Source: Eledone cirrhosa
Taxonomy: Eukaryota
Assembly: GCA_964016885.1 (NCBI GenBank)
Contig: OZ024740.1
Coordinates: 149,544,001 to 149,608,000 of the forward strand
Direction: 5' to 3'
DNA length: 64,000 bases
Shown: piece after piece, positions 1-64,000 of the stretch
Position numbering within the stretch: the stretch's first letter is position 1
Layout of the letters: every line of letters starts with the position of its first letter
Position numbers and translations under genes: made by a program
Notes under the pieces: model-generated
What the model saw: only the letters and a program-made list of their open reading frames with translations
What the model was told of the DNA's origin: nothing
Databases searched by the model: none

Positions 1-2136
1 AACCCGTCGAGGGACATCCAGACATTAAAATGTCCCTTACCCTTGGGAGAGTCTACACAATACATCCTAACCAACAGGAATGCTTTTATCTCCGCCTTCT
101 ACTGCATGATGTGGTAGGATCGACATCTTTCGATGATCTGAAAACAATCAACGGAGAGCTTTGTACCTCATTCCGCGCAGCCTGCCTTAGACGAGGTCTA
201 CTGGAAGATGGCGCTCAGTGGGATGCGACATCGGCGGAGGCAGCTACAATAGCTCAGCGCGAACTCTTCGGCAACTCTTTGCGGTGCTACTGCAGACATG
301 CGAGTTAAGCGACCCTGCATCCTTATGGGAGAAATACTAAGAGGACCTTTCCGATGACTACATACACCAAGGACAACTGCTACTCCCTCATTCCGGCGTA
401 CCAATCAGCGACGAATTCTTCAACAAAGCTCTCATTGACATCGAGAACAAAATCCTAACTGCCGGGGGAAATGACTTTCCATTCTATGAACTGCCAAAAG
501 TTCAGCGAACGGGCTCCGACAAACTTCCGACGGGAATAATTCATGAAACTGCCTACGACGTCCACGCCCTCGAACTGTTCATCAACGAAAACGAGCCGAA
601 ATTGTTGCAGGACCAACGGCGGGCGTATGACACAGTTTGCACTTCCATTCATGAACGCAGAGGAGGTATCTTCTTTTTGGACGCCCCAGGAGGAACTGGT
701 AAAACATTCATCAATAAACTCCTCCTCGCCAAAGTGCGACAGCAGAAAGGAATCGCCCTGGCTGTGGCTTCTTCTGGCATTGCCGCAACTCTGCTGCCCG
801 GAGGTAGGACAGCTCATTCCGCATTTAAACTGCCATTGAACACGACTTCAGACGACACAATAACCTGCAATATCACCAAGGACTCTGACAAAGCAGAAGT
901 CTTGAAAAGATGCCACCTAATTGTGTGGGACGAATGCACAATGGCCCATAAAGGGTCCCTTGAGGCGTTAGACAGGACCCTACGAGACATCAGGGAATGC
1001 AACCGGTCGATGGGAGGAGTACCTCTACTGCTGTCTGGCGATTTTCGACAAACTCTTCCAGTTGTTCCAGGGCCGACACTGTGGGGGCTTGCATTAAGTC
1101 ATCTCCCCTGTGGCAGGAAGTGACAATCCTGACCCTCACAACAAACATGAGAGCCCAACTGCTCGGCGACCATTCAGCAGCCGACTTCTCAAAGGACCTC
1201 TTAAGAGTTGGTGACGGCACTGCACCTTCAGATGCAGCTGGAGAAATGGCAGTCTCGCAAGTAGGCACCGTTGTCGACACTGTTGACGACCTCACAGCCT
1301 CTGTCTTTCCCGATATGGCGACCAACTACAAAAACAAGAGTTGGCTCGAGTTGGCTCCGATAGAGCCATATTGGCTCCCAAAAATGTCTCAGTTGCAATA
1401 ATCAATAAGGACCTTCTGCAACGCATTCCTGGAAACCTCCGTACCTACAAATATGTGGACAAAGTGGTGGACAAAGATGAGGTTGACGATTTTCCAACAG
1501 AATTCCTCAATTCCTTGGACCTCTCTGGACTGCCACCTCATGAACTGCGCGTCAAAGTTGGGACTCCAGTGATGCTGTTGAGGAACCTGGAACCACCACG
1601 TCTCTGCAATGGAACACGGTTAGTGGTAAGAAACCTCCTGCCGCATGTAATTGAAGCCACAATTCTCACGGGCTGCAGCGCTGGTGAAGACGTCTTCATA
1701 CCCAGAATACCATTAACTCCATCAGGTTTGGAATGTCCCTATACTCTGCGCCGACTTCAATTCCCCGTTAAACTTTGCTCCGCGATGTCAATCAACAAGT
1801 CCCAAGGCCAAACGCTATCAATGGCAGGCCTGCATTTAGCCCAGCCGTGCTTCTCACACGGCCAATTATACGTCGCATGCTCAAGAGTGGGATGCAAGCA
1901 GAACTTATTCATACTTGCGCCCAAAGGCAGAACAAAAAATGTGGTCTACAGAGAGGTGTGGTGACTCCTCTATACAGCACCACTGCAGTCTTGCCGGTCT
2001 GACATATGGTGAGTAGATGCTATTGTTGTATATTTTCAAACTTACCCGTATTTACTTTCAATGCCTCAATATTCATTGAGTGGAATCATTAAAAGTACTT
2101 TAAAGCAATTAAACTCCGTGCAACGCCGGGCACTAG
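1..2136 (+). mobile_element. Helitron, 3' part (Rep C-terminus + Pif1 helicase + 3' terminus)
   Basis: Rep-side motif GRVYTIHP..ECFYLRLLL, Pif1 motifs, and terminal GC hairpin CTCCGTGCAACGCCGGG followed by CA-CTAG|T at 2114-2137. Confidence 0.93.
30..1964 (+). pseudogene. Helitron RepHel Pif1-family SF1 helicase, frameshifted
   Basis: DAPGGTGKT (Walker A), IVWDECTM, GDFRQTLPV, LTTNMR, LRNL..PRLCNGTRL, QFPV..SINKSQGQT, FSHGQLYVACSRV split over ORFs 30-308, 602-1123, 997-1401, 1341-1964. Confidence 0.93.
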
Positions 2137-2154
2137 TCATTATTATTATTATTG

Positions 2155-2375
2155 AAGGTGGATTGGTAGTATCGGTAGAGCATCGGTCAACATGCTTAGC
2201 GGCATAGAGTTACGGCCCTTTATGATCTGAGTTCAAATCCAGCCGAGGTTAACTTTGCCTTTCATCCTTACAGGGTCTATAAAATAAAGCACCATTAATG
2301 CGCTGGGGTCAATTTAATCAACTTTCCCCTCCCCAAAATTGCTGGCCTTGTGCCTTTAGTAGAATTCATTATTAT
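2155..2375 (+). mobile_element. tRNA-derived CORE-type SINE (octopus OR2-like)
   Basis: B-box GAGTTCAAATCC, CORE-like GCCTTTCATCCTTACAGGGTC..AAAATAAAG, (TTA)n ends; degenerate second copy 2376-2485. Confidence 0.75.
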
Positions 2376-2535
2376 TTTGCAGTTTCAGCAGAGCGCCAGC
2401 GTCATATAGTACGTCCCTTTACGTTCTGAGTTTAAATCCCACTGAAGTTATCCTTGCGTGGTTGATAAAATATAGTACCAGTAACTACAGATCTGTTAAA
2501 GAGATAAACTAGGGGCAAATGTGTCTAGTAAACGG

Positions 2536-4085
2536 CAACTACACCTGCTCAACGTCAGGGAAACGTTGGAGATGTGGCAGCCTCAGTGCATATTTGCACA
2601 TCATCAGTTACAGCATTCCTAGTCTTCCACACAAGGGTGTTGACAAACAATAGAGCACCTGACCTGTGGATCACATTTCGTTCACATAAAAGCGAAAGTG
2701 AAAATGATCCAGTCCCGTAGCACGTGAACTTGTGCAAGACAAGCGGTAATAGATGACGGAGGTAATGTTAGCGTGAGCCACATCTACCTGTCTTTTCGAG
2801 GACAGCTTCTTTCGAACTATTTCTGGATGACATTGGCCACCCTTCTCATCATTTTGTCCTTGTTCTTCTTCACCTGGGGATCTGGACCAAACTAGACCAC
2901 GAGCAATTTAAAAGATTCATCCACCCAGTGCTCCATTACTCCGTTAGGCGGCATCAACTTACTTCTCCAAGTGCCGAGAAGCAGGTCCACCTACTTTTCC
3001 TGGTTAATTTTCGATCTTGTCACCGGTTCTCCCTTAGAGCAGTGCTGATCACCTCGATATGGTTGGTGTCTGACACTACTATTGTGACATCGTCCTTATA
3101 TGCCGACACAGATCTGTCGCATCCCATTTAACAGGATTCCCCTATCCTATCTAGTTTCTACAGTCGTAGCTTTATAGTCAATATATACAGAAGTAACAAG
3201 AAGAAACAGCTTGAAGAAGCGAGCGCATGTTAATGGGTCCCAAAAGGTAACCTTTTACTACAGGGATCCATGCCCTAAAGACGGGACCGAAACTGGTTAC
3301 CATGAGGACAGCCGCCAAGTATAGATGGCAGTCCTGAAGATTGATCTGTTCGGGAAGGGGAAGACCTGTGCATCCCAATCAGAGCATCCACAACAGCTGC
3401 TAATCTCTTTGATAACATCTTGGCCAAAATCTTGAACACAGCGCTTAGCAAAATTATAGGCCAAAAATTGTGAATGTGGTTTTTATTGTTCGGATCCTTA
3501 CTCAATAACACCATCGCTCCTCCATACACAGAACTGGGAATTCTCCCATTCTGCTGCCAGTTGCGCTAGATATCACCCTAAATGTAACCTAACAAGTCTA
3601 AATTTTAGTGTAAATCTCGTGGGGCAGACCAACCATCTCCTCTCGTATTTCATGACTGTAATTGACTTTTCACAATACTCCCATTCTGGTGCCAAATGTC
3701 ATGGAAGGCTACCGAGGTGGACACTGAAGTCCAAGCTCTAATCCTGTCTACCACTCCTCCCGAACAACTGAGCAAAGAATCACTAAAACGTCATGCACAT
3801 CTGTTTGGAATTGAGGAGCACACGCTTATCGTAGTCCGATAAAAACCGAATTGTGACTTTGTTGGTACGCCACGAATCTGACGCTCGGACACTTTATACT
3901 TGGCGTTGAAGACTGGGTCGAGGGCCAATATTACTGCAAAGACATTGGCCGGAATGACTTTCCTAAAAGCCTCTCCTAAGTTTCTAACTAGCTTTCTTTT
4001 TTATCTAGATTTCTCTACCATCATTCCTTTATCGATCCTACTCTTCGTTGCTGGTCACGTCCAGCACCAGCCATGTTCATCCTAG
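2536..4085 (-). pseudogene. L1/Tx1-like LINE ORF2 reverse transcriptase fragment
   Basis: FWPIILLSAVFKILAKMLSKRL and VSAY(K)DDVTI (YADD remnant near 3080-3110); many stops and frameshifts. Confidence 0.7.
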
Positions 4086-4879
4086 ATCCAAGACAATGGC
4101 TCATATCGTGAGATCCAGACCTTTTCGAAACAAAACAGCAGCTTTCGAACCTAGATGACTTGAAAACGCGCGTACCTCGTAGCCACCTTGATTGATTTGT
4201 TGGCGGTGGCGTTTTCGCTTTTCCTTTTTATGGTTGTAATTATCAATGTTGTAGTGACTTATAGGAATATATTTTTTGAAGTATTATTCTGGCTACTCAT
4301 TAAGTTCAAAGCAAAGTTTTTTTGTTATTATTGCTGGTGATTTTATATTTCTGATTTCTACCTGGAGGTTGAAATTCAGAATCATACTTATGGGTGAAAC
4401 ACATTGTTGGTTATCATTTGCACCGAGTGAGCAGTTGTGACTATTCCGCTCTGTGAATTATTTGCCTCCATTTTTTGCTAAAAAATAAGGGCATGTTTAT
4501 ATCTAAAATATAGATTTTGCGCCTATAAGGCCAAATTCTGAGAATCACCCTTTCTTTCAAAAAAATGAGGAGGTGGGGGGCCTTAGTTACATTAATTTAA
4601 CAAAATCTTACTAAAATGCGTGTTGTAAACAAGTGAAAACAAGAACCTTATGACAGCGATGAGAACATGTGTAAATAAAACAAAGTAATAATAATAATAA
4701 TAATGCTTTCTTTATTAGCCATACAGGTTCACACTAAGAAAATATTAAGGGCGGCACAAGACGATGCAGTGTGGGTTTTTACGTGTAAAATAAATTATGA
4801 AAATTTAATCAACGCTTTCAAGCGTGTCGATCACGTGACCTTTTTCACTGTAGCCATCAGGTAGATAAAAACGGCATGT

Positions 4880-5440
4880 CATTTCCGGCTAAAGAACAGA
4901 GTTAGTACGTACAAACGAGACTTGGCGGACCAAATGCATGATACTGAGCGGCTCCGATATGTGGCGATTCACTCAGACCACCGAGCAGATATCATTGTGA
5001 ATTCCAGTGATCCATGCCCTAATAACGGGGACAAAATCGGCCACCCTGAGGACAACTGTCAGGTACAGATTGTCTATCCGATCAAAAGCTTTTGATCGAT
5101 CCAAATTGATTAGGGCCCCATTCGTGACAGGTTCCTTACTTACCCTCTCTGTGATGTATCGTATGAGGTAGAGGTTGTCATAGATAGATCTGTTTGAATG
5201 TAGTATGTCAGCACCTCTCCAGCCTGACCGTTGACGAGACATGCTAAACTCAGTGCTAACCATATCTACTTGCCTCTGTGTAGGTGTTGGTAGCAGATGG
5301 ACCGCCTCACCAATGGAACCTGTCCTTTCCACAAAAAGCGAAAGAGCATACGTTCCAATTTGGTGATGTGCGAACGGGAGCAAGGTACGACGGTCAGGTG
5401 GTTGTAGATAATGGACGTGTTGTACGTGTTCACCACCTTC
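4880..5440 (-). pseudogene. Second L1/Tx1-like RT fragment
   Basis: NRSIYDNLYLIRY..GALINLDRSKAFDRID..YL..VL in ORF 4973-5476. Confidence 0.7.
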
Positions 5441-6735
5441 ACCCGACCTTTCAGGAATAGCTTCCTCTCGACCCATTTTGGTTGAGAGAGGCTCCCCAGC
5501 TCGTTACCTCGTCAAGATTTTTAACCACCTGGAGGTCTGTTCCGAACTAGATCTTAAGCAACTTCACCGGTCCGTCCGTTCGGCGTCCAACGACGTTGTT
5601 GAACGGCATGGATTTGCCTGTCCAGGTGCCGAACTACAAACCCACCAACTTTTCCGGGTTCAGTTTTACTCCCGTCAACCTTTCATTATGGCAGCTAAAT
5701 CACCCTCAAACCACAACCGTTTGTTATCAGTGGATAACTTATAAAAATTATCCACTGATAGAGAAGCGGTGATTCGAAAGCTTCACTGATGTCGAAGGTA
5801 AAGTTTTTTCTTTATTGAGGTGTGAGTATGTTTTGATGATAGTAGGTGATCTGAAGAATCTTGTGAGATTCCTGCTAAGACGTTGCATCGAGGTGTGTGG
5901 AGCAGAAGGTGGTATCAGGTGAAGAATTGTTGTAATTGGTTTGGTGACATGCATGTGCATGCGTTAATGTGGGTTGTTTAAGATGGAGAAGACATTTAGT
6001 TTTGTGTGATACCTACTATTTGAAGACCAGGACATGCTACGTGTATAGAAATTTCCCCACAATGACTGTGTTTTGTAGAATGTCAAAGTTTTATAGTTGT
6101 GTTGTATAACCGGGCTAGATACTTGGTGGGCCAAGTGACGGTACGCGCGCGTGTGTGAGAGAGAGCACGCGCGTGTGCTAATATATTTTTGAAAGCGTGC
6201 ATTTCTAGTGTGGTATTTATATTGTTTTCTAGTATTTTAAATATTTTGTCAGATTTACAATGAATTTTGTGTGTGCGAAATTTCTTTTAAATGCATTCTT
6301 TGTGGGCCTGTGACACTAAGTAGGTGGATACTATAGTTACGCTCTGTTTTTATTGTTTGTTTTGTATGTTTCATTATGTATTGTTATATTTCAACACCCG
6401 ATTTCCCATAAAGAATCTTGCAAAACAAATACATTAATATATACATATATATATATATAAGGGTATTCTTTGATTGATCTTTTCTAATTTGAAAAGTAGC
6501 GTTTGAAAGGCACCATCATTATTTGATGGCATTCCCACATTCCACTAGCATTCAAGCCGTGACCACACTGTCTTCTTTTCCAGTACAATATATATAGATT
6601 TACTTCATTCATTTTAACGTAGTAACGTGTTATTTGAAGATTTAATTATACATTTTGCAGGTCCAGTGACCGCTTAAACTCAACATTAAGCTTAACCTCA
6701 CTTGTAGCTGAGGGTAGGCATAGGTCATGGCTATA

Positions 6736-7086
6736 CAGTAGTTCACCGGTATTCGCGGGTGTTACGTGCCTCGAACACCCGCGAAGAGTGAAAAACCGTG
6801 AATATTGGACATGGTCCAAAAAATGCCTATAAACGTCAAAATATAACATAAAATATAATTAAAAAAGAGGGAGCGTCTCATGCGAAGGGGTGTCCAATAG
6901 GCCGGCAAATACGGTATATTGTTATTAATAATTTAGCGTTAAAAAATGTATATTGCTACGAAAAAAGCCATTTAAAAAATTGCGGAAGATTCCGCGGACA
7001 TGCGGTGGTTTCCACGAACAATTATTAGTTAGGCTTTAAGGAAAATTCCGCGAATAACCAGGACCACGAATATCTGGGGTACACTG
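6736..7086. mobile_element. Tigger/pogo-like non-autonomous DNA transposon (MITE)
   Basis: TA|CAGTAGTTCACCGGTATTCGCGG ... CCACGAATATCTGGGGTACACTG|TA: imperfect TIRs with TA target duplication. Confidence 0.6.
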
Positions 7087-7726
7087 TATTCCTTTCCTAC
7101 TAGCAAAAACCATAAAATACATCTCATAGCTATGAAACTAGATTGAAATGTAAGTACCTACGTTTAGTCTGTGTTTGTGTTGTTTACGAATTAGAAACTT
7201 GACGTCGTTTGCATGTCCAATCCAGAATGACAAAGTAAAATCACAGATTGTTTTACTGTTTGGTCTAATATACGTCCGGAAAATGTAAATCTCATAGTAT
7301 GCTGAAATGTTTGCTCTTTGTTATTGAAATAACCAAAAAAAGCAGACATACCACGTCAACATAGCCCCCAGAAATCGGTCACCGTCAACTCTGAAATCAC
7401 TTGTCATTCAGTAGATGTATTGTATTCATAGAAAAATTGTTTGATGGATGGTGTGAATACTGTAACTGACTTAGTCGCATTTATAATTCTTTTGTAATGT
7501 CAGAATCTTACATGTCTTGTCTAATATATTTTGAGTGTCTTTATAACACTGTACAACTTGCAAGACTACAGAATCTGGGTAAGAAAATTTCCAGTTCAAA
7601 GTCAGAAGATTTCGCATTTTTAATTTGTTGCATTGTGTTCGTATTCTTGTACTTGCATTGTGTTCGTATTCTTGTTCTTTTATCTCTATATATGGTAAGA
7701 CATTTTCTAGAGGCTTATTCTTGCTC

Positions 7727-9075
7727 TTATTATTTTTTTTTATTTTCATTTATCTTGCTTTATGTTCATACGAGTTATCACCAAGTCACAACCAGTGACC
7801 TCAAGAGACAACAACGTTTACCATGTTCAAGAAAGAACATACATATACGCACATGTATCTTTAGGTGTTTAGACTTGTGATGTATTTATATTGACAGAAT
7901 CTTCCTTGGTATATGGGCAGTTCCCATTAGTACTATCTTTTGAATTTCTTCTATACGTGGGTTTCTTGGGATTTGGGATAAGTAATCATTAGATCCTTTA
8001 GGTATCATTCCTAGAGCGCCTACAACCACTGGTATTGTTTTAATTCTCAACTTCCGCATTTTTCCAATCTCTATCTCCAGGTCTTTATACTTGCTCAATT
8101 TTTCAAATGTTTTTATAGATACATTCTTGTCTATTGGAACAGACATATAAATTAGCAGGCATACCCTCTTTTTAAAGTCATTCAGTATTATATCAGGTCT
8201 ATTTGCATCTAATTTTCGGTCTGTTTGGATGCTAAAGATCCACAAAATTGAGATGTGACCTTTTTAAAGTACAGGAGGTGGTTGATGCTCCCACCAATTC
8301 TTTTGATGGGGCAGGTCAAAATGCTTACACATTACCCAATGTATGTATTATGCAGCTCTGTCGTGCCTGTTTAGGTATTCGGTTAGACTGCGCATTGGAA
8401 TTATATGATCAATGGTCTCTGGTTGTTTTTTTATATACACGGCATAATGGGTTGCATCTATTTTTTATGATGTTGGCTTAATATTTTTGAGGGAAGACAC
8501 TGATCTTGTGCTGACATAATCAGTCCTTCAGTCTCCGATTTCAGTCCAGAGGAGGCCAACCACTGATGGGTTAAAGTTTTGTCAACATTAGGATTATTAG
8601 CTCTTTCTGGGTATTTTCTATACAGAGGCTTTTCTTACAATTTCTTAGCCAGTTTCTGTAGCAGTTCTTTCTTTGCAGTTACTGTTACCTGCTTTGCTTC
8701 TTCTGTGTTATTCATTTCAGCAGTTAAGGGAATGTTAAGTGTAATGGAGTATGATCTATTGTTGCTTTCGTGTTTCAAAACGAGTTTGATCATCCAATCA
8801 TGTGCTTCCCTATGTAGATAATCCAATTGTTGCAGTTTTCAAAGAAATATCTAACTGGATTAATCCACATCCTCCTTCTTTCCTAGAGAGTTATATTCTA
8901 TCTGTATCTGCCTTAGGGTGATGCATTCTGTGCATGGTTAAGAATTTTCTAATTTTCGTATCGAGCCTACGGATCTCTGTACTTAACCAGTTGATGACAT
9001 TGAAACTGTAAGCTACTACTGGTATGGCAAGTGTGTTCATGGCATCGATCCTATTCCTTGCATTCAACTCCGTTC
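7727..9075 (-). mobile_element. R4/Dong-clade non-LTR retrotransposon, 5'-truncated (restriction-like endonuclease)
   Basis: IQTDRKLDANRPDIIL..CLLI..SVP..EKLSKYKDL..IPVVVGALG (RLE PD-D/ExK domain, ORF 7886-8245); (TAA)n context at both ends. Confidence 0.82.
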
Positions 9076-9091
9076 ATTATTATTATTATTA

Positions 9092-9263
9092 TGGTGGTGA
9101 ATTAGCAGTATCGGTAGAGGGTCGGACATGCTTTCCAGCATAGTTACGTCCCTTTACGATCTGAGTTCAAATCTGGCTGAGATTAACTTTGCCTTTCATC
9201 CTTACGGGGTCGATAAAATAAAGTACCAGTAATGTACTGGGTAATTGCTGGCCTTGTGCCAAA

Positions 9264-9342
<79 letters not shown>
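9092..9342 (+). mobile_element. CORE-type SINE with long (TTA)n tail
   Basis: Same B-box and CORE as 2155-2375; (TTA)n at about 9266-9342. Confidence 0.75.
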
Positions 9343-9343
<1 letters not shown>

Positions 9344-10022
9344 CGGGGAGGGGCATGGGGAAAGAGTCCTCAAGCGCGCCTTCCAGTGGGTCCTGTCAGA
9401 AGCAACCGTCTCCAATTGATCCGGCTAGATCCCCAAGCGAAATCAGCCAAGCTAATGGAGGTTATCCAACCATCTAGCTCGGTGTATACATCTGGGTATC
9501 CTGTCGGTTGGTTTTGCCCTTAAAATCTGTCCAGTGATTCTTTCCTGAGACATTCTAACGACAGGTTCATAGCATCGGAGCTGAGATCTCTCAATTCGGA
9601 GAAGTAGTAGCTCTACCTGGAGTGACTCTCTGATCTCCGAGCTACGCACTCTATCGAGTAACGTTACTCCAAAACTTGACAGAAGGTGATCTCCGACATG
9701 CACTTGATAGGTTTGATACCGAGTGCTGCATGACTAGAATGAAAATCACTGCTGCGAAAACTGAGACACTCGTTCTTTCATGGAAACCTGCACAGCGCAC
9801 TCGACATATGAATGGAGTTCTACTGTGGAGAATTTCAAGTAAATTAAGGCCTTATTCACGAGTTATGGAAGGCAGGATACTGAATTATGTGCAATAATTA
9901 CAGGAGCTGATGCAGTAATGCGTCAGCTTCAACATTCAAGTAATCAGAAGAAGGTGGTAGGTGTAAAACCCAAACTCGCTATCTTCAATTCGGCATTCGT
10001 GCCACCCCTTACTTATGGTCAT
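9343..10022. mobile_element. RTE-clade LINE 3' fragment with inverted 5' part
   Basis: Minus 9343-9675 GVTLLDRVRS..IERSQLR..VVRM; plus 9680-10022 DLRHALDRF..MKI..KTETLV..PLTYGH. Confidence 0.7.
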
Positions 10023-10559
10023 TCAAAAGAATACGCCCGCATGCAGGCTTGCATACATATTTACCTTGTTGATGTTCTCTAAATTCCGATGAATGAGTCT
10101 TGTGTCTGTTAGAAACCGACTCTCTTCTTATTAGTAAAAAAATATAAAATTATAAAACCAGAAGAACATACATACGTGCATACACAGACATACAGACATT
10201 TGTATATACACAGACAAGGAAACAAGCATACAGGTGAAGTGGGAGAGGGAGAGCAAGGGAGACACAACAAACGACAAAGAAACTAGGCTTAACAGAAGGG
10301 AAGAAAAACTGTACTCGCTGTCATTCTTTTGGAATGTAGCCCATTGTTTGTTGTATTTTATGTACTACACACCCAATTTTCCTTATGCTAGCTTACTACT
10401 GTTTTTTCTCACACTTCCACTCTTTACTGTATCACAGTATACTTTCATACCCTGGAGTTACAAAGAAGTTTTAAAAATAAAAAAGTAAAACAAGAGCGAT
10501 GGTGAATGTATTAAGAAGAGTAAAAAAAGTGTCACAACCCTCTTTCCCATTCTGAAAAA

Positions 10560-10900
10560 TGGGCTTCTATCGGTTTCGACGATTAGTGTTTCAGTTACTT
10601 TATCAACGGAACAGCCTGGTCATGAAATTAATGTGTAATTGGCAGAGCATTCTATAGACAGACCCTAAACGTAATTCTCAGGGAGATTCAGCAAGTCACA
10701 GTGTGACAAGGCTGCTCATTTGAAGTACATGTATAGTCCATCCGACATGCTTCTAAGCAGTTTCCACCAATCCAGTCGCACTCACAAGGCACGTGTCGAT
10801 CCGATGCAATAGTAAATGACACTTGCCCAGAATGCCATACCGTGAGATCGAACCCGGGACTTAATGATGATTGTGAAGCGAACTTAACCATTAGGCCATA
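10560..10900 (-). mobile_element. tRNA-derived SINE
   Basis: On minus strand: A-box TGGCCTAATGG, B-box GGGTTCGATCTC, CTGGGCAAGTGTC body. Confidence 0.6.
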
Positions 10901-10904
10901 ATTA

Positions 10905-10955
<51 letters not shown>

Positions 10956-11060
10956 TCCATCGCTGGAAATTTAAATATCACCGCAGAATCCGATTCGTTT
11001 ACAGATTGAATATGCAACGTGCTTATTAGCTAATCAAATCCTTTCCCTGTATATGTATGT

Positions 11061-11645
11061 ATGTACAAGAACAACCTCAAAGAGCTGGCATTTGATATAG
11101 ACTACTGCGAGGAGATAGCTCTAAATAGGGCTGAGTGGAGAAAGCGCATAAAGGGCAGTTGCAAAACGTTTACAGAACGTCGCCTAGAACATAAACAACT
11201 GAAGCGTCAGCACCGGAAGGGTTTGGCTCACAGTCTTGATGAAGACATCAGTAGTTTGAGATGTGAATTCTGTCAACGTGTACTCATCACAAAAGCTGGT
11301 TAATTTAATCACCTGAAGCCACATGAAAAACAACCACCCTCAGCACCACTCAAAAAAAACCTGGTAAAACAACGTGCGTTATATATGCAACAAAGTGTGT
11401 AGAACTAGTTCCGGACTAAATAAAACACATGGTGGTGCATAAAGATTGTATCCCACAAAATGACTCCACCAATCCTGTGGAAAGTATAACTCTCTTCTGT
11501 CACCTGTGTCATAAACCATGCAGATCTGCAGCTGAACTAAAACGTCATCAACGAAGTCATTGGCGTGGATGGGATGACAATGAAATATAAATAAGAGACG
11601 GCAATCGTCTGCGAAAACGCTGCAATCTTTATGTATGTATGTATG
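11061..11645 (+). mobile_element. RTE LINE 3' end with C2H2 zinc-finger remnants
   Basis: YKNNLKEL..EEIALNRAEWRKRI..C EFCQR; flanked by (ATGT)n. Confidence 0.65.
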
Positions 11646-11941
11646 TTCTTCTGATTTTATAATTTTATAAATTTTTACCAAGAAAAAGAGAGTCAGTTTC
11701 TAAGATAGATACAAGACTCTCTCAATTAGGTAAATATGTATGTGTGTGCAGGTATGGATGTTATTTATGTGCGGATGTGGATGTTTTGAGTTACATGTGT
11801 GCATGTGCATATGCTTTGCATTTGTACATGTGCACATGCAGTTATTAGATGCAGAATTTTTGAAATAGTTATTAGACATAGAATTTTTGGAATGAGTTAT
11901 TAGATACAGGATTTTTGGAATGTATTAATGTACGTATGTAT

Positions 11942-13880
11942 GTTTCATGTCACCCTGGGAGTGTGCAAAGAGATCACAATCATCTGCATTCAGAAATTCT
12001 CTGATCAAGGTACTCAGTAACTTAGTGTTGGCAGTGAGACTCCTGAAGTTGAACAGCTTGCCGGAATTGCGATATCTGAGAGATATACCGTGTTGACAAT
12101 TCTGAAAGGTCATGAAGAACACCATTGCAAAATACAGGGCAAGCAAAGTTGGTGCAGGAATATCACCTTGCCTGACACCATTTTCAACCGAGCTTGTTTA
12201 CCCAGGCCTGCATGTCATCGTGGAAGAGCTTGAGCATGTTCACAAACTTTTCTTGACAGCCCAATCTCTCCAAAATAAGCACAATGCCTTCCGATTGACG
12301 GTGTCAAATGCCTTGGTCAGATCGACAAAAAACTTGGTATAAGTCCATGCGCTACTCAATGCATTTCTCTTGAAGTTGTTTGGCCGAGAAGACCTTGTCA
12401 ACAATGCCTCTGCCATCCCTGAAGCCACATTGGGACTCAGGAAGTACCTCAAAAGAAATGTGCTGTATCAATCTGTCCAACAAAATCTTGTACAAGATCT
12501 TCCCAGCCACAGATAGCAGGGAAATACCTCTGCAGTTGCCACAGTAATCTTAGGCTCCCTTTCCTTTGTAAAGTATCACCATCAATGCATCTTTTCTGTC
12601 CTGCGGTACATCTTCCATCCTTATGGATTTGTTTCCAATGCATGCAATGTTTTGGGACTGACAATCAGTCTGAAGAAGACTGTCGTCATGTACCTCCTTC
12701 TCCGGGTAAAGTTTTCAATGAATCTTCCATATATGTATACGATCAAAAGCTGAAGGTTGCTGACAGATTTGTGTATTTGGAGAGTACTCTGAGTGTGACC
12801 TGATCTCTGGGTGCAGAAGTAGGTCTGCATGTTAGCAAAGCAAGTGAGTCATTTGGAAGGCTTAGTGACCGTCTGTGGTGCAGGAGAGGAATCACAATGA
12901 AGACCAAGGTAAAGGTGTATGCCGCATGTGTACTGTCAGCATTGTTGTATGAGTGTGAGACATGGGTTGCATACAAACAACATATCAAAAGACTGGAACG
13001 ATTTCAACAGCAGTGTCTCAGAAAGATGTTCGGTATCAAGTGGCAGATGCATGTGAGTGATGTTGAGGCCCTTGAGAGAAGTGAGTGTCAGAGTATTAAA
13101 AGTTTCATCCACCAACGTTGTTTGCGCTGGACCGGACACCTCTGCAGAATGGAAGATGATCGAATCCCGAAATAACTTTTGTATGGCAAGCTTTGTAAAG
13201 GTACGAGACCACCTCACAAACCAAAGCTCCGCTTCAAAGATTGTGTAAAGGACTCATTGAAAAGAACTTGCTTGGTGGTGGCTGACTGGGAGATAGAAGC
13301 TCTTGAAAGAGAACCTTGGCGTGGAATGGTGAATGATGGGTCCATAATTTTGAGAACAGGTGCATAGAGCACGAGAAGATCAAATGGGATGTGTGTAAGT
13401 AATGCCCTGGTTATTTCTCGAAACGATCGGTGTCTCCACTGAATTGGTGTGCCCTGGGTGTGGAAAGATTTTTTTGAGCAAATCTGATCTCAGGAGCCAC
13501 AGTCGCAGCTATGTTCAGAGAGAACCAGTGAACTATGATCTCAACGCTATTGCAAAAGTTCACAGGCAAACTTATGCAAGACCTGAGGCTAGGGAGATTC
13601 ATAGTTGTCGTCAATGTGCGAAGGAGTGCAAGTCTCTAGCAGGCTTGAAAAGTCATATCTGAGCGTCACACATCTGAATCTGATAAGCGATTGCAATACT
13701 CGCAGGATAGTTTGCAGCCATCATGTATGTATATATGTATGTATGCATGCATATAAGTATGTATATATGTATGTATATATGCATGTATGTATGTATTTAT
13801 GTATTCACGTACGTACGTATGTATGTACATATAAATGTATGTTTATATATGTATCTGTGTATGCATCAATGTATGTATGT
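11942..13880. mobile_element. RTE (BovB-like) LINE with 5' inversion
   Basis: Minus 11942-12600: FVDLTKAFDTVNR, GVRQG, LNADDCDL. Plus 12621-13720: KTKVKVYAACVLSALLYECETW, LRWTGHLCRM, two C2H2-like fingers, (ATGT)n tail. Confidence 0.85.
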
Positions 13881-14546
13881 AAACCAAGCTTGTTTGGCGA
13901 GGTGCGTGATTTTGGACCCTGCAGGATGAAAAACAAACCTATCAAAGGGCGGCGAATCACAGAATAGTCAACGGTCATCCAATAAAGTGCTTTTTTTTGT
14001 GGAGCGAAACACTCCTAGTCTTCATTAAGACATCTCTGATATAAAACCCTGCCACTTCATTTGCATCCAATGTTGTAGACCAGTTCTTCTTTGGGGGAAA
14101 ATGTATTCGATGTTCAGAGAGTGGGATTGGCCCCGTGCAAAGCCTTTCCTCACTTAAAAAAGCTTCAAGTACTGGCATCGTTTGATATGTGACATTTTTT
14201 GTGAAGCATGGTATTGCAGGCCATAGGCAAGAACCTAGCAGGGCTAAAAAGCCACGTCCATAACGCTCATGCTTAAGTATCAAGCGATGGCATTACTCGA
14301 AATCGAGTTGCATGTATATATGTATGTTCGTACGTATATATGAACGTATGAATGTATATATGAATGCATGTATAAATGTATATCTGCTTTTTAACGTCTA
14401 TTACTATCTACGGTACATCTATACGTACGTACCTATGTATGTATGTCAAAGAGTGAATAAACTCAAGAACAGACTATGTGCATATGAAATTTGATACTCT
14501 AAATTGAAACCCATTGTGCTTGTGATCTCCGTCTAGCGTGTCATTA

Positions 14547-14790
14547 TCTATATATCTAAAACAGAGAATGTCTATCTGTCTGTCAGCTCACTAAAACTCG
14601 GGAACCACCCAACCAATTGTTTTCAAACTTTACACATGTAATACTTATGGTCCTGTGAGTGTTGTGAGGAAAGAAATTTCAAATTTTCAATGCCCTAGGG
14701 ACCGCATTAGGCGATTTAGCGATCTCTCTCTATAATTCTTAGTCTTTCTTTTTAGATAGATACATAGATATAACGTTGCGCCCTTATAAT
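14547..14790 (+). mobile_element. Non-autonomous Helitron 5' segment
   Basis: A|TCTATATATCTAAAA..CTGTCTGTC..CAACCAATTGTTTTCAAACTTTACACA, typical Helitron 5' end; no 3' end seen. Confidence 0.45.
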
Positions 14791-15100
14791 TGTTTCTACG
14801 TTTGGCACAAGGCCAGCAATTACCCAGTGCATTACTGGTACTTTCTGTCTGTATGTCTGGCTGTCTGCATTACGACATTATGACGCGGTGTGTGTGTGTG
14901 TATCTATATATATATATATAGTGTATATATATATATATATAGTGTGTAACGTTTTTCGAAATATTTACTTCTGCGTTCACAGATTGATTTTTTTTTAGTT
15001 TTAGAAGATCCCGTTAAGGGTGAAAGCAACGATTCTTTGCTTAAACTTTAATCTGTTATTTTAATATATATATATACGTGATATATTTAATATATATATA

Positions 15101-15918
15101 TACGTGATTGATTCTTTTGAATTTGCCACCGACCAAGTAGGCAGTGATTTTCTCAATGGCTTGGAACTTAGTCCACGCTTTGCTTTTTTCCAACCACTGA
15201 ATTATTTTTGTATAAGTTCTCTGTGTCCACGCATTGCCTGGGAACTTAGCTGAGAATAGACTTCCCTGATGACGAAAGGATTTCTCCATGCGTTCCTTCG
15301 GAAACCATGTTTATTCCCTTTCAGAAACTAATTAGTTGGAGTGAAATTTTAGTAAGTTAATTTTTATAATTTTCTTATTTTACGTCTTTCATATTATTGT
15401 TCTGCATCACCTTGCATTGAACCACAAAGTTACTAAGACAAAACCTATATATTTGCTAGCATAGGTATGCATCTGTATATATATGTTGGTAGATATACTA
15501 ATTCTTTATAATTATCTCCAAATTATTTTGTTGAGCAAAAATTTGCCAAAACTGCTACTAGAGTTCATAGTAATGGTTCGGCTGCTGTCTTCTTAACACA
15601 CCACTCCTCACTGATTAACCTCGATGTCACGTGATTGATTCTTTTGAATTTGCCACCGACCAAGTAGGCAGTGATTTTTTTCAATGTCTTGGAACTTAGT
15701 CCACGCTTTGCTTTTTTCCATCCACTGAATTATTTTTGTATAAGTTCCCTGTGTCCACACATTGCCTGGGAACTTAGCTGAGAATAGACTTCCCTGATAA
15801 CGAAAGGATTTCTCCATGCGTTCCTTCGGAAACCATGTTTATTCCCTTTCAGAAACTAATTAGTTGGAGTGAAATTTTAGTAAGTAAGTTAATTTTTATA
15901 ATTTTCTTATTTTACGTC

Positions 15919-15923
<5 letters not shown>
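15101..15923 (+). repeat. About 527-bp unit in 1.55 tandem copies with HHR-like motif
   Basis: 15101-15392 repeated at 15629-15923; CTGATGA-CGAAAGGA..TCCTTCG-GAAA-CCATGT at 15266-15310; (TA)n on both sides. Confidence 0.7.
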
Positions 15924-15959
<36 letters not shown>

Positions 15960-16559
15960 GTGCTGCGCTGTTGCCAATATGAACATATGAATGAAAATAG
16001 ACCGAGAAACAAGAATGTCCTTCATCAGTAGTCTGCTGATAATCATTGGTATTACTTCGCATTAAAGACTAGATACCTAAAATCAGTACGAGCGATAACT
16101 AAATAAATTTATGGGGACAGAGGAAAGTAAACAAACAACATGGTAGTAATGCAACGTAAGGAGAGACAAGTCAATGAATCTTGTGGGCTTAAGTTCGACA
16201 AATCAAATGACGAGAAGAAATAGACGCGTCCGAGCCACGCGAAAAGTGAGAGAGGAAAGAATTTCATGCAGGTCAGACGGGAGGAAGTGAGAGAGGGGGA
16301 GTAGCAGAGAGTGAGTGAGTGAAAGTGTGAGGAAGGGGCCAGCTGAGAGTGTGTGACCAGCAGCGGGGGTGGAAGAAAGCAAGAGGTAAAGGGGAGAGAA
16401 GGTGACAGAAAAAATATGAACCACAGCGAAGGGAAAACATATATGTGAATGAAAAATGGCGTGCTCTCTCCCCCTTCTGTGGGTGTCGATAGTCTCTCTT
16501 CTTTTTTCAATCCCATTACCGTCACTTACCTCTGTGTTACTGTCATTATCTGTTTTCTG

Positions 16560-17700
16560 TGTCTGTGTGTCTGTTAAGATTGTGGTGGTGATGAGTGGCA
16601 TAGGATGTGTGTGTGATGTTGCTGTTGATGTGTGTTGTTGTTGTTGTTATTGTTGTTGTCTCTGTGTATGTTGTTATTATTGTTGTGTGTGTTGTTGTTG
16701 TTGTTATCGTTGTTTGTGTCTGTGTGTCTGTTGTTGTTGAGATGTGTGTTGTGTGTGCGTATGTTGTTCGTGTTGTTATTTTTGTTTTTGCTTTTGTTGT
16801 TGTTTTTGAAGCTCCAACGTAATTTTGTAAATGATTTTTCTATTTCTGACAAGCATCTTATCATATTTACCTTATTATATGTGGCATATTTAGGTGGTAG
16901 CTGTAATATGGATAGTTCATCAGTGTCCACTGTAGTGTTGTCGTATATATTTGTGTTGTTGTTGTTGAATTCGTCCATTAATGAGACGTCGGCCATGTTT
17001 ATACCATCAATCCTATCTGGATATATATCTCTATTTTCTGAAGTTTCTTGGTTTAGTTTCATCTGTTTGAGCCACGTTAATTTCTTGTTAAAGTGTTTGT
17101 TGCATTCTTGGATGATGTACTTTTCTTCTTCGTGTATAATGTTTATGTATTCTAATTTTTCTCTTTGTGTGGTTATTTCTCGTATTAGGTTACGCTTATG
17201 TTTTTCTTAATGACTTAATTCTCTGTAAATCTTTTTTATGTTTAGAATTAGTGTTCGTTTTAGTCTACAACTTACCAAAAAACAAGCAGATAATCTTCTT
17301 ACATCGGTGTTGGTGTAAACTCAGGATGAGGCACATTCTTTTATGAAGTGTAGTTGTCGAGCTGCTATTGTTTTCCTTAGGCAACAGAACATGGTGGTTT
17401 TCAGTATCTTGTTAGTTTGGCTAAAGCTTACGATATTTCGTTTCTGAATTTGTTTAGCAAGATTCTTTATCTGAAAACGTGTGTTCAAAAAGATATTGTT
17501 ATACTTTGGGAGGGTCATGTTGCCAATAAGAAACACACGCACCAGATGCTTTCACTCCAATTTATTATAAATTTAATTATAAATAAAAAAATAAAAAAAA
17601 TATAAGTTTCCGGTTGATTGGTTCCACAACCGGACGGTTGTTCATATATTGTCGAAATTCTTTCGTCACAATTCTGTGACCTCTTCAGTGACTGGGGATT
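16560..17700 (-). mobile_element. Penelope-like element 5' part (pLTR + ORF N-terminus), inverted relative to 17701-19686
   Basis: 17107-17700 is the reverse complement of 19098-19686; continues into DELSILQLPPKYA..IEKSFTKLRW, the PLE N-terminal motif. Confidence 0.85.
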
Positions 17701-18908
17701 ATTTCCTATTCATGGTATGGTGGGAGAATAAAGTTAAAGAACAATTAGAAGACAGCAACCTCTTAACCCTGATAATGCACTCTCGCTACGTTGATGATAT
17801 AAACATTGTAGTAAAAACACCCCCACTAGAGAACAGTCAGAAATTAGAGAAAAACACCATGGAAAGCATCCAGCAAATAGCTAACTCCATCCACCAGAGT
17901 ATTAGAGTTACTATAGACTACCCAAGCAAACACCCCAACCATCGATTACCTGTACTAGACACAGAGCTCTGGTTAGATACTATCAATAACAAAAAACAGA
18001 TCCTCCATTCCCATTATGCCAAACCCATGACTTCCAAATATCTGATCCACCGAAACTCAGCTGTTTCGGACCACACCAAAATCAACACACTGATTGCGGA
18101 TTTGGTACGGGTGATGAGAAACGTGTCCCGCATGTGCAACCCCAAAGAACTAGAGAGACACATACAACACTTCATCCACCGTATGCAGTTCTCTGGTTAC
18201 AATCAGAGAGATAAGATCAGAGTATGTAGAGGAGCCAGAACCAAATGGGAAAAAATGTTAAATAATGATACAAATGGGACCTGCCTCTTGTATAGGAGCA
18301 AATTTTGGAATAGAATAGAAAGAACTAGGAATAAGATTAATAGAATAAACTCATGGTATGATAGCAATAAATACCACAGTGTAATGTTCCTCGATACAAT
18401 CCCTAGAGGTGAATTAGCTTACAAATTCAGAAGGGCCCTAGATAAACATAAACTCAATATTAAGATAGTAGAAAGACCAGGTACCTCCATAAAAACACTT
18501 ATTAGCAATACATACCCTTTTCAAAGACCTCTCTGTATAGAAAAGAAATGTATAATCTGTAAATTAAGCCCCCATATTAACTGTAAACCTAGAAATGTAG
18601 TATATAGCATAAGATGTACTGAAGGACAATGTAGAGATAAGAATGTAGTGTACATAGTTCGTAGTATCGGAGAACGGATAAATGAACACTGGCGAGAGCT
18701 TCAAGATAGTAAAGAATCATCTGTACTCTACCAACATGCTAAAATAGAACATAAGGGTAAATTAGAGAACATAGAAATAAAAACAGAATCTACACACAGA
18801 AAAGACGCAATGTTTAGACAAATCACAGAGGCAATAAACATAAATGAACTCCAACCAAAATTAAATAGAAAACATGAATGGAATAGCAACATCACAACTT
18901 ACAATTAA
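17701..18908 (+). pseudogene. Penelope-like RT C-terminal half + GIY-YIG endonuclease (Neptune-like), 5'-truncated
   Basis: SRYVDD, LPVLD, HYAKP..YL...SA, Cys linker, NVVYSIRC..C..YI(GET missing)..RINEH..H..H, RQITEA..I..LN. Confidence 0.9.
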
Positions 18909-19104
18909 GGACAAAATGAAAACACACACACATAGAACAAACAACCAACCAGTAACATGTAAATAAACAAATAAATATACAAATATAAACACACACAGAC
19001 ACCCGGATGTAACATATGCGCAAACTAAGCACACAACACACACAAAAACAAGATGGCGTAGGACAGAACAAAGGAGAGGCACAAAAACAAAGAAAAGAAT
19101 CCCA

Positions 19105-19147
19105 GTCACTGAAGAAGTCACAGAATGTGTGACGAAAGAACTTTGAC
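19105..19147 (+). ncRNA. Minimal type I hammerhead in PLE pLTR
   Basis: GTCA-CTGAAGA-A-GTCACA gaatg TGTGAC-GAAA-GAAC-TT-TGAC; inverted copy near 17651-17692. Confidence 0.7.
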
Positions 19148-19686
19148 AATATATAAACAATCATCTGGTTGTGGAACCAGCCAACCAACCGGAAATTTAT
19201 AAATTCCTAAATTTATTGATTTAATTTATAATAAATTGAAGTGAAAGCATCTGGTGCGTGCGAATCTTATTGGCAACATGACCCTCCCAAAGTATAACAA
19301 TATCGGTTTCAACACACGTTTTCAGATAAAGAATCTTGCTAAACAAATTCAGAAACGAAATAGCGTAAGCCTTAGCCAAGCTAACAAGATACTGAAAACC
19401 ACCATGTTCTGTTGCCTAAGGAAAACAATAACATCTCGACAACTACACTTCATAAAAGAATGTGCCTCATCCCGAGTTTACACCAACACCGATGTAAGAA
19501 GGTTATCTGCTTGTTTTTTGGTAAGTTATAGACTAAAACGAACACTAATTCTAAACATAAAAAAGATTTACAGAGAATTAAGTCATTAAGAAAAACATAA
19601 GCGTAACCTAATACAAGAAATAACCACACAAAGAGAAAAATTAGAATACATAAACATTATACACGAAGAAGAAAAGTACATCATCC

Positions 19687-21510
19687 ATACGGACAGTTCA
19701 TTAACCGAAAGCCCCCAAGAGATATGTGAAATACTGAACGAACAGTACAAAAGTGTGTTCACATGTCCACTGAGGCACATGCAAATAACGAAGCCATAGC
19801 AGTTCTTTGCTGCTACAACATTACATGAAGAAATGGCGACCATCAACCACATAGACATAACGGAGGAGGATGTGGTGTACGCCATAGATGAAATTAGAAC
19901 AGACTCAGCTGCTGGACCTGATGGATTCCCAGCAGTTCTCTTAAAAACAGGTAAGCGTGCCTTAGCAACTCCACTGAAGATGCTCTTCAGAAGCTCCTTG
20001 GCTAGCGGTGTACTACCCAGGGAGCTGAAATGAGGCACAATATGCCCTATCCATAAAGGAAGTAGCAGAGCGGAGGCCAAAAACTATAGGCCAGTCTCTA
20101 TGACGTCGCATATCAGTAAGGTCATGGAGCGAGTCGTCAGAAAGAAACTGATCACTTTCCTCGAGGAAAATGACCGCCTGACTAGCACGCAACATGGCTT
20201 CCGCCCAGGATGAAGCTGCCTTACACAGCTGCTACATCACTACGACTGGGTACTGAAACAACTACTAGACAGCTCACATGTGGACGTGATATATCTTGAC
20301 TTTGCGAAGGCCTTTGACAAGGTCGACCACGGAATGATATGTCACAAACTACACGAACTGGGCATAACTGGAAAAGTAGGTGAGTGGCTGCATGACATCC
20401 GAAAGGACAGAAGCCAGACAGTCGCAGCAAATGGGGCCCTCTCAAAGGAAACACCAATAACAAGTGGGGTGCCCCAGGGGACAGTCCTGAGACCACTACT
20501 GTTTTTGGTGGCTCTGTCAGACATGCCCTCTGTAGTACATACAACAACATCCCCCACTAGCTATGCTGATGACACTAAGGTAGCACAGGCAATCAAAAAA
20601 CCCGGCTGACGCTGCCCTTTTACAACAAGATCTGGATGCCATATACAAATGGGCGGAAGAAAACAACATGCAGTTTAATGCTGGCAAATTCCAAGCCCTA
20701 CAGTACAAACCTCCAAACAAACCTGCAAACACAAATATAGTACAACACAACTACACAGGACCATGAGGGACCGATATCCCCGTGTCAAAATCGATACGAG
20801 ACCTGGGCATAGACATGAGCGATTATGCATCTTTTTCCTCACCCATTATGAAGGTGGCGACAATGTGCAGACAACTCGCTGGCTGGATCTCGAGGATTTT
20901 CCGGACAAGAGACCGAGACACCATGTTGCACTATGGAGGACATTTGTCCTAAGCCGCCTGGACTACTGCTCCCAGTTGTGGTCACCCCATAGTGTCAAAC
21001 TAACCACGGAACTTGAGGCAATCGAGCGAAGCTACACCAAGAGGATTGCCACGATAAAGGAGACAAGCTACTGGGAGAGGCTAAAGGAACTGAACCTCTA
21101 CTCCTTGGAACGAAGACGGGAGAGATACGCAGTGATCTACATGTGGAAAATCCTGGAGGGACTAGCACCAAACTTTGGCATTGGGAGCTGGACCAACCGT
21201 CGAACAGGAGCAGGTATTGCAATACCCTGGGATTCAAAGGCCCTCAACTCTTCAAAAAGCTGCCGAGGGATCTGAGAGATTTGCATGACGTGGAGGTGGA
21301 TGTCTTCAAGAAACACCTCAACACCTTGCTATCCAGGATCCCGGATGAGCCCACAGCAAGGCACGAGGGAAAAATAAGGGCAGCAGCAACAAACTCCCTC
21401 TTACACCAGTGGCCAACCTATACAGGCAGGAGATAAAATGTGTAGCAACAAGGGCGGTGCCCTAGCATGGCCTCAGCCGGATGGCTGAAACAGGTAAAAG
21501 AGTAAAAGAA
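19687..21510 (+). mobile_element. CR1-clade LINE, 5'-truncated and decayed
   Basis: SAAGPDG, NYRPVSMTS, QHGFRPG, DVIYLDFAKAFDKVDH, SGVPQG, YADD, SRLDYCSQLWSP, LYSLERRRER; short tandem tail GTAAAAGA. Confidence 0.92.
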
Positions 21511-21530
21511 TATATATATATTAATATATA

Positions 21531-21606
<76 letters not shown>

Positions 21607-21607
<1 letters not shown>

Positions 21608-23042
21608 CGAAGGAAATGTGCTAACGAACCAGGTGGACCATAACGCACCAAAGTACTCAATACTTAGGGTAGTAGAGTTGGTAATAGGAACGAGTAGGAC
21701 CCCGACGGCTGAGCTCAAGCCGTTTCGACGGCTAATTCTGGACTAAATGAACATTTTTATCCTGGTATATGAATAGCCGAGCTTCTCAGGGGGTAATTCC
21801 ATATATGGTCAAAGTGATTGTCACAAGGATTGGTCAAAAGTTTGTTGTTGAGACACACAATTCTATCATGGCAATTTGTGGCAGGAAGGGGTAGCTGAAC
21901 CTGCCAGTAGAAGAAAGAGGGTGAGGGGGTGGAGGAAACCCAGTCGTGCGTTGATAGTGCCAACTACAGCAGGGCAGGAGGTCAAGGAAGTATACTAGGG
22001 AGGGGGAGGGCGAGGAAGTCGAAAAAATAAGTAAAACAATATGGGGTAAATATATAGAAAAATACCGAGAATGTTAAAAAAACAATTAAATATTAAAAAA
22101 AAAACAAAAAAAATTTTGGTTACTATTCCCCAAGGACAGCTATCAAGTCTCTCACTGGTACTGCTAGACTAAAGAAAAGTTTACTAGGTGGGACGGAATT
22201 ATAATGAGACCCTTTTAAGAGGTAGTAGTAATCAACCGAGTATATCTTACGGTGACGGGTCAACAAGTGGGGGGCCAAAATACTAAAGAAACTACCACGA
22301 AATAATAATTCAGAGTCCCGAGACTAATACGAAATAACTGTTTCCACCCCAGGCACAAGGCCAGCAACCACCCAGTGCAAAAAAATAAACTAATACGAAA
22401 TAATAATTCAGAATCCCGAAAAAGAATACTAATACTATCTCTATGGGTGCCGCTACGATACAAAAATTCTAGTGCCAACTACATAAATGCTCGTAAGAAG
22501 TATATGATAAATTTGATACGGAAAATTAATTAAGAATCCCCCCCCCCCCAAAAAAAAAATACTGATATACGAGAAATTAAAGCAAAGATACCACTAAGAA
22601 ATGTAGAAAGCACGGAAAAGGGGCAGCCATCGGATAAGAAGGCAAGTATCCGGGGTCTATCACATCTGCTATAAAAAGCGGAGTCGACCAAATCTATCAT
22701 AGAATAGGGGAAGGGGTGGGGGTACTGAGGCTACAAAGGACCGAGGGGCTGCCTCGGGTGGGCGAGAAAGTGAAAAGGACGAAGACAAAGAAAGAGGACT
22801 GGGGTGGAAGGACTAGGAAGGGATGGGGGAAGAAGGAAATATAGAGGAAGCGATAAAAAGATATAAAAGAAGATCTTATGTCTACTTTTGCAAGCAGGGG
22901 TTACCCATTACAAAGTCGGCAAGTGGGGTGTTACAGCCCTTGTCTACCCCCCCCCCCCCCCGGGTCATTATGGGGTTTGAGGGCGAGGTAAGTCCTACGC
23001 AATCTGTGTTTGCATGCAGTTACCAGTTCATATTTCTTTCAT
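21607..23042 (-). mobile_element. Inverted pLTR/3' UTR of the Naiad-like PLE at 23043
   Basis: 21607-21678 is the reverse complement of 23043-23114; abuts (TA)n; same family as 30606-30817. Confidence 0.7.
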
Positions 23043-23059
23043 CTCTACTACCCTAAGTA

Positions 23060-25170
23060 TTGAATACTTTGGTGCGTTATGGTCCACCTGGTTCCTTACC
23101 ACATTTCCTTCGTTATCTAGCTCCTATTCCCGTAGTAGAGCACTTTCCGACCCTACCACGCCGTATCCAGACTTTTCCGCTAAGCTCAAGTTCTTTCACC
23201 CGCACCATGCGAAAACACAACATCGACTTCTCTACCAAGAACATCCCAGTTCCACCGAAAAAACTTTACCTTCGGATGCTCACGCAAAAAATCGATCTAT
23301 TTGCGAAAAGACTTAGATGGAGAACTTTTTTCTACGACAGATATTGCGACAACCATGACTTCGGTACCAAGGAGAGATTCGGATTTAATACCTACAAATC
23401 TCTACCTCCGAACCCTATGCTCTCACCCTTCGAGAATGACCTTTTCCAACTGGTCAAGAACATTAAATTCAAACCCAGACACAACCGATTCCTACAAAAA
23501 CTCCGTAGCAACTTAACAGAGTATGATAACACCAATGACATCATGGTGCACTCGGATAAAACTGGTAACCTCTACTTCGTCAACCCCGACAGATACCACA
23601 CACTGATCAGAAGCAGCCTAAACTACACCTATAAAAAGGCTAACCACTCATGCATCGAGGACATAAATCGAGATGGACAACAAATTACCTCCAGCCTCGG
23701 GGTCGCCGACCGCACGGAACCCCTAGACCCACGGACACCCTACTTCACACTGAAGGACCACAAATCCGATTTCGACCGTAAACCTTCTATCAGGCTTATA
23801 AACCCAACGACGTCCGACATAGGGAGAATCAGCAAAAAAATCCTAGACCGCGTTATACCAAAAGTTAAGCAACACGCCAGACTTAGCCTATGGGTCAACA
23901 CCCAGGAAGTAATCTCATGGTTCAGCAATATGGAGGACAAACGAGACACTAAATTCATCCAGTTTGACATAGAGAGTTACTATGCTTCAATTACCTTACC
24001 GCTACTTACGGCTGCCTTGGACTTCGCCGAAACACTTGCGCCCTTCACCGACCAGGAAAGAAACATCATCCTCCACGCCAGGAAGACAGTCCTACTCTTC
24101 GACAACTCCAAGTGGATAAAGAGAGCTCCCGACTCACCCTTCGACGTCAGCATGGGCGCGACTGATTCGGCTGAGGTCACAGATCTTATAGGATTATTCC
24201 TACTAGCTAAATTCACCGATATGTTTCCTGCATTCGGCGGTGGATTGTACCGTGATGATGAGCTCCTTACCCTTAAAGGGTACAACCCCAGTAGTACAGA
24301 CCGGGTCGGTAAACAATTAATAAGCTTATTCCGCGACTGGGGATTTAAAATAACCCTACAAACGTCCCTGACCCGAGTAAACTTCCTGCACGTTACCCTT
24401 GACCTCGATAAGGATCTGTACTACCCATACAGGAAACCCAACGACAACCTGCACTACATCCACCGCCGGTAAAACCATCCTAGGAACATCACCAATAACC
24501 TGGGTAAAAACATCTCCCTCCGCATATCTCGTTTGTCCGCTAATGAGCAGATATTCGAGGAACATGCGCCTTATTACAACCAGGCCCTCAAGCGGAGTGG
24601 TTTCCGGGAGGAAATATCCTACTGTCCAGCTTCCATTAGCGGAACCAGCAGGCGACACCGCCACTCACGCAATGTAACATGGTTCAATCCTCCCCACAAC
24701 GCCGAGGTGACAACTCCTATCGGGAAAATCTTCTTTAGGCTCATTGAAAAACACTTCCCACTACAACACCGCTACCACAACATAATTAACAAAAATACCA
24801 TCAAACTCTCCTACAGCACCACACCAAACTTTGCACAAAACATCGTTTCCTCTAATAACAAAAAACTCAACCCCTATGGAAGAAATAACCTAAATAGCCG
24901 ACCAGGGGGTGCAACTGTCCCGATGGATCCGTTTTCCCCCTCGACAACAGATGCAGAGATCGTAATGTGATCTACCAGTGCAACGTGAGGACGGACACCT
25001 CCAACAAGGCTTATATAGGATTAACCACATGTGACTTCAAGACCCGGCTATGCCAACACAGACATACCTTCCGAAACACGGCCCGGCGTCACGCCACCAC
25101 ACTTTCGGGTCACATCTGGGACCTCAAGGATAACAATATTATCTATGATCTCACTTGGAGCTTACTGTCC
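23060..25170 (+). pseudogene. Naiad-like Penelope element ORF (RT + Cys knuckle + GIY-YIG), nearly full length
   Basis: KNIPVP, KRLRWR, SDKTGNLY, TLKDHK, RLINP, FDIESYY, FDVSMG, GLYRDD, WFNPP, CNC..P...C, YIGLT, FKTR..H; stop at 24472, frameshift near 24900, 3' end replaced by CR1. Confidence 0.9.
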
Positions 25171-25371
25171 TCTACTCCTTGGAGCGAAGACGGGAGAGAT
25201 ACGCAGTGATCTACATGTGGAAAATCCTGGAGGGACTAGCACCAAACTTTGGCATTGGGAGCTGGACCAACCGTCGAACAGGACATCACTGTGTGGTGCC
25301 AAAGGTCCCGTCTTCCACATCTAGAATAAGGAGCAGGTATTGCAATAGCCTGGGATTCAAGGGCCCTCAAC
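25169..25371 (+). mobile_element. CR1 fragment (same family as 19687-21510)
   Basis: Near-identical to 21094-21248 plus 49 extra bp. Confidence 0.88.
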
Positions 25372-26182
25372 ATATTTTAAATAGACCAATGAAATACATA
25401 AAAATTCATCAAGAAAATACAGTTAGGTGTATGTATATATGTAAGTAAATTCGTTCACAGATATGCATAAAAATGTATGTTCACAAGCATACGCATGTCG
25501 AAAAAGTGTATGTAAATATAAAATTTAGGGCTAATGTATCTGTATGTTTATAATCTACAGACAAAATATACATACATATACATATATATATACACATACA
25601 TATATACACACATATACATACATTCACACACACACACACGCATATATACATAAACACACACATTCCTACGAACACACATATATATACACACACACACACA
25701 CACATACGTATATATTATTATTATAACTATATGGATATTGAGGCGCACACATAAACACGGCCACACACACTTACATTTAGATGCAGAATTAAAAGGAGGT
25801 AAGGGAGTAAGTAATTAAAGGAGAGTGTCAAACTCAGCATATTTATAAAAATGTATCTATAAAGTTAGAAATAAAAAAAAAATTTTTATAGAAGGAAAAA
25901 ACTTAAACACGGGGGCACAAAAAATAAGGGGGGGGGGATACGTACATACACAGACGCGAATGTCTCAAAAAAGAAATATAATATGAAAAAAACATAAAAA
26001 AACATAAAAGAGAGACATAAAATATACATGCTTATATACATACGCACATTTACACATCCATACGTTCGATACATACATACGTACACACACACACATACAC
26101 ATACTTAACCTCACACATATTAACCTGTTTGTATGCATATACATAAAAACAAGTAAAACATATACTCATACATATAAATACA

Positions 26183-26231
<49 letters not shown>

Positions 26232-26450
26232 ACACAACCCACATATATACATATATTTACACACACATACACACATACATACACATACATATATATATAT
26301 ATATACACACATATATATACACACATATATACACATACACATACATATACATATATATACATACACACACACATACCCATGTATATATACACACAACCAC
26401 ACACACACACACACTCAGACATACATAAATATAGAGACATACATACACAC

Positions 26451-26503
<53 letters not shown>

Positions 26504-26595
26504 TTTTGAATGCATCTCTTCTTTCCATGATATCCGGATTACATTGAGTTCTTCATACGGATTGGACACTACCGTAAACTTTTGGTAGATTTATC

Positions 26596-26629
<34 letters not shown>

Positions 26630-27115
26630 TAAATTGAAACAAAATGAAAACGAAATTTCATTTCTCACTCTTAGTATGGCACTTACTTAAATGTAAGTAT
26701 GCATGTATACGTACATACATATATGTATACAGACGTACAGTAGCATGCACATATATATATATATATACATATATACATACATATGCATACAGGTACACAT
26801 ACATATATGCACGTATCAGTTTAGCGGCGCTAACGTCGCTTTGTTCGTTTGTATGAAACTAGTACATCGTTCCTGTGTCAGTGTTGAACAAAAAGGTGAC
26901 GTGGTTGCCTTAACACCGTATGGGATAAATTCAGGCTGTTCAGTTTGTTTACATACAAACGAACAAAGCGACGTTAGCGCCGCTAAACTGATACGTGCAT
27001 ATATGTATGTGTACCTGTATGCATATGTATGTATATATGTATATATATATATATATGTGCATGCTACTGTACGTCTGTATACATATATGTATGTACGTAT
27101 ACATGCATACTTATA
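26630..27115. repeat. Fold-back fragment of retrozyme-like subfamily B
   Basis: Inverted arm 26630-26853, forward arm 26854-27115 starting at TGAAACTAGTA; matches 43862-44181. Confidence 0.88.
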
Positions 27116-27488
27116 TATTAATATATTAATGAAAAAGAACAAAGGAACTATTATGACATTACAACAAGTTTATTGCCGACAGCTTTATGCACTTATTGAG
27201 GGATTTTTTAAGGTGCTTCTACGAGGTCCCAAGTCCTTTACTTTTAATGCGTAAATTATAAATTATCTAATTTTTAACCTTCAATCCCTAACTCTTAGGC
27301 CCTCTTCAAATTCTCTTAACACCCCATAACCCATCCCTTTTACAACTCCGACAACCAATATAAAAGAGCCCCCTTAGAATATAGACCCCAAATATACAAA
27401 CGGAGCTGCTGATGTATACCACAATTTCAAACTGCTAATCTTGAGTGAAACGTTGATGTAAATAATGAACTTACAATCACATGTTATA

Positions 27489-27535
27489 TGCCTTGAAAAG
27501 TCCCACCATATGGTCGGACGAAACGGCTGTCGGCA
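27489..27535 (+). ncRNA. Type I hammerhead, U3-A8 core variant, in a PLE 3' fragment (27116-27690)
   Basis: TGCC-TTGAAAA-GTCC c ACCA ta TGGT c GGAC-GAAA-CGGCTG-TC-GGCA; 27125-27184 is an inverted copy of 27526-27586. Confidence 0.78.
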
Positions 27536-27708
27536 ATAAACTTGTAGTAATGTCATAATAGTTCCTTTGTTCTTTTTCATTAATATTTCTGCTCTGCTTA
27601 TCCGCATAGAGCTTAACTAGCTACCGTCACATATTTGGTAGGTCAGACGTGATCATCGCGATTCACATACGACCTACCATACATCTTACTTATATTAATA
27701 TATATATA

Positions 27709-27744
<36 letters not shown>

Positions 27745-28037
27745 TATATATATATTAATATATATATATATATATTAATATATATATATATATATATATA
27801 TTAATATATATATATATATATATTAATATATATATATATATTAATATATATATATTAATATATATATCTATATATATTAATATATATATATTAATATATA
27901 TATATATATATATTAATATATATATATATATATATTAATATATATATATATATTAATATATATATATTAATATATTAATATATATATATATATATTAATA
28001 TATATATATATATATTAATATATATATATATATATAT

Positions 28038-28188
28038 AAGCCGCCTGGACTACTGCTCCCAGTTGTGGTCACCCCATTGTGTCAAACTAACCACGGAGCT
28101 TGAGTCAATCCAGCGAAGCTACACCAAGAGGATTGCCACGATGAAGGAGACAAGCTACTGGGAGAGGCTAAAGGAACTGAACCTCTAC
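28038..28188 (+). mobile_element. CR1 fragment
   Basis: Near-identical to 20951-21101. Confidence 0.88.
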
Positions 28189-29780
28189 CTGTAAGAGACG
28201 ATCTGGACCTCTTAAACCACCTCCGCAAACATGTCAACAATGACACTATTATTGTGTCTTTCGATGTAGTGAATCTCTACACAACGATCCCACACCAATA
28301 CGGACTAGAAGCAATAGGATTCTGGCTAGAGAAATATCCCAATGAGATAACTGGCAGAATAGAAAATGGCTTCATCACCGAGGGATAAAAATTCATCTTA
28401 CAGAACAACTTTTTTGATTTCGATGGCAGTACTTACAAGCAAATATCGGGGACTGCGATGGGTACAAAAGCCGCTCCAACTTATGCCAACTTAGTCATGG
28501 CATACTTAGAAGTCCAGATATATGAACAGTCCAAATCAAAATACGGATTGAACTTCCACAAATATTTATCAGAGAATTGGAAACGCTACTTGGATGATTG
28601 TCTCATTCTTTGGTCCCACACACTCGACCAACTGAAGGATTTCAAAAACTTAATAAACGGCATCAATTAACACATCCAATTCACAATGGAATACAGCCAA
28701 GATCAACTCCCATTTCTGGACATCTTAATCTTAAAAAAAGACACAAATATTGAAATTGACATACACTACAAACCAACAGATTCCAAACAATACCTGCTAT
28801 TCACCTCCAACCATCCAAAGCACACGAAGACGAACATTCCTTTTAACCTAGCAAGAAGAATTTGCATAATTGTCTCCAATTATGAAACGCGAAATAAAAG
28901 ACTTCAAGAATTAAAGGAAATTCTACTCGAAAAAGAGTACCCACCATTACTAATAAATAATGGAATAGAAAAGGCTAAAGCAATAGGCATTGATGAATTA
29001 CGAAAACAGAAACAAATTCAAGGTACGTTCAATATTCTATCATATATCTCAACACACAACCCAAGAAATGCGGAAGCTTACAACACTATTCACAAGAACA
29101 TCCCACTACTAAAAAAAAACCCAAGAATCAAAAAAGCCCTTGAAACACACAAAATAATCAAAAGCAAAAGACAACCAAAATCACTGAAAACATTACTCAC
29201 CAATGCCAAATTACCTACCACAAACCCACAACCAACTGTCAAAAAATGTGGTCGCTCTAATTGTGGAACCTGCACTCACCTCATTGAAGGCAACACGTAT
29301 ACATTTAAATCAGGACAAAATTTTACTGTAAAAAATCACTTCACTTGCTCATTAAAAAATCTACTTTATGCCATTAAATGTAAAGGATGCAATGAAGATT
29401 ATATAGGACAAACTAAACTCACACTCAGAAACAGAATGACAGTTCATCGCCAACAATTACGAGATCCAACCACGAGACAGATACCACTAAGCGCATATCT
29501 AGACATTTTCCTAAACACACACACACGCACACACACACAATATATATATATATTCTCTTCATCTTAACATGCTAACCATACTCCCACACACACAACACCC
29601 ATACACACACATAACAACCCCCACTCCCACACACACAACTCCCTCCCCCATTTCTAATAATAGAATCACTTTCCTACACACACAAAATATATATATTCTC
29701 TCCATCTTAACATACTCCCACACACACACACATAACACCCATATACCCCCCCCCATTTCTATTAATAGAATCCTCTTCCA

Positions 29781-29838
<58 letters not shown>

Positions 29839-30543
29839 GCACACAAATAAACATACATATCTTTACTTTCTTTACTTCAATAGAAAATCTGAATTCTGAC
29901 ACCCCAGCGAACTAACCATATTCACTGAACCAGAACAATTCTCCCATCCAATTTCTCTTGACCATTATCTTTTGCTTCTCAAAGTATTCTCTAAAAAGGC
30001 TACTGAATAGGTTTCCAAATAAGGGCGCGAAAATTTAATGAAAACTTGTTAACGTGACAGCCATAATTTCATTTATAACCAATCAAATTACGTTTATTAA
30101 AAAAAAGCCTTCGTGAGCTCCCTTTTTTTAAGTAAAAGGACATTCAAACACTCATATATGAAAAAAAAAACCCTGTGACCCCCCTCCCCCACACCATTGT
30201 TTGAAAACTTTGTAACGCGAACTGGCGCGAAATTTATTATAATTATTTACCAACCAATCAAATTACTCTCGAAAGACCTGGCATTTCGAGCCACTTTTTC
30301 CATATAAAACAAGTAACGTTCAGAGACCAACCAAATGTGAGAAAAACCACAGAACCTCCATCTCAACTCTACTTTTGAAAAGCAGAAGAACAGCGAAACC
30401 GGTAAAGGAACCAAATAAATATATATATATTTTTTAAAATAAGACTCCAGTTGCATTTTCGATTTCATCTTTTTTCTTTATACTTTGATTCGTGTAGGAC
30501 ACCTCGGTTATTTTTCATTTTGTTAAAAAAACCTCACTTTCTA
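28189..30543 (+). mobile_element. Neptune-like Penelope element, 5'-truncated (RT, GIY-YIG, 3' UTR)
   Basis: SFDVVNLYTTIP, GTAMGTKAAPTYANL, KRYLDD, LPFLD, HYKPTD..YL...SNHP, CGRSNCGTC, FTC..NLLYAIKCKGC..YIGQT; ends in (TA)n. Confidence 0.9.
30372..30407 (+). ncRNA. Minimal hammerhead (U3-A8) in Neptune-like 3' UTR
   Basis: CTT-TTGAAAA-GCAG aagaa CAGC-GAAA-CCGG-TA-AAG. Confidence 0.68.
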
Positions 30544-30566
30544 ATATATATATATATATAAATAAA

Positions 30567-30605
<39 letters not shown>

Positions 30606-30610
<5 letters not shown>

Positions 30611-30814
30611 AACCAGTAAGACCCCGACAGCTGAGCTCAAGCCGTTTCGACGGCTAATTCTGGACTAATTCTGGACTAGTCCAGAATTAGCCGTCGAAAC
30701 GGCTTGAGCTCAGCTGTCGGGGTCTTACTGGTTCCTATTACCCACTCTACTACCTCAAGTATTGAGTACTTTGGTGCGTTATGGTCCACCTGGTTCCTTA
30801 CCACATTTCCTTCG

Positions 30815-30817
<3 letters not shown>
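30606..30817. repeat. Fold-back palindrome of Naiad-like pLTR end inside (TA)n
   Basis: About 60-bp perfect arms around GGACTAGTCC (30673-30682) with an 11-bp duplication at the centre; homologous to 21607-21746 and 23043-23114. Confidence 0.9.
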
Positions 30818-30861
<44 letters not shown>

Positions 30862-30865
<4 letters not shown>

Positions 30866-31128
30866 GAAATTCTATTTAAATTGTTGGGATACAACAAGCA
30901 AATATTTTTATAACTGATATAAAGCACTCAACAAATAATTGGAGTAAAAATACGATATTAACAAATGGAAACTCTATTTATAAAACCATATTTATTTCAT
31001 TATACATATTTCAAGGACACCAAGTTAAATTATGGTGTGCTTTCTTCGGATAAAATATAATATAGTGCAGTTTTATAAATGAATATTGACATACCCTTAA
31101 AGAATGCGACCATTACTGTTGGAAGCTC
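30862..31128 (-). mobile_element. PLE 3' terminus with HHR (family also at 45848 and 53406)
   Basis: Homologous to 45848-46110; minus-strand TATTTTAT-CCGAAGA..GAAA-TATGTA-TA-ATGAAATA at 30993-31057. Confidence 0.75.
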
Positions 31129-34100
31129 CATACGTACATATATATATATTATAATAAATATTCGGTGAATCCATACGTACATATATATATATGTGTGCAT
31201 GTATGTATATACATACTACTCTACGTCTGTATACATATATGTATGTTCGTATACATACTTATATTTAAGTAACAGCCATACTAAGAGAAATGAAATTTCG
31301 TTTCATTTTTTCCGTTTATCGTTTTAGGTACGCCCGGCCGATTAACTCACTCGATATGTAAATTAGGCTGCTCAGCCGTTAATATACATAAGGAAAGTAT
31401 ATACTTTCAGACGTTCAATCATCTGGCAGGAAGGTATGGTATATGTTGCTGACAATAGCTAATAAGCTTGAAACTAGTAGAGCGTTCCTTTGTCAGTGTT
31501 GAACAAATGAGCAACGATGGTTGCTAGACACTACGGCTTAATCCGGGATGTATGTTTAAAAACACCCCGAGCATTATAATACATGTTCGGTGAATCCATA
31601 CGTACATATATATGTGTGCATGTATGTATATATATATACATACTACTGTACGTCTGTATACATATATGTATGTACGTATACATACTTATATTTAAATAAC
31701 AGCCGTACTAAATTCCGTTTCACTTTTTTCCGTTTATCGCTTTCGGAGCGCCGGCCGATTAACTCACTCGATATGTAAATTAGGCTGCTCAGCCCTTAAT
31801 ATGCATAAGGAAAGTATATACTTTCAGACGTTCAATCATCTGGCAGAAAGGTATACGTTGCTGACGATAGCTAATAAGCTTTAAACTAGTACATTGTTCC
31901 TTTGTTAGTGTTTAACAAATGAGCAACGATGGTTGCTAGACACTGTACTGCTTAATCCGTGATGTTTGTTTACAAACACCGCGAGCATTATAATAAATGT
32001 TCGGTGAATCCATACGTATATATATATGTGTGCATGTATGTATATATATATACATACTACTGTACATCTGTATACATATATGTATGTACGTATACATATT
32101 TATATTTAAGTAACAGCCGTACTAAGAGAGAGAAATGAAATTTCGTTTCATTTTTTTCGTTTATCGATTTCGCTGCGCCCGGCCAATTAACTCACCCGAT
32201 AAGTAAATTAGGCTGCTCAGACGTTAATATGCATAAGGAAAGTATATACTTTCAGACGTTCAATCATCTGGCAGGAAGGTATACGTTGCTGACGATAGCT
32301 AATAAGCTTGAAACTAGTACATTGTTCCTTTGTCAGTGTTGAACAAATGAGCAACGATGGTTGCTCGACACTGTACTGCTTAATCCGGGATGTTTGTTTA
32401 CAAACACCGCGAGCATTATAATAAATGTTCGGTGAATCCATACGTACATATATATATGTGGGCATGTATGTATATATACATACATACTACTGTACGGTTG
32501 TATACATATATGAATGTACGTATACATACTTATATTAAAGTAACAGCCGTACTAAGAGTGAGAAATGAAATTTCATTTTTTTTTTCCGTTATCGTTTTCG
32601 GTGCGCCCGGCCGATTAACTAACTCAATATGTAAATTAGGCTGCTCAGCCGCTAATATGCATAAGGAAAGTATATACTTTCAGACGTTCAATCATGTGGC
32701 AGGAAGGTATACGTTGCTGACGATAGCTAAGAAAATTGAAACTAGTACAACGTTCCTTTGTTAGTGTTGAACAAATGAGAAACGATGGTTGCTAAAGACT
32801 GTACGGCTTAATCCAGGATATTTGTTTACACACACACCGAGCCTCATAATAAATGTTCGGTAAATCCATACGTACATATATATATGTGTGCATATATGTA
32901 TATATATATATACATACTACTGTACGTCTGTATACATATATGTAAGTACGTATAAATACTTATATTTAAGTAAGAGCCGTACTAAGAGTGAGAAATAAAA
33001 TTTCGTTTCATTTTTTCCGTTTATCGTTTTCGGTGCGCCCGGCCGATTAACTAACCCGATATGTAAATTAGGCTGCTCGGCCGTTAATATGCATCAGGAA
33101 AGTATATACTTTCAGACGTTCAATCATCTGGCAGGAAGGTATACGTTACTGACGATAGCTAATAAGCTTGAAACTAGTGCAGTGTTCTTTGTCAGTGTTG
33201 AACAAATGAGCAACGATGGTTGCTAAAGACTGTACGGCTTAATCCAGGATATTTGTTTACACACACACCGAGCATTAAAGTAAATGTTCGGTGAATCCAT
33301 ACGTACATATATATATGTGTGCATGTATGTATATATATATATATACATACTACTGTACATCTGTATACATATATGCAAGTACGTATAAATACTTCTATTT
33401 AAGTAACAGCCGTACTAAGAGAAATGAAATTTCGTTTCATTTTTTCCGTTAATCGTTTTCGGTGCGCCCGGCCGATTAACTCACCCGATATGGAAATTAG
33501 GCTGCTCGACCGTTAATATGCATCAGGAAAGTATATACTTTCAGACGTTCAATCATCTAGCAGGAAGGTATACGTTGCTGACGATAGCTAATAAGCTTGA
33601 AATTAGTACAGCGTTCCTTTGATAGTGTTGAACAAATGAGCAACGATGGTTGCTAGACACTGTACGGCTTAATCCGGGATGTATGTTTAAAAACACCCCG
33701 AGCATTATAATAAATGTTCAGTGAATCCATACGTACATATATATATGTGTGCATGTATGTATATATATATATACATACTACTGTACGTCTGTATACATAT
33801 ATGTAAGTACGTATAAATACTTATATTTAAGTAAGAGCCGTACTAAGAGTGAGAAATAAAATTTCGTTTCATTTTTTCCGTTTATCGTTTTCGGTGCGCC
33901 CGGCCGATTAACTCACCCGATATGTAAATTAGGCTGCTCGGCCGTTAATATGCATCAGGAAAGTATATACTTTCAGACGTTCAATCATCTGGCAGGAAGG
34001 TATACGTTACTGACGATAGCTAATAAGCTTGAAACTAGTGCAGTGTTCTTTGTCAGTGTTGAACAAATGAGCAACGATGGTTGCTAGACACTGTACTGCG

Positions 34101-37100
34101 TAATCCAGGATGTTTGTTTACAAACACCCCGAGCATTATAATAAATCTTCGGTGAATCCATACGTACATATATATATGTGTGCATGTATGTATATATATA
34201 TATACATACTACTGTACGTCTGTATACATATATGTAAGTACGTATAAATACTTATATTTAAGTAACAGCCGTACTAAGTGAAATGAAATTTCGTTTCATT
34301 TTTTCCGTTTATCCTTTTAGGTGCGTCCGGCCGATTAACTCACCCGATATGTAAATTAGGCTGCTCAGCCGTTAATATGCATAAGGAAAGTATATACTTT
34401 CAGACGTTCAATCATCTGGCATGAAGGTAAACGTTGCTGACGATAGCTAATAAGCTTGAAATTAGTACAGCGTTCCTTTGATAGTGTTGAACAAATGAGC
34501 AACGATGGTTGCTAGACACTGTACGGCTTAATCCGGGATGTATGTTTAAAAACACCCCGAGCATTATAATAAATGTTCGGTGAATCCATATGTACATATA
34601 TATATGTGTGCATGTATGTATATATATATATACATACTACTGTACGTCTGTATACATATATGTATGTACGTATACATACTTATATTTAAATAACAGCCGT
34701 ACTAAGTGTGAGAAATGAAATTCCGTTTCATCTTTTTCCGTTTATCGCTTTCGGTGCGCCGGCCGATTATCTCACTCGATATGTAAATTAGGCTGCTCAG
34801 CCCTTAATATGCATAAGGAAAGTATATACTTTCAGACGTTCAATCATCTGGCAGGAAGGTATACGTTGCTGACGATAGCTAATAAGCTTGAAACTAGTAC
34901 ATTGTTCCTTTGTCAGTGTTGAACAAATGAGCAACGATGGTTGCTAGACACTGTACGGCTTAATCCGGGATGTATGTTTAAAAACACCCCGAGCATTATA
35001 ATAAATGTTCGGTGAATCCATACGTACATATATATATGTGTGCATGTATGTATATATATATACATACTACTGTAAGTCTGTATACATATATGTATGTACG
35101 TATACATATTTATATTTAAGTAACAGCCGTACTAAGAGTGAGAAATGAAATTTCATTTCATTTTTTCCGTTTAACATTTTCGGTGCGCCCGACCGATTAA
35201 GTCACACGATATTTAAATTAGGCTGCTCAGCCGTTAATATGCATCAGGAAAGTATATACTTTCAGACGGTCAATCAATTGGCAGGAAGATATACGTTGCT
35301 GACGATAGCTAATAAGCTTGAAACTAGTACAGCGTTTCTTTGTCAGTGTTGAACACATGAGCAACGATGGTTGCTAGACACTGTTCGACTTAATACGGGA
35401 TGTTTGTTTACAAACACACCGAGCATTATAATAAATGTTCGGTGAATCCATACGTACGTATATATATATATGTGCATGTATGTATATATACATACTACTG
35501 TACGTCTGTATACATATATGTATGTACGTATACATACTTATATTTAAGTAACAGCCGTACTAACAGTGAGAAATAAAATTTCGTTTCATTTTTTTCGTTT
35601 ATCGCTTTCGGTGCGCCGGCCGATTAACTCACTCGATATGTAAATTAGGCTGCCCAGCCCTTAATATGCATAAGGAAAGTATATACTTTCAGACGTTCAA
35701 TCATCTGGCAGGAAGGTATACGTTGCTGACGATAGCTAATAAGCTTGAAACTAGTACATTGTTCCTTTGTCAGTGTTGAACAAATGAGCAACGATGGTTG
35801 CTAGACACTGTACTGCTTAATCCGGGATGTTTGTTTACAAACTCCGCGAGCATTATAATAAATGTTCGGTGAATCCATACGTACATATATATATGTGTGC
35901 ATGTATGCATATATATACATACATACTACTGTACGGTTGTATACATATATGAATGTACGTATACATACTTATATTAAAGTAACAGCCGTACTAAGAGTGA
36001 GAAATGAAATTTCATTTTTTTTTCCGTTATCGTTTTCGGTGCGCCCGGCCGATTAACTAACTCAATATGTAAATTAGGCTGCTCAGCCGCTAATATGCAT
36101 AAGGAAAGTATATACTTTCAGACGTTCAATCATCTGGCAGGAAGGTATACGGTGCTGACGATAGCTAAGAAACTTGAAACTAGTACAACGTTCCTTTGTT
36201 AGTGTTGAACAAATGAGCAACGATGGTTGCTAAAGACTGTACGGCTTAATCCAGGATATTTGTTTACACACACACCGAGCATTATAATAAATGTTCGGTG
36301 AATCCATACGTACATATATATATGTGTGCATGTATGTATATATACATATAGATACTACTGTACGTCTGTATACATATATGTAAGTACGTATAAATACTTA
36401 TATTTAAGTAACAGCCGTACTAAGAGAAATGAAATTTCGTTTCATTTTTTCCGTTATCGTTTTCGGTGCGCCCGGCCGATTAACTAACTCAATATGTAAA
36501 TTAGGCTGCTCAGCCGCTAATATGCATAAGGAAAGTATATACTTTCAGACGTTCAATCATCTGGCAGGAAGGTATACGTTGCTGACGATAGCTAAGAAAC
36601 TTGAAACTAGTACAACGTTCCTTTGTTAGTGTTGAACAAATGAGCAACGATGGTTGCTAAAGACTGTACGGCTTAATCCAGGATATTTGTTCACACACAC
36701 ACCGAGCATTATAATAAATGTTCGGTGAATCCATACGTACATATATATATATGTGTGCATGTATGTATATATACATATACATACTACTGTACGTCTGTAT
36801 ACATATATGTAAGTACGTATAAATACTTATATTTAAGTAAGAGCCGTACTAAGAGAAATGAAATTTCGTTTCATTTTTTCCGTTTATCCTTTTAGGTGCG
36901 CCCGGCCGATTAACTCACTTGATATGTAAATTAGGCTGCTCAACCGTTAATATGCATAAGGAAAGTATATACTTTCAGACGTTCAATCATTTGGCAGGAA
37001 GATATACGTTGCTGACGATAGCTAATAAGCTTGAAACTAGTACAGCGTTCCTTTGTCAGTGTTGAACAAATGAGCAACGATGTTTGTTAGACACTGTACC

Positions 37101-39774
37101 GCTTAATCAAGTATGTTTGTTTACACACACCCCGAGCATTATAATAAATGTTCAGTGAATCCATACGTACATATATATATATGTGTGCATGTATGTATAT
37201 ATATATATAGATACTAGTGTACGGTTGTATACATATATGTATGTTCGTATACATACTTATATTTAAGTAACAGCCATACTAAGAGAAAAGAAATTTCGTT
37301 TCATTTTTCCGTTTATCGTTTTCGGTACGCCCGGCCGATTAACTTACACGATATGTAAATTAGGCTGCTCAGTCTTTAATATGCATAAGGAAAGTATATA
37401 CTTTCAGACGTTCAATCATCTGGCAGGAAGGTATACGTTGCTGACGATAGCTAATAAGTTTTAAAATAGTACAGCGTTCCTTTGTCGGTGTTGAACAAAT
37501 GAGCAACGATGGTTGCTAGACACTGTACGACTTAATCCGGGATGTTTGTTTACAAACACACCGAGCATTATAATAAATGTTCGGTGAATCCATACGTACA
37601 TATATATAAGTGTGCATGTATGTATATATACATACTACTGTACGTCTGTATACATATATGTATCCCACCTCCCGTATACTAACACCCACTAACACCTCTT
37701 CACCAAACTACACACACACCAGTACACCACACTCCCTCTATAGAACCACACACACCCTTCTCTCCCCGCTCCACCCACACCCCCGCTCCACACTCACTCA
37801 TCCCACTAACACCCCTACTAATACACACACACACACACACACTCTCCTCACTCCAACTTTCACACCTACCCATCCTCGCCCCCTTACCATTCAAACGACT
37901 GCTGCTATGCCCTTCTGACCACCTCCCAGCACCAACAGACCACAGCACTCCCACTGCTGACCACTTCCTGTTGCGCGCGCACCCCACATCTCTCCTCTTC
38001 CGACCACCGCTTCATGGATTACCCACACGCAGAAATTGACTTATAACCAATCCTCCAAACATCCTTGGAACTTACCAACTTTTCAACCATCCTCTTACGT
38101 CATCACCTATATAACTCACCCACACACACACCCCCAAACATTTTTTTCTCCACACGCCACCCACACCCACAACACGCTTAAACCCCACACACACGTGCTT
38201 CCCACCAAATATTTACACCCTCAGCCTCCTGATTCCTCTCCCCCCACCCCCTATCCACACACGCACAGACACTCCGACCCACAAAAAGACCCCCCACACA
38301 CACCTCTTCCTGAACATGCAACCCCGTTCTTCCCCCAACCCTTACTTTCACATACACACACACACACACACACCTACACACACACACCACATTCAGCCCT
38401 CCCCGCTCGGACACCCCGTCTCCCTCTCCCCACTCCACCCGCCACCACCCCTACTCAACCCACACCCTTCCACCACCTGTTTACCCCACTTTTAATTTCA
38501 GTTTATTTTGATCATTCCTTTATTTTTAAATTTTCTCATTCCTTGTATTTTGATCATGCTTTATTTTTATTTCTTATCTTTATTTGTTAATTTTTCATTC
38601 GCACCGTTTCCTTTCGCTATATGTCTCTCCACCACTCCCCTACACACCTTTTGAACTCTGTTCCCACACACTTCTCACCTGAGTAAGGACTTATGCCCGA
38701 AACGTCGTCCCCCACCTACCCACCACTCTCCTGAGCGTGAAATTAATAAACATTTATTGTACTGCCTCTCTGTTTTGTCCCTGTTTAAATTTTTCCATTA
38801 CGTATACATACTTATATTTAAGTAACAGCCGTACTAAGACTGAGAAATGAAATTTCTTTTGATTTTTTCCGTTTATCGTTTTCGGTGCGCCCGGCCGATT
38901 AACTCACTTGATATGTAAATTAGGCTGCTCAGCCGTTAAAATGCATAAGGAAAGTATATACTTTCAGACGTTCAATCATTTGGCAGGAAGATATACGTTG
39001 CTGACGATAGCTAATAAGCTTGAAACTAGTACAGCGTTCCTTTTTCAGTGTTGAACAAATGAGCAACGATGGTTGCTAGACACTGTACGGCTTAATCCGG
39101 GATGTTTGTTTACAAACACACCGAGCCTTATAATAAATGTTCGGTGAATCCATAAGTACATATATATATATGTGTGCAAGTATGTATATATATATACATA
39201 TTATTGTACGTCTGTATACATATATCTATGTACGTATACATACTTATATTTAAGTAACAGTCGTACTAAGAGTGAGAAATGAAATTTCGTTTCATTTTTT
39301 CCGTTTATCTTTTTGGTGCACCCGGCCGATTAACTCACTCGATATGTAAATTAGGCTGCCCAGCCGTTAATATGCATAAGGAAAGTATATACTTTCAGAC
39401 GTTCAATCATCTGGCAGGAAGGTGTACATTGCTGACGATAGCTAATAAGCTTGAAACTAGTACAGCGTTCCTTTGTTAGTGTTGAACAAATGAGCAACGA
39501 TGGTTGCTAGACACTGTACGGCTTAATCCAGGATGTTTGTTTACACACACACCGAGCATTATAATAAATGTTCGGTGAATCCATACGTACATATATATAT
39601 GTGTGCAAGTATGTATATATATATATATACTACTGTACGTCTGTATACATATATGTATGTTCGTATACATACTTATATTTAAGTAACAGCCATACTAAGA
39701 GAAATGAAATTTCGTTTCATTTTTTCCGTTTATCGTTTTCGGTACGCCCGGCCGATTAACTCACTCGATATGTA

Positions 39775-39777
<3 letters not shown>
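31128..39777 (+). repeat. Tandem array of ~430-bp hammerhead-containing units (retrozyme-like satellite, subfamily A)
   Basis: 17 HHR cores at 31449, 31861, 32289, 32717, 33149, 33578, 34010, 34437, 34869, 35299, 35726, 36155, 36582, 37012, 37441, 39001, 39432; consensus ACGTTG-CTGACGA-T-AGCT aata AGCT-T-GAAA-CTAG-TA-CARCGT. Confidence 0.95.
37664..38798 (+). mobile_element. CA/C-rich PLE 3' UTR fragment inserted in the array
   Basis: Interrupts a unit at ATATGTAT|TACGTATAC; degenerate PLE-type HHR CTGAGTAA-GGAC ttat GCCC-GAAAC-GTC at 38679-38706; AATAAA downstream. Confidence 0.7.
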
Positions 39778-40673
<896 letters not shown>

Positions 40674-40689
40674 ATATATATATATATAT

Positions 40690-40780
<91 letters not shown>

Positions 40781-41261
40781 TATATATATATATATAAAAT
40801 ATATATATATATATTTATAAAATATATATATATCTCTCTCTTCGGTCTGCGACTTCACAAAACTTATGTTTACCGAATTCGTAGACCAGACCCCTTTATC
40901 TTCTTCTTCTTCTTCTTCTTCTTCTTCTTCTTCTTCTTCTTCTTCTTCTTCTTCTTCTTCTTCTTCTCTCTTTTTTCCCCCCGTCAGACTTGTGCGAAAT
41001 TCTTTCCTTGCTCACATTTCAACCAGGTTTGATGGTCTTTTGTCTCTTGTTCACGATTTCACCGAGTTTATATTCATAGAGATCTGGGACTTGTCTATTT
41101 CTTCTCACTTTCCGTTGCTTAAACCTTTTTGTTTGTTACCCTGGCGTCCCCTTTGTTTACGTGTCCCAACGACTTTTTTTAGCTGTTGTTCGCACCAACC
41201 TGAGGCATATGGCCCTTAAAGCGATGAAATGCCTGGGACGGTTGGAGGGTCACTGATGAAG

Positions 41262-41448
41262 ACACCGAGCATTATAATAAATGTTCGGTGAATCCATACG
41301 TGCATATATGTGTGCATGTATGTGTATATATATATACATACTACGGTACGTCGGTATACATATATGTATGTACGTGTACATACTTATATTTAAGTAACAG
41401 CCGTACTAAGAGTGGGAAATGAAATATCGTTTCATTTTTTCCGTTTAT
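41262..41448 (+). repeat. Partial subfamily A unit
   Basis: ACACCGAGCATTATAATAAATGTTCGGTG through hairpin and T-run, then (TA)n. Confidence 0.88.
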
Positions 41449-41454
41449 ATATTA

Positions 41455-41485
<31 letters not shown>

Positions 41486-41631
41486 AAGAGAGAGACAGAG
41501 AGAGAAATTTATAAAAAATATATATATTTTATATATATATATAATATATATATATATATAAAATATATATATATATATATATATATTTATAATATATATA
41601 TATATATAAAAAATATATATATATATATAAA

Positions 41632-41684
<53 letters not shown>

Positions 41685-41686
41685 TA

Positions 41687-41722
<36 letters not shown>

Positions 41723-42333
41723 ATATATATATATATATATAATATAATTATATATATATACAATATATATATATATATATATAATATAATTATATATATA
41801 TAAAATATAATTATATATATATATAAAATATATATTTATATATATAAAATATAATTATATATATATATAAAATATATATATATATATATAAAATATATTT
41901 ATATATATATATATAAAATATTTTTATATATATATATATGAAATATATATATATATAAAATATATTTATATATATATATATGAAATATATATATATATGA
42001 AATATATATATATATAAAATATATTTATATATATATAAAATATATTTATTTATATAAATTATATTATATATATATATATGAAATATATATATATATAATA
42101 TATTTATATATATATAAAATATATTTATATATATATAAAATATATTTATATATATAAATTATATTATATATATATATATAATATATTTATATATATATAA
42201 AATATATTTATATATATATAAAATATATTTATATATATAATATATTTATAGATATATAAAATATATTTATATATATATATATATAAAATATATTTATATA
42301 TTTAAAATATATTTATATATATATATGTATTAA

Positions 42334-42386
<53 letters not shown>
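41449..42386. repeat. (TA)n / AAAATATATTT cryptic minisatellite (also 27695-28037, 44588-45847, 48849-49868, 50390-50668, 51447-51947, 52801-53405)
   Basis: Almost pure A/T; (TA)n punctuated by palindromic AAATATATTT. Confidence 0.95.
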
Positions 42387-42392
<6 letters not shown>

Positions 42393-43658
42393 GTTAAAAA
42401 TGTACATCCACATATGTATACTGAAATACTAGTATGCATATGAATACACACACGTATACATATGTAGATGTACCGAGTTTTTCACTGGTCACTTTACTGT
42501 GAGTGTCCAGCTATTCTGTATGTAAACACACAGACAAACCGGTTTTTAGAGTCATACTGGTTTTTGAGAAAACACCTTTCCTCTATTCTCCAGAAAGCCA
42601 GACAAGGAATATTGAACTAGTTTCGATGTTGTTACAACTCATCAGCAATATTTACCTATCTTCCGGCCTTTCTAGAGAATCGTAAAAGCACATATCGTTA
42701 TATGCTTTTTCTATGAAAATTAGTAGTGGGCAGACTAATTTGCATAGAGCGTGAGTACGTACCGGTTCAACGGAGACGATAAAAACAAATAACCAAACGA
42801 AATTAAATTTCGTTTCGTTTGTAACTCACTTTTGTATGACTGACGCTTAAACAATTAAGTTAAAAATGTACATCCACATATGTATACTGAAATACTAGTA
42901 TGCATATGAATACACACACGTATACATATGTAGATGTACCGAGTTTTTCACTGGTCACTTTACTGTGAGTGTCCAGCTATTCTGTATGTAAACACACAGA
43001 CAAACCGGTTTTTAGAGTCATACTGGTTTTTGAGAAAACACCTTTCCTCTATTCTCCAGAAAGCCAGACAAGGAATATTGAACTAGTTTCGATGTTGTTA
43101 CAACTCATCAGCAATATTTACCTATCTTCCGGCCTTTCTAGAGAATCGTAAAAGCACATATCGTTATATGCTTTTTCTATGAAAATTAGTAGTGGGCAGA
43201 CTAATTTGCATAGAGCGTGAGTACGTACCGGTTCAACGGAGACGATAAAAACAAATAACGAAACGAAATTAAATTTCGTTTCGTTTGTAACTCACTTTTG
43301 TATGACTGACGCTTAAACAATTAAGTTAAAAATGTACATCCACATATGTATACTGAAATACTAGTATGCATATGAATACACACACGTATACATATGTAGA
43401 TGTACCGAGTTTTTCACTGGTCACTTTACTGTGAGTGTCCAGCTATTCTGTATGTAAACACACAGACAAACCGGTTTTTAGAGTCATACTGGTTTTTGAG
43501 GAAACACCTTTCCTCTATTCTCCAGAAAGCCAGACAAGGAATATTGAACTAGTTTCGATGTTGTTACATCTCATCAGCAATATTTACCTATCTTCCGGCC
43601 TTTCTAGAGAATCGTAAAAGCACATATCGTTATATGCTTTTTCTATGAAAATTAGTAG
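42387..43658 (-). repeat. Tandem array of 466-bp hammerhead-containing units (subfamily C), 2.7 copies
   Basis: Units start at 42387, 42853, 43319; minus-strand TATTG-CTGATGA-GWTG taacaa CATC-GAAA-CTAG-TT-CAATA at 42606-42664, 43072-43130, 43538-43596. Confidence 0.93.
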
Positions 43659-43686
43659 AAGGCCGGAAGATAGGTAAATATTGCTG

Positions 43687-44623
<937 letters not shown>

Positions 44624-44635
44624 AAACATAATTAC

Positions 44636-44667
<32 letters not shown>

Positions 44668-44722
44668 AAATATAATTATATATATATATGAAATATAATT
44701 ATATATATATATAAAATATATT

Positions 44723-44753
<31 letters not shown>

Positions 44754-45046
44754 TTTATATATATATATAAAATATATTTATATATATATATATTTATATA
44801 TATATATATAAAATATATTTATATATATATATATATGAAATATATATATAAAATATATTTATATATATATAAAATATATTTATATATATAAATTATATTA
44901 TATATATATATAAAATATATTTATATATATATATATATATAAAATATAGTTATATATATAATATATTATATATATATAAAATATATTTATATATATATAT
45001 ATATAAAATATATTTATATATATATATATATATATATAATATATTT

Positions 45047-45094
<48 letters not shown>

Positions 45095-45146
45095 TTTATA
45101 TATATATATATATATATAAAATATATATATATCTATAAAATATATT

Positions 45147-45212
<66 letters not shown>

Positions 45213-45231
45213 TTATATATATATAAAATAA

Positions 45232-45275
<44 letters not shown>

Positions 45276-45383
45276 TATATATAAAATACATATATATATA
45301 TATAAAATACATATACATATATAAAATATATTTATATATATAAAATATATTTATATATATATATAATATATAATTATATATAT

Positions 45384-45422
<39 letters not shown>

Positions 45423-45484
45423 ATTATATATATAATATATATATATAAAATATATATATATATATAGAGAGAGAGAATATTTAT

Positions 45485-45537
<53 letters not shown>

Positions 45538-45781
45538 TATATATATAGAGAATATTTATAAATATATAAAATATATTTATATATATATCTATATAAAATA
45601 TATTTATATATATATATATGAAATATATTTATATATATGAAATATATTTATATATATATAATATATTTATATATATATCTATATAAAATATATTTATATA
45701 TATATATATGAAATATATTTATATATATATATAATATATCTATATATATAAATAAAATATATTTATATATATATATATAAA

Positions 45782-45812
<31 letters not shown>

Positions 45813-45847
45813 AAATACATATATAAAATATATATATATATATATAT

Positions 45848-48844
45848 GCAAAAGTTCTATTTAAAGTTGTTGGGATACAACAAGTAAATATTTTTATAAC
45901 TGATATAAAGCACTCGACAAGTTTTGGGAGTAGATATACGATATTAATAAATGGAAACTATATTTATAAAACCATATTTATTTCATTATACATATTTCAG
46001 GGATACCACATTAATTTATGGTATGCCTTCATCAGACAAAATACAATATATAACAGTTTTACAAATAGCTTTGACGTACCCTTTTAAAATGCAACCATTA
46101 CTTTTGGAGGCTGTCTAGATAGTGATTTGTTTATATTATTTTAATAAGTCATAGTGTTAAGTACAATTAGAAAAAGACGGATAGAAAGAAAAAAAAAGAA
46201 AAAAGACGGAGAGAGAGAAAGAAAACCTGGAGAAATATCGGAGAGAGAGAGAAATGTATGGAGAAAAGAAAGAGATAAATACAGATAGGAGGAAATAAAA
46301 AAGAAAGAAAGAAATAAGAAAAACAAAGGAAAGCAACAGAGAGATATCAAGTCATCATACAGATAGAAAAACTCAAGAAAGAGAAATACTATATAGAGAG
46401 AGGGGGAGACAATGATAACTTTACGTCATGTCATACTAAGTTGAGTTAACAATTTATATGAAATGAATAATAAAAATATAAATATCAATATTCATGAATG
46501 GGACATAGATATATAATATGAGAAATTAAACATTGTTCAATAATGACTATATGTTTAGTTTAAAAACTTGAGATCAATATACCAAAATCTGAGTTAAATC
46601 GTTCAAAATGTACCCTTGGTATAGAGATCAGTATCTTATGCAAAGACATACAAATATATATGTATATATATATATATATATACACACATACGCACGTCCT
46701 GAAAATAGAAATTATGTTTACTCAAGCCAACAATATAGCCATACAAAACGTAAATGATTTCTCTTAATCAGTGCTATACATTCCTTGTGTTATAAAAAGT
46801 TCACAGTATATATACATAAATATATACGATTAATATTCATGTCCTCATATATACGATTACCATTCATCTATTTAATATTATGCATATCTGCAACATACCT
46901 CTCACCCACATAGATATATATACATACATATATACACATACATATGTATAAATAAATATTTGCGTGCGTCGTCCCGCATCGCTCATGTATATATACAGAC
47001 ATATATACAAACACAAAAAACCTATAAGACTTTATATGCATGTTAATACACACATATGCATTTGTATAGAGATAATCAAATATCAATATATTACTAAAGG
47101 ATTATAACTTGTAAACATAAGCATAACAATATAAATTTAAAATACCAAAGGAATATATTTTGGAAATGCAACTATATCAGTATATTCAAAAGAAATCTAG
47201 AAATATCAAAGCATTAAATATCTTTAAAACACTATAGAGTATCTTAAGTTAAAATAATATGTTTTATATATTTAGTATAGAAATTTATCCTACGTATATC
47301 TCAATCAAGATATTGAAAGGGTAGACTTATGAAAGTTATGAGAAGCTATCAGAATCAACACAAATAAATAAAAATAATTTAAAAGATTTAAAAAACCCAA
47401 TGATTCTACAGATAACCTTATATTTAGTATAGAAATTTATCTTACGTATATTTTATTTAATACATTGGAAGTATAGACATTTTAGAGTAGTTTATTATAT
47501 CCATGTTTATATTTAGGAAGAAAGTTTAAAAAGAAAAAGGTGAAGGAATCTAATGATTTATCGACAGTTTTCATATATTAACTAAATTACTTAATTAATT
47601 ATACTACATTTTAAGTTTATATTTATATTTAAACGTTGAGTTCAACTTATGTCTGCAGCAACTGAATAAATTGTTCCTTAGATTAAGGGAATTTTTGGAC
47701 TTTAATATAAAGAATATTTCTTCAATACAAAGATCACAATTTTCTGAAGAGGAATTAAAAGGATTAGCTTTCGAAATAATATTCCAATTCATCGAATATT
47801 TAATATTATCTCGTTTTAGGTCCCATAGTAAGCTAGATAGCGAAGTTGAAGATTTTTTGTTTGGATCTGTGAAAGAATTCTTATGATTATTGAAGCGAAA
47901 TTTAAATTCTGTAGAGGTGGAACCAACATAGTTAAATTAGTTTTAACATTACAATTGTACACTACGTTTTTAGCTAAGCAGTTGTTATTTAACGGACAGT
48001 TAGATTTATTTCTACAGTTACAGTTAATTAATTGAATATTGTTTGGGTTATTATTGGTATTTTGGTTAGGTTTTAAATTCCTATTATTAATTCTATTAAT
48101 ATTTTGTGCTAAATTTTTGGTGGACGAGTAAGTTAATTTTATAGTGTGTCTATTAAAAATTGAGTAATATTTATGTGTTCTAGGGAAGCGTTTGTCAAGA
48201 GCTTTAAAGAATAGTTTAGAAATAGGGGTTTTAATATTTAGTGAGAAAGGGGGAGCAAACGATAATATATTTCTAGTTCTATTTCTTTTTCGGCTTTTGG
48301 AATTATTGTAATGTTTTCTATTATAGTTGTTAAAGTTGTTACCGTAATTGAAATTGTTATTATTTTGGTTAGTTTGCTTATTATTATTATTATCGATGTA
48401 TTTAATTTTATTTCTATATCCAGCTCTACCTAACGCTTCGTTGTAATACTCCGCTTTTTCATCAAATATATTTTTATTAGATGAAATTCTTGAAATTCGT
48501 TCTTGAACAGAGTTCACTATAGTATTTTTAACAGATCTGGGGTGATTAGAGTTAAAGTTGACATAATTCAAGTTCTCATTTAGTTTGTGAAATGGATAAT
48601 GAAGACATGTATTGAGATTTAGTGTTACATCAAGAAAATTGACTATTTTATGGTTGTTCTCTATTTCTATCTTTAGATTAAGGTAGTTAAAAAATTGTAT
48701 AATTTGTTTTCTTTTTCTATTTAGTTCACAGCTATTATTTTCTATAAGTAAAAGCATGTCATCACGATATAATCCTTTTTATTATGTTTATAATTTGTTG
48801 TATTACCCTGTCTAGAATATTTTTGCTAAGTTTTCCCAGGTCAG

Positions 48845-48848
<4 letters not shown>
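45848..48848 (-). mobile_element. Naiad-like PLE, 5'-truncated; ORF remnant 47604-48847, long 3' UTR with HHR at 45979-46043
   Basis: GLYRDD, VNFLDVTLNL, SNHP, CNCRNKSNCPLNNNC, CDLC, CRH; HHR TATTTTGT-CTGATGA-AGGcATACCATA..TGTGGTATcCCT-GAAA-TATGTA-TA-ATGAAATA. Confidence 0.9.
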
Positions 48849-48902
<54 letters not shown>

Positions 48903-49034
48903 TATTTTATATATATATAAATATATTATATATATATATATATATATAAATATATTTTATATATATATAAATATATTATATATATATATATATAAATATA
49001 TTTTATATATATATAAATATATTATATATATATA

Positions 49035-49196
<162 letters not shown>

Positions 49197-49260
49197 ATAT
49201 ATATATATATATAATATATATATATATATATAATATATTTATATATATATAAAATATATT

Positions 49261-49343
<83 letters not shown>

Positions 49344-49444
49344 TTTATATATATATATATAATATATATATATATAAAATATATTTTTATATATATATAT
49401 AATATATTTATATATATATAATATATTTATATATATATATAATA

Positions 49445-49485
<41 letters not shown>

Positions 49486-49762
49486 TTTATATATATATAT
49501 ATAATATATATATATATAAAATATATTTTTATATATATATATAATATATTTATATATATATAATATATTTATATATATATATAATATATTTATATATATA
49601 TATAATATATTTATATATATATATAATATATTTATATATATATAAAATATATTTTTATATATATATATAATATATTTATATATATATAAAATATATTTTT
49701 ATATATATATATAATAAATTTATATATATATAAAATATATTTGTATATATATATATAAAATA

Positions 49763-50390
<628 letters not shown>

Positions 50391-50421
50391 TTTATATATA
50401 TATATATATATAAAATATATT

Positions 50422-50452
<31 letters not shown>

Positions 50453-50469
50453 TTTATATATATAAAATA

Positions 50470-50516
<47 letters not shown>

Positions 50517-50564
50517 TTTATATATATATATATAAAATATAGACATATATATATATATAAACTA

Positions 50565-50645
<81 letters not shown>

Positions 50646-51318
50646 TATATATAATATATATATATATAGTTATGTAATAAACAATATAATGCAATTACTC
50701 CATTTACCAGTGGTTTCTTAAAAGCAAAAGATTTTGCTTTCAATCCTCAGAATGAAAAAATCCTGGTCTGTTTATTAAATTTGGATTTTAAAAAACCTTC
50801 TTCTTCTTCTTCTTCTTCTTCTTCTTCTTCTTCTTCTTCTTCTTCTTCTTCTTCTTCTTCTTCTTCTTCTTCTTCTTCTTCTTCTTCTTCTACTTCTACT
50901 TCTTCTTCTTCTTCTTCTTCTTCCAAGAATATCTAGAATTAAGTTTATTTTCCCTTATGAGGTGATGGTCAGTCATACTGTCAACGCTTAGTGAGGGGTA
51001 GTATTATGACCTGTAAAAACTAACACTCTCCCATACCCTCTGGCCTTCGGCTGACTGCCACAGTCGTGATGGGTAGCTGTAAAATATAGTACGGGATGGG
51101 TAGGCCATTGTTTGACTGAGAGGGTGAACAAAGCAAATTTCGTTGAAATCTGAGGTGGCTCATGGTCAACTTCCTTCGGACATGCGCTTGCGCAGACCGG
51201 TGGGGGTGAATTGGTACTCACAAGGGAACGGATGAAAAACCCAAAAGCACGCAATTCATCCGTTCCCATGTCGATTCAATTTGGATTGCCTCGGAAACAT
51301 AACCTTATTATGTAACAA

Positions 51319-51392
51319 GCTGTCTGATGATGACACGACACTCGCACACAGAACAGTGTGGCCAGTGTCGTCTTTGAAATATATATCACAGC
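51319..51392 (+). ncRNA. Type I hammerhead in non-coding element 50669-51446
   Basis: GCTGT-CTGATGA-T-GAC ACGACACT cg CACAC agaaca GTGTG gcc AGTGTCGT CTT-T-GAAA-TATATA-TC-ACAGC. Confidence 0.85.
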
Positions 51393-51511
51393 ATCATTAT
51401 TATTAAAGGACTTGAACATCTGAAACTACTTCGCTTTCCCCTATTCTATATATATATAATATATATTTATATATATATATAAAATATATTTATATATGTA
51501 TATATAAAATA

Positions 51512-51617
<106 letters not shown>

Positions 51618-51897
51618 TTATATATATATATATAATATATTTATATATATATATATATATTTAATATATTTATATATATATATATATAATATATTTATAT
51701 ATATATATATAATATATTTATAAATATATAAATATATAAAATATATTTATATATATATAAAATATATTTATATATATATATATAAAATATATTTATATAT
51801 ATATATATATGTATATATAATATATATATATATATAATATATTTATATATATATATATATGTAAAATATATTTATATATATAAATATATATAAAATA

Positions 51898-51947
<50 letters not shown>

Positions 51948-51951
<4 letters not shown>

Positions 51952-52158
51952 TAAACGGAATAGAAAATGCTGACAAATTGTTCACAGTTGAAAAATGATT
52001 TAATTAGGAATAAAAGAGTATTAGTGATTGTATACCCATACAATCACTAATACTCTTTTATTCCTAATTAAACCATTTTTCAACTGTGAACAATTTGTCA
52101 GCATTTTCTATTCCGTTTACCAATATATAATACCTTGTGTGTTACACCTCTATTCTTT

Positions 52159-52161
<3 letters not shown>
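51948..52161. repeat. Near-perfect ~90-bp-arm hairpin inside (TA)n
   Basis: TTGGTAAACGGAATAG..GTGATTGTAT accc ATACAATCAC..CTATTCCGTTTACCAA, centre near 52037. Confidence 0.9.
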
Positions 52162-52243
<82 letters not shown>

Positions 52244-52309
52244 AGTATATATTTATATATATATATATATGTAATATATATTTATATATATATTTATATA
52301 TATATAATT

Positions 52310-52356
52310 ATGTGTGTATACGTACATACATATATGTATACAGACGTACAGTAGCA

Positions 52357-52422
<66 letters not shown>

Positions 52423-52803
52423 GAGGTACACATACATATATGCACATATCAGTTTAGCAGACGCTTATTATAACGCCGCTTTGTTCGTTTGTAAAAAAAC
52501 TGAACAGCCTGAATTTTTATGCCGTACGGTGTTACACCGTACGGCATAAAAATTCAGGCTGTTCAGTTTACAAACGAACAAAGCGGCGTTATAATAAGCG
52601 TCTGCTAAACTGATATGTGCATATATGTATGTGTACCTGTATGTATATATATATATGTATGTATATATATATATATATATATGCATGCTACTGTACGTCT
52701 GTATACATATATGTATGTACGTATACACACATACTTACATTTAAGTAAGTGGCGTACTAAGAGTGAGAAATGAAATTTCGTTTTCATTTTTTTTCAACTC
52801 ATT
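52310..52803. repeat. Fold-back fragment of subfamily B variant
   Basis: Centre GCCGTACGGTGT-T-ACACCGTACGGC (52521-52545); right arm homologous to 43921-44181. Confidence 0.88.
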
Positions 52804-53138
52804 ATATATATATATATATATAAAATATATTTATATATATATATATATATAAAATATATTTTTATGTTTATATATATATATATAAAATATATGTATATAA
52901 AATATATTTATATATATATATGTACAAAATATATTTATATATATATATTTATATATATATATATAAAATTTATTTTTATATTTATATATATATATATAAA
53001 ATATATTTATATATATATACAAAATATATATATATATATATAAAATATATTCATATATATATATATATATATATATGTGTTTATATATATATATATACAT
53101 ATAAAATATATTCATATATATATATATATATATGTATA

Positions 53139-53195
<57 letters not shown>

Positions 53196-53199
53196 TTCA

Positions 53200-53240
<41 letters not shown>

Positions 53241-53350
53241 TAATAATAATATATATGTATATAAATATATTTTATATTTATATATATATAAATATATTTT
53301 ATATTTATATATATATAAATATATTTTATATATATATATATATATATAAA

Positions 53351-53405
<55 letters not shown>

Positions 53406-53408
<3 letters not shown>

Positions 53409-54528
53409 AAAGTTATATTTAAAATTGTTGGGTTACAACTAGTAAATATTTATAACTGATATAAAAGCACTCGACAAATATTTGGAGTATATTTACAATA
53501 TTAAATAAATGGAAACTATATTTATAAAACCATATTTATTTCATTATATATATTTCGGGGATATCATATTAACAATATGCTATGCCTTCCTCAGACAAAA
53601 TACAATATAAACAGTTTTATAGATAAATAGATTCGACATACCGTAATAACATCGACTTGCATTTGAAGAGGTTAAGCTGGCAGTGAAAAAATTTTACACA
53701 GAGAGAAAGAAAGAGAGAAAAAAGAAAGAAAGACAGAAAACGAAGAAAAGGAAGAAAAAGAAGAAATGCATGGAACAAAATAGAGAGATGGAAAGATAGA
53801 TAAAGAGAAGAACTTCATGTAAAAAAACACAGAAAGAGATATATATATATATATAGAGAGAGGAAATAGAGATAGATACATATATATATAGAGAGAAAAT
53901 TAGGTAGTGGGAGGTCAGTTGAGTAAATGTATCAATAATACATTTATTTATTTATTTATTTATTTAGCTCTAGTATTAATGTAAGGGAGATATATATAGA
54001 GAGAAAAAAAATATATATATTTTTTCTCTATATATATATCTCCCTTACATTAATACTAGAGCTAAATAAATAAATAAATAAATAAATGTATTATTGATAC
54101 ATTTACTCAACTGACCTCCCACTACCTAATTTTCTCTATATATATATATGTATCTATCTCTATTTCCTCTCTCTCTATATATATATATCTCTTTCTGTGT
54201 TTTTTTACATGAAGTTCTTCTCTTTATCTATCTTTCCATCTCTCTATTTTGTTCCATGCATTTCTTCTTTTTCTTCCTTTTCTTCGTTTTCTGTCTTTCT
54301 TTCTTTTTTTCTCTCTTTCTTTCTCTCTGTGTAAAATTTTTTCACTGCCAGCTTAACCTCTTCAAATGCAAGTCGATGTTATTACGGTATGTCGAATCTA
54401 TTTATCTATAAAACTGTTTATATTGTATTTTGTCTGAGGAAGGCATAGCATATTGTTAATATGATATCCCCGAAATATATATAATGAAATAAATATGGTT
54501 TTATAAATATAGTTTCCATTTATTTAAT

Positions 54529-54533
<5 letters not shown>
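53406..54533. repeat. About 1-kb perfect palindrome of PLE 3' terminus, one HHR per arm
   Basis: Arms about 53495-54014 and 54015-54533; HHR TATTTTGT-CTGAGGA..GAAA-TATATA-TA-ATGAAATA at 54426-54491 (+) and 53537-53602 (-). Confidence 0.9.
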
Positions 54534-54583
<50 letters not shown>

Positions 54584-54663
54584 TTTATATATATATATAT
54601 ATAAAATATATTTATATATATATAAATATAAAATATATTTATATACATATATATTTATATATA

Positions 54664-57330
54664 CGGGATAACAAATTATTGTTATGGGTAGTCCACTTAG
54701 ATGTAGTCCAGTTAGGGTACTCCGAGTAGTGAATAGTATCAACACTTGGCTAAGTTTTACTCAACAATGCGTTTCCATAGTGATGCTGCGAGTACGCGGT
54801 GATTTCTATTTAGTTTACACTTGGAGTAATGATAAATCAAGAAAGAAGAGTGACACGGTTTGCTATACAAAAAGGGCTTTCATCACATTGCTGACAATTG
54901 TTTTTCTGAACTGGTAGGTTTAGAGATCGCCACCCGCCTGTTTCTGCGTCAATCGATCACCAATACATAGTTATAACCAGTCAATTCATCAGAGCTTGCG
55001 AGAATGAAGGGAATACACAGGCATGGCTTCTATATATAGTAGTGGCATTAAATCAGAACAATAATAACAATACTAACACTGCTAGCAATAAATTAGTTGA
55101 AATAATCACAAAATACATCTAAGTAAGACATAGAGTATACTTATGACTTTAGCATGTAAAACGAGCTGATATGAGGCAGATGTATGAAATTGAGATGTAA
55201 AAGCTGTCATGGGATGTATTATATATAGTGTAGAGATAAGCCAGGGCTTTAAACAATGTACAACATTTCCTTTACCGTAGGTTTGCTGACCGCCATAAGA
55301 ATTATTTATTATCTGACAGATAATATATTTTCATTGTAGTGAGGATAGTAATTTTTATGTGGTATAAAGCGGATTCAATATTTAAGTGGTCTATATTAGA
55401 TGAATGGATTGTTAGTTCGAATCGTGGGGTTGTTTAGCTTTCACATCATCAATAACATGCATGTATAAGATAACACCAACAGAGTAGCAATATAATAGGT
55501 AAGTTAATACAGAGATTAAGGAAGCAGTATATATATATATAGAGAGAAAACATGCTGACTACAATTATAACAACAGGAGGAAGGTGATGTTTTACGGACT
55601 GTGGTAGTATTCTAATAATGTACTTGGATTTAGGTTCATCTGTTGAGAATCAAAGGTGAGGAAGTTGTGTTGACAGCAGCTGAGAGGAGATATATTTATG
55701 GGTTGATAAGATATTTTCAGACATTACTGTGGTATAGAATTAAGGAGGCTAGAAGCTGCTTAAAGAATAATATACTTCTGTGGTAGTCTGTGTGAGAGTG
55801 TGGATTTCATATGTTGAATGCTAAGTTATGTTGGTTCGATTCACGGTGGCTTAAATCTTGTGAATTTAGTAGCGATCCTGTGTCTGCAGAAAATTGACCT
55901 TTCTATCTTGTTGTTGAGTAGCCTTTTTTCGTTCCTAAGGATATACAGTAATTCAAGGTCGCAGAGCCTACAATAGGACATACCGGTACTATATGCCCTT
56001 GCGGCCGACAACCTCGACCAGTTGATATTGTAGGTAATGTTATTGTCCATATTCTTTTGGCGAGGGTTGTAGAACCTATTAGTGCACGGTTCTTCATCGA
56101 ATGTCTGTGCACATACCATCTTTTTTTAAAAGTACCCGCGGTGGATCCAATGTAATGCCAAGTGGAGTTGCCCGAGTTCAACGTACACATGTACACTAGG
56201 CTCGAATCAAGGCATCTGTTCGCCAATGGGCACCTATCTGGTAGGTGACAATTGCAGTTTGAGGTGTTATTCCGTGCAGCTTCCACACTGCTGTTTTGTC
56301 CACTGCTACTAGTGGGTTGTGATTCGTGCCCGTTGAGGTTTTGCTGCTACGTGCTTGTATGCGTTTGCCGTTGTGATACTGTGATGTGTTTATGTTTAGA
56401 ATTTGGTGCTATGTTGTGCATATGTGGGGTGGTTTCCCTAGAGGTATTTCTGTGGTTGATCTTGCGTATGTGGGATTCTATATTTGCAGCCGTAGAGTAT
56501 GAGAGTTTTATAGTTTTTCTATTGAAGATTTTATGATATCTATGTGATATAGGGAAGTGTTTATCTATTAGTTTAAAGAACGTAGAAGGCAGTCTAGTTT
56601 TTACAGAGGAGTTGAAGATTGGATTGAACCACAGGTATTTTCTTTCTCTAATTCTTCTATTGTTTCCAGGGTTTACATTATTGGTGTTTGGACCACTTAC
56701 TCTAGGTGTTACGTGCCTAACTCTATGTCTAGTCCTGTTACCTCTATTTTTGTGTGAGCGGTTGTTGTCAGTGTTAGTAGGTTTGTTTGAGTTGTCCTTA
56801 TCCGTTATAAACTGCTGCTTTTCTTTGTGTCTGGCCCTATGTAATGCCGCGTTATAATAGTTAGCATGTTCATTAAAAATTTCTAGGTTTGATGATAAAC
56901 GGGATATTCTAAGGGATATACTACGTGCTATGGATCTGATTATGGATCTGGGGTGGTTTGAATTATAACTAATGTAGGCCACATTCTCATTATTTTTGTG
57001 GAAGGGTTCTATTAATCCCGTATTTAGATTTAGAGTCACATCTAGAAAGTTTGCCTTTTTATGATTCAGTTCGTAGGTAATACTTAGGCCTAGTTTTTTG
57101 AAGAATGTTCTAATGTCACATCATCAATAACATGCATGTATAAGATAACACCAGCAGAGTAGCAATATAATAGGTAAGTTAATACAGAGGTTAAGGAAGC
57201 AGTATATATATATATAGAGAAAACATGCTGACTACAATTATAACAACAGGAGGAGGTGATGTTTTACGGACTGTGGTAGTATTCTAATAATGTACTTGGA
57301 TTTAGGTTCATCTGTTGAGAATCAAGGGTG
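54664..57330 (-). mobile_element. Naiad-like PLE, 5'-truncated, with partial tandem UTR duplication
   Basis: NFLDVTLNL, SNHP, WFNP, CNCHLPDRCPLANRC, YIGST, FKKRW..H, CRLC, CRH; 57118-57330 repeats 55443-55660; degenerate HHR 54883-55000. Confidence 0.9.
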
Positions 57331-57381
57331 AGTATTTGTATATAAAATATAATTATATATATATATATTTATATATTTATA

Positions 57382-57440
<59 letters not shown>

Positions 57441-58329
57441 GCGGATATTTTACGTCTTGATGTGGTAGCTAAATATATGTTATGTTTATACCATTACTTA
57501 TTTGTATAGGTAAGTATGTATTACCTGTATGTTTTGTGAAAGTACGTATACTTTCTCGTACGTATATTTCCTTGTATATGTTATAGGCGTATATATTATA
57601 TTATATATACTGGTACATGTGCATATGGTTATGTGTATACGTGAGTTTTGCGTCTGTGTGAGTATGCGGGTTCGTACGTATGTAGGTTGTGTGTATATGT
57701 GTTCTTTGTGTTTTGTTTGACGTACGTTTAGGGAACATATGTGTATTTACATGTAGGTATATGTGTGCGCGCGCGTTATATACGTATTTATGTGTGTATA
57801 TTTATATACGTTTATATAATTATATGTATACACGCACACACATATATATATATTTTTTTTCATATATTTATGTGTATTTGGTGTATACGTTCGTATGTGT
57901 GCGGGTACAGGCGTTGCGTGGGTTCTGTATGTGCGTGCGTGTTTTTTTTGTGTACGTGCTTGTATTTGCATACCCATGGCGAGTGTTTTCGCGTATGCTT
58001 GTGTATGTACGTATATGGATGCGTGTATGTATATATTTAATTTCAATCGCCTCTGTATTTTATTTACTTTATTCTTAACTCTGAAGCCGAGAATCATTCG
58101 GTTTCCTAAATAGAATTTTAGTCTACGAGTTCAGTTGTACCATAAACGTGGTTTTGTCTTTGCGTCTAATTGTTCTCAACGATCCATATAATGACGTATT
58201 ATCTTCGTTTTTTCCGTTCATTGCCAGAGAACGTCCCCACGAACCACCTAATAGAATATTAGTCTACGACTTCATTTATATCATAAACGTGGTTTTGTCT
58301 TGGCGTGTAATTGTTTCACCGCATTATTT

Positions 58330-58445
58330 ATTGTTCAAATCCCGCCGAGGTTGACTTTGCCTTTCATCCTTACGGGGTCGATAAGATAAAGTACCAGTAA
58401 TGCACTGGGTAATTGCTGGCCTTGTGCCTAAAGTAGAAACAATTA
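58330..58445 (+). mobile_element. CORE-SINE fragments (also 14790-14845 -, 59263-59347 +, 60090-60250 -, 61085-61150 -)
   Basis: GTTCAAATCCCGCCGAGGTTGACTTTGCCTTTCATCCTTACGGGGTCGAT. Confidence 0.7.
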
Positions 58446-58744
58446 TTTATTGTTTAAACAATAAAGAAACAATTATTTATTGTTTAAACAATAAAGAAAT
58501 AATTATTTATTGTTTAAACATATTATCTTCGTTTTTTTTTCTTTCTTTGCCAGGGAACGTTTCCACGAACCAAAGTATCGTCTTCCTGTCTTCTTTCGGT
58601 TGCAACGTTTTTCGAAATATTTACTTCTGCGTTCACAGATTAATTATTTTAGTTTCAGAAGATCCCGTTAAGGGTGAAAGCAGCGATTCTTTGCGTAAAC
58701 TTTAATCTGTTATTTTAACATATATATATATATAGTTATATAAA

Positions 58745-59913
58745 TTCCATATTTTAAACTATGATAAAATGCTGCTTAACAGCAAAATAGAACGATTTAT
58801 TTTCTGTAGGCACAAAGCAGCTACCAAGTTCGCAAATTTCAAACCAACATGATTCGATCCAGCAATCTCAGAATTCAGACAGAACCACCCGGATTTTAAT
58901 GTACTGACTACATACCACCCCACTGTTATTAGCTGTCAACTGACCAACTGGTCACTAAATCAACATCATAAATCTCCTAACCTTTCTTTCACTCTCTCTC
59001 CCTAAAGCCACATCAACCTCATTAAGATAAGACAATCAGCCTGCCAGACATTTACCACGCCGTCTCATCGTATCCCCCCCCCCACACACACACTCTCTGT
59101 TTCCTGTTCTGTAACTTTTGCCCTCTCACTTAATTTTTAACTTATCTTTTATCTGTCATTTGTTACTATTTTTTTATTTTCTACTCTAAGCCTCTGAGAT
59201 TTGACCACTACATATGTATGTATCTAATGTTTCGTTTCACCTTATTATTATCTCTACCCTCACTTTCATCCTTACGGGGTCGATAAAATAAAGTACCAGT
59301 AATGCACTGATGAATTGCTGGCCTTGTGCCTAAAGTAGAAACAATTATCTCTACCCTCACCCCGTCTTTACACATACACTTACTCACAACTGTAACTTTA
59401 ATCACCACCACCAGCATTATTATCAGCAATCGTATTCTGTACTTATTATTTTTTTAACTTATTGTTTGCATCTTCATCATCTTCATTCTAGCTTCTTTAC
59501 CTCTTTATTATTATCTTTTATCATTGATGTTATTGTTTTGATTCTCCGTTGTATCTATAAATACCAATGCCATATGTAAAACCTCCAGTATTCTGATGAT
59601 TTGATCAGAGGTAAACACTGTATTTAAGGTCGAGTGACGCAACTTCGAGTGATTAGCGGCCTTTAGACTCACCTGATCAATGAAACAATTGTTAATACTA
59701 GAAATAAAACCTTTTTGTACAGCCGACTATGTTATTCTTCAATCTTTCACTATTATTACTCCAAGAATAACCTGCATAGGAATACTCGCGAACTCGCTAC
59801 CTAACGATGGAAACCTCTTGTTGAGTCAAACAACGCCGTACGTTAAAACTATCCACAATACAGAGTACTCACAACCTCTAACTGGATTACCTATAATGAT
59901 AACTTGTTATCCC
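58745..59913 (+). mobile_element. Naiad-like PLE 3' end with HHR at 59587-59699
   Basis: HILNYDKMLLNSKIERFIFCRHKAATKFANFKPT* aligns with YILRNEKRLLNNKIERSIFCRHRIATKFTRFKPP (55841 ORF); shared terminus TTGTTATCCC(TA)n; AGTATT-CTGATGA-T-TTGATCAG..CTGATCAA-T-GAAA-CAATTG-TT-AATACT. Confidence 0.85.
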
Positions 59914-61199
59914 ATATATATATTTATAAATACTGCAAAGCATTCTATACGATGTTCTAACGACTTTACCAATTTGCCACCGCTTTGTGAAGTTAAATAT
60001 ATTATATTATCTAATACTTTCCTCTATATATGCATTCAACTAATACTGGGACACCATAAACTTTAATTTTAAATAATTGTTTTTGATTTAGACACAGGAC
60101 CAACACTTGGGAGGAGGAGAAAGTCAATTAAATCGACCCTAGTGCGTTATTGGTACTTTATTTATAGACCTTGTAGGATGAAAGGCAAATATATCAGCGG
60201 GATATAAACTCAGAACGTAAAAGGGCGTAACTCAATGTCACGAAACATTCTGAAGGCCATCAAATTCTATTGACTTCGGAAGGATTAAAAGCAAAGTTGC
60301 CCTCAGAACGCAGAAAGTTCTGTTTAAATACTACAAAGTATTTTCTCTGACACTCTACCAATTCCACCAATCCACCGCGTAATATATGTAATTATAAAGG
60401 CACATGTGGGTCGAGAGAGTGTCAGTCTCTTAGCCTGCATCAATCAAAAGGTTTAGGAACTCTATTGTACGTATCCGGAAAATATTTTTTAGAATGTTTA
60501 AGAGACCTCATTTGGTATAAGGTGAACAATTTGATCAAGTTTATTTTTATTGTCTCATCAACTATGTTGACTTGGAATTAATTAGTGAATTTTTTTTTTT
60601 AACTTAATAAGTAAAAATCTAATCGGTTTTAATAAAATATAAACTAATTCAATGATAATTTGGAAATTATCATCTGAGTGTATAAATGATCGAATATTTC
60701 CTTATTCAACCAATAATTATGCCTTCAGGTCTGACCAGGCTGTCTAATTTATTTTCGATAGCACCGCAACTAATTTAGTTAATTATTTCCTATCTGCACG
60801 GGGCAGCAGGTTAACTCTTCACTCTATAGCGTCCAACCCAGTAGGTTAGAGTGCAAATCTATTTCAAGTATCTTTCTTAATGAACAACATTATCCAGCAC
60901 TACATGCTGACAACATATCCTTTAATCCTTACATCGACCAGACTATCAGATGTCCTTATACCTCACTAGTCACAATACATTTACATTCTCCTTCTCTTTC
61001 ATTTCGACTGGAATCCTTAGTGGCTTACAGGTGCATGAGATTTTAGTTACACATTTTTTTCTTATCGAAGGTGGACATATTATATCAACCCCAGCACTCG
61101 ACTAGTATTCCACTCTATCGACCCCAGAAGGAGGATTTGAGCCAGAACAAATCATCTTGTCCGACAGCCCCAATGATTCCGCAGTCCAGGTGACAGGTA

Positions 61200-61410
61200 G
61201 TATCATGGCTGACTGGTCAGAGAATTATATTCGCAATCTTGAGGTTGTGAGATCGATTCTCGGACCGGGTGATGCGTTATATCCTTGAGCAAGACACTTT
61301 ATTTCACGTTGGTCCTTCTACCTCGATTTGCGACCGTTAGATAGTATTAGCAATTGGAAAGACCAAAGGAAACCTTGTTTCCTCGGTCCGATTTGACGAA
61401 AGTCTATTGA
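61200..61410 (+). mobile_element. tRNA-derived SINE (copy of 44370-44585)
   Basis: Direct similarity over about 200 bp. Confidence 0.8.
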
Positions 61411-61421
61411 CTGTCAATATA

Positions 61422-62148
61422 TCTATCTATCTATCTACTACTAAAACTCTGATCTTGCGTGCTTGCTTGTCTGTTATGTAATACAGCCAAAAGGGCGCAT
61501 AATGGGTAAATACTTTGAAAGCAAGTTGCCTCTGAAATGGGAATACAAATTGAATAAAACAAGTTTCGCGAAAATCTGACCCCGGGTTCCCGAGATTCGC
61601 GGGTTTTGGGGGGTACCTTCGTAAATAGCCACAACGGTGCATACTGGGAAAATACCTCGAAATTAACATACCCCTGCAAAACTTCGTAAATAGCCAAAAC
61701 ATTGCATAATGAGAAAATACTCTGAATAAAACAAGTTTGGCGTAAATCGCTCATGGACAATATTTTCAATTTTCCAAAAATAGCAAGGAATTCATCTAAA
61801 TTCAATTTATCTTATTTTATAATGAATATCGAAAGAAATAATCCGTTTGTTTTTTGGTTGCCCATTCTGTAGGTAAGAGAGACAGAGAGGGGATGAAAGA
61901 GAGAGAGAGGGGTGAGAGAGAAAAAGAGAGAGTGAGGGTGAAAGAGAGAGAGGGTGATGACAGATAGGGAAAGAGACAGCGTCCTTAACTTTTATTTATT
62001 TTAACTCTTCCCCTATCCATAACGTTATTTCTTTCTCTCTCTTTCACAGTTATACTGCTACCGTGTGTATGTGTGTGTGCCAGTGCATGTGTTTACGTAC
62101 TTAGAGACATGTGTGTGTGTATGTGTGTGTAACAGTACTTAAGTTAGA

Positions 62149-62221
<73 letters not shown>

Positions 62222-64000
62222 GTGTGTGTGTGTGTGTGTGTATGTGTAGGATACTTTCGTAAATAGCCAAAACGGTGCATAATGGAAAAATAAGTGATAT
62301 AACCCTGAAATGGGGATAAAACAGGTTTGACGTAAATCGACATAAAAATATTTCTCGAATGATGAAAATAGTTAAATAATTATTAAAAAAAGATTTTTCA
62401 GTGATTTCTCAGTGAATATGATTTCAAAACTACAAGTTGTTTGCACTTCAAGTATCCATATTCGAGCTATCTTTAAACAGACGATATTTTAATTATCAGA
62501 AAAACATTAAATGAATATCACTGAAAAATACCAGTTGGTGTTAAACAGTAGGTGTTTATATGTTTGCTTTTGTTAAAAAGAATATTTCAGTTATTTAGAA
62601 ATATTTAAAAGTGAATTTGATTTCACAAATAGCTTTATTTACATAGACAATATCTTCATTTTTTTAAAATTATTTTCAAGTGAATACGATGGAAAAAATA
62701 TTTCTTGGCATATTTAAAAAATATTCTTAAGTGAAAATGACTTAAAAAATACAAATTATTTGAACACTGAGTATATATATTTCAGCTTTCTTTAAACAGA
62801 ATATTTTAATTATTAATAAGTAGTTTTTAAGTGAATATGATTTGAAAAATACGAGTTGTTTAAACAGACAATATTTTCATTATTTAGAAATATTTCTAAA
62901 TGATGATTTAAAAAAAATATTTGTTGAGGTAATAGGAATTTTTTCTTAGGTGAATACGATTTTCTATTCTTAAATAATGCCTCGACGAGGAAGAAAGAAA
63001 ACATCTGGTTGGTCTATCGATAGTGGAAAGAAAGCACGGCTAAGGAGAGCCGAAGAAGGTGAGCAAGATAGTGGTCAACGCCAACAAGATCGAGACAGGC
63101 ATGCGAATAGAAGGATCGATGAGACTGATAAAGCAAGGGCTGCGCGTCTGGCGGAACAGAGGGAAAGAGACAGAAGCAGGAGAGATCATGAATCGGATGG
63201 TCGGAGAGCTGCGCGTCTGGCGAAACAGAAGGAAAGAGACAGAAGCAGGAGAGATCATGAATCGTGTGGTCGGAGAGCTGAGCGTCTGGCGGAACAGAGG
63301 GAAAGAGACAGAAGCAGGAGAGATCATGAATCGGATGGTCGGAGAGCTGCGCGTCTGGCGAAACAGAAGGAAAGAGACAGAAGCAGGAGAGATCATGAAT
63401 CGTGTGGTCGGAGAGCTGAGCGTCTGGCGGAACAGAGGGAAAGAGACAGAAGCAGGAGAGATCATGAATCGGATGGTCGGAGAGCTGCGCGTATGGCGGA
63501 ACAGAAGGAAAGAGACAGAAGCAGGAGAGATCATGAATCGGATGGTCGGAGAGCTGAGCATCAGGCAGAACAGAGGGAAAGAGACAGAAGAAGGAGAGAT
63601 CATGAATCGGACGCTCGGAGAACTGAATGTCTTTGCCAACAAACCATTAGGGATAGAGCAAGGACAGTTCAACGACGTGACCTCTCTGCTGATGTTGGAC
63701 AGATGAATAAGATCTGTGTCTGTTGTCATGCAATGCTTTTTCATGGTGAAACTGCTAACTTTTGCTGTATGAATGGAAAAGTCAGGTTGGGGAATCTGCA
63801 CCCTTTACCCCAGGACCTTCACAGTTTATTTAGTACTGATCAACCTAGGGCAAACGAGTTCAGGAAGAACCTCAGACAATACAACTGCCTGTTCCAAATG
63901 ACATCTTTTGGGGCCGAAGAAGTTCGTTCCTCAAGGAGTGGATGGAATCCTTCTATCGTTATTCATGGTCAAATTCACCATTACATCGGTTCCTTAACCC
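61422..64000 (+). mobile_element. Helitron 5' part
   Basis: A|TCTATCTATC..TCTACTACTAAAA 5' end, internal degenerate repeats, then RepHel ORF. Confidence 0.75.
62977..64000 (+). CDS. Helitron RepHel N-terminus, open to window end (not in ORF track)
   Basis: MPRRGRKK.., about 7 x 23-aa (69-bp) R/E-rich repeats, then DVGQMNKICVCCHA..E...CCMNGKV, FRKNLRQYNCLFQMTSFGA, IHGQIHHYIGSL; ATG 62977 and ATG 63703 share a frame. Confidence 0.9.
   Translation, partial: MPRRGRKKTSGWSIDSGKKARLRRAEEGEQDSGQRQQDRDRHANRRIDETDKARAARLAEQRERDRSRRDHESDGRRAARLAKQKERDRSRRDHESCGRRAERLAEQRERDRSRRDHESDGRRAARLAKQKERDRSRRDHESCGRRAERLAEQRERDRSRRDHESDGRRAARMAEQKERDRSRRDHESDGRRAEHQAEQRERDRRRRDHESDARRTECLCQQTIRDRARTVQRRDLSADVGQMNKICVCCHAMLFHGETANFCCMNGKVRLGNLHPLPQDLHSLFSTDQPRANEFRKNLRQYNCLFQMTSFGAEEVRSSRSGWNPSIVIHGQIHHYIGSLT

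Follow-up and report, generated by a model that had tools for sequence, protein, structure and literature searches.

Our analysis of a 64,000-nt stretch of Eledone cirrhosa DNA (hereafter the window) indicates that three families of hammerhead repeats, A, B, and C, were probably integrated by an RT/GIY-YIG protein that an autonomous PLE supplied in trans. Their insertions have a head-to-head geometry, end at two fixed sites, and are built from a non-coding tandem unit; the arms of one insert are non-nested, and another insertion is a chimera of two families. The enzyme that mobilises animal retrozymes has remained open since their description, and earlier support for PLEs consisted of co-occurrence and pLTR homology. 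PLEs were proposed as strong candidates (PMC7229834), and a preprint argued for PLE mobilisation from co-occurrence and pLTR phylogeny, calling the mechanism open (bioRxiv 10.64898/2026.07.22.740005). A plain inverted pair is weak evidence because repair and LINE twin priming also make fold-backs. The one-sided tail, in contrast, has been called unique to PLEs (PMC11167929), so that its occurrence on ORF-less hammerhead repeats would amount to a direct footprint. Three retrozyme head-to-head events in this single window carry the PLE reading, and the features on which it draws are collected in the table.

Features of the window discussed in the text (coordinates are window positions; "reference" denotes the reference copy of family B)
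Feature	Position	Strand	Description
Hydra-type PLE ORF, broken	23207..25176	+	RT and C-terminal nuclease; sequence upstream is the family D tail
Insert 1, tailed arm	26629..26853	-	reference 43958-44181 plus 3 nt, 98.7%; RNA 3' end leftward into (TA)n
Insert 1, tail-less arm	26854..27113	+	reference 43862-44119, 96.6%
Comparator E	27123..27692		fold-back, 106-nt extension, adjoins insert 1
Comparator D	30609..30815		closed PLE fold-back in (TA)n, 80-nt one-sided extension
Family A array	31129..39777	+	15.2 + 2.3 units of about 430 nt, broken at 37664-38798
Family A fragment	41266..41448	+	tailed end in TA-rich sequence
Family C array, left arm of chimera	42388..43658	-	2.7 x 466 nt; tail-less end 42388 in (TA)n
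Family C sense piece between C and B arms	43659..43687	+	29 nt
Reference B copy	43685..44181	+	a complete 468-nt unit and 29 nt of a second; tailed end lies in (TA)n
Hammerhead core of B, type I	43842..43872	+	CUGAUGA...GAAA...GUA; short stem III, bulged stem I
Family B tail	44120..44181	+	62 nt between the two end sites; folds as two small hairpins
Comparator F	49881..50392		fold-back, 130-nt extension
Fold-back K	51949..52162		40-nt extension; outside earlier list; hammerhead or ORF not seen
Insert 2, tail-less arm	52305..52532	-	reference 43921-44119, one mismatch near end
Insert 2, tailed arm	52534..52803	+	reference 43921-44181
Fold-back G	53407..54535		87-nt extension; outside earlier comparator list

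The three families are related tandem repeats with a type I hammerhead in every unit. Tandem-repeat measurement across the window gave 430 nt x 15.2, plus x 2.3, for the family A arrays and 466 nt x 2.7 for family C (hammerheads at 42592-42663, 43058-43129, and 43524-43595), and the 468-nt period of family B was visible in a 29-nt motif that recurs at that spacing within 43685-44181. A gap-permissive alignment placed B at 83% identity to A and 70% to C (shuffled controls 59-64%), with a score of 338 against 121-158 for shuffled controls. A strict motif scan recovered 13 hammerhead cores in A and B; family C resembled Rfam HH9 (E 6e-6 to 4e-5) below the HH9 gathering score, and Rfam at the gathering threshold returned 0 matches in the window. 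Matches of the mir-297 type were dismissed as TA-hairpin noise. Across 7 aligned ribozyme regions, 8/20 predicted pairs had changed on both sides. The longest stop-free frames reached 103 aa in B, 126 aa in A, and 60 aa in C, against about 700-900 aa for PLE proteins, and two PLE protein profiles found no match in the three families. By anatomy, A, B, and C fit animal non-LTR retrozymes with putatively self-cleaving RNA.

The arrays differed in their internal uniformity. Units of the C array showed 1-2 differences from one another, which fits a single RT event. Those of array A were 90-99% alike (mean 92% over 15 units), and units 3 and 11, at 99%, are near-identical without being adjacent, so that DNA-level turnover was also at work; the pattern is at odds with the copying of a single circle and suggests a heterogeneous multimeric template or such turnover. 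On its left side array A stands head to head with element G (minus strand, tailed end in TA; 22-nt slip-back at the joint), and its right end at 39777 is a non-canonical 3-nt microhomology joint to repeat J, which itself ends in TA; the G/A/J assembly (30863-40673) is perhaps one chimeric cDNA or the result of serial insertions. The interruption at 37664-38798 is a C-rich element with a hammerhead-core-like motif recognised by eye. Sequence L (40835-41448), which resembles 16241-16308 at 75%, stops just after a CTGATGA motif and is followed by the tailed family A fragment, a possible template switch. A TA-flanked partial tandem at 14942-15922 (period about 528 nt; hammerhead-like motifs at 15266 and 15794) is perhaps a fourth retrozyme-like family lacking the inverted arm.

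The original prediction held that two family B fragments each consist of an inverted and a forward arm within (TA)n, and alignment to the reference B copy bore this out for both. The RNA 3' ends of both inserts face outwards into TA, and self reverse-complement alignment gave one-sided unpaired extensions of 65 and 66 nt. In insert 1, the arms are 100% identical across the 160 nt that they have in common and meet at a 2-nt TG microhomology. Starting within the hammerhead at a point 11 nt short of the predicted cleavage site, the tail-less arm carries 96 nt that have no counterpart in the tailed arm. With the tail on one arm and these 96 nt of upstream sequence on the other, the arms are non-nested, so that neither was copied from the other as DNA; since each holds sequence absent from the other, both derive from a longer template. 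Target-site duplications are unreadable in (TA)n; the TATATTA found on both sides of insert 1 is a weak sign compatible with one. On the right, insert 1 is separated from its neighbour by just ~10 nt of TA-rich sequence. The compound (TA)n tract at 26188-28035 holds three inserts side by side, namely an F tail at 26497-26599, insert 1, and fold-back E.

Insert 2 pivots at 52533 on a palindrome, and its arms are nested; taken alone, it could be a snap-back. Its arms have in common variants that are not in the reference B copy and differ from each other by a 4-nt indel and a substitution outside the TA run. Because its 6-nt insertion also occurs in public contigs of two sequencing runs, this subfamily already existed. 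The hammerhead is incomplete in insert 1, where only the GAAA half is present, and absent from insert 2; since neither insert crosses a unit junction, neither alone proves a non-coding template.

The ends of the two inserts are fixed. Each has one end at reference 44181 (to +3) and the other at 44119. The same two sites recur across families: the reference B copy also stops at 44181, the family A fragment stops at 41448, which is homologous to that site, and the C array stops at the position that corresponds to 44119. Counted over all three families, 7/8 RNA-3' ends coincide with one or the other of these homologous sites and adjoin TA or TA-rich sequence, the exception being the joint at 39777. 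Simulations with a unit length of 467 and a tolerance of 4 nt placed 7/8 ends on two sites in 0/60,000 draws from uniform ends and in 16/60,000 when ends were limited to TA-compatible positions, numbers that are merely indicative because the sites were defined post hoc and the three families were pooled. A null weighted by TA microhomology, of which the retrozyme ends show 1-4 nt, placed 7/8 ends on some two sites in 18,168/60,000 draws; its clusters lie in the internal TA run of the unit, where 0/8 of the real ends are found, and the observed sites receive 0.2% of its weight.

A third insertion is the chimera at 42388-44181, which reads, in order, TA, tail-less C on the minus strand, 29 nt of C in sense, tailed B on the plus strand, and TA, with no TA between the C and B arms. 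The 29-nt piece is bounded by 3-nt microhomologies (TAG and TGA) at its two joints. The rule of one tailed and one tail-less end is thereby kept with two different families. A tail-less C arm joined to a tailed B arm implies two RNA templates, and because both arms cross unit junctions, multimers without an ORF were integrated. Two successive insertions are possible, in which case the second would have to have hit the 5' end of the first exactly. We tentatively suggest, as an idea that falls a little short of probable, that the PLE integration complex holds two RNAs, that retrozyme RNAs are interchangeable within it, that multi-unit arrays form in one RT event, and that the start sites are cis elements conserved across ~70%-identical families. 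Priming at one nick would then use the tail-less site of one family, priming at the other nick the tailed site of a different family, and template jumps between RNAs would yield heterologous head-to-head chimeras; at 42388-44181, the B-arm cDNA would have switched to C RNA and copied 29 nt of it ahead of the joint. The G/A junction (30863-39777) is possibly another such chimera.

The original prediction had likened the inserts to five "bona fide PLE" ends in the same window. Three of the five proved to be linked to PLE coding sequence, and one of these three, comparator D, is a closed TA-flanked fold-back. Its extension matches the sequence just upstream of the PLE ORF at 23207-25176 at 96% over 73 nt. 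The other two PLE-linked stretches are not closed fold-backs: 16560-19686 has TA at neither end, and the right arm of 21607-23114 continues into the ORF. Two PLE protein profiles gave no coding match in E, F, G, or K, and for want of PLE coding sequence the bona fide status of E and F is not established; moreover, the right end proposed for E (27586) omits its tail. Comparator F has a second tailed end at 26497-26599, other G copies at 30863 and 45848 have the same tailed end site, and in each of D, F, and G the repeated copies share a fixed tailed end of their own. All 7/7 closed fold-backs that were measured (inserts 1 and 2, D, E, F, G, and K; hand-picked, not blind), PLE-linked D among them, carry a one-sided extension, spanning 40-130 nt over all fold-backs here against the published 30-40 nt. 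A relaxed hammerhead scan of D, E, F, G, J, and K found the motif in a G copy only; motif-like sequence in E, F, and J was seen by eye alone.

In a census of 41 segments between TA tracts, self-inversion scores reached at least 100 in 5, all of them part of B, D, F, or K, and were no higher than 34 in the others; E and G are absent from the census because tract borders merged or split them. One TA-flanked segment that reads as SINE-like (44369-44588) was not inverted, a weak control as the single clear non-PLE element in the window. An inverted pair of 90 nt (10095-10182 and 11630-11719; 86%) lies outside TA, with its members 1.4 kb apart and enclosing LINE-like sequence, and broken PIF1 helicase frames at 341-1964 are probably a Helitron remnant.

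Candidate sources of the enzyme are present as remnants of both Hydra-type and Neptune-type PLEs. Pfam named no PLE RT piece and gave one weak GIY-YIG match among 9 proteins, so profiles were built from homologues. These located PLE coding sequence at 23207-25176, 47631-48775, 55850-57117, and 17688-18890 with 16664-17032, and more weakly at 28392-29492. Hydra-type hallmarks comprise a short ORF, DKT and RWK-like motifs, a CxCX5C linker, and a C-terminal nuclease (PMC8557442). The regions at 23207-25176, 47631-48775, and 55850-57117 carry Hydra-type motifs (DKT and RWR in 23057-24472; CxCX5C in 47816-48778), the other PLE regions a CX4CxxC linker (both also as in PMC8557442), with the clade assigned by motifs alone; Hydra-type homologues measure ~700 aa. 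The stretches 54665-57353 and 46683-48848 are 5'-truncated Hydra-type copies between TA tracts, the former with 220 nt of its own UTR repeated directly at the 5' end. The best homologue of 17595-18908 is an Octopus vulgaris protein (64%). Comparison of the retrozyme tail and unit with the PLE and PLE-like regions of the window, 13 in all, yielded no convincing match, with 1/52 comparisons beating all shuffles. That one, between the A/B tail and repeat J, did not stand out in a ranking of 1,398 windows and was dropped.

In public sequence collections, the C/B stretch was partly present in 20/24 sequencing runs listed, and no RNA run carried it among those listed. The family was found in 3/4 sequencing runs compared, all 3 of which also showed the C tandem joint, and loose contig ends continued into the previous unit in 2 runs. 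Among 13 loose ends listed of 157, none lay at the predicted C sites, in a comparison that omitted the 3' part of B with both sites. No strand-change joint occurred among the matches listed, on contigs of only ~100 nt. Pattern scans returned 0 matches in viral sequences, 0 and 0 in metagenomes, and 0 and 0 in prokaryote genomes. Contigs of another organism have only the B hammerhead (about 43832-43866) in common, with unrelated sequence on both sides; they possibly represent another family with the same ribozyme, and a partner lead.

Family-fixed tailed and tail-less ends, the non-nested arms of insert 1, and a chimera that follows the same rule support the proposal that non-coding units undergo PLE-type integration. 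The accompanying claim that they are not only amplified as a DNA satellite is also fair, in that the integration signature is present and array A shows DNA-level turnover too. In the mechanism that we envisage, an autonomous PLE would supply an RT/GIY-YIG protein that binds retrozyme RNA in trans and nicks the two strands of a (TA)n tract. RT would be primed from one nick at the distal start site of the unit, giving the tailed end, and from the other at a second site 62-65 nt upstream, giving the tail-less end. Both cDNAs would proceed towards the RNA 5' end, halt at variable points, and be joined head to head via 1-3 nt of microhomology or a palindromic pivot, yielding an inverted pair with RNA 3' ends outward and a tail on one side only; arrays may later be expanded or homogenised at the DNA level. 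Two-strand cleavage and extension, as well as the two tail-bounding start sites, are assumed by analogy with the lizard PLE: purified Poseidon protein cuts and extends both strands of AT-rich DNA, its RT starts at two internal sites bounding the genomic tail, ribozyme cleavage is not required in vitro, and a dimer is predicted (PMC11167929). PLE insertions show an inverted 5'-truncated copy and a one-sided tail, and (TA)n targeting is found in almost all Hydra families (PMC8557442). Pivot palindromes have been attributed to self-priming (PMC3846280); this could explain insert 2, but neither insert 1 nor the chimera. The PLE protein as agent here, its clade, and the form of its template, whether linear multimer or circle, are what we infer; because insert 1 extends 11 nt beyond the predicted cleavage site and several such sites lie within the arrays, the template was uncleaved or circular.

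The main competing account, which we consider unlikely, is that transposition was in cis: inserts 1 and 2 would be 3' fragments of an autonomous PLE outside the window whose pLTR is near-identical to B, and the arrays would be pLTR-derived satellites formed at the DNA level. The absence of a unit junction from either insert suits this account, as does a partner search that covered the window only. In Xenopus, 24/57 retrozyme families match known TEs, 21 of those 24 being annotated PLEs that match at pLTRs, and local tandem amplification after insertion has been suggested (bioRxiv 10.64898/2026.07.22.740005). Yet insert 1 is 97-99% identical to a reference B copy that is ORF-less, crosses a unit junction, and ends at the tailed site in (TA)n, and the 2.7-unit C array itself ends at the tail-less site, while the C tandem joint and the loose ends into a previous unit recur in the public runs (3/4 and 2, respectively). 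As the reference B and C arrays themselves bear these ends, ORF-less multimers were themselves integrated.

Integration by an enzyme acting in trans also has to be set against two other sources of inversion. In L1 twin priming, the arms do not overlap, the internal priming site is variable, and synthesis starts at the RNA 3' end. A LINE RT working in trans in this manner is in our judgement highly improbable, given that the arms here overlap by 160-230 nt, that both start sites are fixed and internal to the tandem RNA, and that poly(A) is absent, even though LINE-like RT fragments are common in the window (labelled by reading translations) and LINEs have been named as candidates alongside PLEs (PMC7229834). 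Breakage at (TA)n cruciforms, with repair or template switching that copies a nearby satellite in inverted orientation, or else an assembly artefact, would draw on features that are present here: (TA)n and the B unit can both form long hairpins (z = -8 as RNA), the ends carry the TA microhomology noted above, and insert 2 combines nested arms with a palindromic pivot. This explanation is nonetheless very unlikely, for the ends are fixed across families and lie outside the internal TA stretch, the arms of insert 1 are non-nested, and the 4-nt indel and substitution between the arms of insert 2 are unlike a read-through artefact. Self-inversion in the census, moreover, was found in B, D, F, and K and spared the lone SINE-like segment.

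Set beside known systems, the insertions combine familiar parts. L1 twin priming likewise involves two nicks and two cDNAs joined head to head by microhomology, but the present arms overlap and have two fixed, internal start sites. Published accounts of tails or inverted pairs on retrozyme insertions were not found in the mainly open-access literature searched; in the available text of PMC8969392, PMC6431247, PMC11722881, and PMC8490949 there is nothing on junctions, the main text of the preprint mentions neither "tail" nor "junction" (bioRxiv 10.64898/2026.07.22.740005), and three supplementary files of PMC11167929 lack the words tail, inverted, and retrozyme. As in animal non-LTR retrozymes, the units are tandem and non-coding, with one type I hammerhead each, low GC, and structured RNA, and PLEs reside in the same genome (PMC7229834; bioRxiv 10.64898/2026.07.22.740005); at 430-468 nt, they lie at or just above the 150-450 bp metazoan range of PMC7229834. 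Non-autonomous Chlamys PLEs such as MRC1 are likewise ORF-less with PLE-type ends and moved in trans (PMC8557442), and the pLTR-framed cargo of Adineta is also moved in trans by PLE machinery (PMC3846280). Chlamys elements usually share 3' similarity with an autonomous family, whereas no such partner was found in the window, and most Chlamys lack canonical hammerheads, whereas the unit here is a hammerhead repeat. The closest parallel is the PLE insertion unit itself (PMC8557442, PMC3846280, PMC11167929), with the same head-to-head arms, a tail at one end, a (TA)n target, a palindrome or microhomology pivot, and fixed start sites; the present insertions differ in their ORF-less tandem arms, a 62-65 nt tail (published 30-40 nt), and one event involving two families. 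They name two exact positions on a 468-nt RNA at which PLE RT should start, and the two-family chimera is relevant to how PLE integration is completed, namely whether one or two templates are used. As far as we found in the literature searched, a known integration signature has here been met on the substrate where it was predicted, and it is the junction evidence that is new.

Follow-up and report, generated by a model that had tools for sequence, protein, structure and literature searches.

What is the 466-bp tandem repeat at 42387-43658, and how did it come to lie in a (TA)n microsatellite? We analyzed a window of 64,000 nucleotides of the Eledone cirrhosa genome and searched the 3.0 Gb of that host genome for related sequences. 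The repeat is a tandem array with a period of 466 bp, 2.7 copies, and 99% identity (TRF), as a preliminary description had stated, and its copies differ at 3 sites. We call this unit subfamily C, and two related units subfamilies A and B. Unit positions are given as q, which runs along window 42853-43318 on the minus strand.

The locus and its hammerhead units

The C array is the left arm of a single insertion into (TA)n, at 42387-44181, and the right arm is a B-subfamily unit (Table 1). The extent first given, 42387-43658, is right for the C array and too short for the insertion, which continues to about 44181. The fold-back copy of C at the inversion junction ends in a 3-nt TGA overlap with B, and the B arm terminates at what we define below as the tailed fixed end. 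The preliminary description had taken the opposite strand to be a trait of the subfamily; it is not, since in nearly every insertion each of the two strands carries an arm. Its suggestion of a recent multimeric insertion holds in that the insertion is young and multi-armed. However, copies 1 and 2 share two changes that are missing from copy 3, so one C unit was probably duplicated after insertion. One of these two changes has just 3 occurrences genome-wide.

Table 1. Features of the insertion and of neighboring elements in the window
Feature	Position	Strand	Basis or remark
A-subfamily array, 430 bp, 15.2 + 2.3 copies, 91-92%	31148..39777	+	older sister
(TA)n target microsatellite, left flank	41518..42386	.	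TRF and sequence
Left arm, outer end: tail-less fixed end, q466	42387	-	BLAST of fetched loci
Left arm, 2.7 C units	42387..43658	-	TRF and BLAST of fetched loci
Type I HHR, copy 1, stem II GTTG/CATC mismatch	42592..42663	-	Rfam HH9, 34 bits, and motif
Further 74-nt tail segment	42779..42852	-	
Type I HHR, copy 2, stem II mismatch as in copy 1	43058..43129	-	Rfam HH9 and motif
TATGCAAATTAG-CTGC-CA block (copy 2)	43176..43214	-	one arm and loop of predicted hairpin
74-nt tail segment, q1-74, between the two fixed ends (copy 2)	43245..43318	-	AT-rich hairpin
Type I HHR, copy 3, stem II GATG/CATC, GUU, palindromic ACUAGU stem III	43524..43595	-	Rfam HH9, 36.5 bits, and fold
Left arm, inner 5' truncation at q127		-	
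29-nt fold-back copy of C, q183-211, at inversion junction	43659..43687	+	sequence, BLAST match
Right arm, ~1.05 B units with HHR (core 43842, GUA)	43688..44181	+	
(TA)n target microsatellite, right flank	44182..44369	.	TRF
Family P copy, 5'-truncated and frameshifted, between (TA)n runs	45848..48850	-	separate insertion, candidate mobilizer type

By its genomic features, C is a subfamily of a non-LTR retrozyme. The units are tandem, non-coding, a few hundred bp long, and below 50% GC, each with one type I hammerhead ribozyme (HHR), and they contain no LTR, PBS, or PPT (PBS and PPT judged by reading). Genome-wide there were 7,819 matches to the C-type HHR, 40,322 to the HHR core of the whole family (2 in the control), and 4,462 to a C-specific 23-mer (0 in the control), as expected for a dispersed, high-copy, mobile sequence. 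The (TA)n target masks target-site duplications; one duplication of ~40 bp was seen, at L089. C and B sequences are present in contigs of two other organisms, so the family is not limited to the source species.

C and A are homologous along the whole unit. Outside the HHR, global alignment of C with each of the three A units tried gave z scores of 14.4-15.5 relative to 200 dinucleotide shuffles, and of 8.0-11.0 once purine-pyrimidine-alternating stretches were removed. The alignment is colinear, with 272 identities in 438 columns. The claimed homology to the 430-bp A unit thus stood up to shuffling, which supports C as a sister subfamily of A.

Related and HHR-like sequences lie in the window and elsewhere. 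A CA-rich 1.1-kb insert that looks like the 3' region of another PLE interrupts the A array at 37664-38798, splitting it inside its hairpin, and has a minimal HHR-like motif at 38679. Two further complete B insertions in (TA)n, each with one tailed and one tail-less arm, are at 26627-27117 and 52310-52803. L141 and L142 are A-like variants with C-G or C.A at the base of stem II and the triplet GUU, and possibly represent an older subfamily. Other families of HHR-like motifs, some without a nearby open reading frame and possibly further retrozyme or PLE families, are found at window positions 15266, 15794, 17688, 19109, 46035, and 50750 and in L153, L156, L163, and L164.

The HHR fold appears to be conserved across the subfamilies. 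In the C units, the core is that of type I (CUGANGA / GAA / NUH), stems I-III are present, and stem I is the open one. The three HH9 matches score 34-36.5 bits (E 1e-5 to 9e-5), all below the Rfam gathering score of 52, and the HHR consensus predicts cuts between 42615 and 42614 in copy 1 and between 43081 and 43080 in copy 2. Stem I of C is AATATTG/CAATATT. The pairing of this stem, stem II of copy 3, the ACTAGT palindrome, and the triplet are all as had been described. The form ACGTTG/CAACGT given for stem I of A does exist, but it is a minority form: CAACGTT is present in 3 of 16 listed A cores, next to CAGCGTT (6), CATTGTT (4), and other forms (3). The statement that the stems still pair in all three subfamilies does not hold at every position: in A and B, stem II has a U.U mismatch at its base.

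We aligned 25 HHR regions, hand-picked by core pattern from 108 distinct ones, so that invariance of the core is partly by construction. In a 23-pair structure, 87.2% of cells were paired, versus 33-43% when the structure was slid, and 10 of the 23 pairs had changed on both sides. Stem I extends beyond a UA bulge into a distal helix whose register is identical in C, B, and A, and which adds two compensated pairs. Six of the compensations sit on the branch between C and A/B. Since most of the two-sided changes sit on that single branch, the independent compensatory events are few (~9). The earlier proposal that covariation implies selection on the ribozyme fold is thus upheld as far as conservation of the fold goes, but the changes amount to ~9 events, which do not make a genome-wide covariation signal.

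The stem II mismatch of copies 1 and 2 is a private defect and not a trait of the subfamily. The stem II pair that switched from U-A to A-U is mismatched in only 4 of the 7,819 C-type HHRs, in a search that allowed A or T on either side, and each of the two matched forms is frequent in the first 100 matches listed. The four mismatches are three GTTG/CATC and one GATG/CAAC. Because copies 1 and 2 account for two of just three genome-wide occurrences of GTTG/CATC, we consider the mismatch private to them.

The HHR is predicted to cleave as a dimer through the ACUAGU palindrome. Isolated HHR regions have weak predicted folds (z -0.2 to -1.7); those of the monomers have z of about -10 (C) and -5.8 (A).

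We looked for a promoter in the unit. Newt satellite 2 has an snRNA-type promoter with an octamer. A promoter of this type from the octamer block of C was not supported: three U2 upstream regions lack the octamer, the comparison of octamer and PSE with these regions (n=3) gave only weak, uncorrected matches that are not conserved between C and A/B, and the octamer block is also within a predicted hairpin. Runs of T4-T5 argue against transcription by Pol III. The U2 genes of the host lie in 2.2-kb tandem arrays (L171-L182), and their upstream regions, without the octamer, have a common block near -55.

Three further observations in the window are unrelated to the insertion. Rfam matches to miRNAs were rejected as TA-rich noise. 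Fragments of a PIF1 helicase (Pfam PF05970, PF21530) at 341-1964 are probably the remnant of a Helitron. A 69-bp minisatellite of 7.1 copies at 63139-63625 is in frame within open frames of both strands.

Two fixed ends and two arms

A C insertion has two inverted, tail-out arms. Their 5' ends vary, and their 3' ends lie at two fixed places that are 74 nt apart. One fixed end is tailed (T), at q72-75, and the other is tail-less (N), at q463-470. To avoid best-hit bias, we took the first 100 matches of the C-specific 23-mer in order of position, sampled every locus to which they belong (31 loci), and read the ends by eye. There were 24 two-arm T+N loci, 4 single T arms, and 3 unreadable loci, and the second arm was shorter than about 40 nt in 6 loci. 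Of 14 further listed loci, 9 were T+N (2 with a tiny second arm) and 5 were single or unreadable.

Pairing of the ends was nearly exclusive. Inverted 5'-truncated arms with both 3' ends outward were present in 33 of the 45 position-ordered loci (12 were single-armed or unreadable). All 33 readable two-arm loci were T+N, and neither T+T nor N+N occurred among the 45. After dropping the 8 loci in which the second arm was shorter than about 40 nt, 25 of 25 were T+N, which has a probability of 3e-8 if the ends are drawn independently, T and N being equally likely. Sixteen best-hit loci were also T+N. One counter-example, on an unplaced contig and chosen for another reason (L198), has T plus a T-like fold-back end, and a lone tail-less arm was found at L162.

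The pattern is not limited to C. A and B insertions end at two homologous places, with tails of about 54-60 nt, so that an optional tail at one end, as from two starts of reverse transcription (RT), is seen in C with homologous ends in A and B. Both the inverted 5'-truncated copies and the tail at one end are traits of Penelope-like elements (PLEs; PMC8557442). Inner 5' ends are scattered over the unit, and the arms are joined by overlaps of 1-9 nt or by short inserts. Either arm may be the longer one: at L062/L063, there are 31 tail-less C units and 0.7 tailed units. L021 and L022, on different contigs and with different flanks, are inverted at an identical junction (q281/q141) that has a complementary overlap of 6 nt. 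A candidate arm, the foreign right side of L074, was rejected because its orientation is wrong.

The structure of the ends bears on how the inverted arms arose. Inverted arms joined via microhomology resemble the products of twin priming by L1, in which case a LINE-type RT would have primed at the RNA 3' end and again at a chance internal microhomology. We give this explanation almost no weight. That both outer ends are fixed already largely refutes it; in addition, poly(A) is absent, other places in the unit match TA better than the fixed sites do, and either arm can be longer. A fold-back model in which the tail-less arm is copied from the cDNA of the tailed arm was also rejected, because the tail-less arm is often longer and sometimes of another subfamily.

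The window locus fits the T+N pattern, with its N arm from C and its T arm from B. We infer that a C RNA was the template of the tail-less arm and a B RNA that of the tailed arm. Joins of two templates are a minority: besides the window locus (C/B), they were found at L076, where the tail is 20 nt long and of B type, and at L084, which combines two haplotypes of C.

Spread at the DNA level is very unlikely in our estimation. In such an account the units would have dispersed as a satellite, by unequal exchange, extrachromosomal circles, or Helitron-like rolling circle, and the C/B junction would be the product of a deletion or a misassembly. Local duplication is evident, a deletion between two insertions could leave N and T ends by chance, and none of the independent contigs from four runs, which cover both arms, spans the C/B junction. 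However, the dispersed loci, variable 5' ends, fixed 3' ends, and single type of target fit retrotransposition, the fold-back insert and 3-nt overlap at the C/B junction resemble those of single-family insertions, and L076 and L084 are two further mixed loci.

Template and mobilizer

The two arms of an insertion share variants. They differ by 1.0% on average, compared to 3.0% between an arm and the median other locus (34 two-arm loci), and are mutually closest among the sampled loci in only 15 of the 34. At L087, L093, L095, and L098, derived variants are common to all units of both arms. This fits one RNA haplotype that was read repeatedly, as on a circle; a homogeneous linear multimer gives the same sharing of haplotypes. 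Arms pass the HHR cut site repeatedly. Long arrays grew partly by later duplication, and the periodic variants of L062/L063 and L096, which repeat every few units, point to later higher-order duplication or to multimeric circles.

The template was probably a circular RNA. The same PLE-type insertion could also have used a linear multimer, uncut or partly cut, with the HHR incidental and kept for 5' end formation or for stability, which we regard as unlikely yet the most serious of the alternatives. HHR cleavage is dispensable for insertion by the Anolis Poseidon element PAc in vitro (PMC11167929), 1 of 9 Xenopus dimers was cleaved (Li et al., bioRxiv 10.64898/2026.07.22.740005), and homogeneous source arrays exist (L062/L063, L098). 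In addition, 6 of 49 arm 5' ends lie no more than 20 nt past the cut site (p 0.018), but this clustering is weak (best-window p 0.77). Collision on one linear RNA would predict a pile-up of 5' ends at the other priming site, and none was seen. The retrozymes of mussel, coral, and axolotl are circles (PMC7229834).

The host genome contains abundant PLEs with the features of the Hydra clade. Family P, of which one copy lies next to the insertion (Table 1), is abundant and young, with 83,806 candidates, listed copies that are mostly 92-98% identical, and open frames of up to 816 aa. Its open reading frames (L131 and L132) have the Hydra motifs RW, DKT, CxCX5C linker, CxxC, and CxH, and no CCHH, as compared with section 11 of PMC8557442. 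With these motifs, the (TA)n target, and the HHR, family P can be assigned by sequence to the Hydra clade. A Pfam search of Hydra-type open reading frames gave no match; the Atlas neighbors of the family P proteins carry GIY-YIG/HTH_animal, and the PLE proteins of this genome resemble Hydra-1_Obim by eye. The Hydra linker motif CxC-X-CP has 25,713 matches in the genome (214 in the control), from at least ten families.

PLEs and the retrozyme insert in the same way. The coding families P and Q have bimodal ends that are 84 and 80 nt apart, respectively, and distinct inverted pairs were T+N in 7 of 7 cases for P and 8 of 8 for Q. Since both insert in the same genome with two arms and two fixed ends, PLEs likely copy the retrozyme. 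Within the window, short inverted insertions of Q and P-like Hydra 3' ends, also T+N, are at 30608-30815 and 53406-54540. At 30863-31128, a tailed 3' end of family P (minus strand) directly abuts the beginning of the A array, and no (TA)n separates the two; the junction at 31128 is possibly a chimera of a PLE and an A retrozyme, and the far end of the A array is non-canonical.

The sequences do not imply that the retrozyme descends from a PLE. When A, B, and C were compared with 11 Hydra 3' regions, which represent about 10 families, no homology was found beyond a TA/TG-rich hairpin, so that we name neither a parent nor a specific partner. Nor did these 11 regions and 10 long P loci, from a genome that has more families, show homology that would mark the pLTR or 3' end of a partner. 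A profile search for a parent PLE matched the TA/TG hairpin only. Comparisons of tails gave one of 15 at p 0.007 and a second at 0.037. A parent near the "CNCRNRADCPL" family was considered and rejected, as the adjacent B and A copies are separate insertions behind (TA)n runs.

We considered whether another (TA)n-targeting PLE, of Neptune, Nematis, or Naiad type, might be the mobilizer instead of Hydra. Tails and inversions occur in PLEs generally, and (TA)n is the preferred target of Naiads (PMC8557442). Other PLE types are also in the window, where a GIY-YIG frame at 28671-29567 has a different linker, and no sequence homology with Hydra was found in the 11 3' regions. We judge this distinctly improbable: Hydra elements are abundant and young here, their tails of 80-84 nt fit those of the retrozyme (54-74 nt) better than the 30-40 nt of other PLEs do, and cephalopod Naiads are reported to be long inactive.

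Based on these results, we think it likely that a non-autonomous hammerhead retrozyme was copied in trans by the RT/endonuclease of a Hydra-clade PLE, from two start sites on a probably circular RNA. Tandem units would be transcribed, probably by read-through. The HHRs are predicted to cut as dimers via the palindrome, giving 466-nt monomers that a host ligase would close. The PLE protein would then bind the tail region and nick both strands of (TA)n, with one 3'-OH starting cDNA at q74 (tailed) and the other at q466-470 (tail-less). Each cDNA would be of variable length, often several rounds of the unit. The cDNA ends may then be joined by microhomology or short templated inserts, as the observed junctions suggest, and arrays may later expand through local duplication.

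A more specific version could account for the pairing of ends. If the Hydra enzyme is a dimer that uses circles as rolling-circle templates and reads the tail by its shape, and if its two active sites are committed to different starts, every two-armed insertion would be T+N. The two sites might occasionally load different RNAs (C and B, perhaps PLE and retrozyme). We offer this version tentatively, and think it somewhat less than an even prospect. If it is true, loading of two RNAs would be a route for recombining families.

Relation to known retrozymes and PLEs

The family resembles the metazoan non-LTR retrozymes (Cervera and de la Pena 2020, PMC7229834). Those described there consist of tandemly repeated, GC-poor units, each with a single type I HHR; they fall into several subfamilies, reach copy numbers in the tens of thousands, and have a monomer that is strongly self-paired. 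In axolotl, HHR_Amex1 has a stem III of one pair and a palindromic tetraloop, as here, and cleaves as a dimer, and HHR_Amex2 has U.U at the base of stem II, as in A and B. In contrast, the C unit of 466 bp is slightly over their range of 150-450 bp, and an invertebrate here has the dimer-type stem III of amphibians. Newt satellite 2, as told in that paper, is also alike in its tandem units and dimer HHR. The available part of the text contains neither "inverted" nor "cephalopod".

Hydra-clade PLEs such as Hydra-1_Obim (Craig et al. 2021, PMC8557442) have a (TA)n target, an HHR near the 3' end, an inverted 5'-truncated arm, and a tail at one end, all like the retrozyme. The retrozyme differs in having no open reading frame and no detectable homology to them. 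Tails in the source genome are 54-84 nt and not 30-40 nt, and the pairing of tailed with tail-less ends, which that paper gives only as "often", is near-exclusive here. Non-autonomous PLEs of the MRC1 type in Chlamydomonas (PMC8557442) form multicopy head-to-tail insertions like those of the retrozyme, but their 3' sequence is common with the partner and their clade is mostly without HHRs.

A biochemical parallel is Anolis Poseidon PAc in vitro (Frangieh et al. 2024, PMC11167929). Two internal RT starts define its tail, the target is AT-rich, both target strands are extended, and a dimer is predicted. It differs in being of another clade and acting on its own RNA in cis, with no non-autonomous template. 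The parts of that study available to us report no start-site difference between strands, and so leave the strict T+N rule unexplained.

A role for PLEs in moving such retrozymes was proposed in 2020, when PLEs were named only as a strong candidate partner (PMC7229834). It was argued for vertebrates in a 2026 preprint on Xenopus retrozymes (Li, Clavereau, Pollet, bioRxiv 10.64898/2026.07.22.740005), which concludes, in line with our reading, that PLEs mobilize animal retrozymes. The evidence in the available text of that preprint is co-occurrence and pLTR homology and not insertion structure, whereas our evidence comes from insertion structure and we saw no pLTR homology. "Tail" and "mollus" are absent from that text, and "inverted" occurs only in a reference. 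We found no earlier report of the PLE signature on a retrozyme in the open-licence PMC and bioRxiv literature.

So far, the role of PLEs has been proposed from shared HHRs, co-occurrence, and the pLTR homology in Xenopus. The source genome adds a physical signature, carried by thousands of young insertions. It also offers a candidate clade whose open frames are long, as well as exact predicted start sites on the 466-nt RNA, q74 and q466. What is new, as far as the open-licence literature shows, is a mollusc-type family with a dimer-type HHR, the tail and inversion signature of PLEs on a retrozyme, the near-exclusive T+N pairing in common with Hydra PLEs, and insertions made from two templates. 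Any account of how PLEs form tails and inverted structures, so far unexplained, would have to accommodate the T+N rule and the two-template chimeras.
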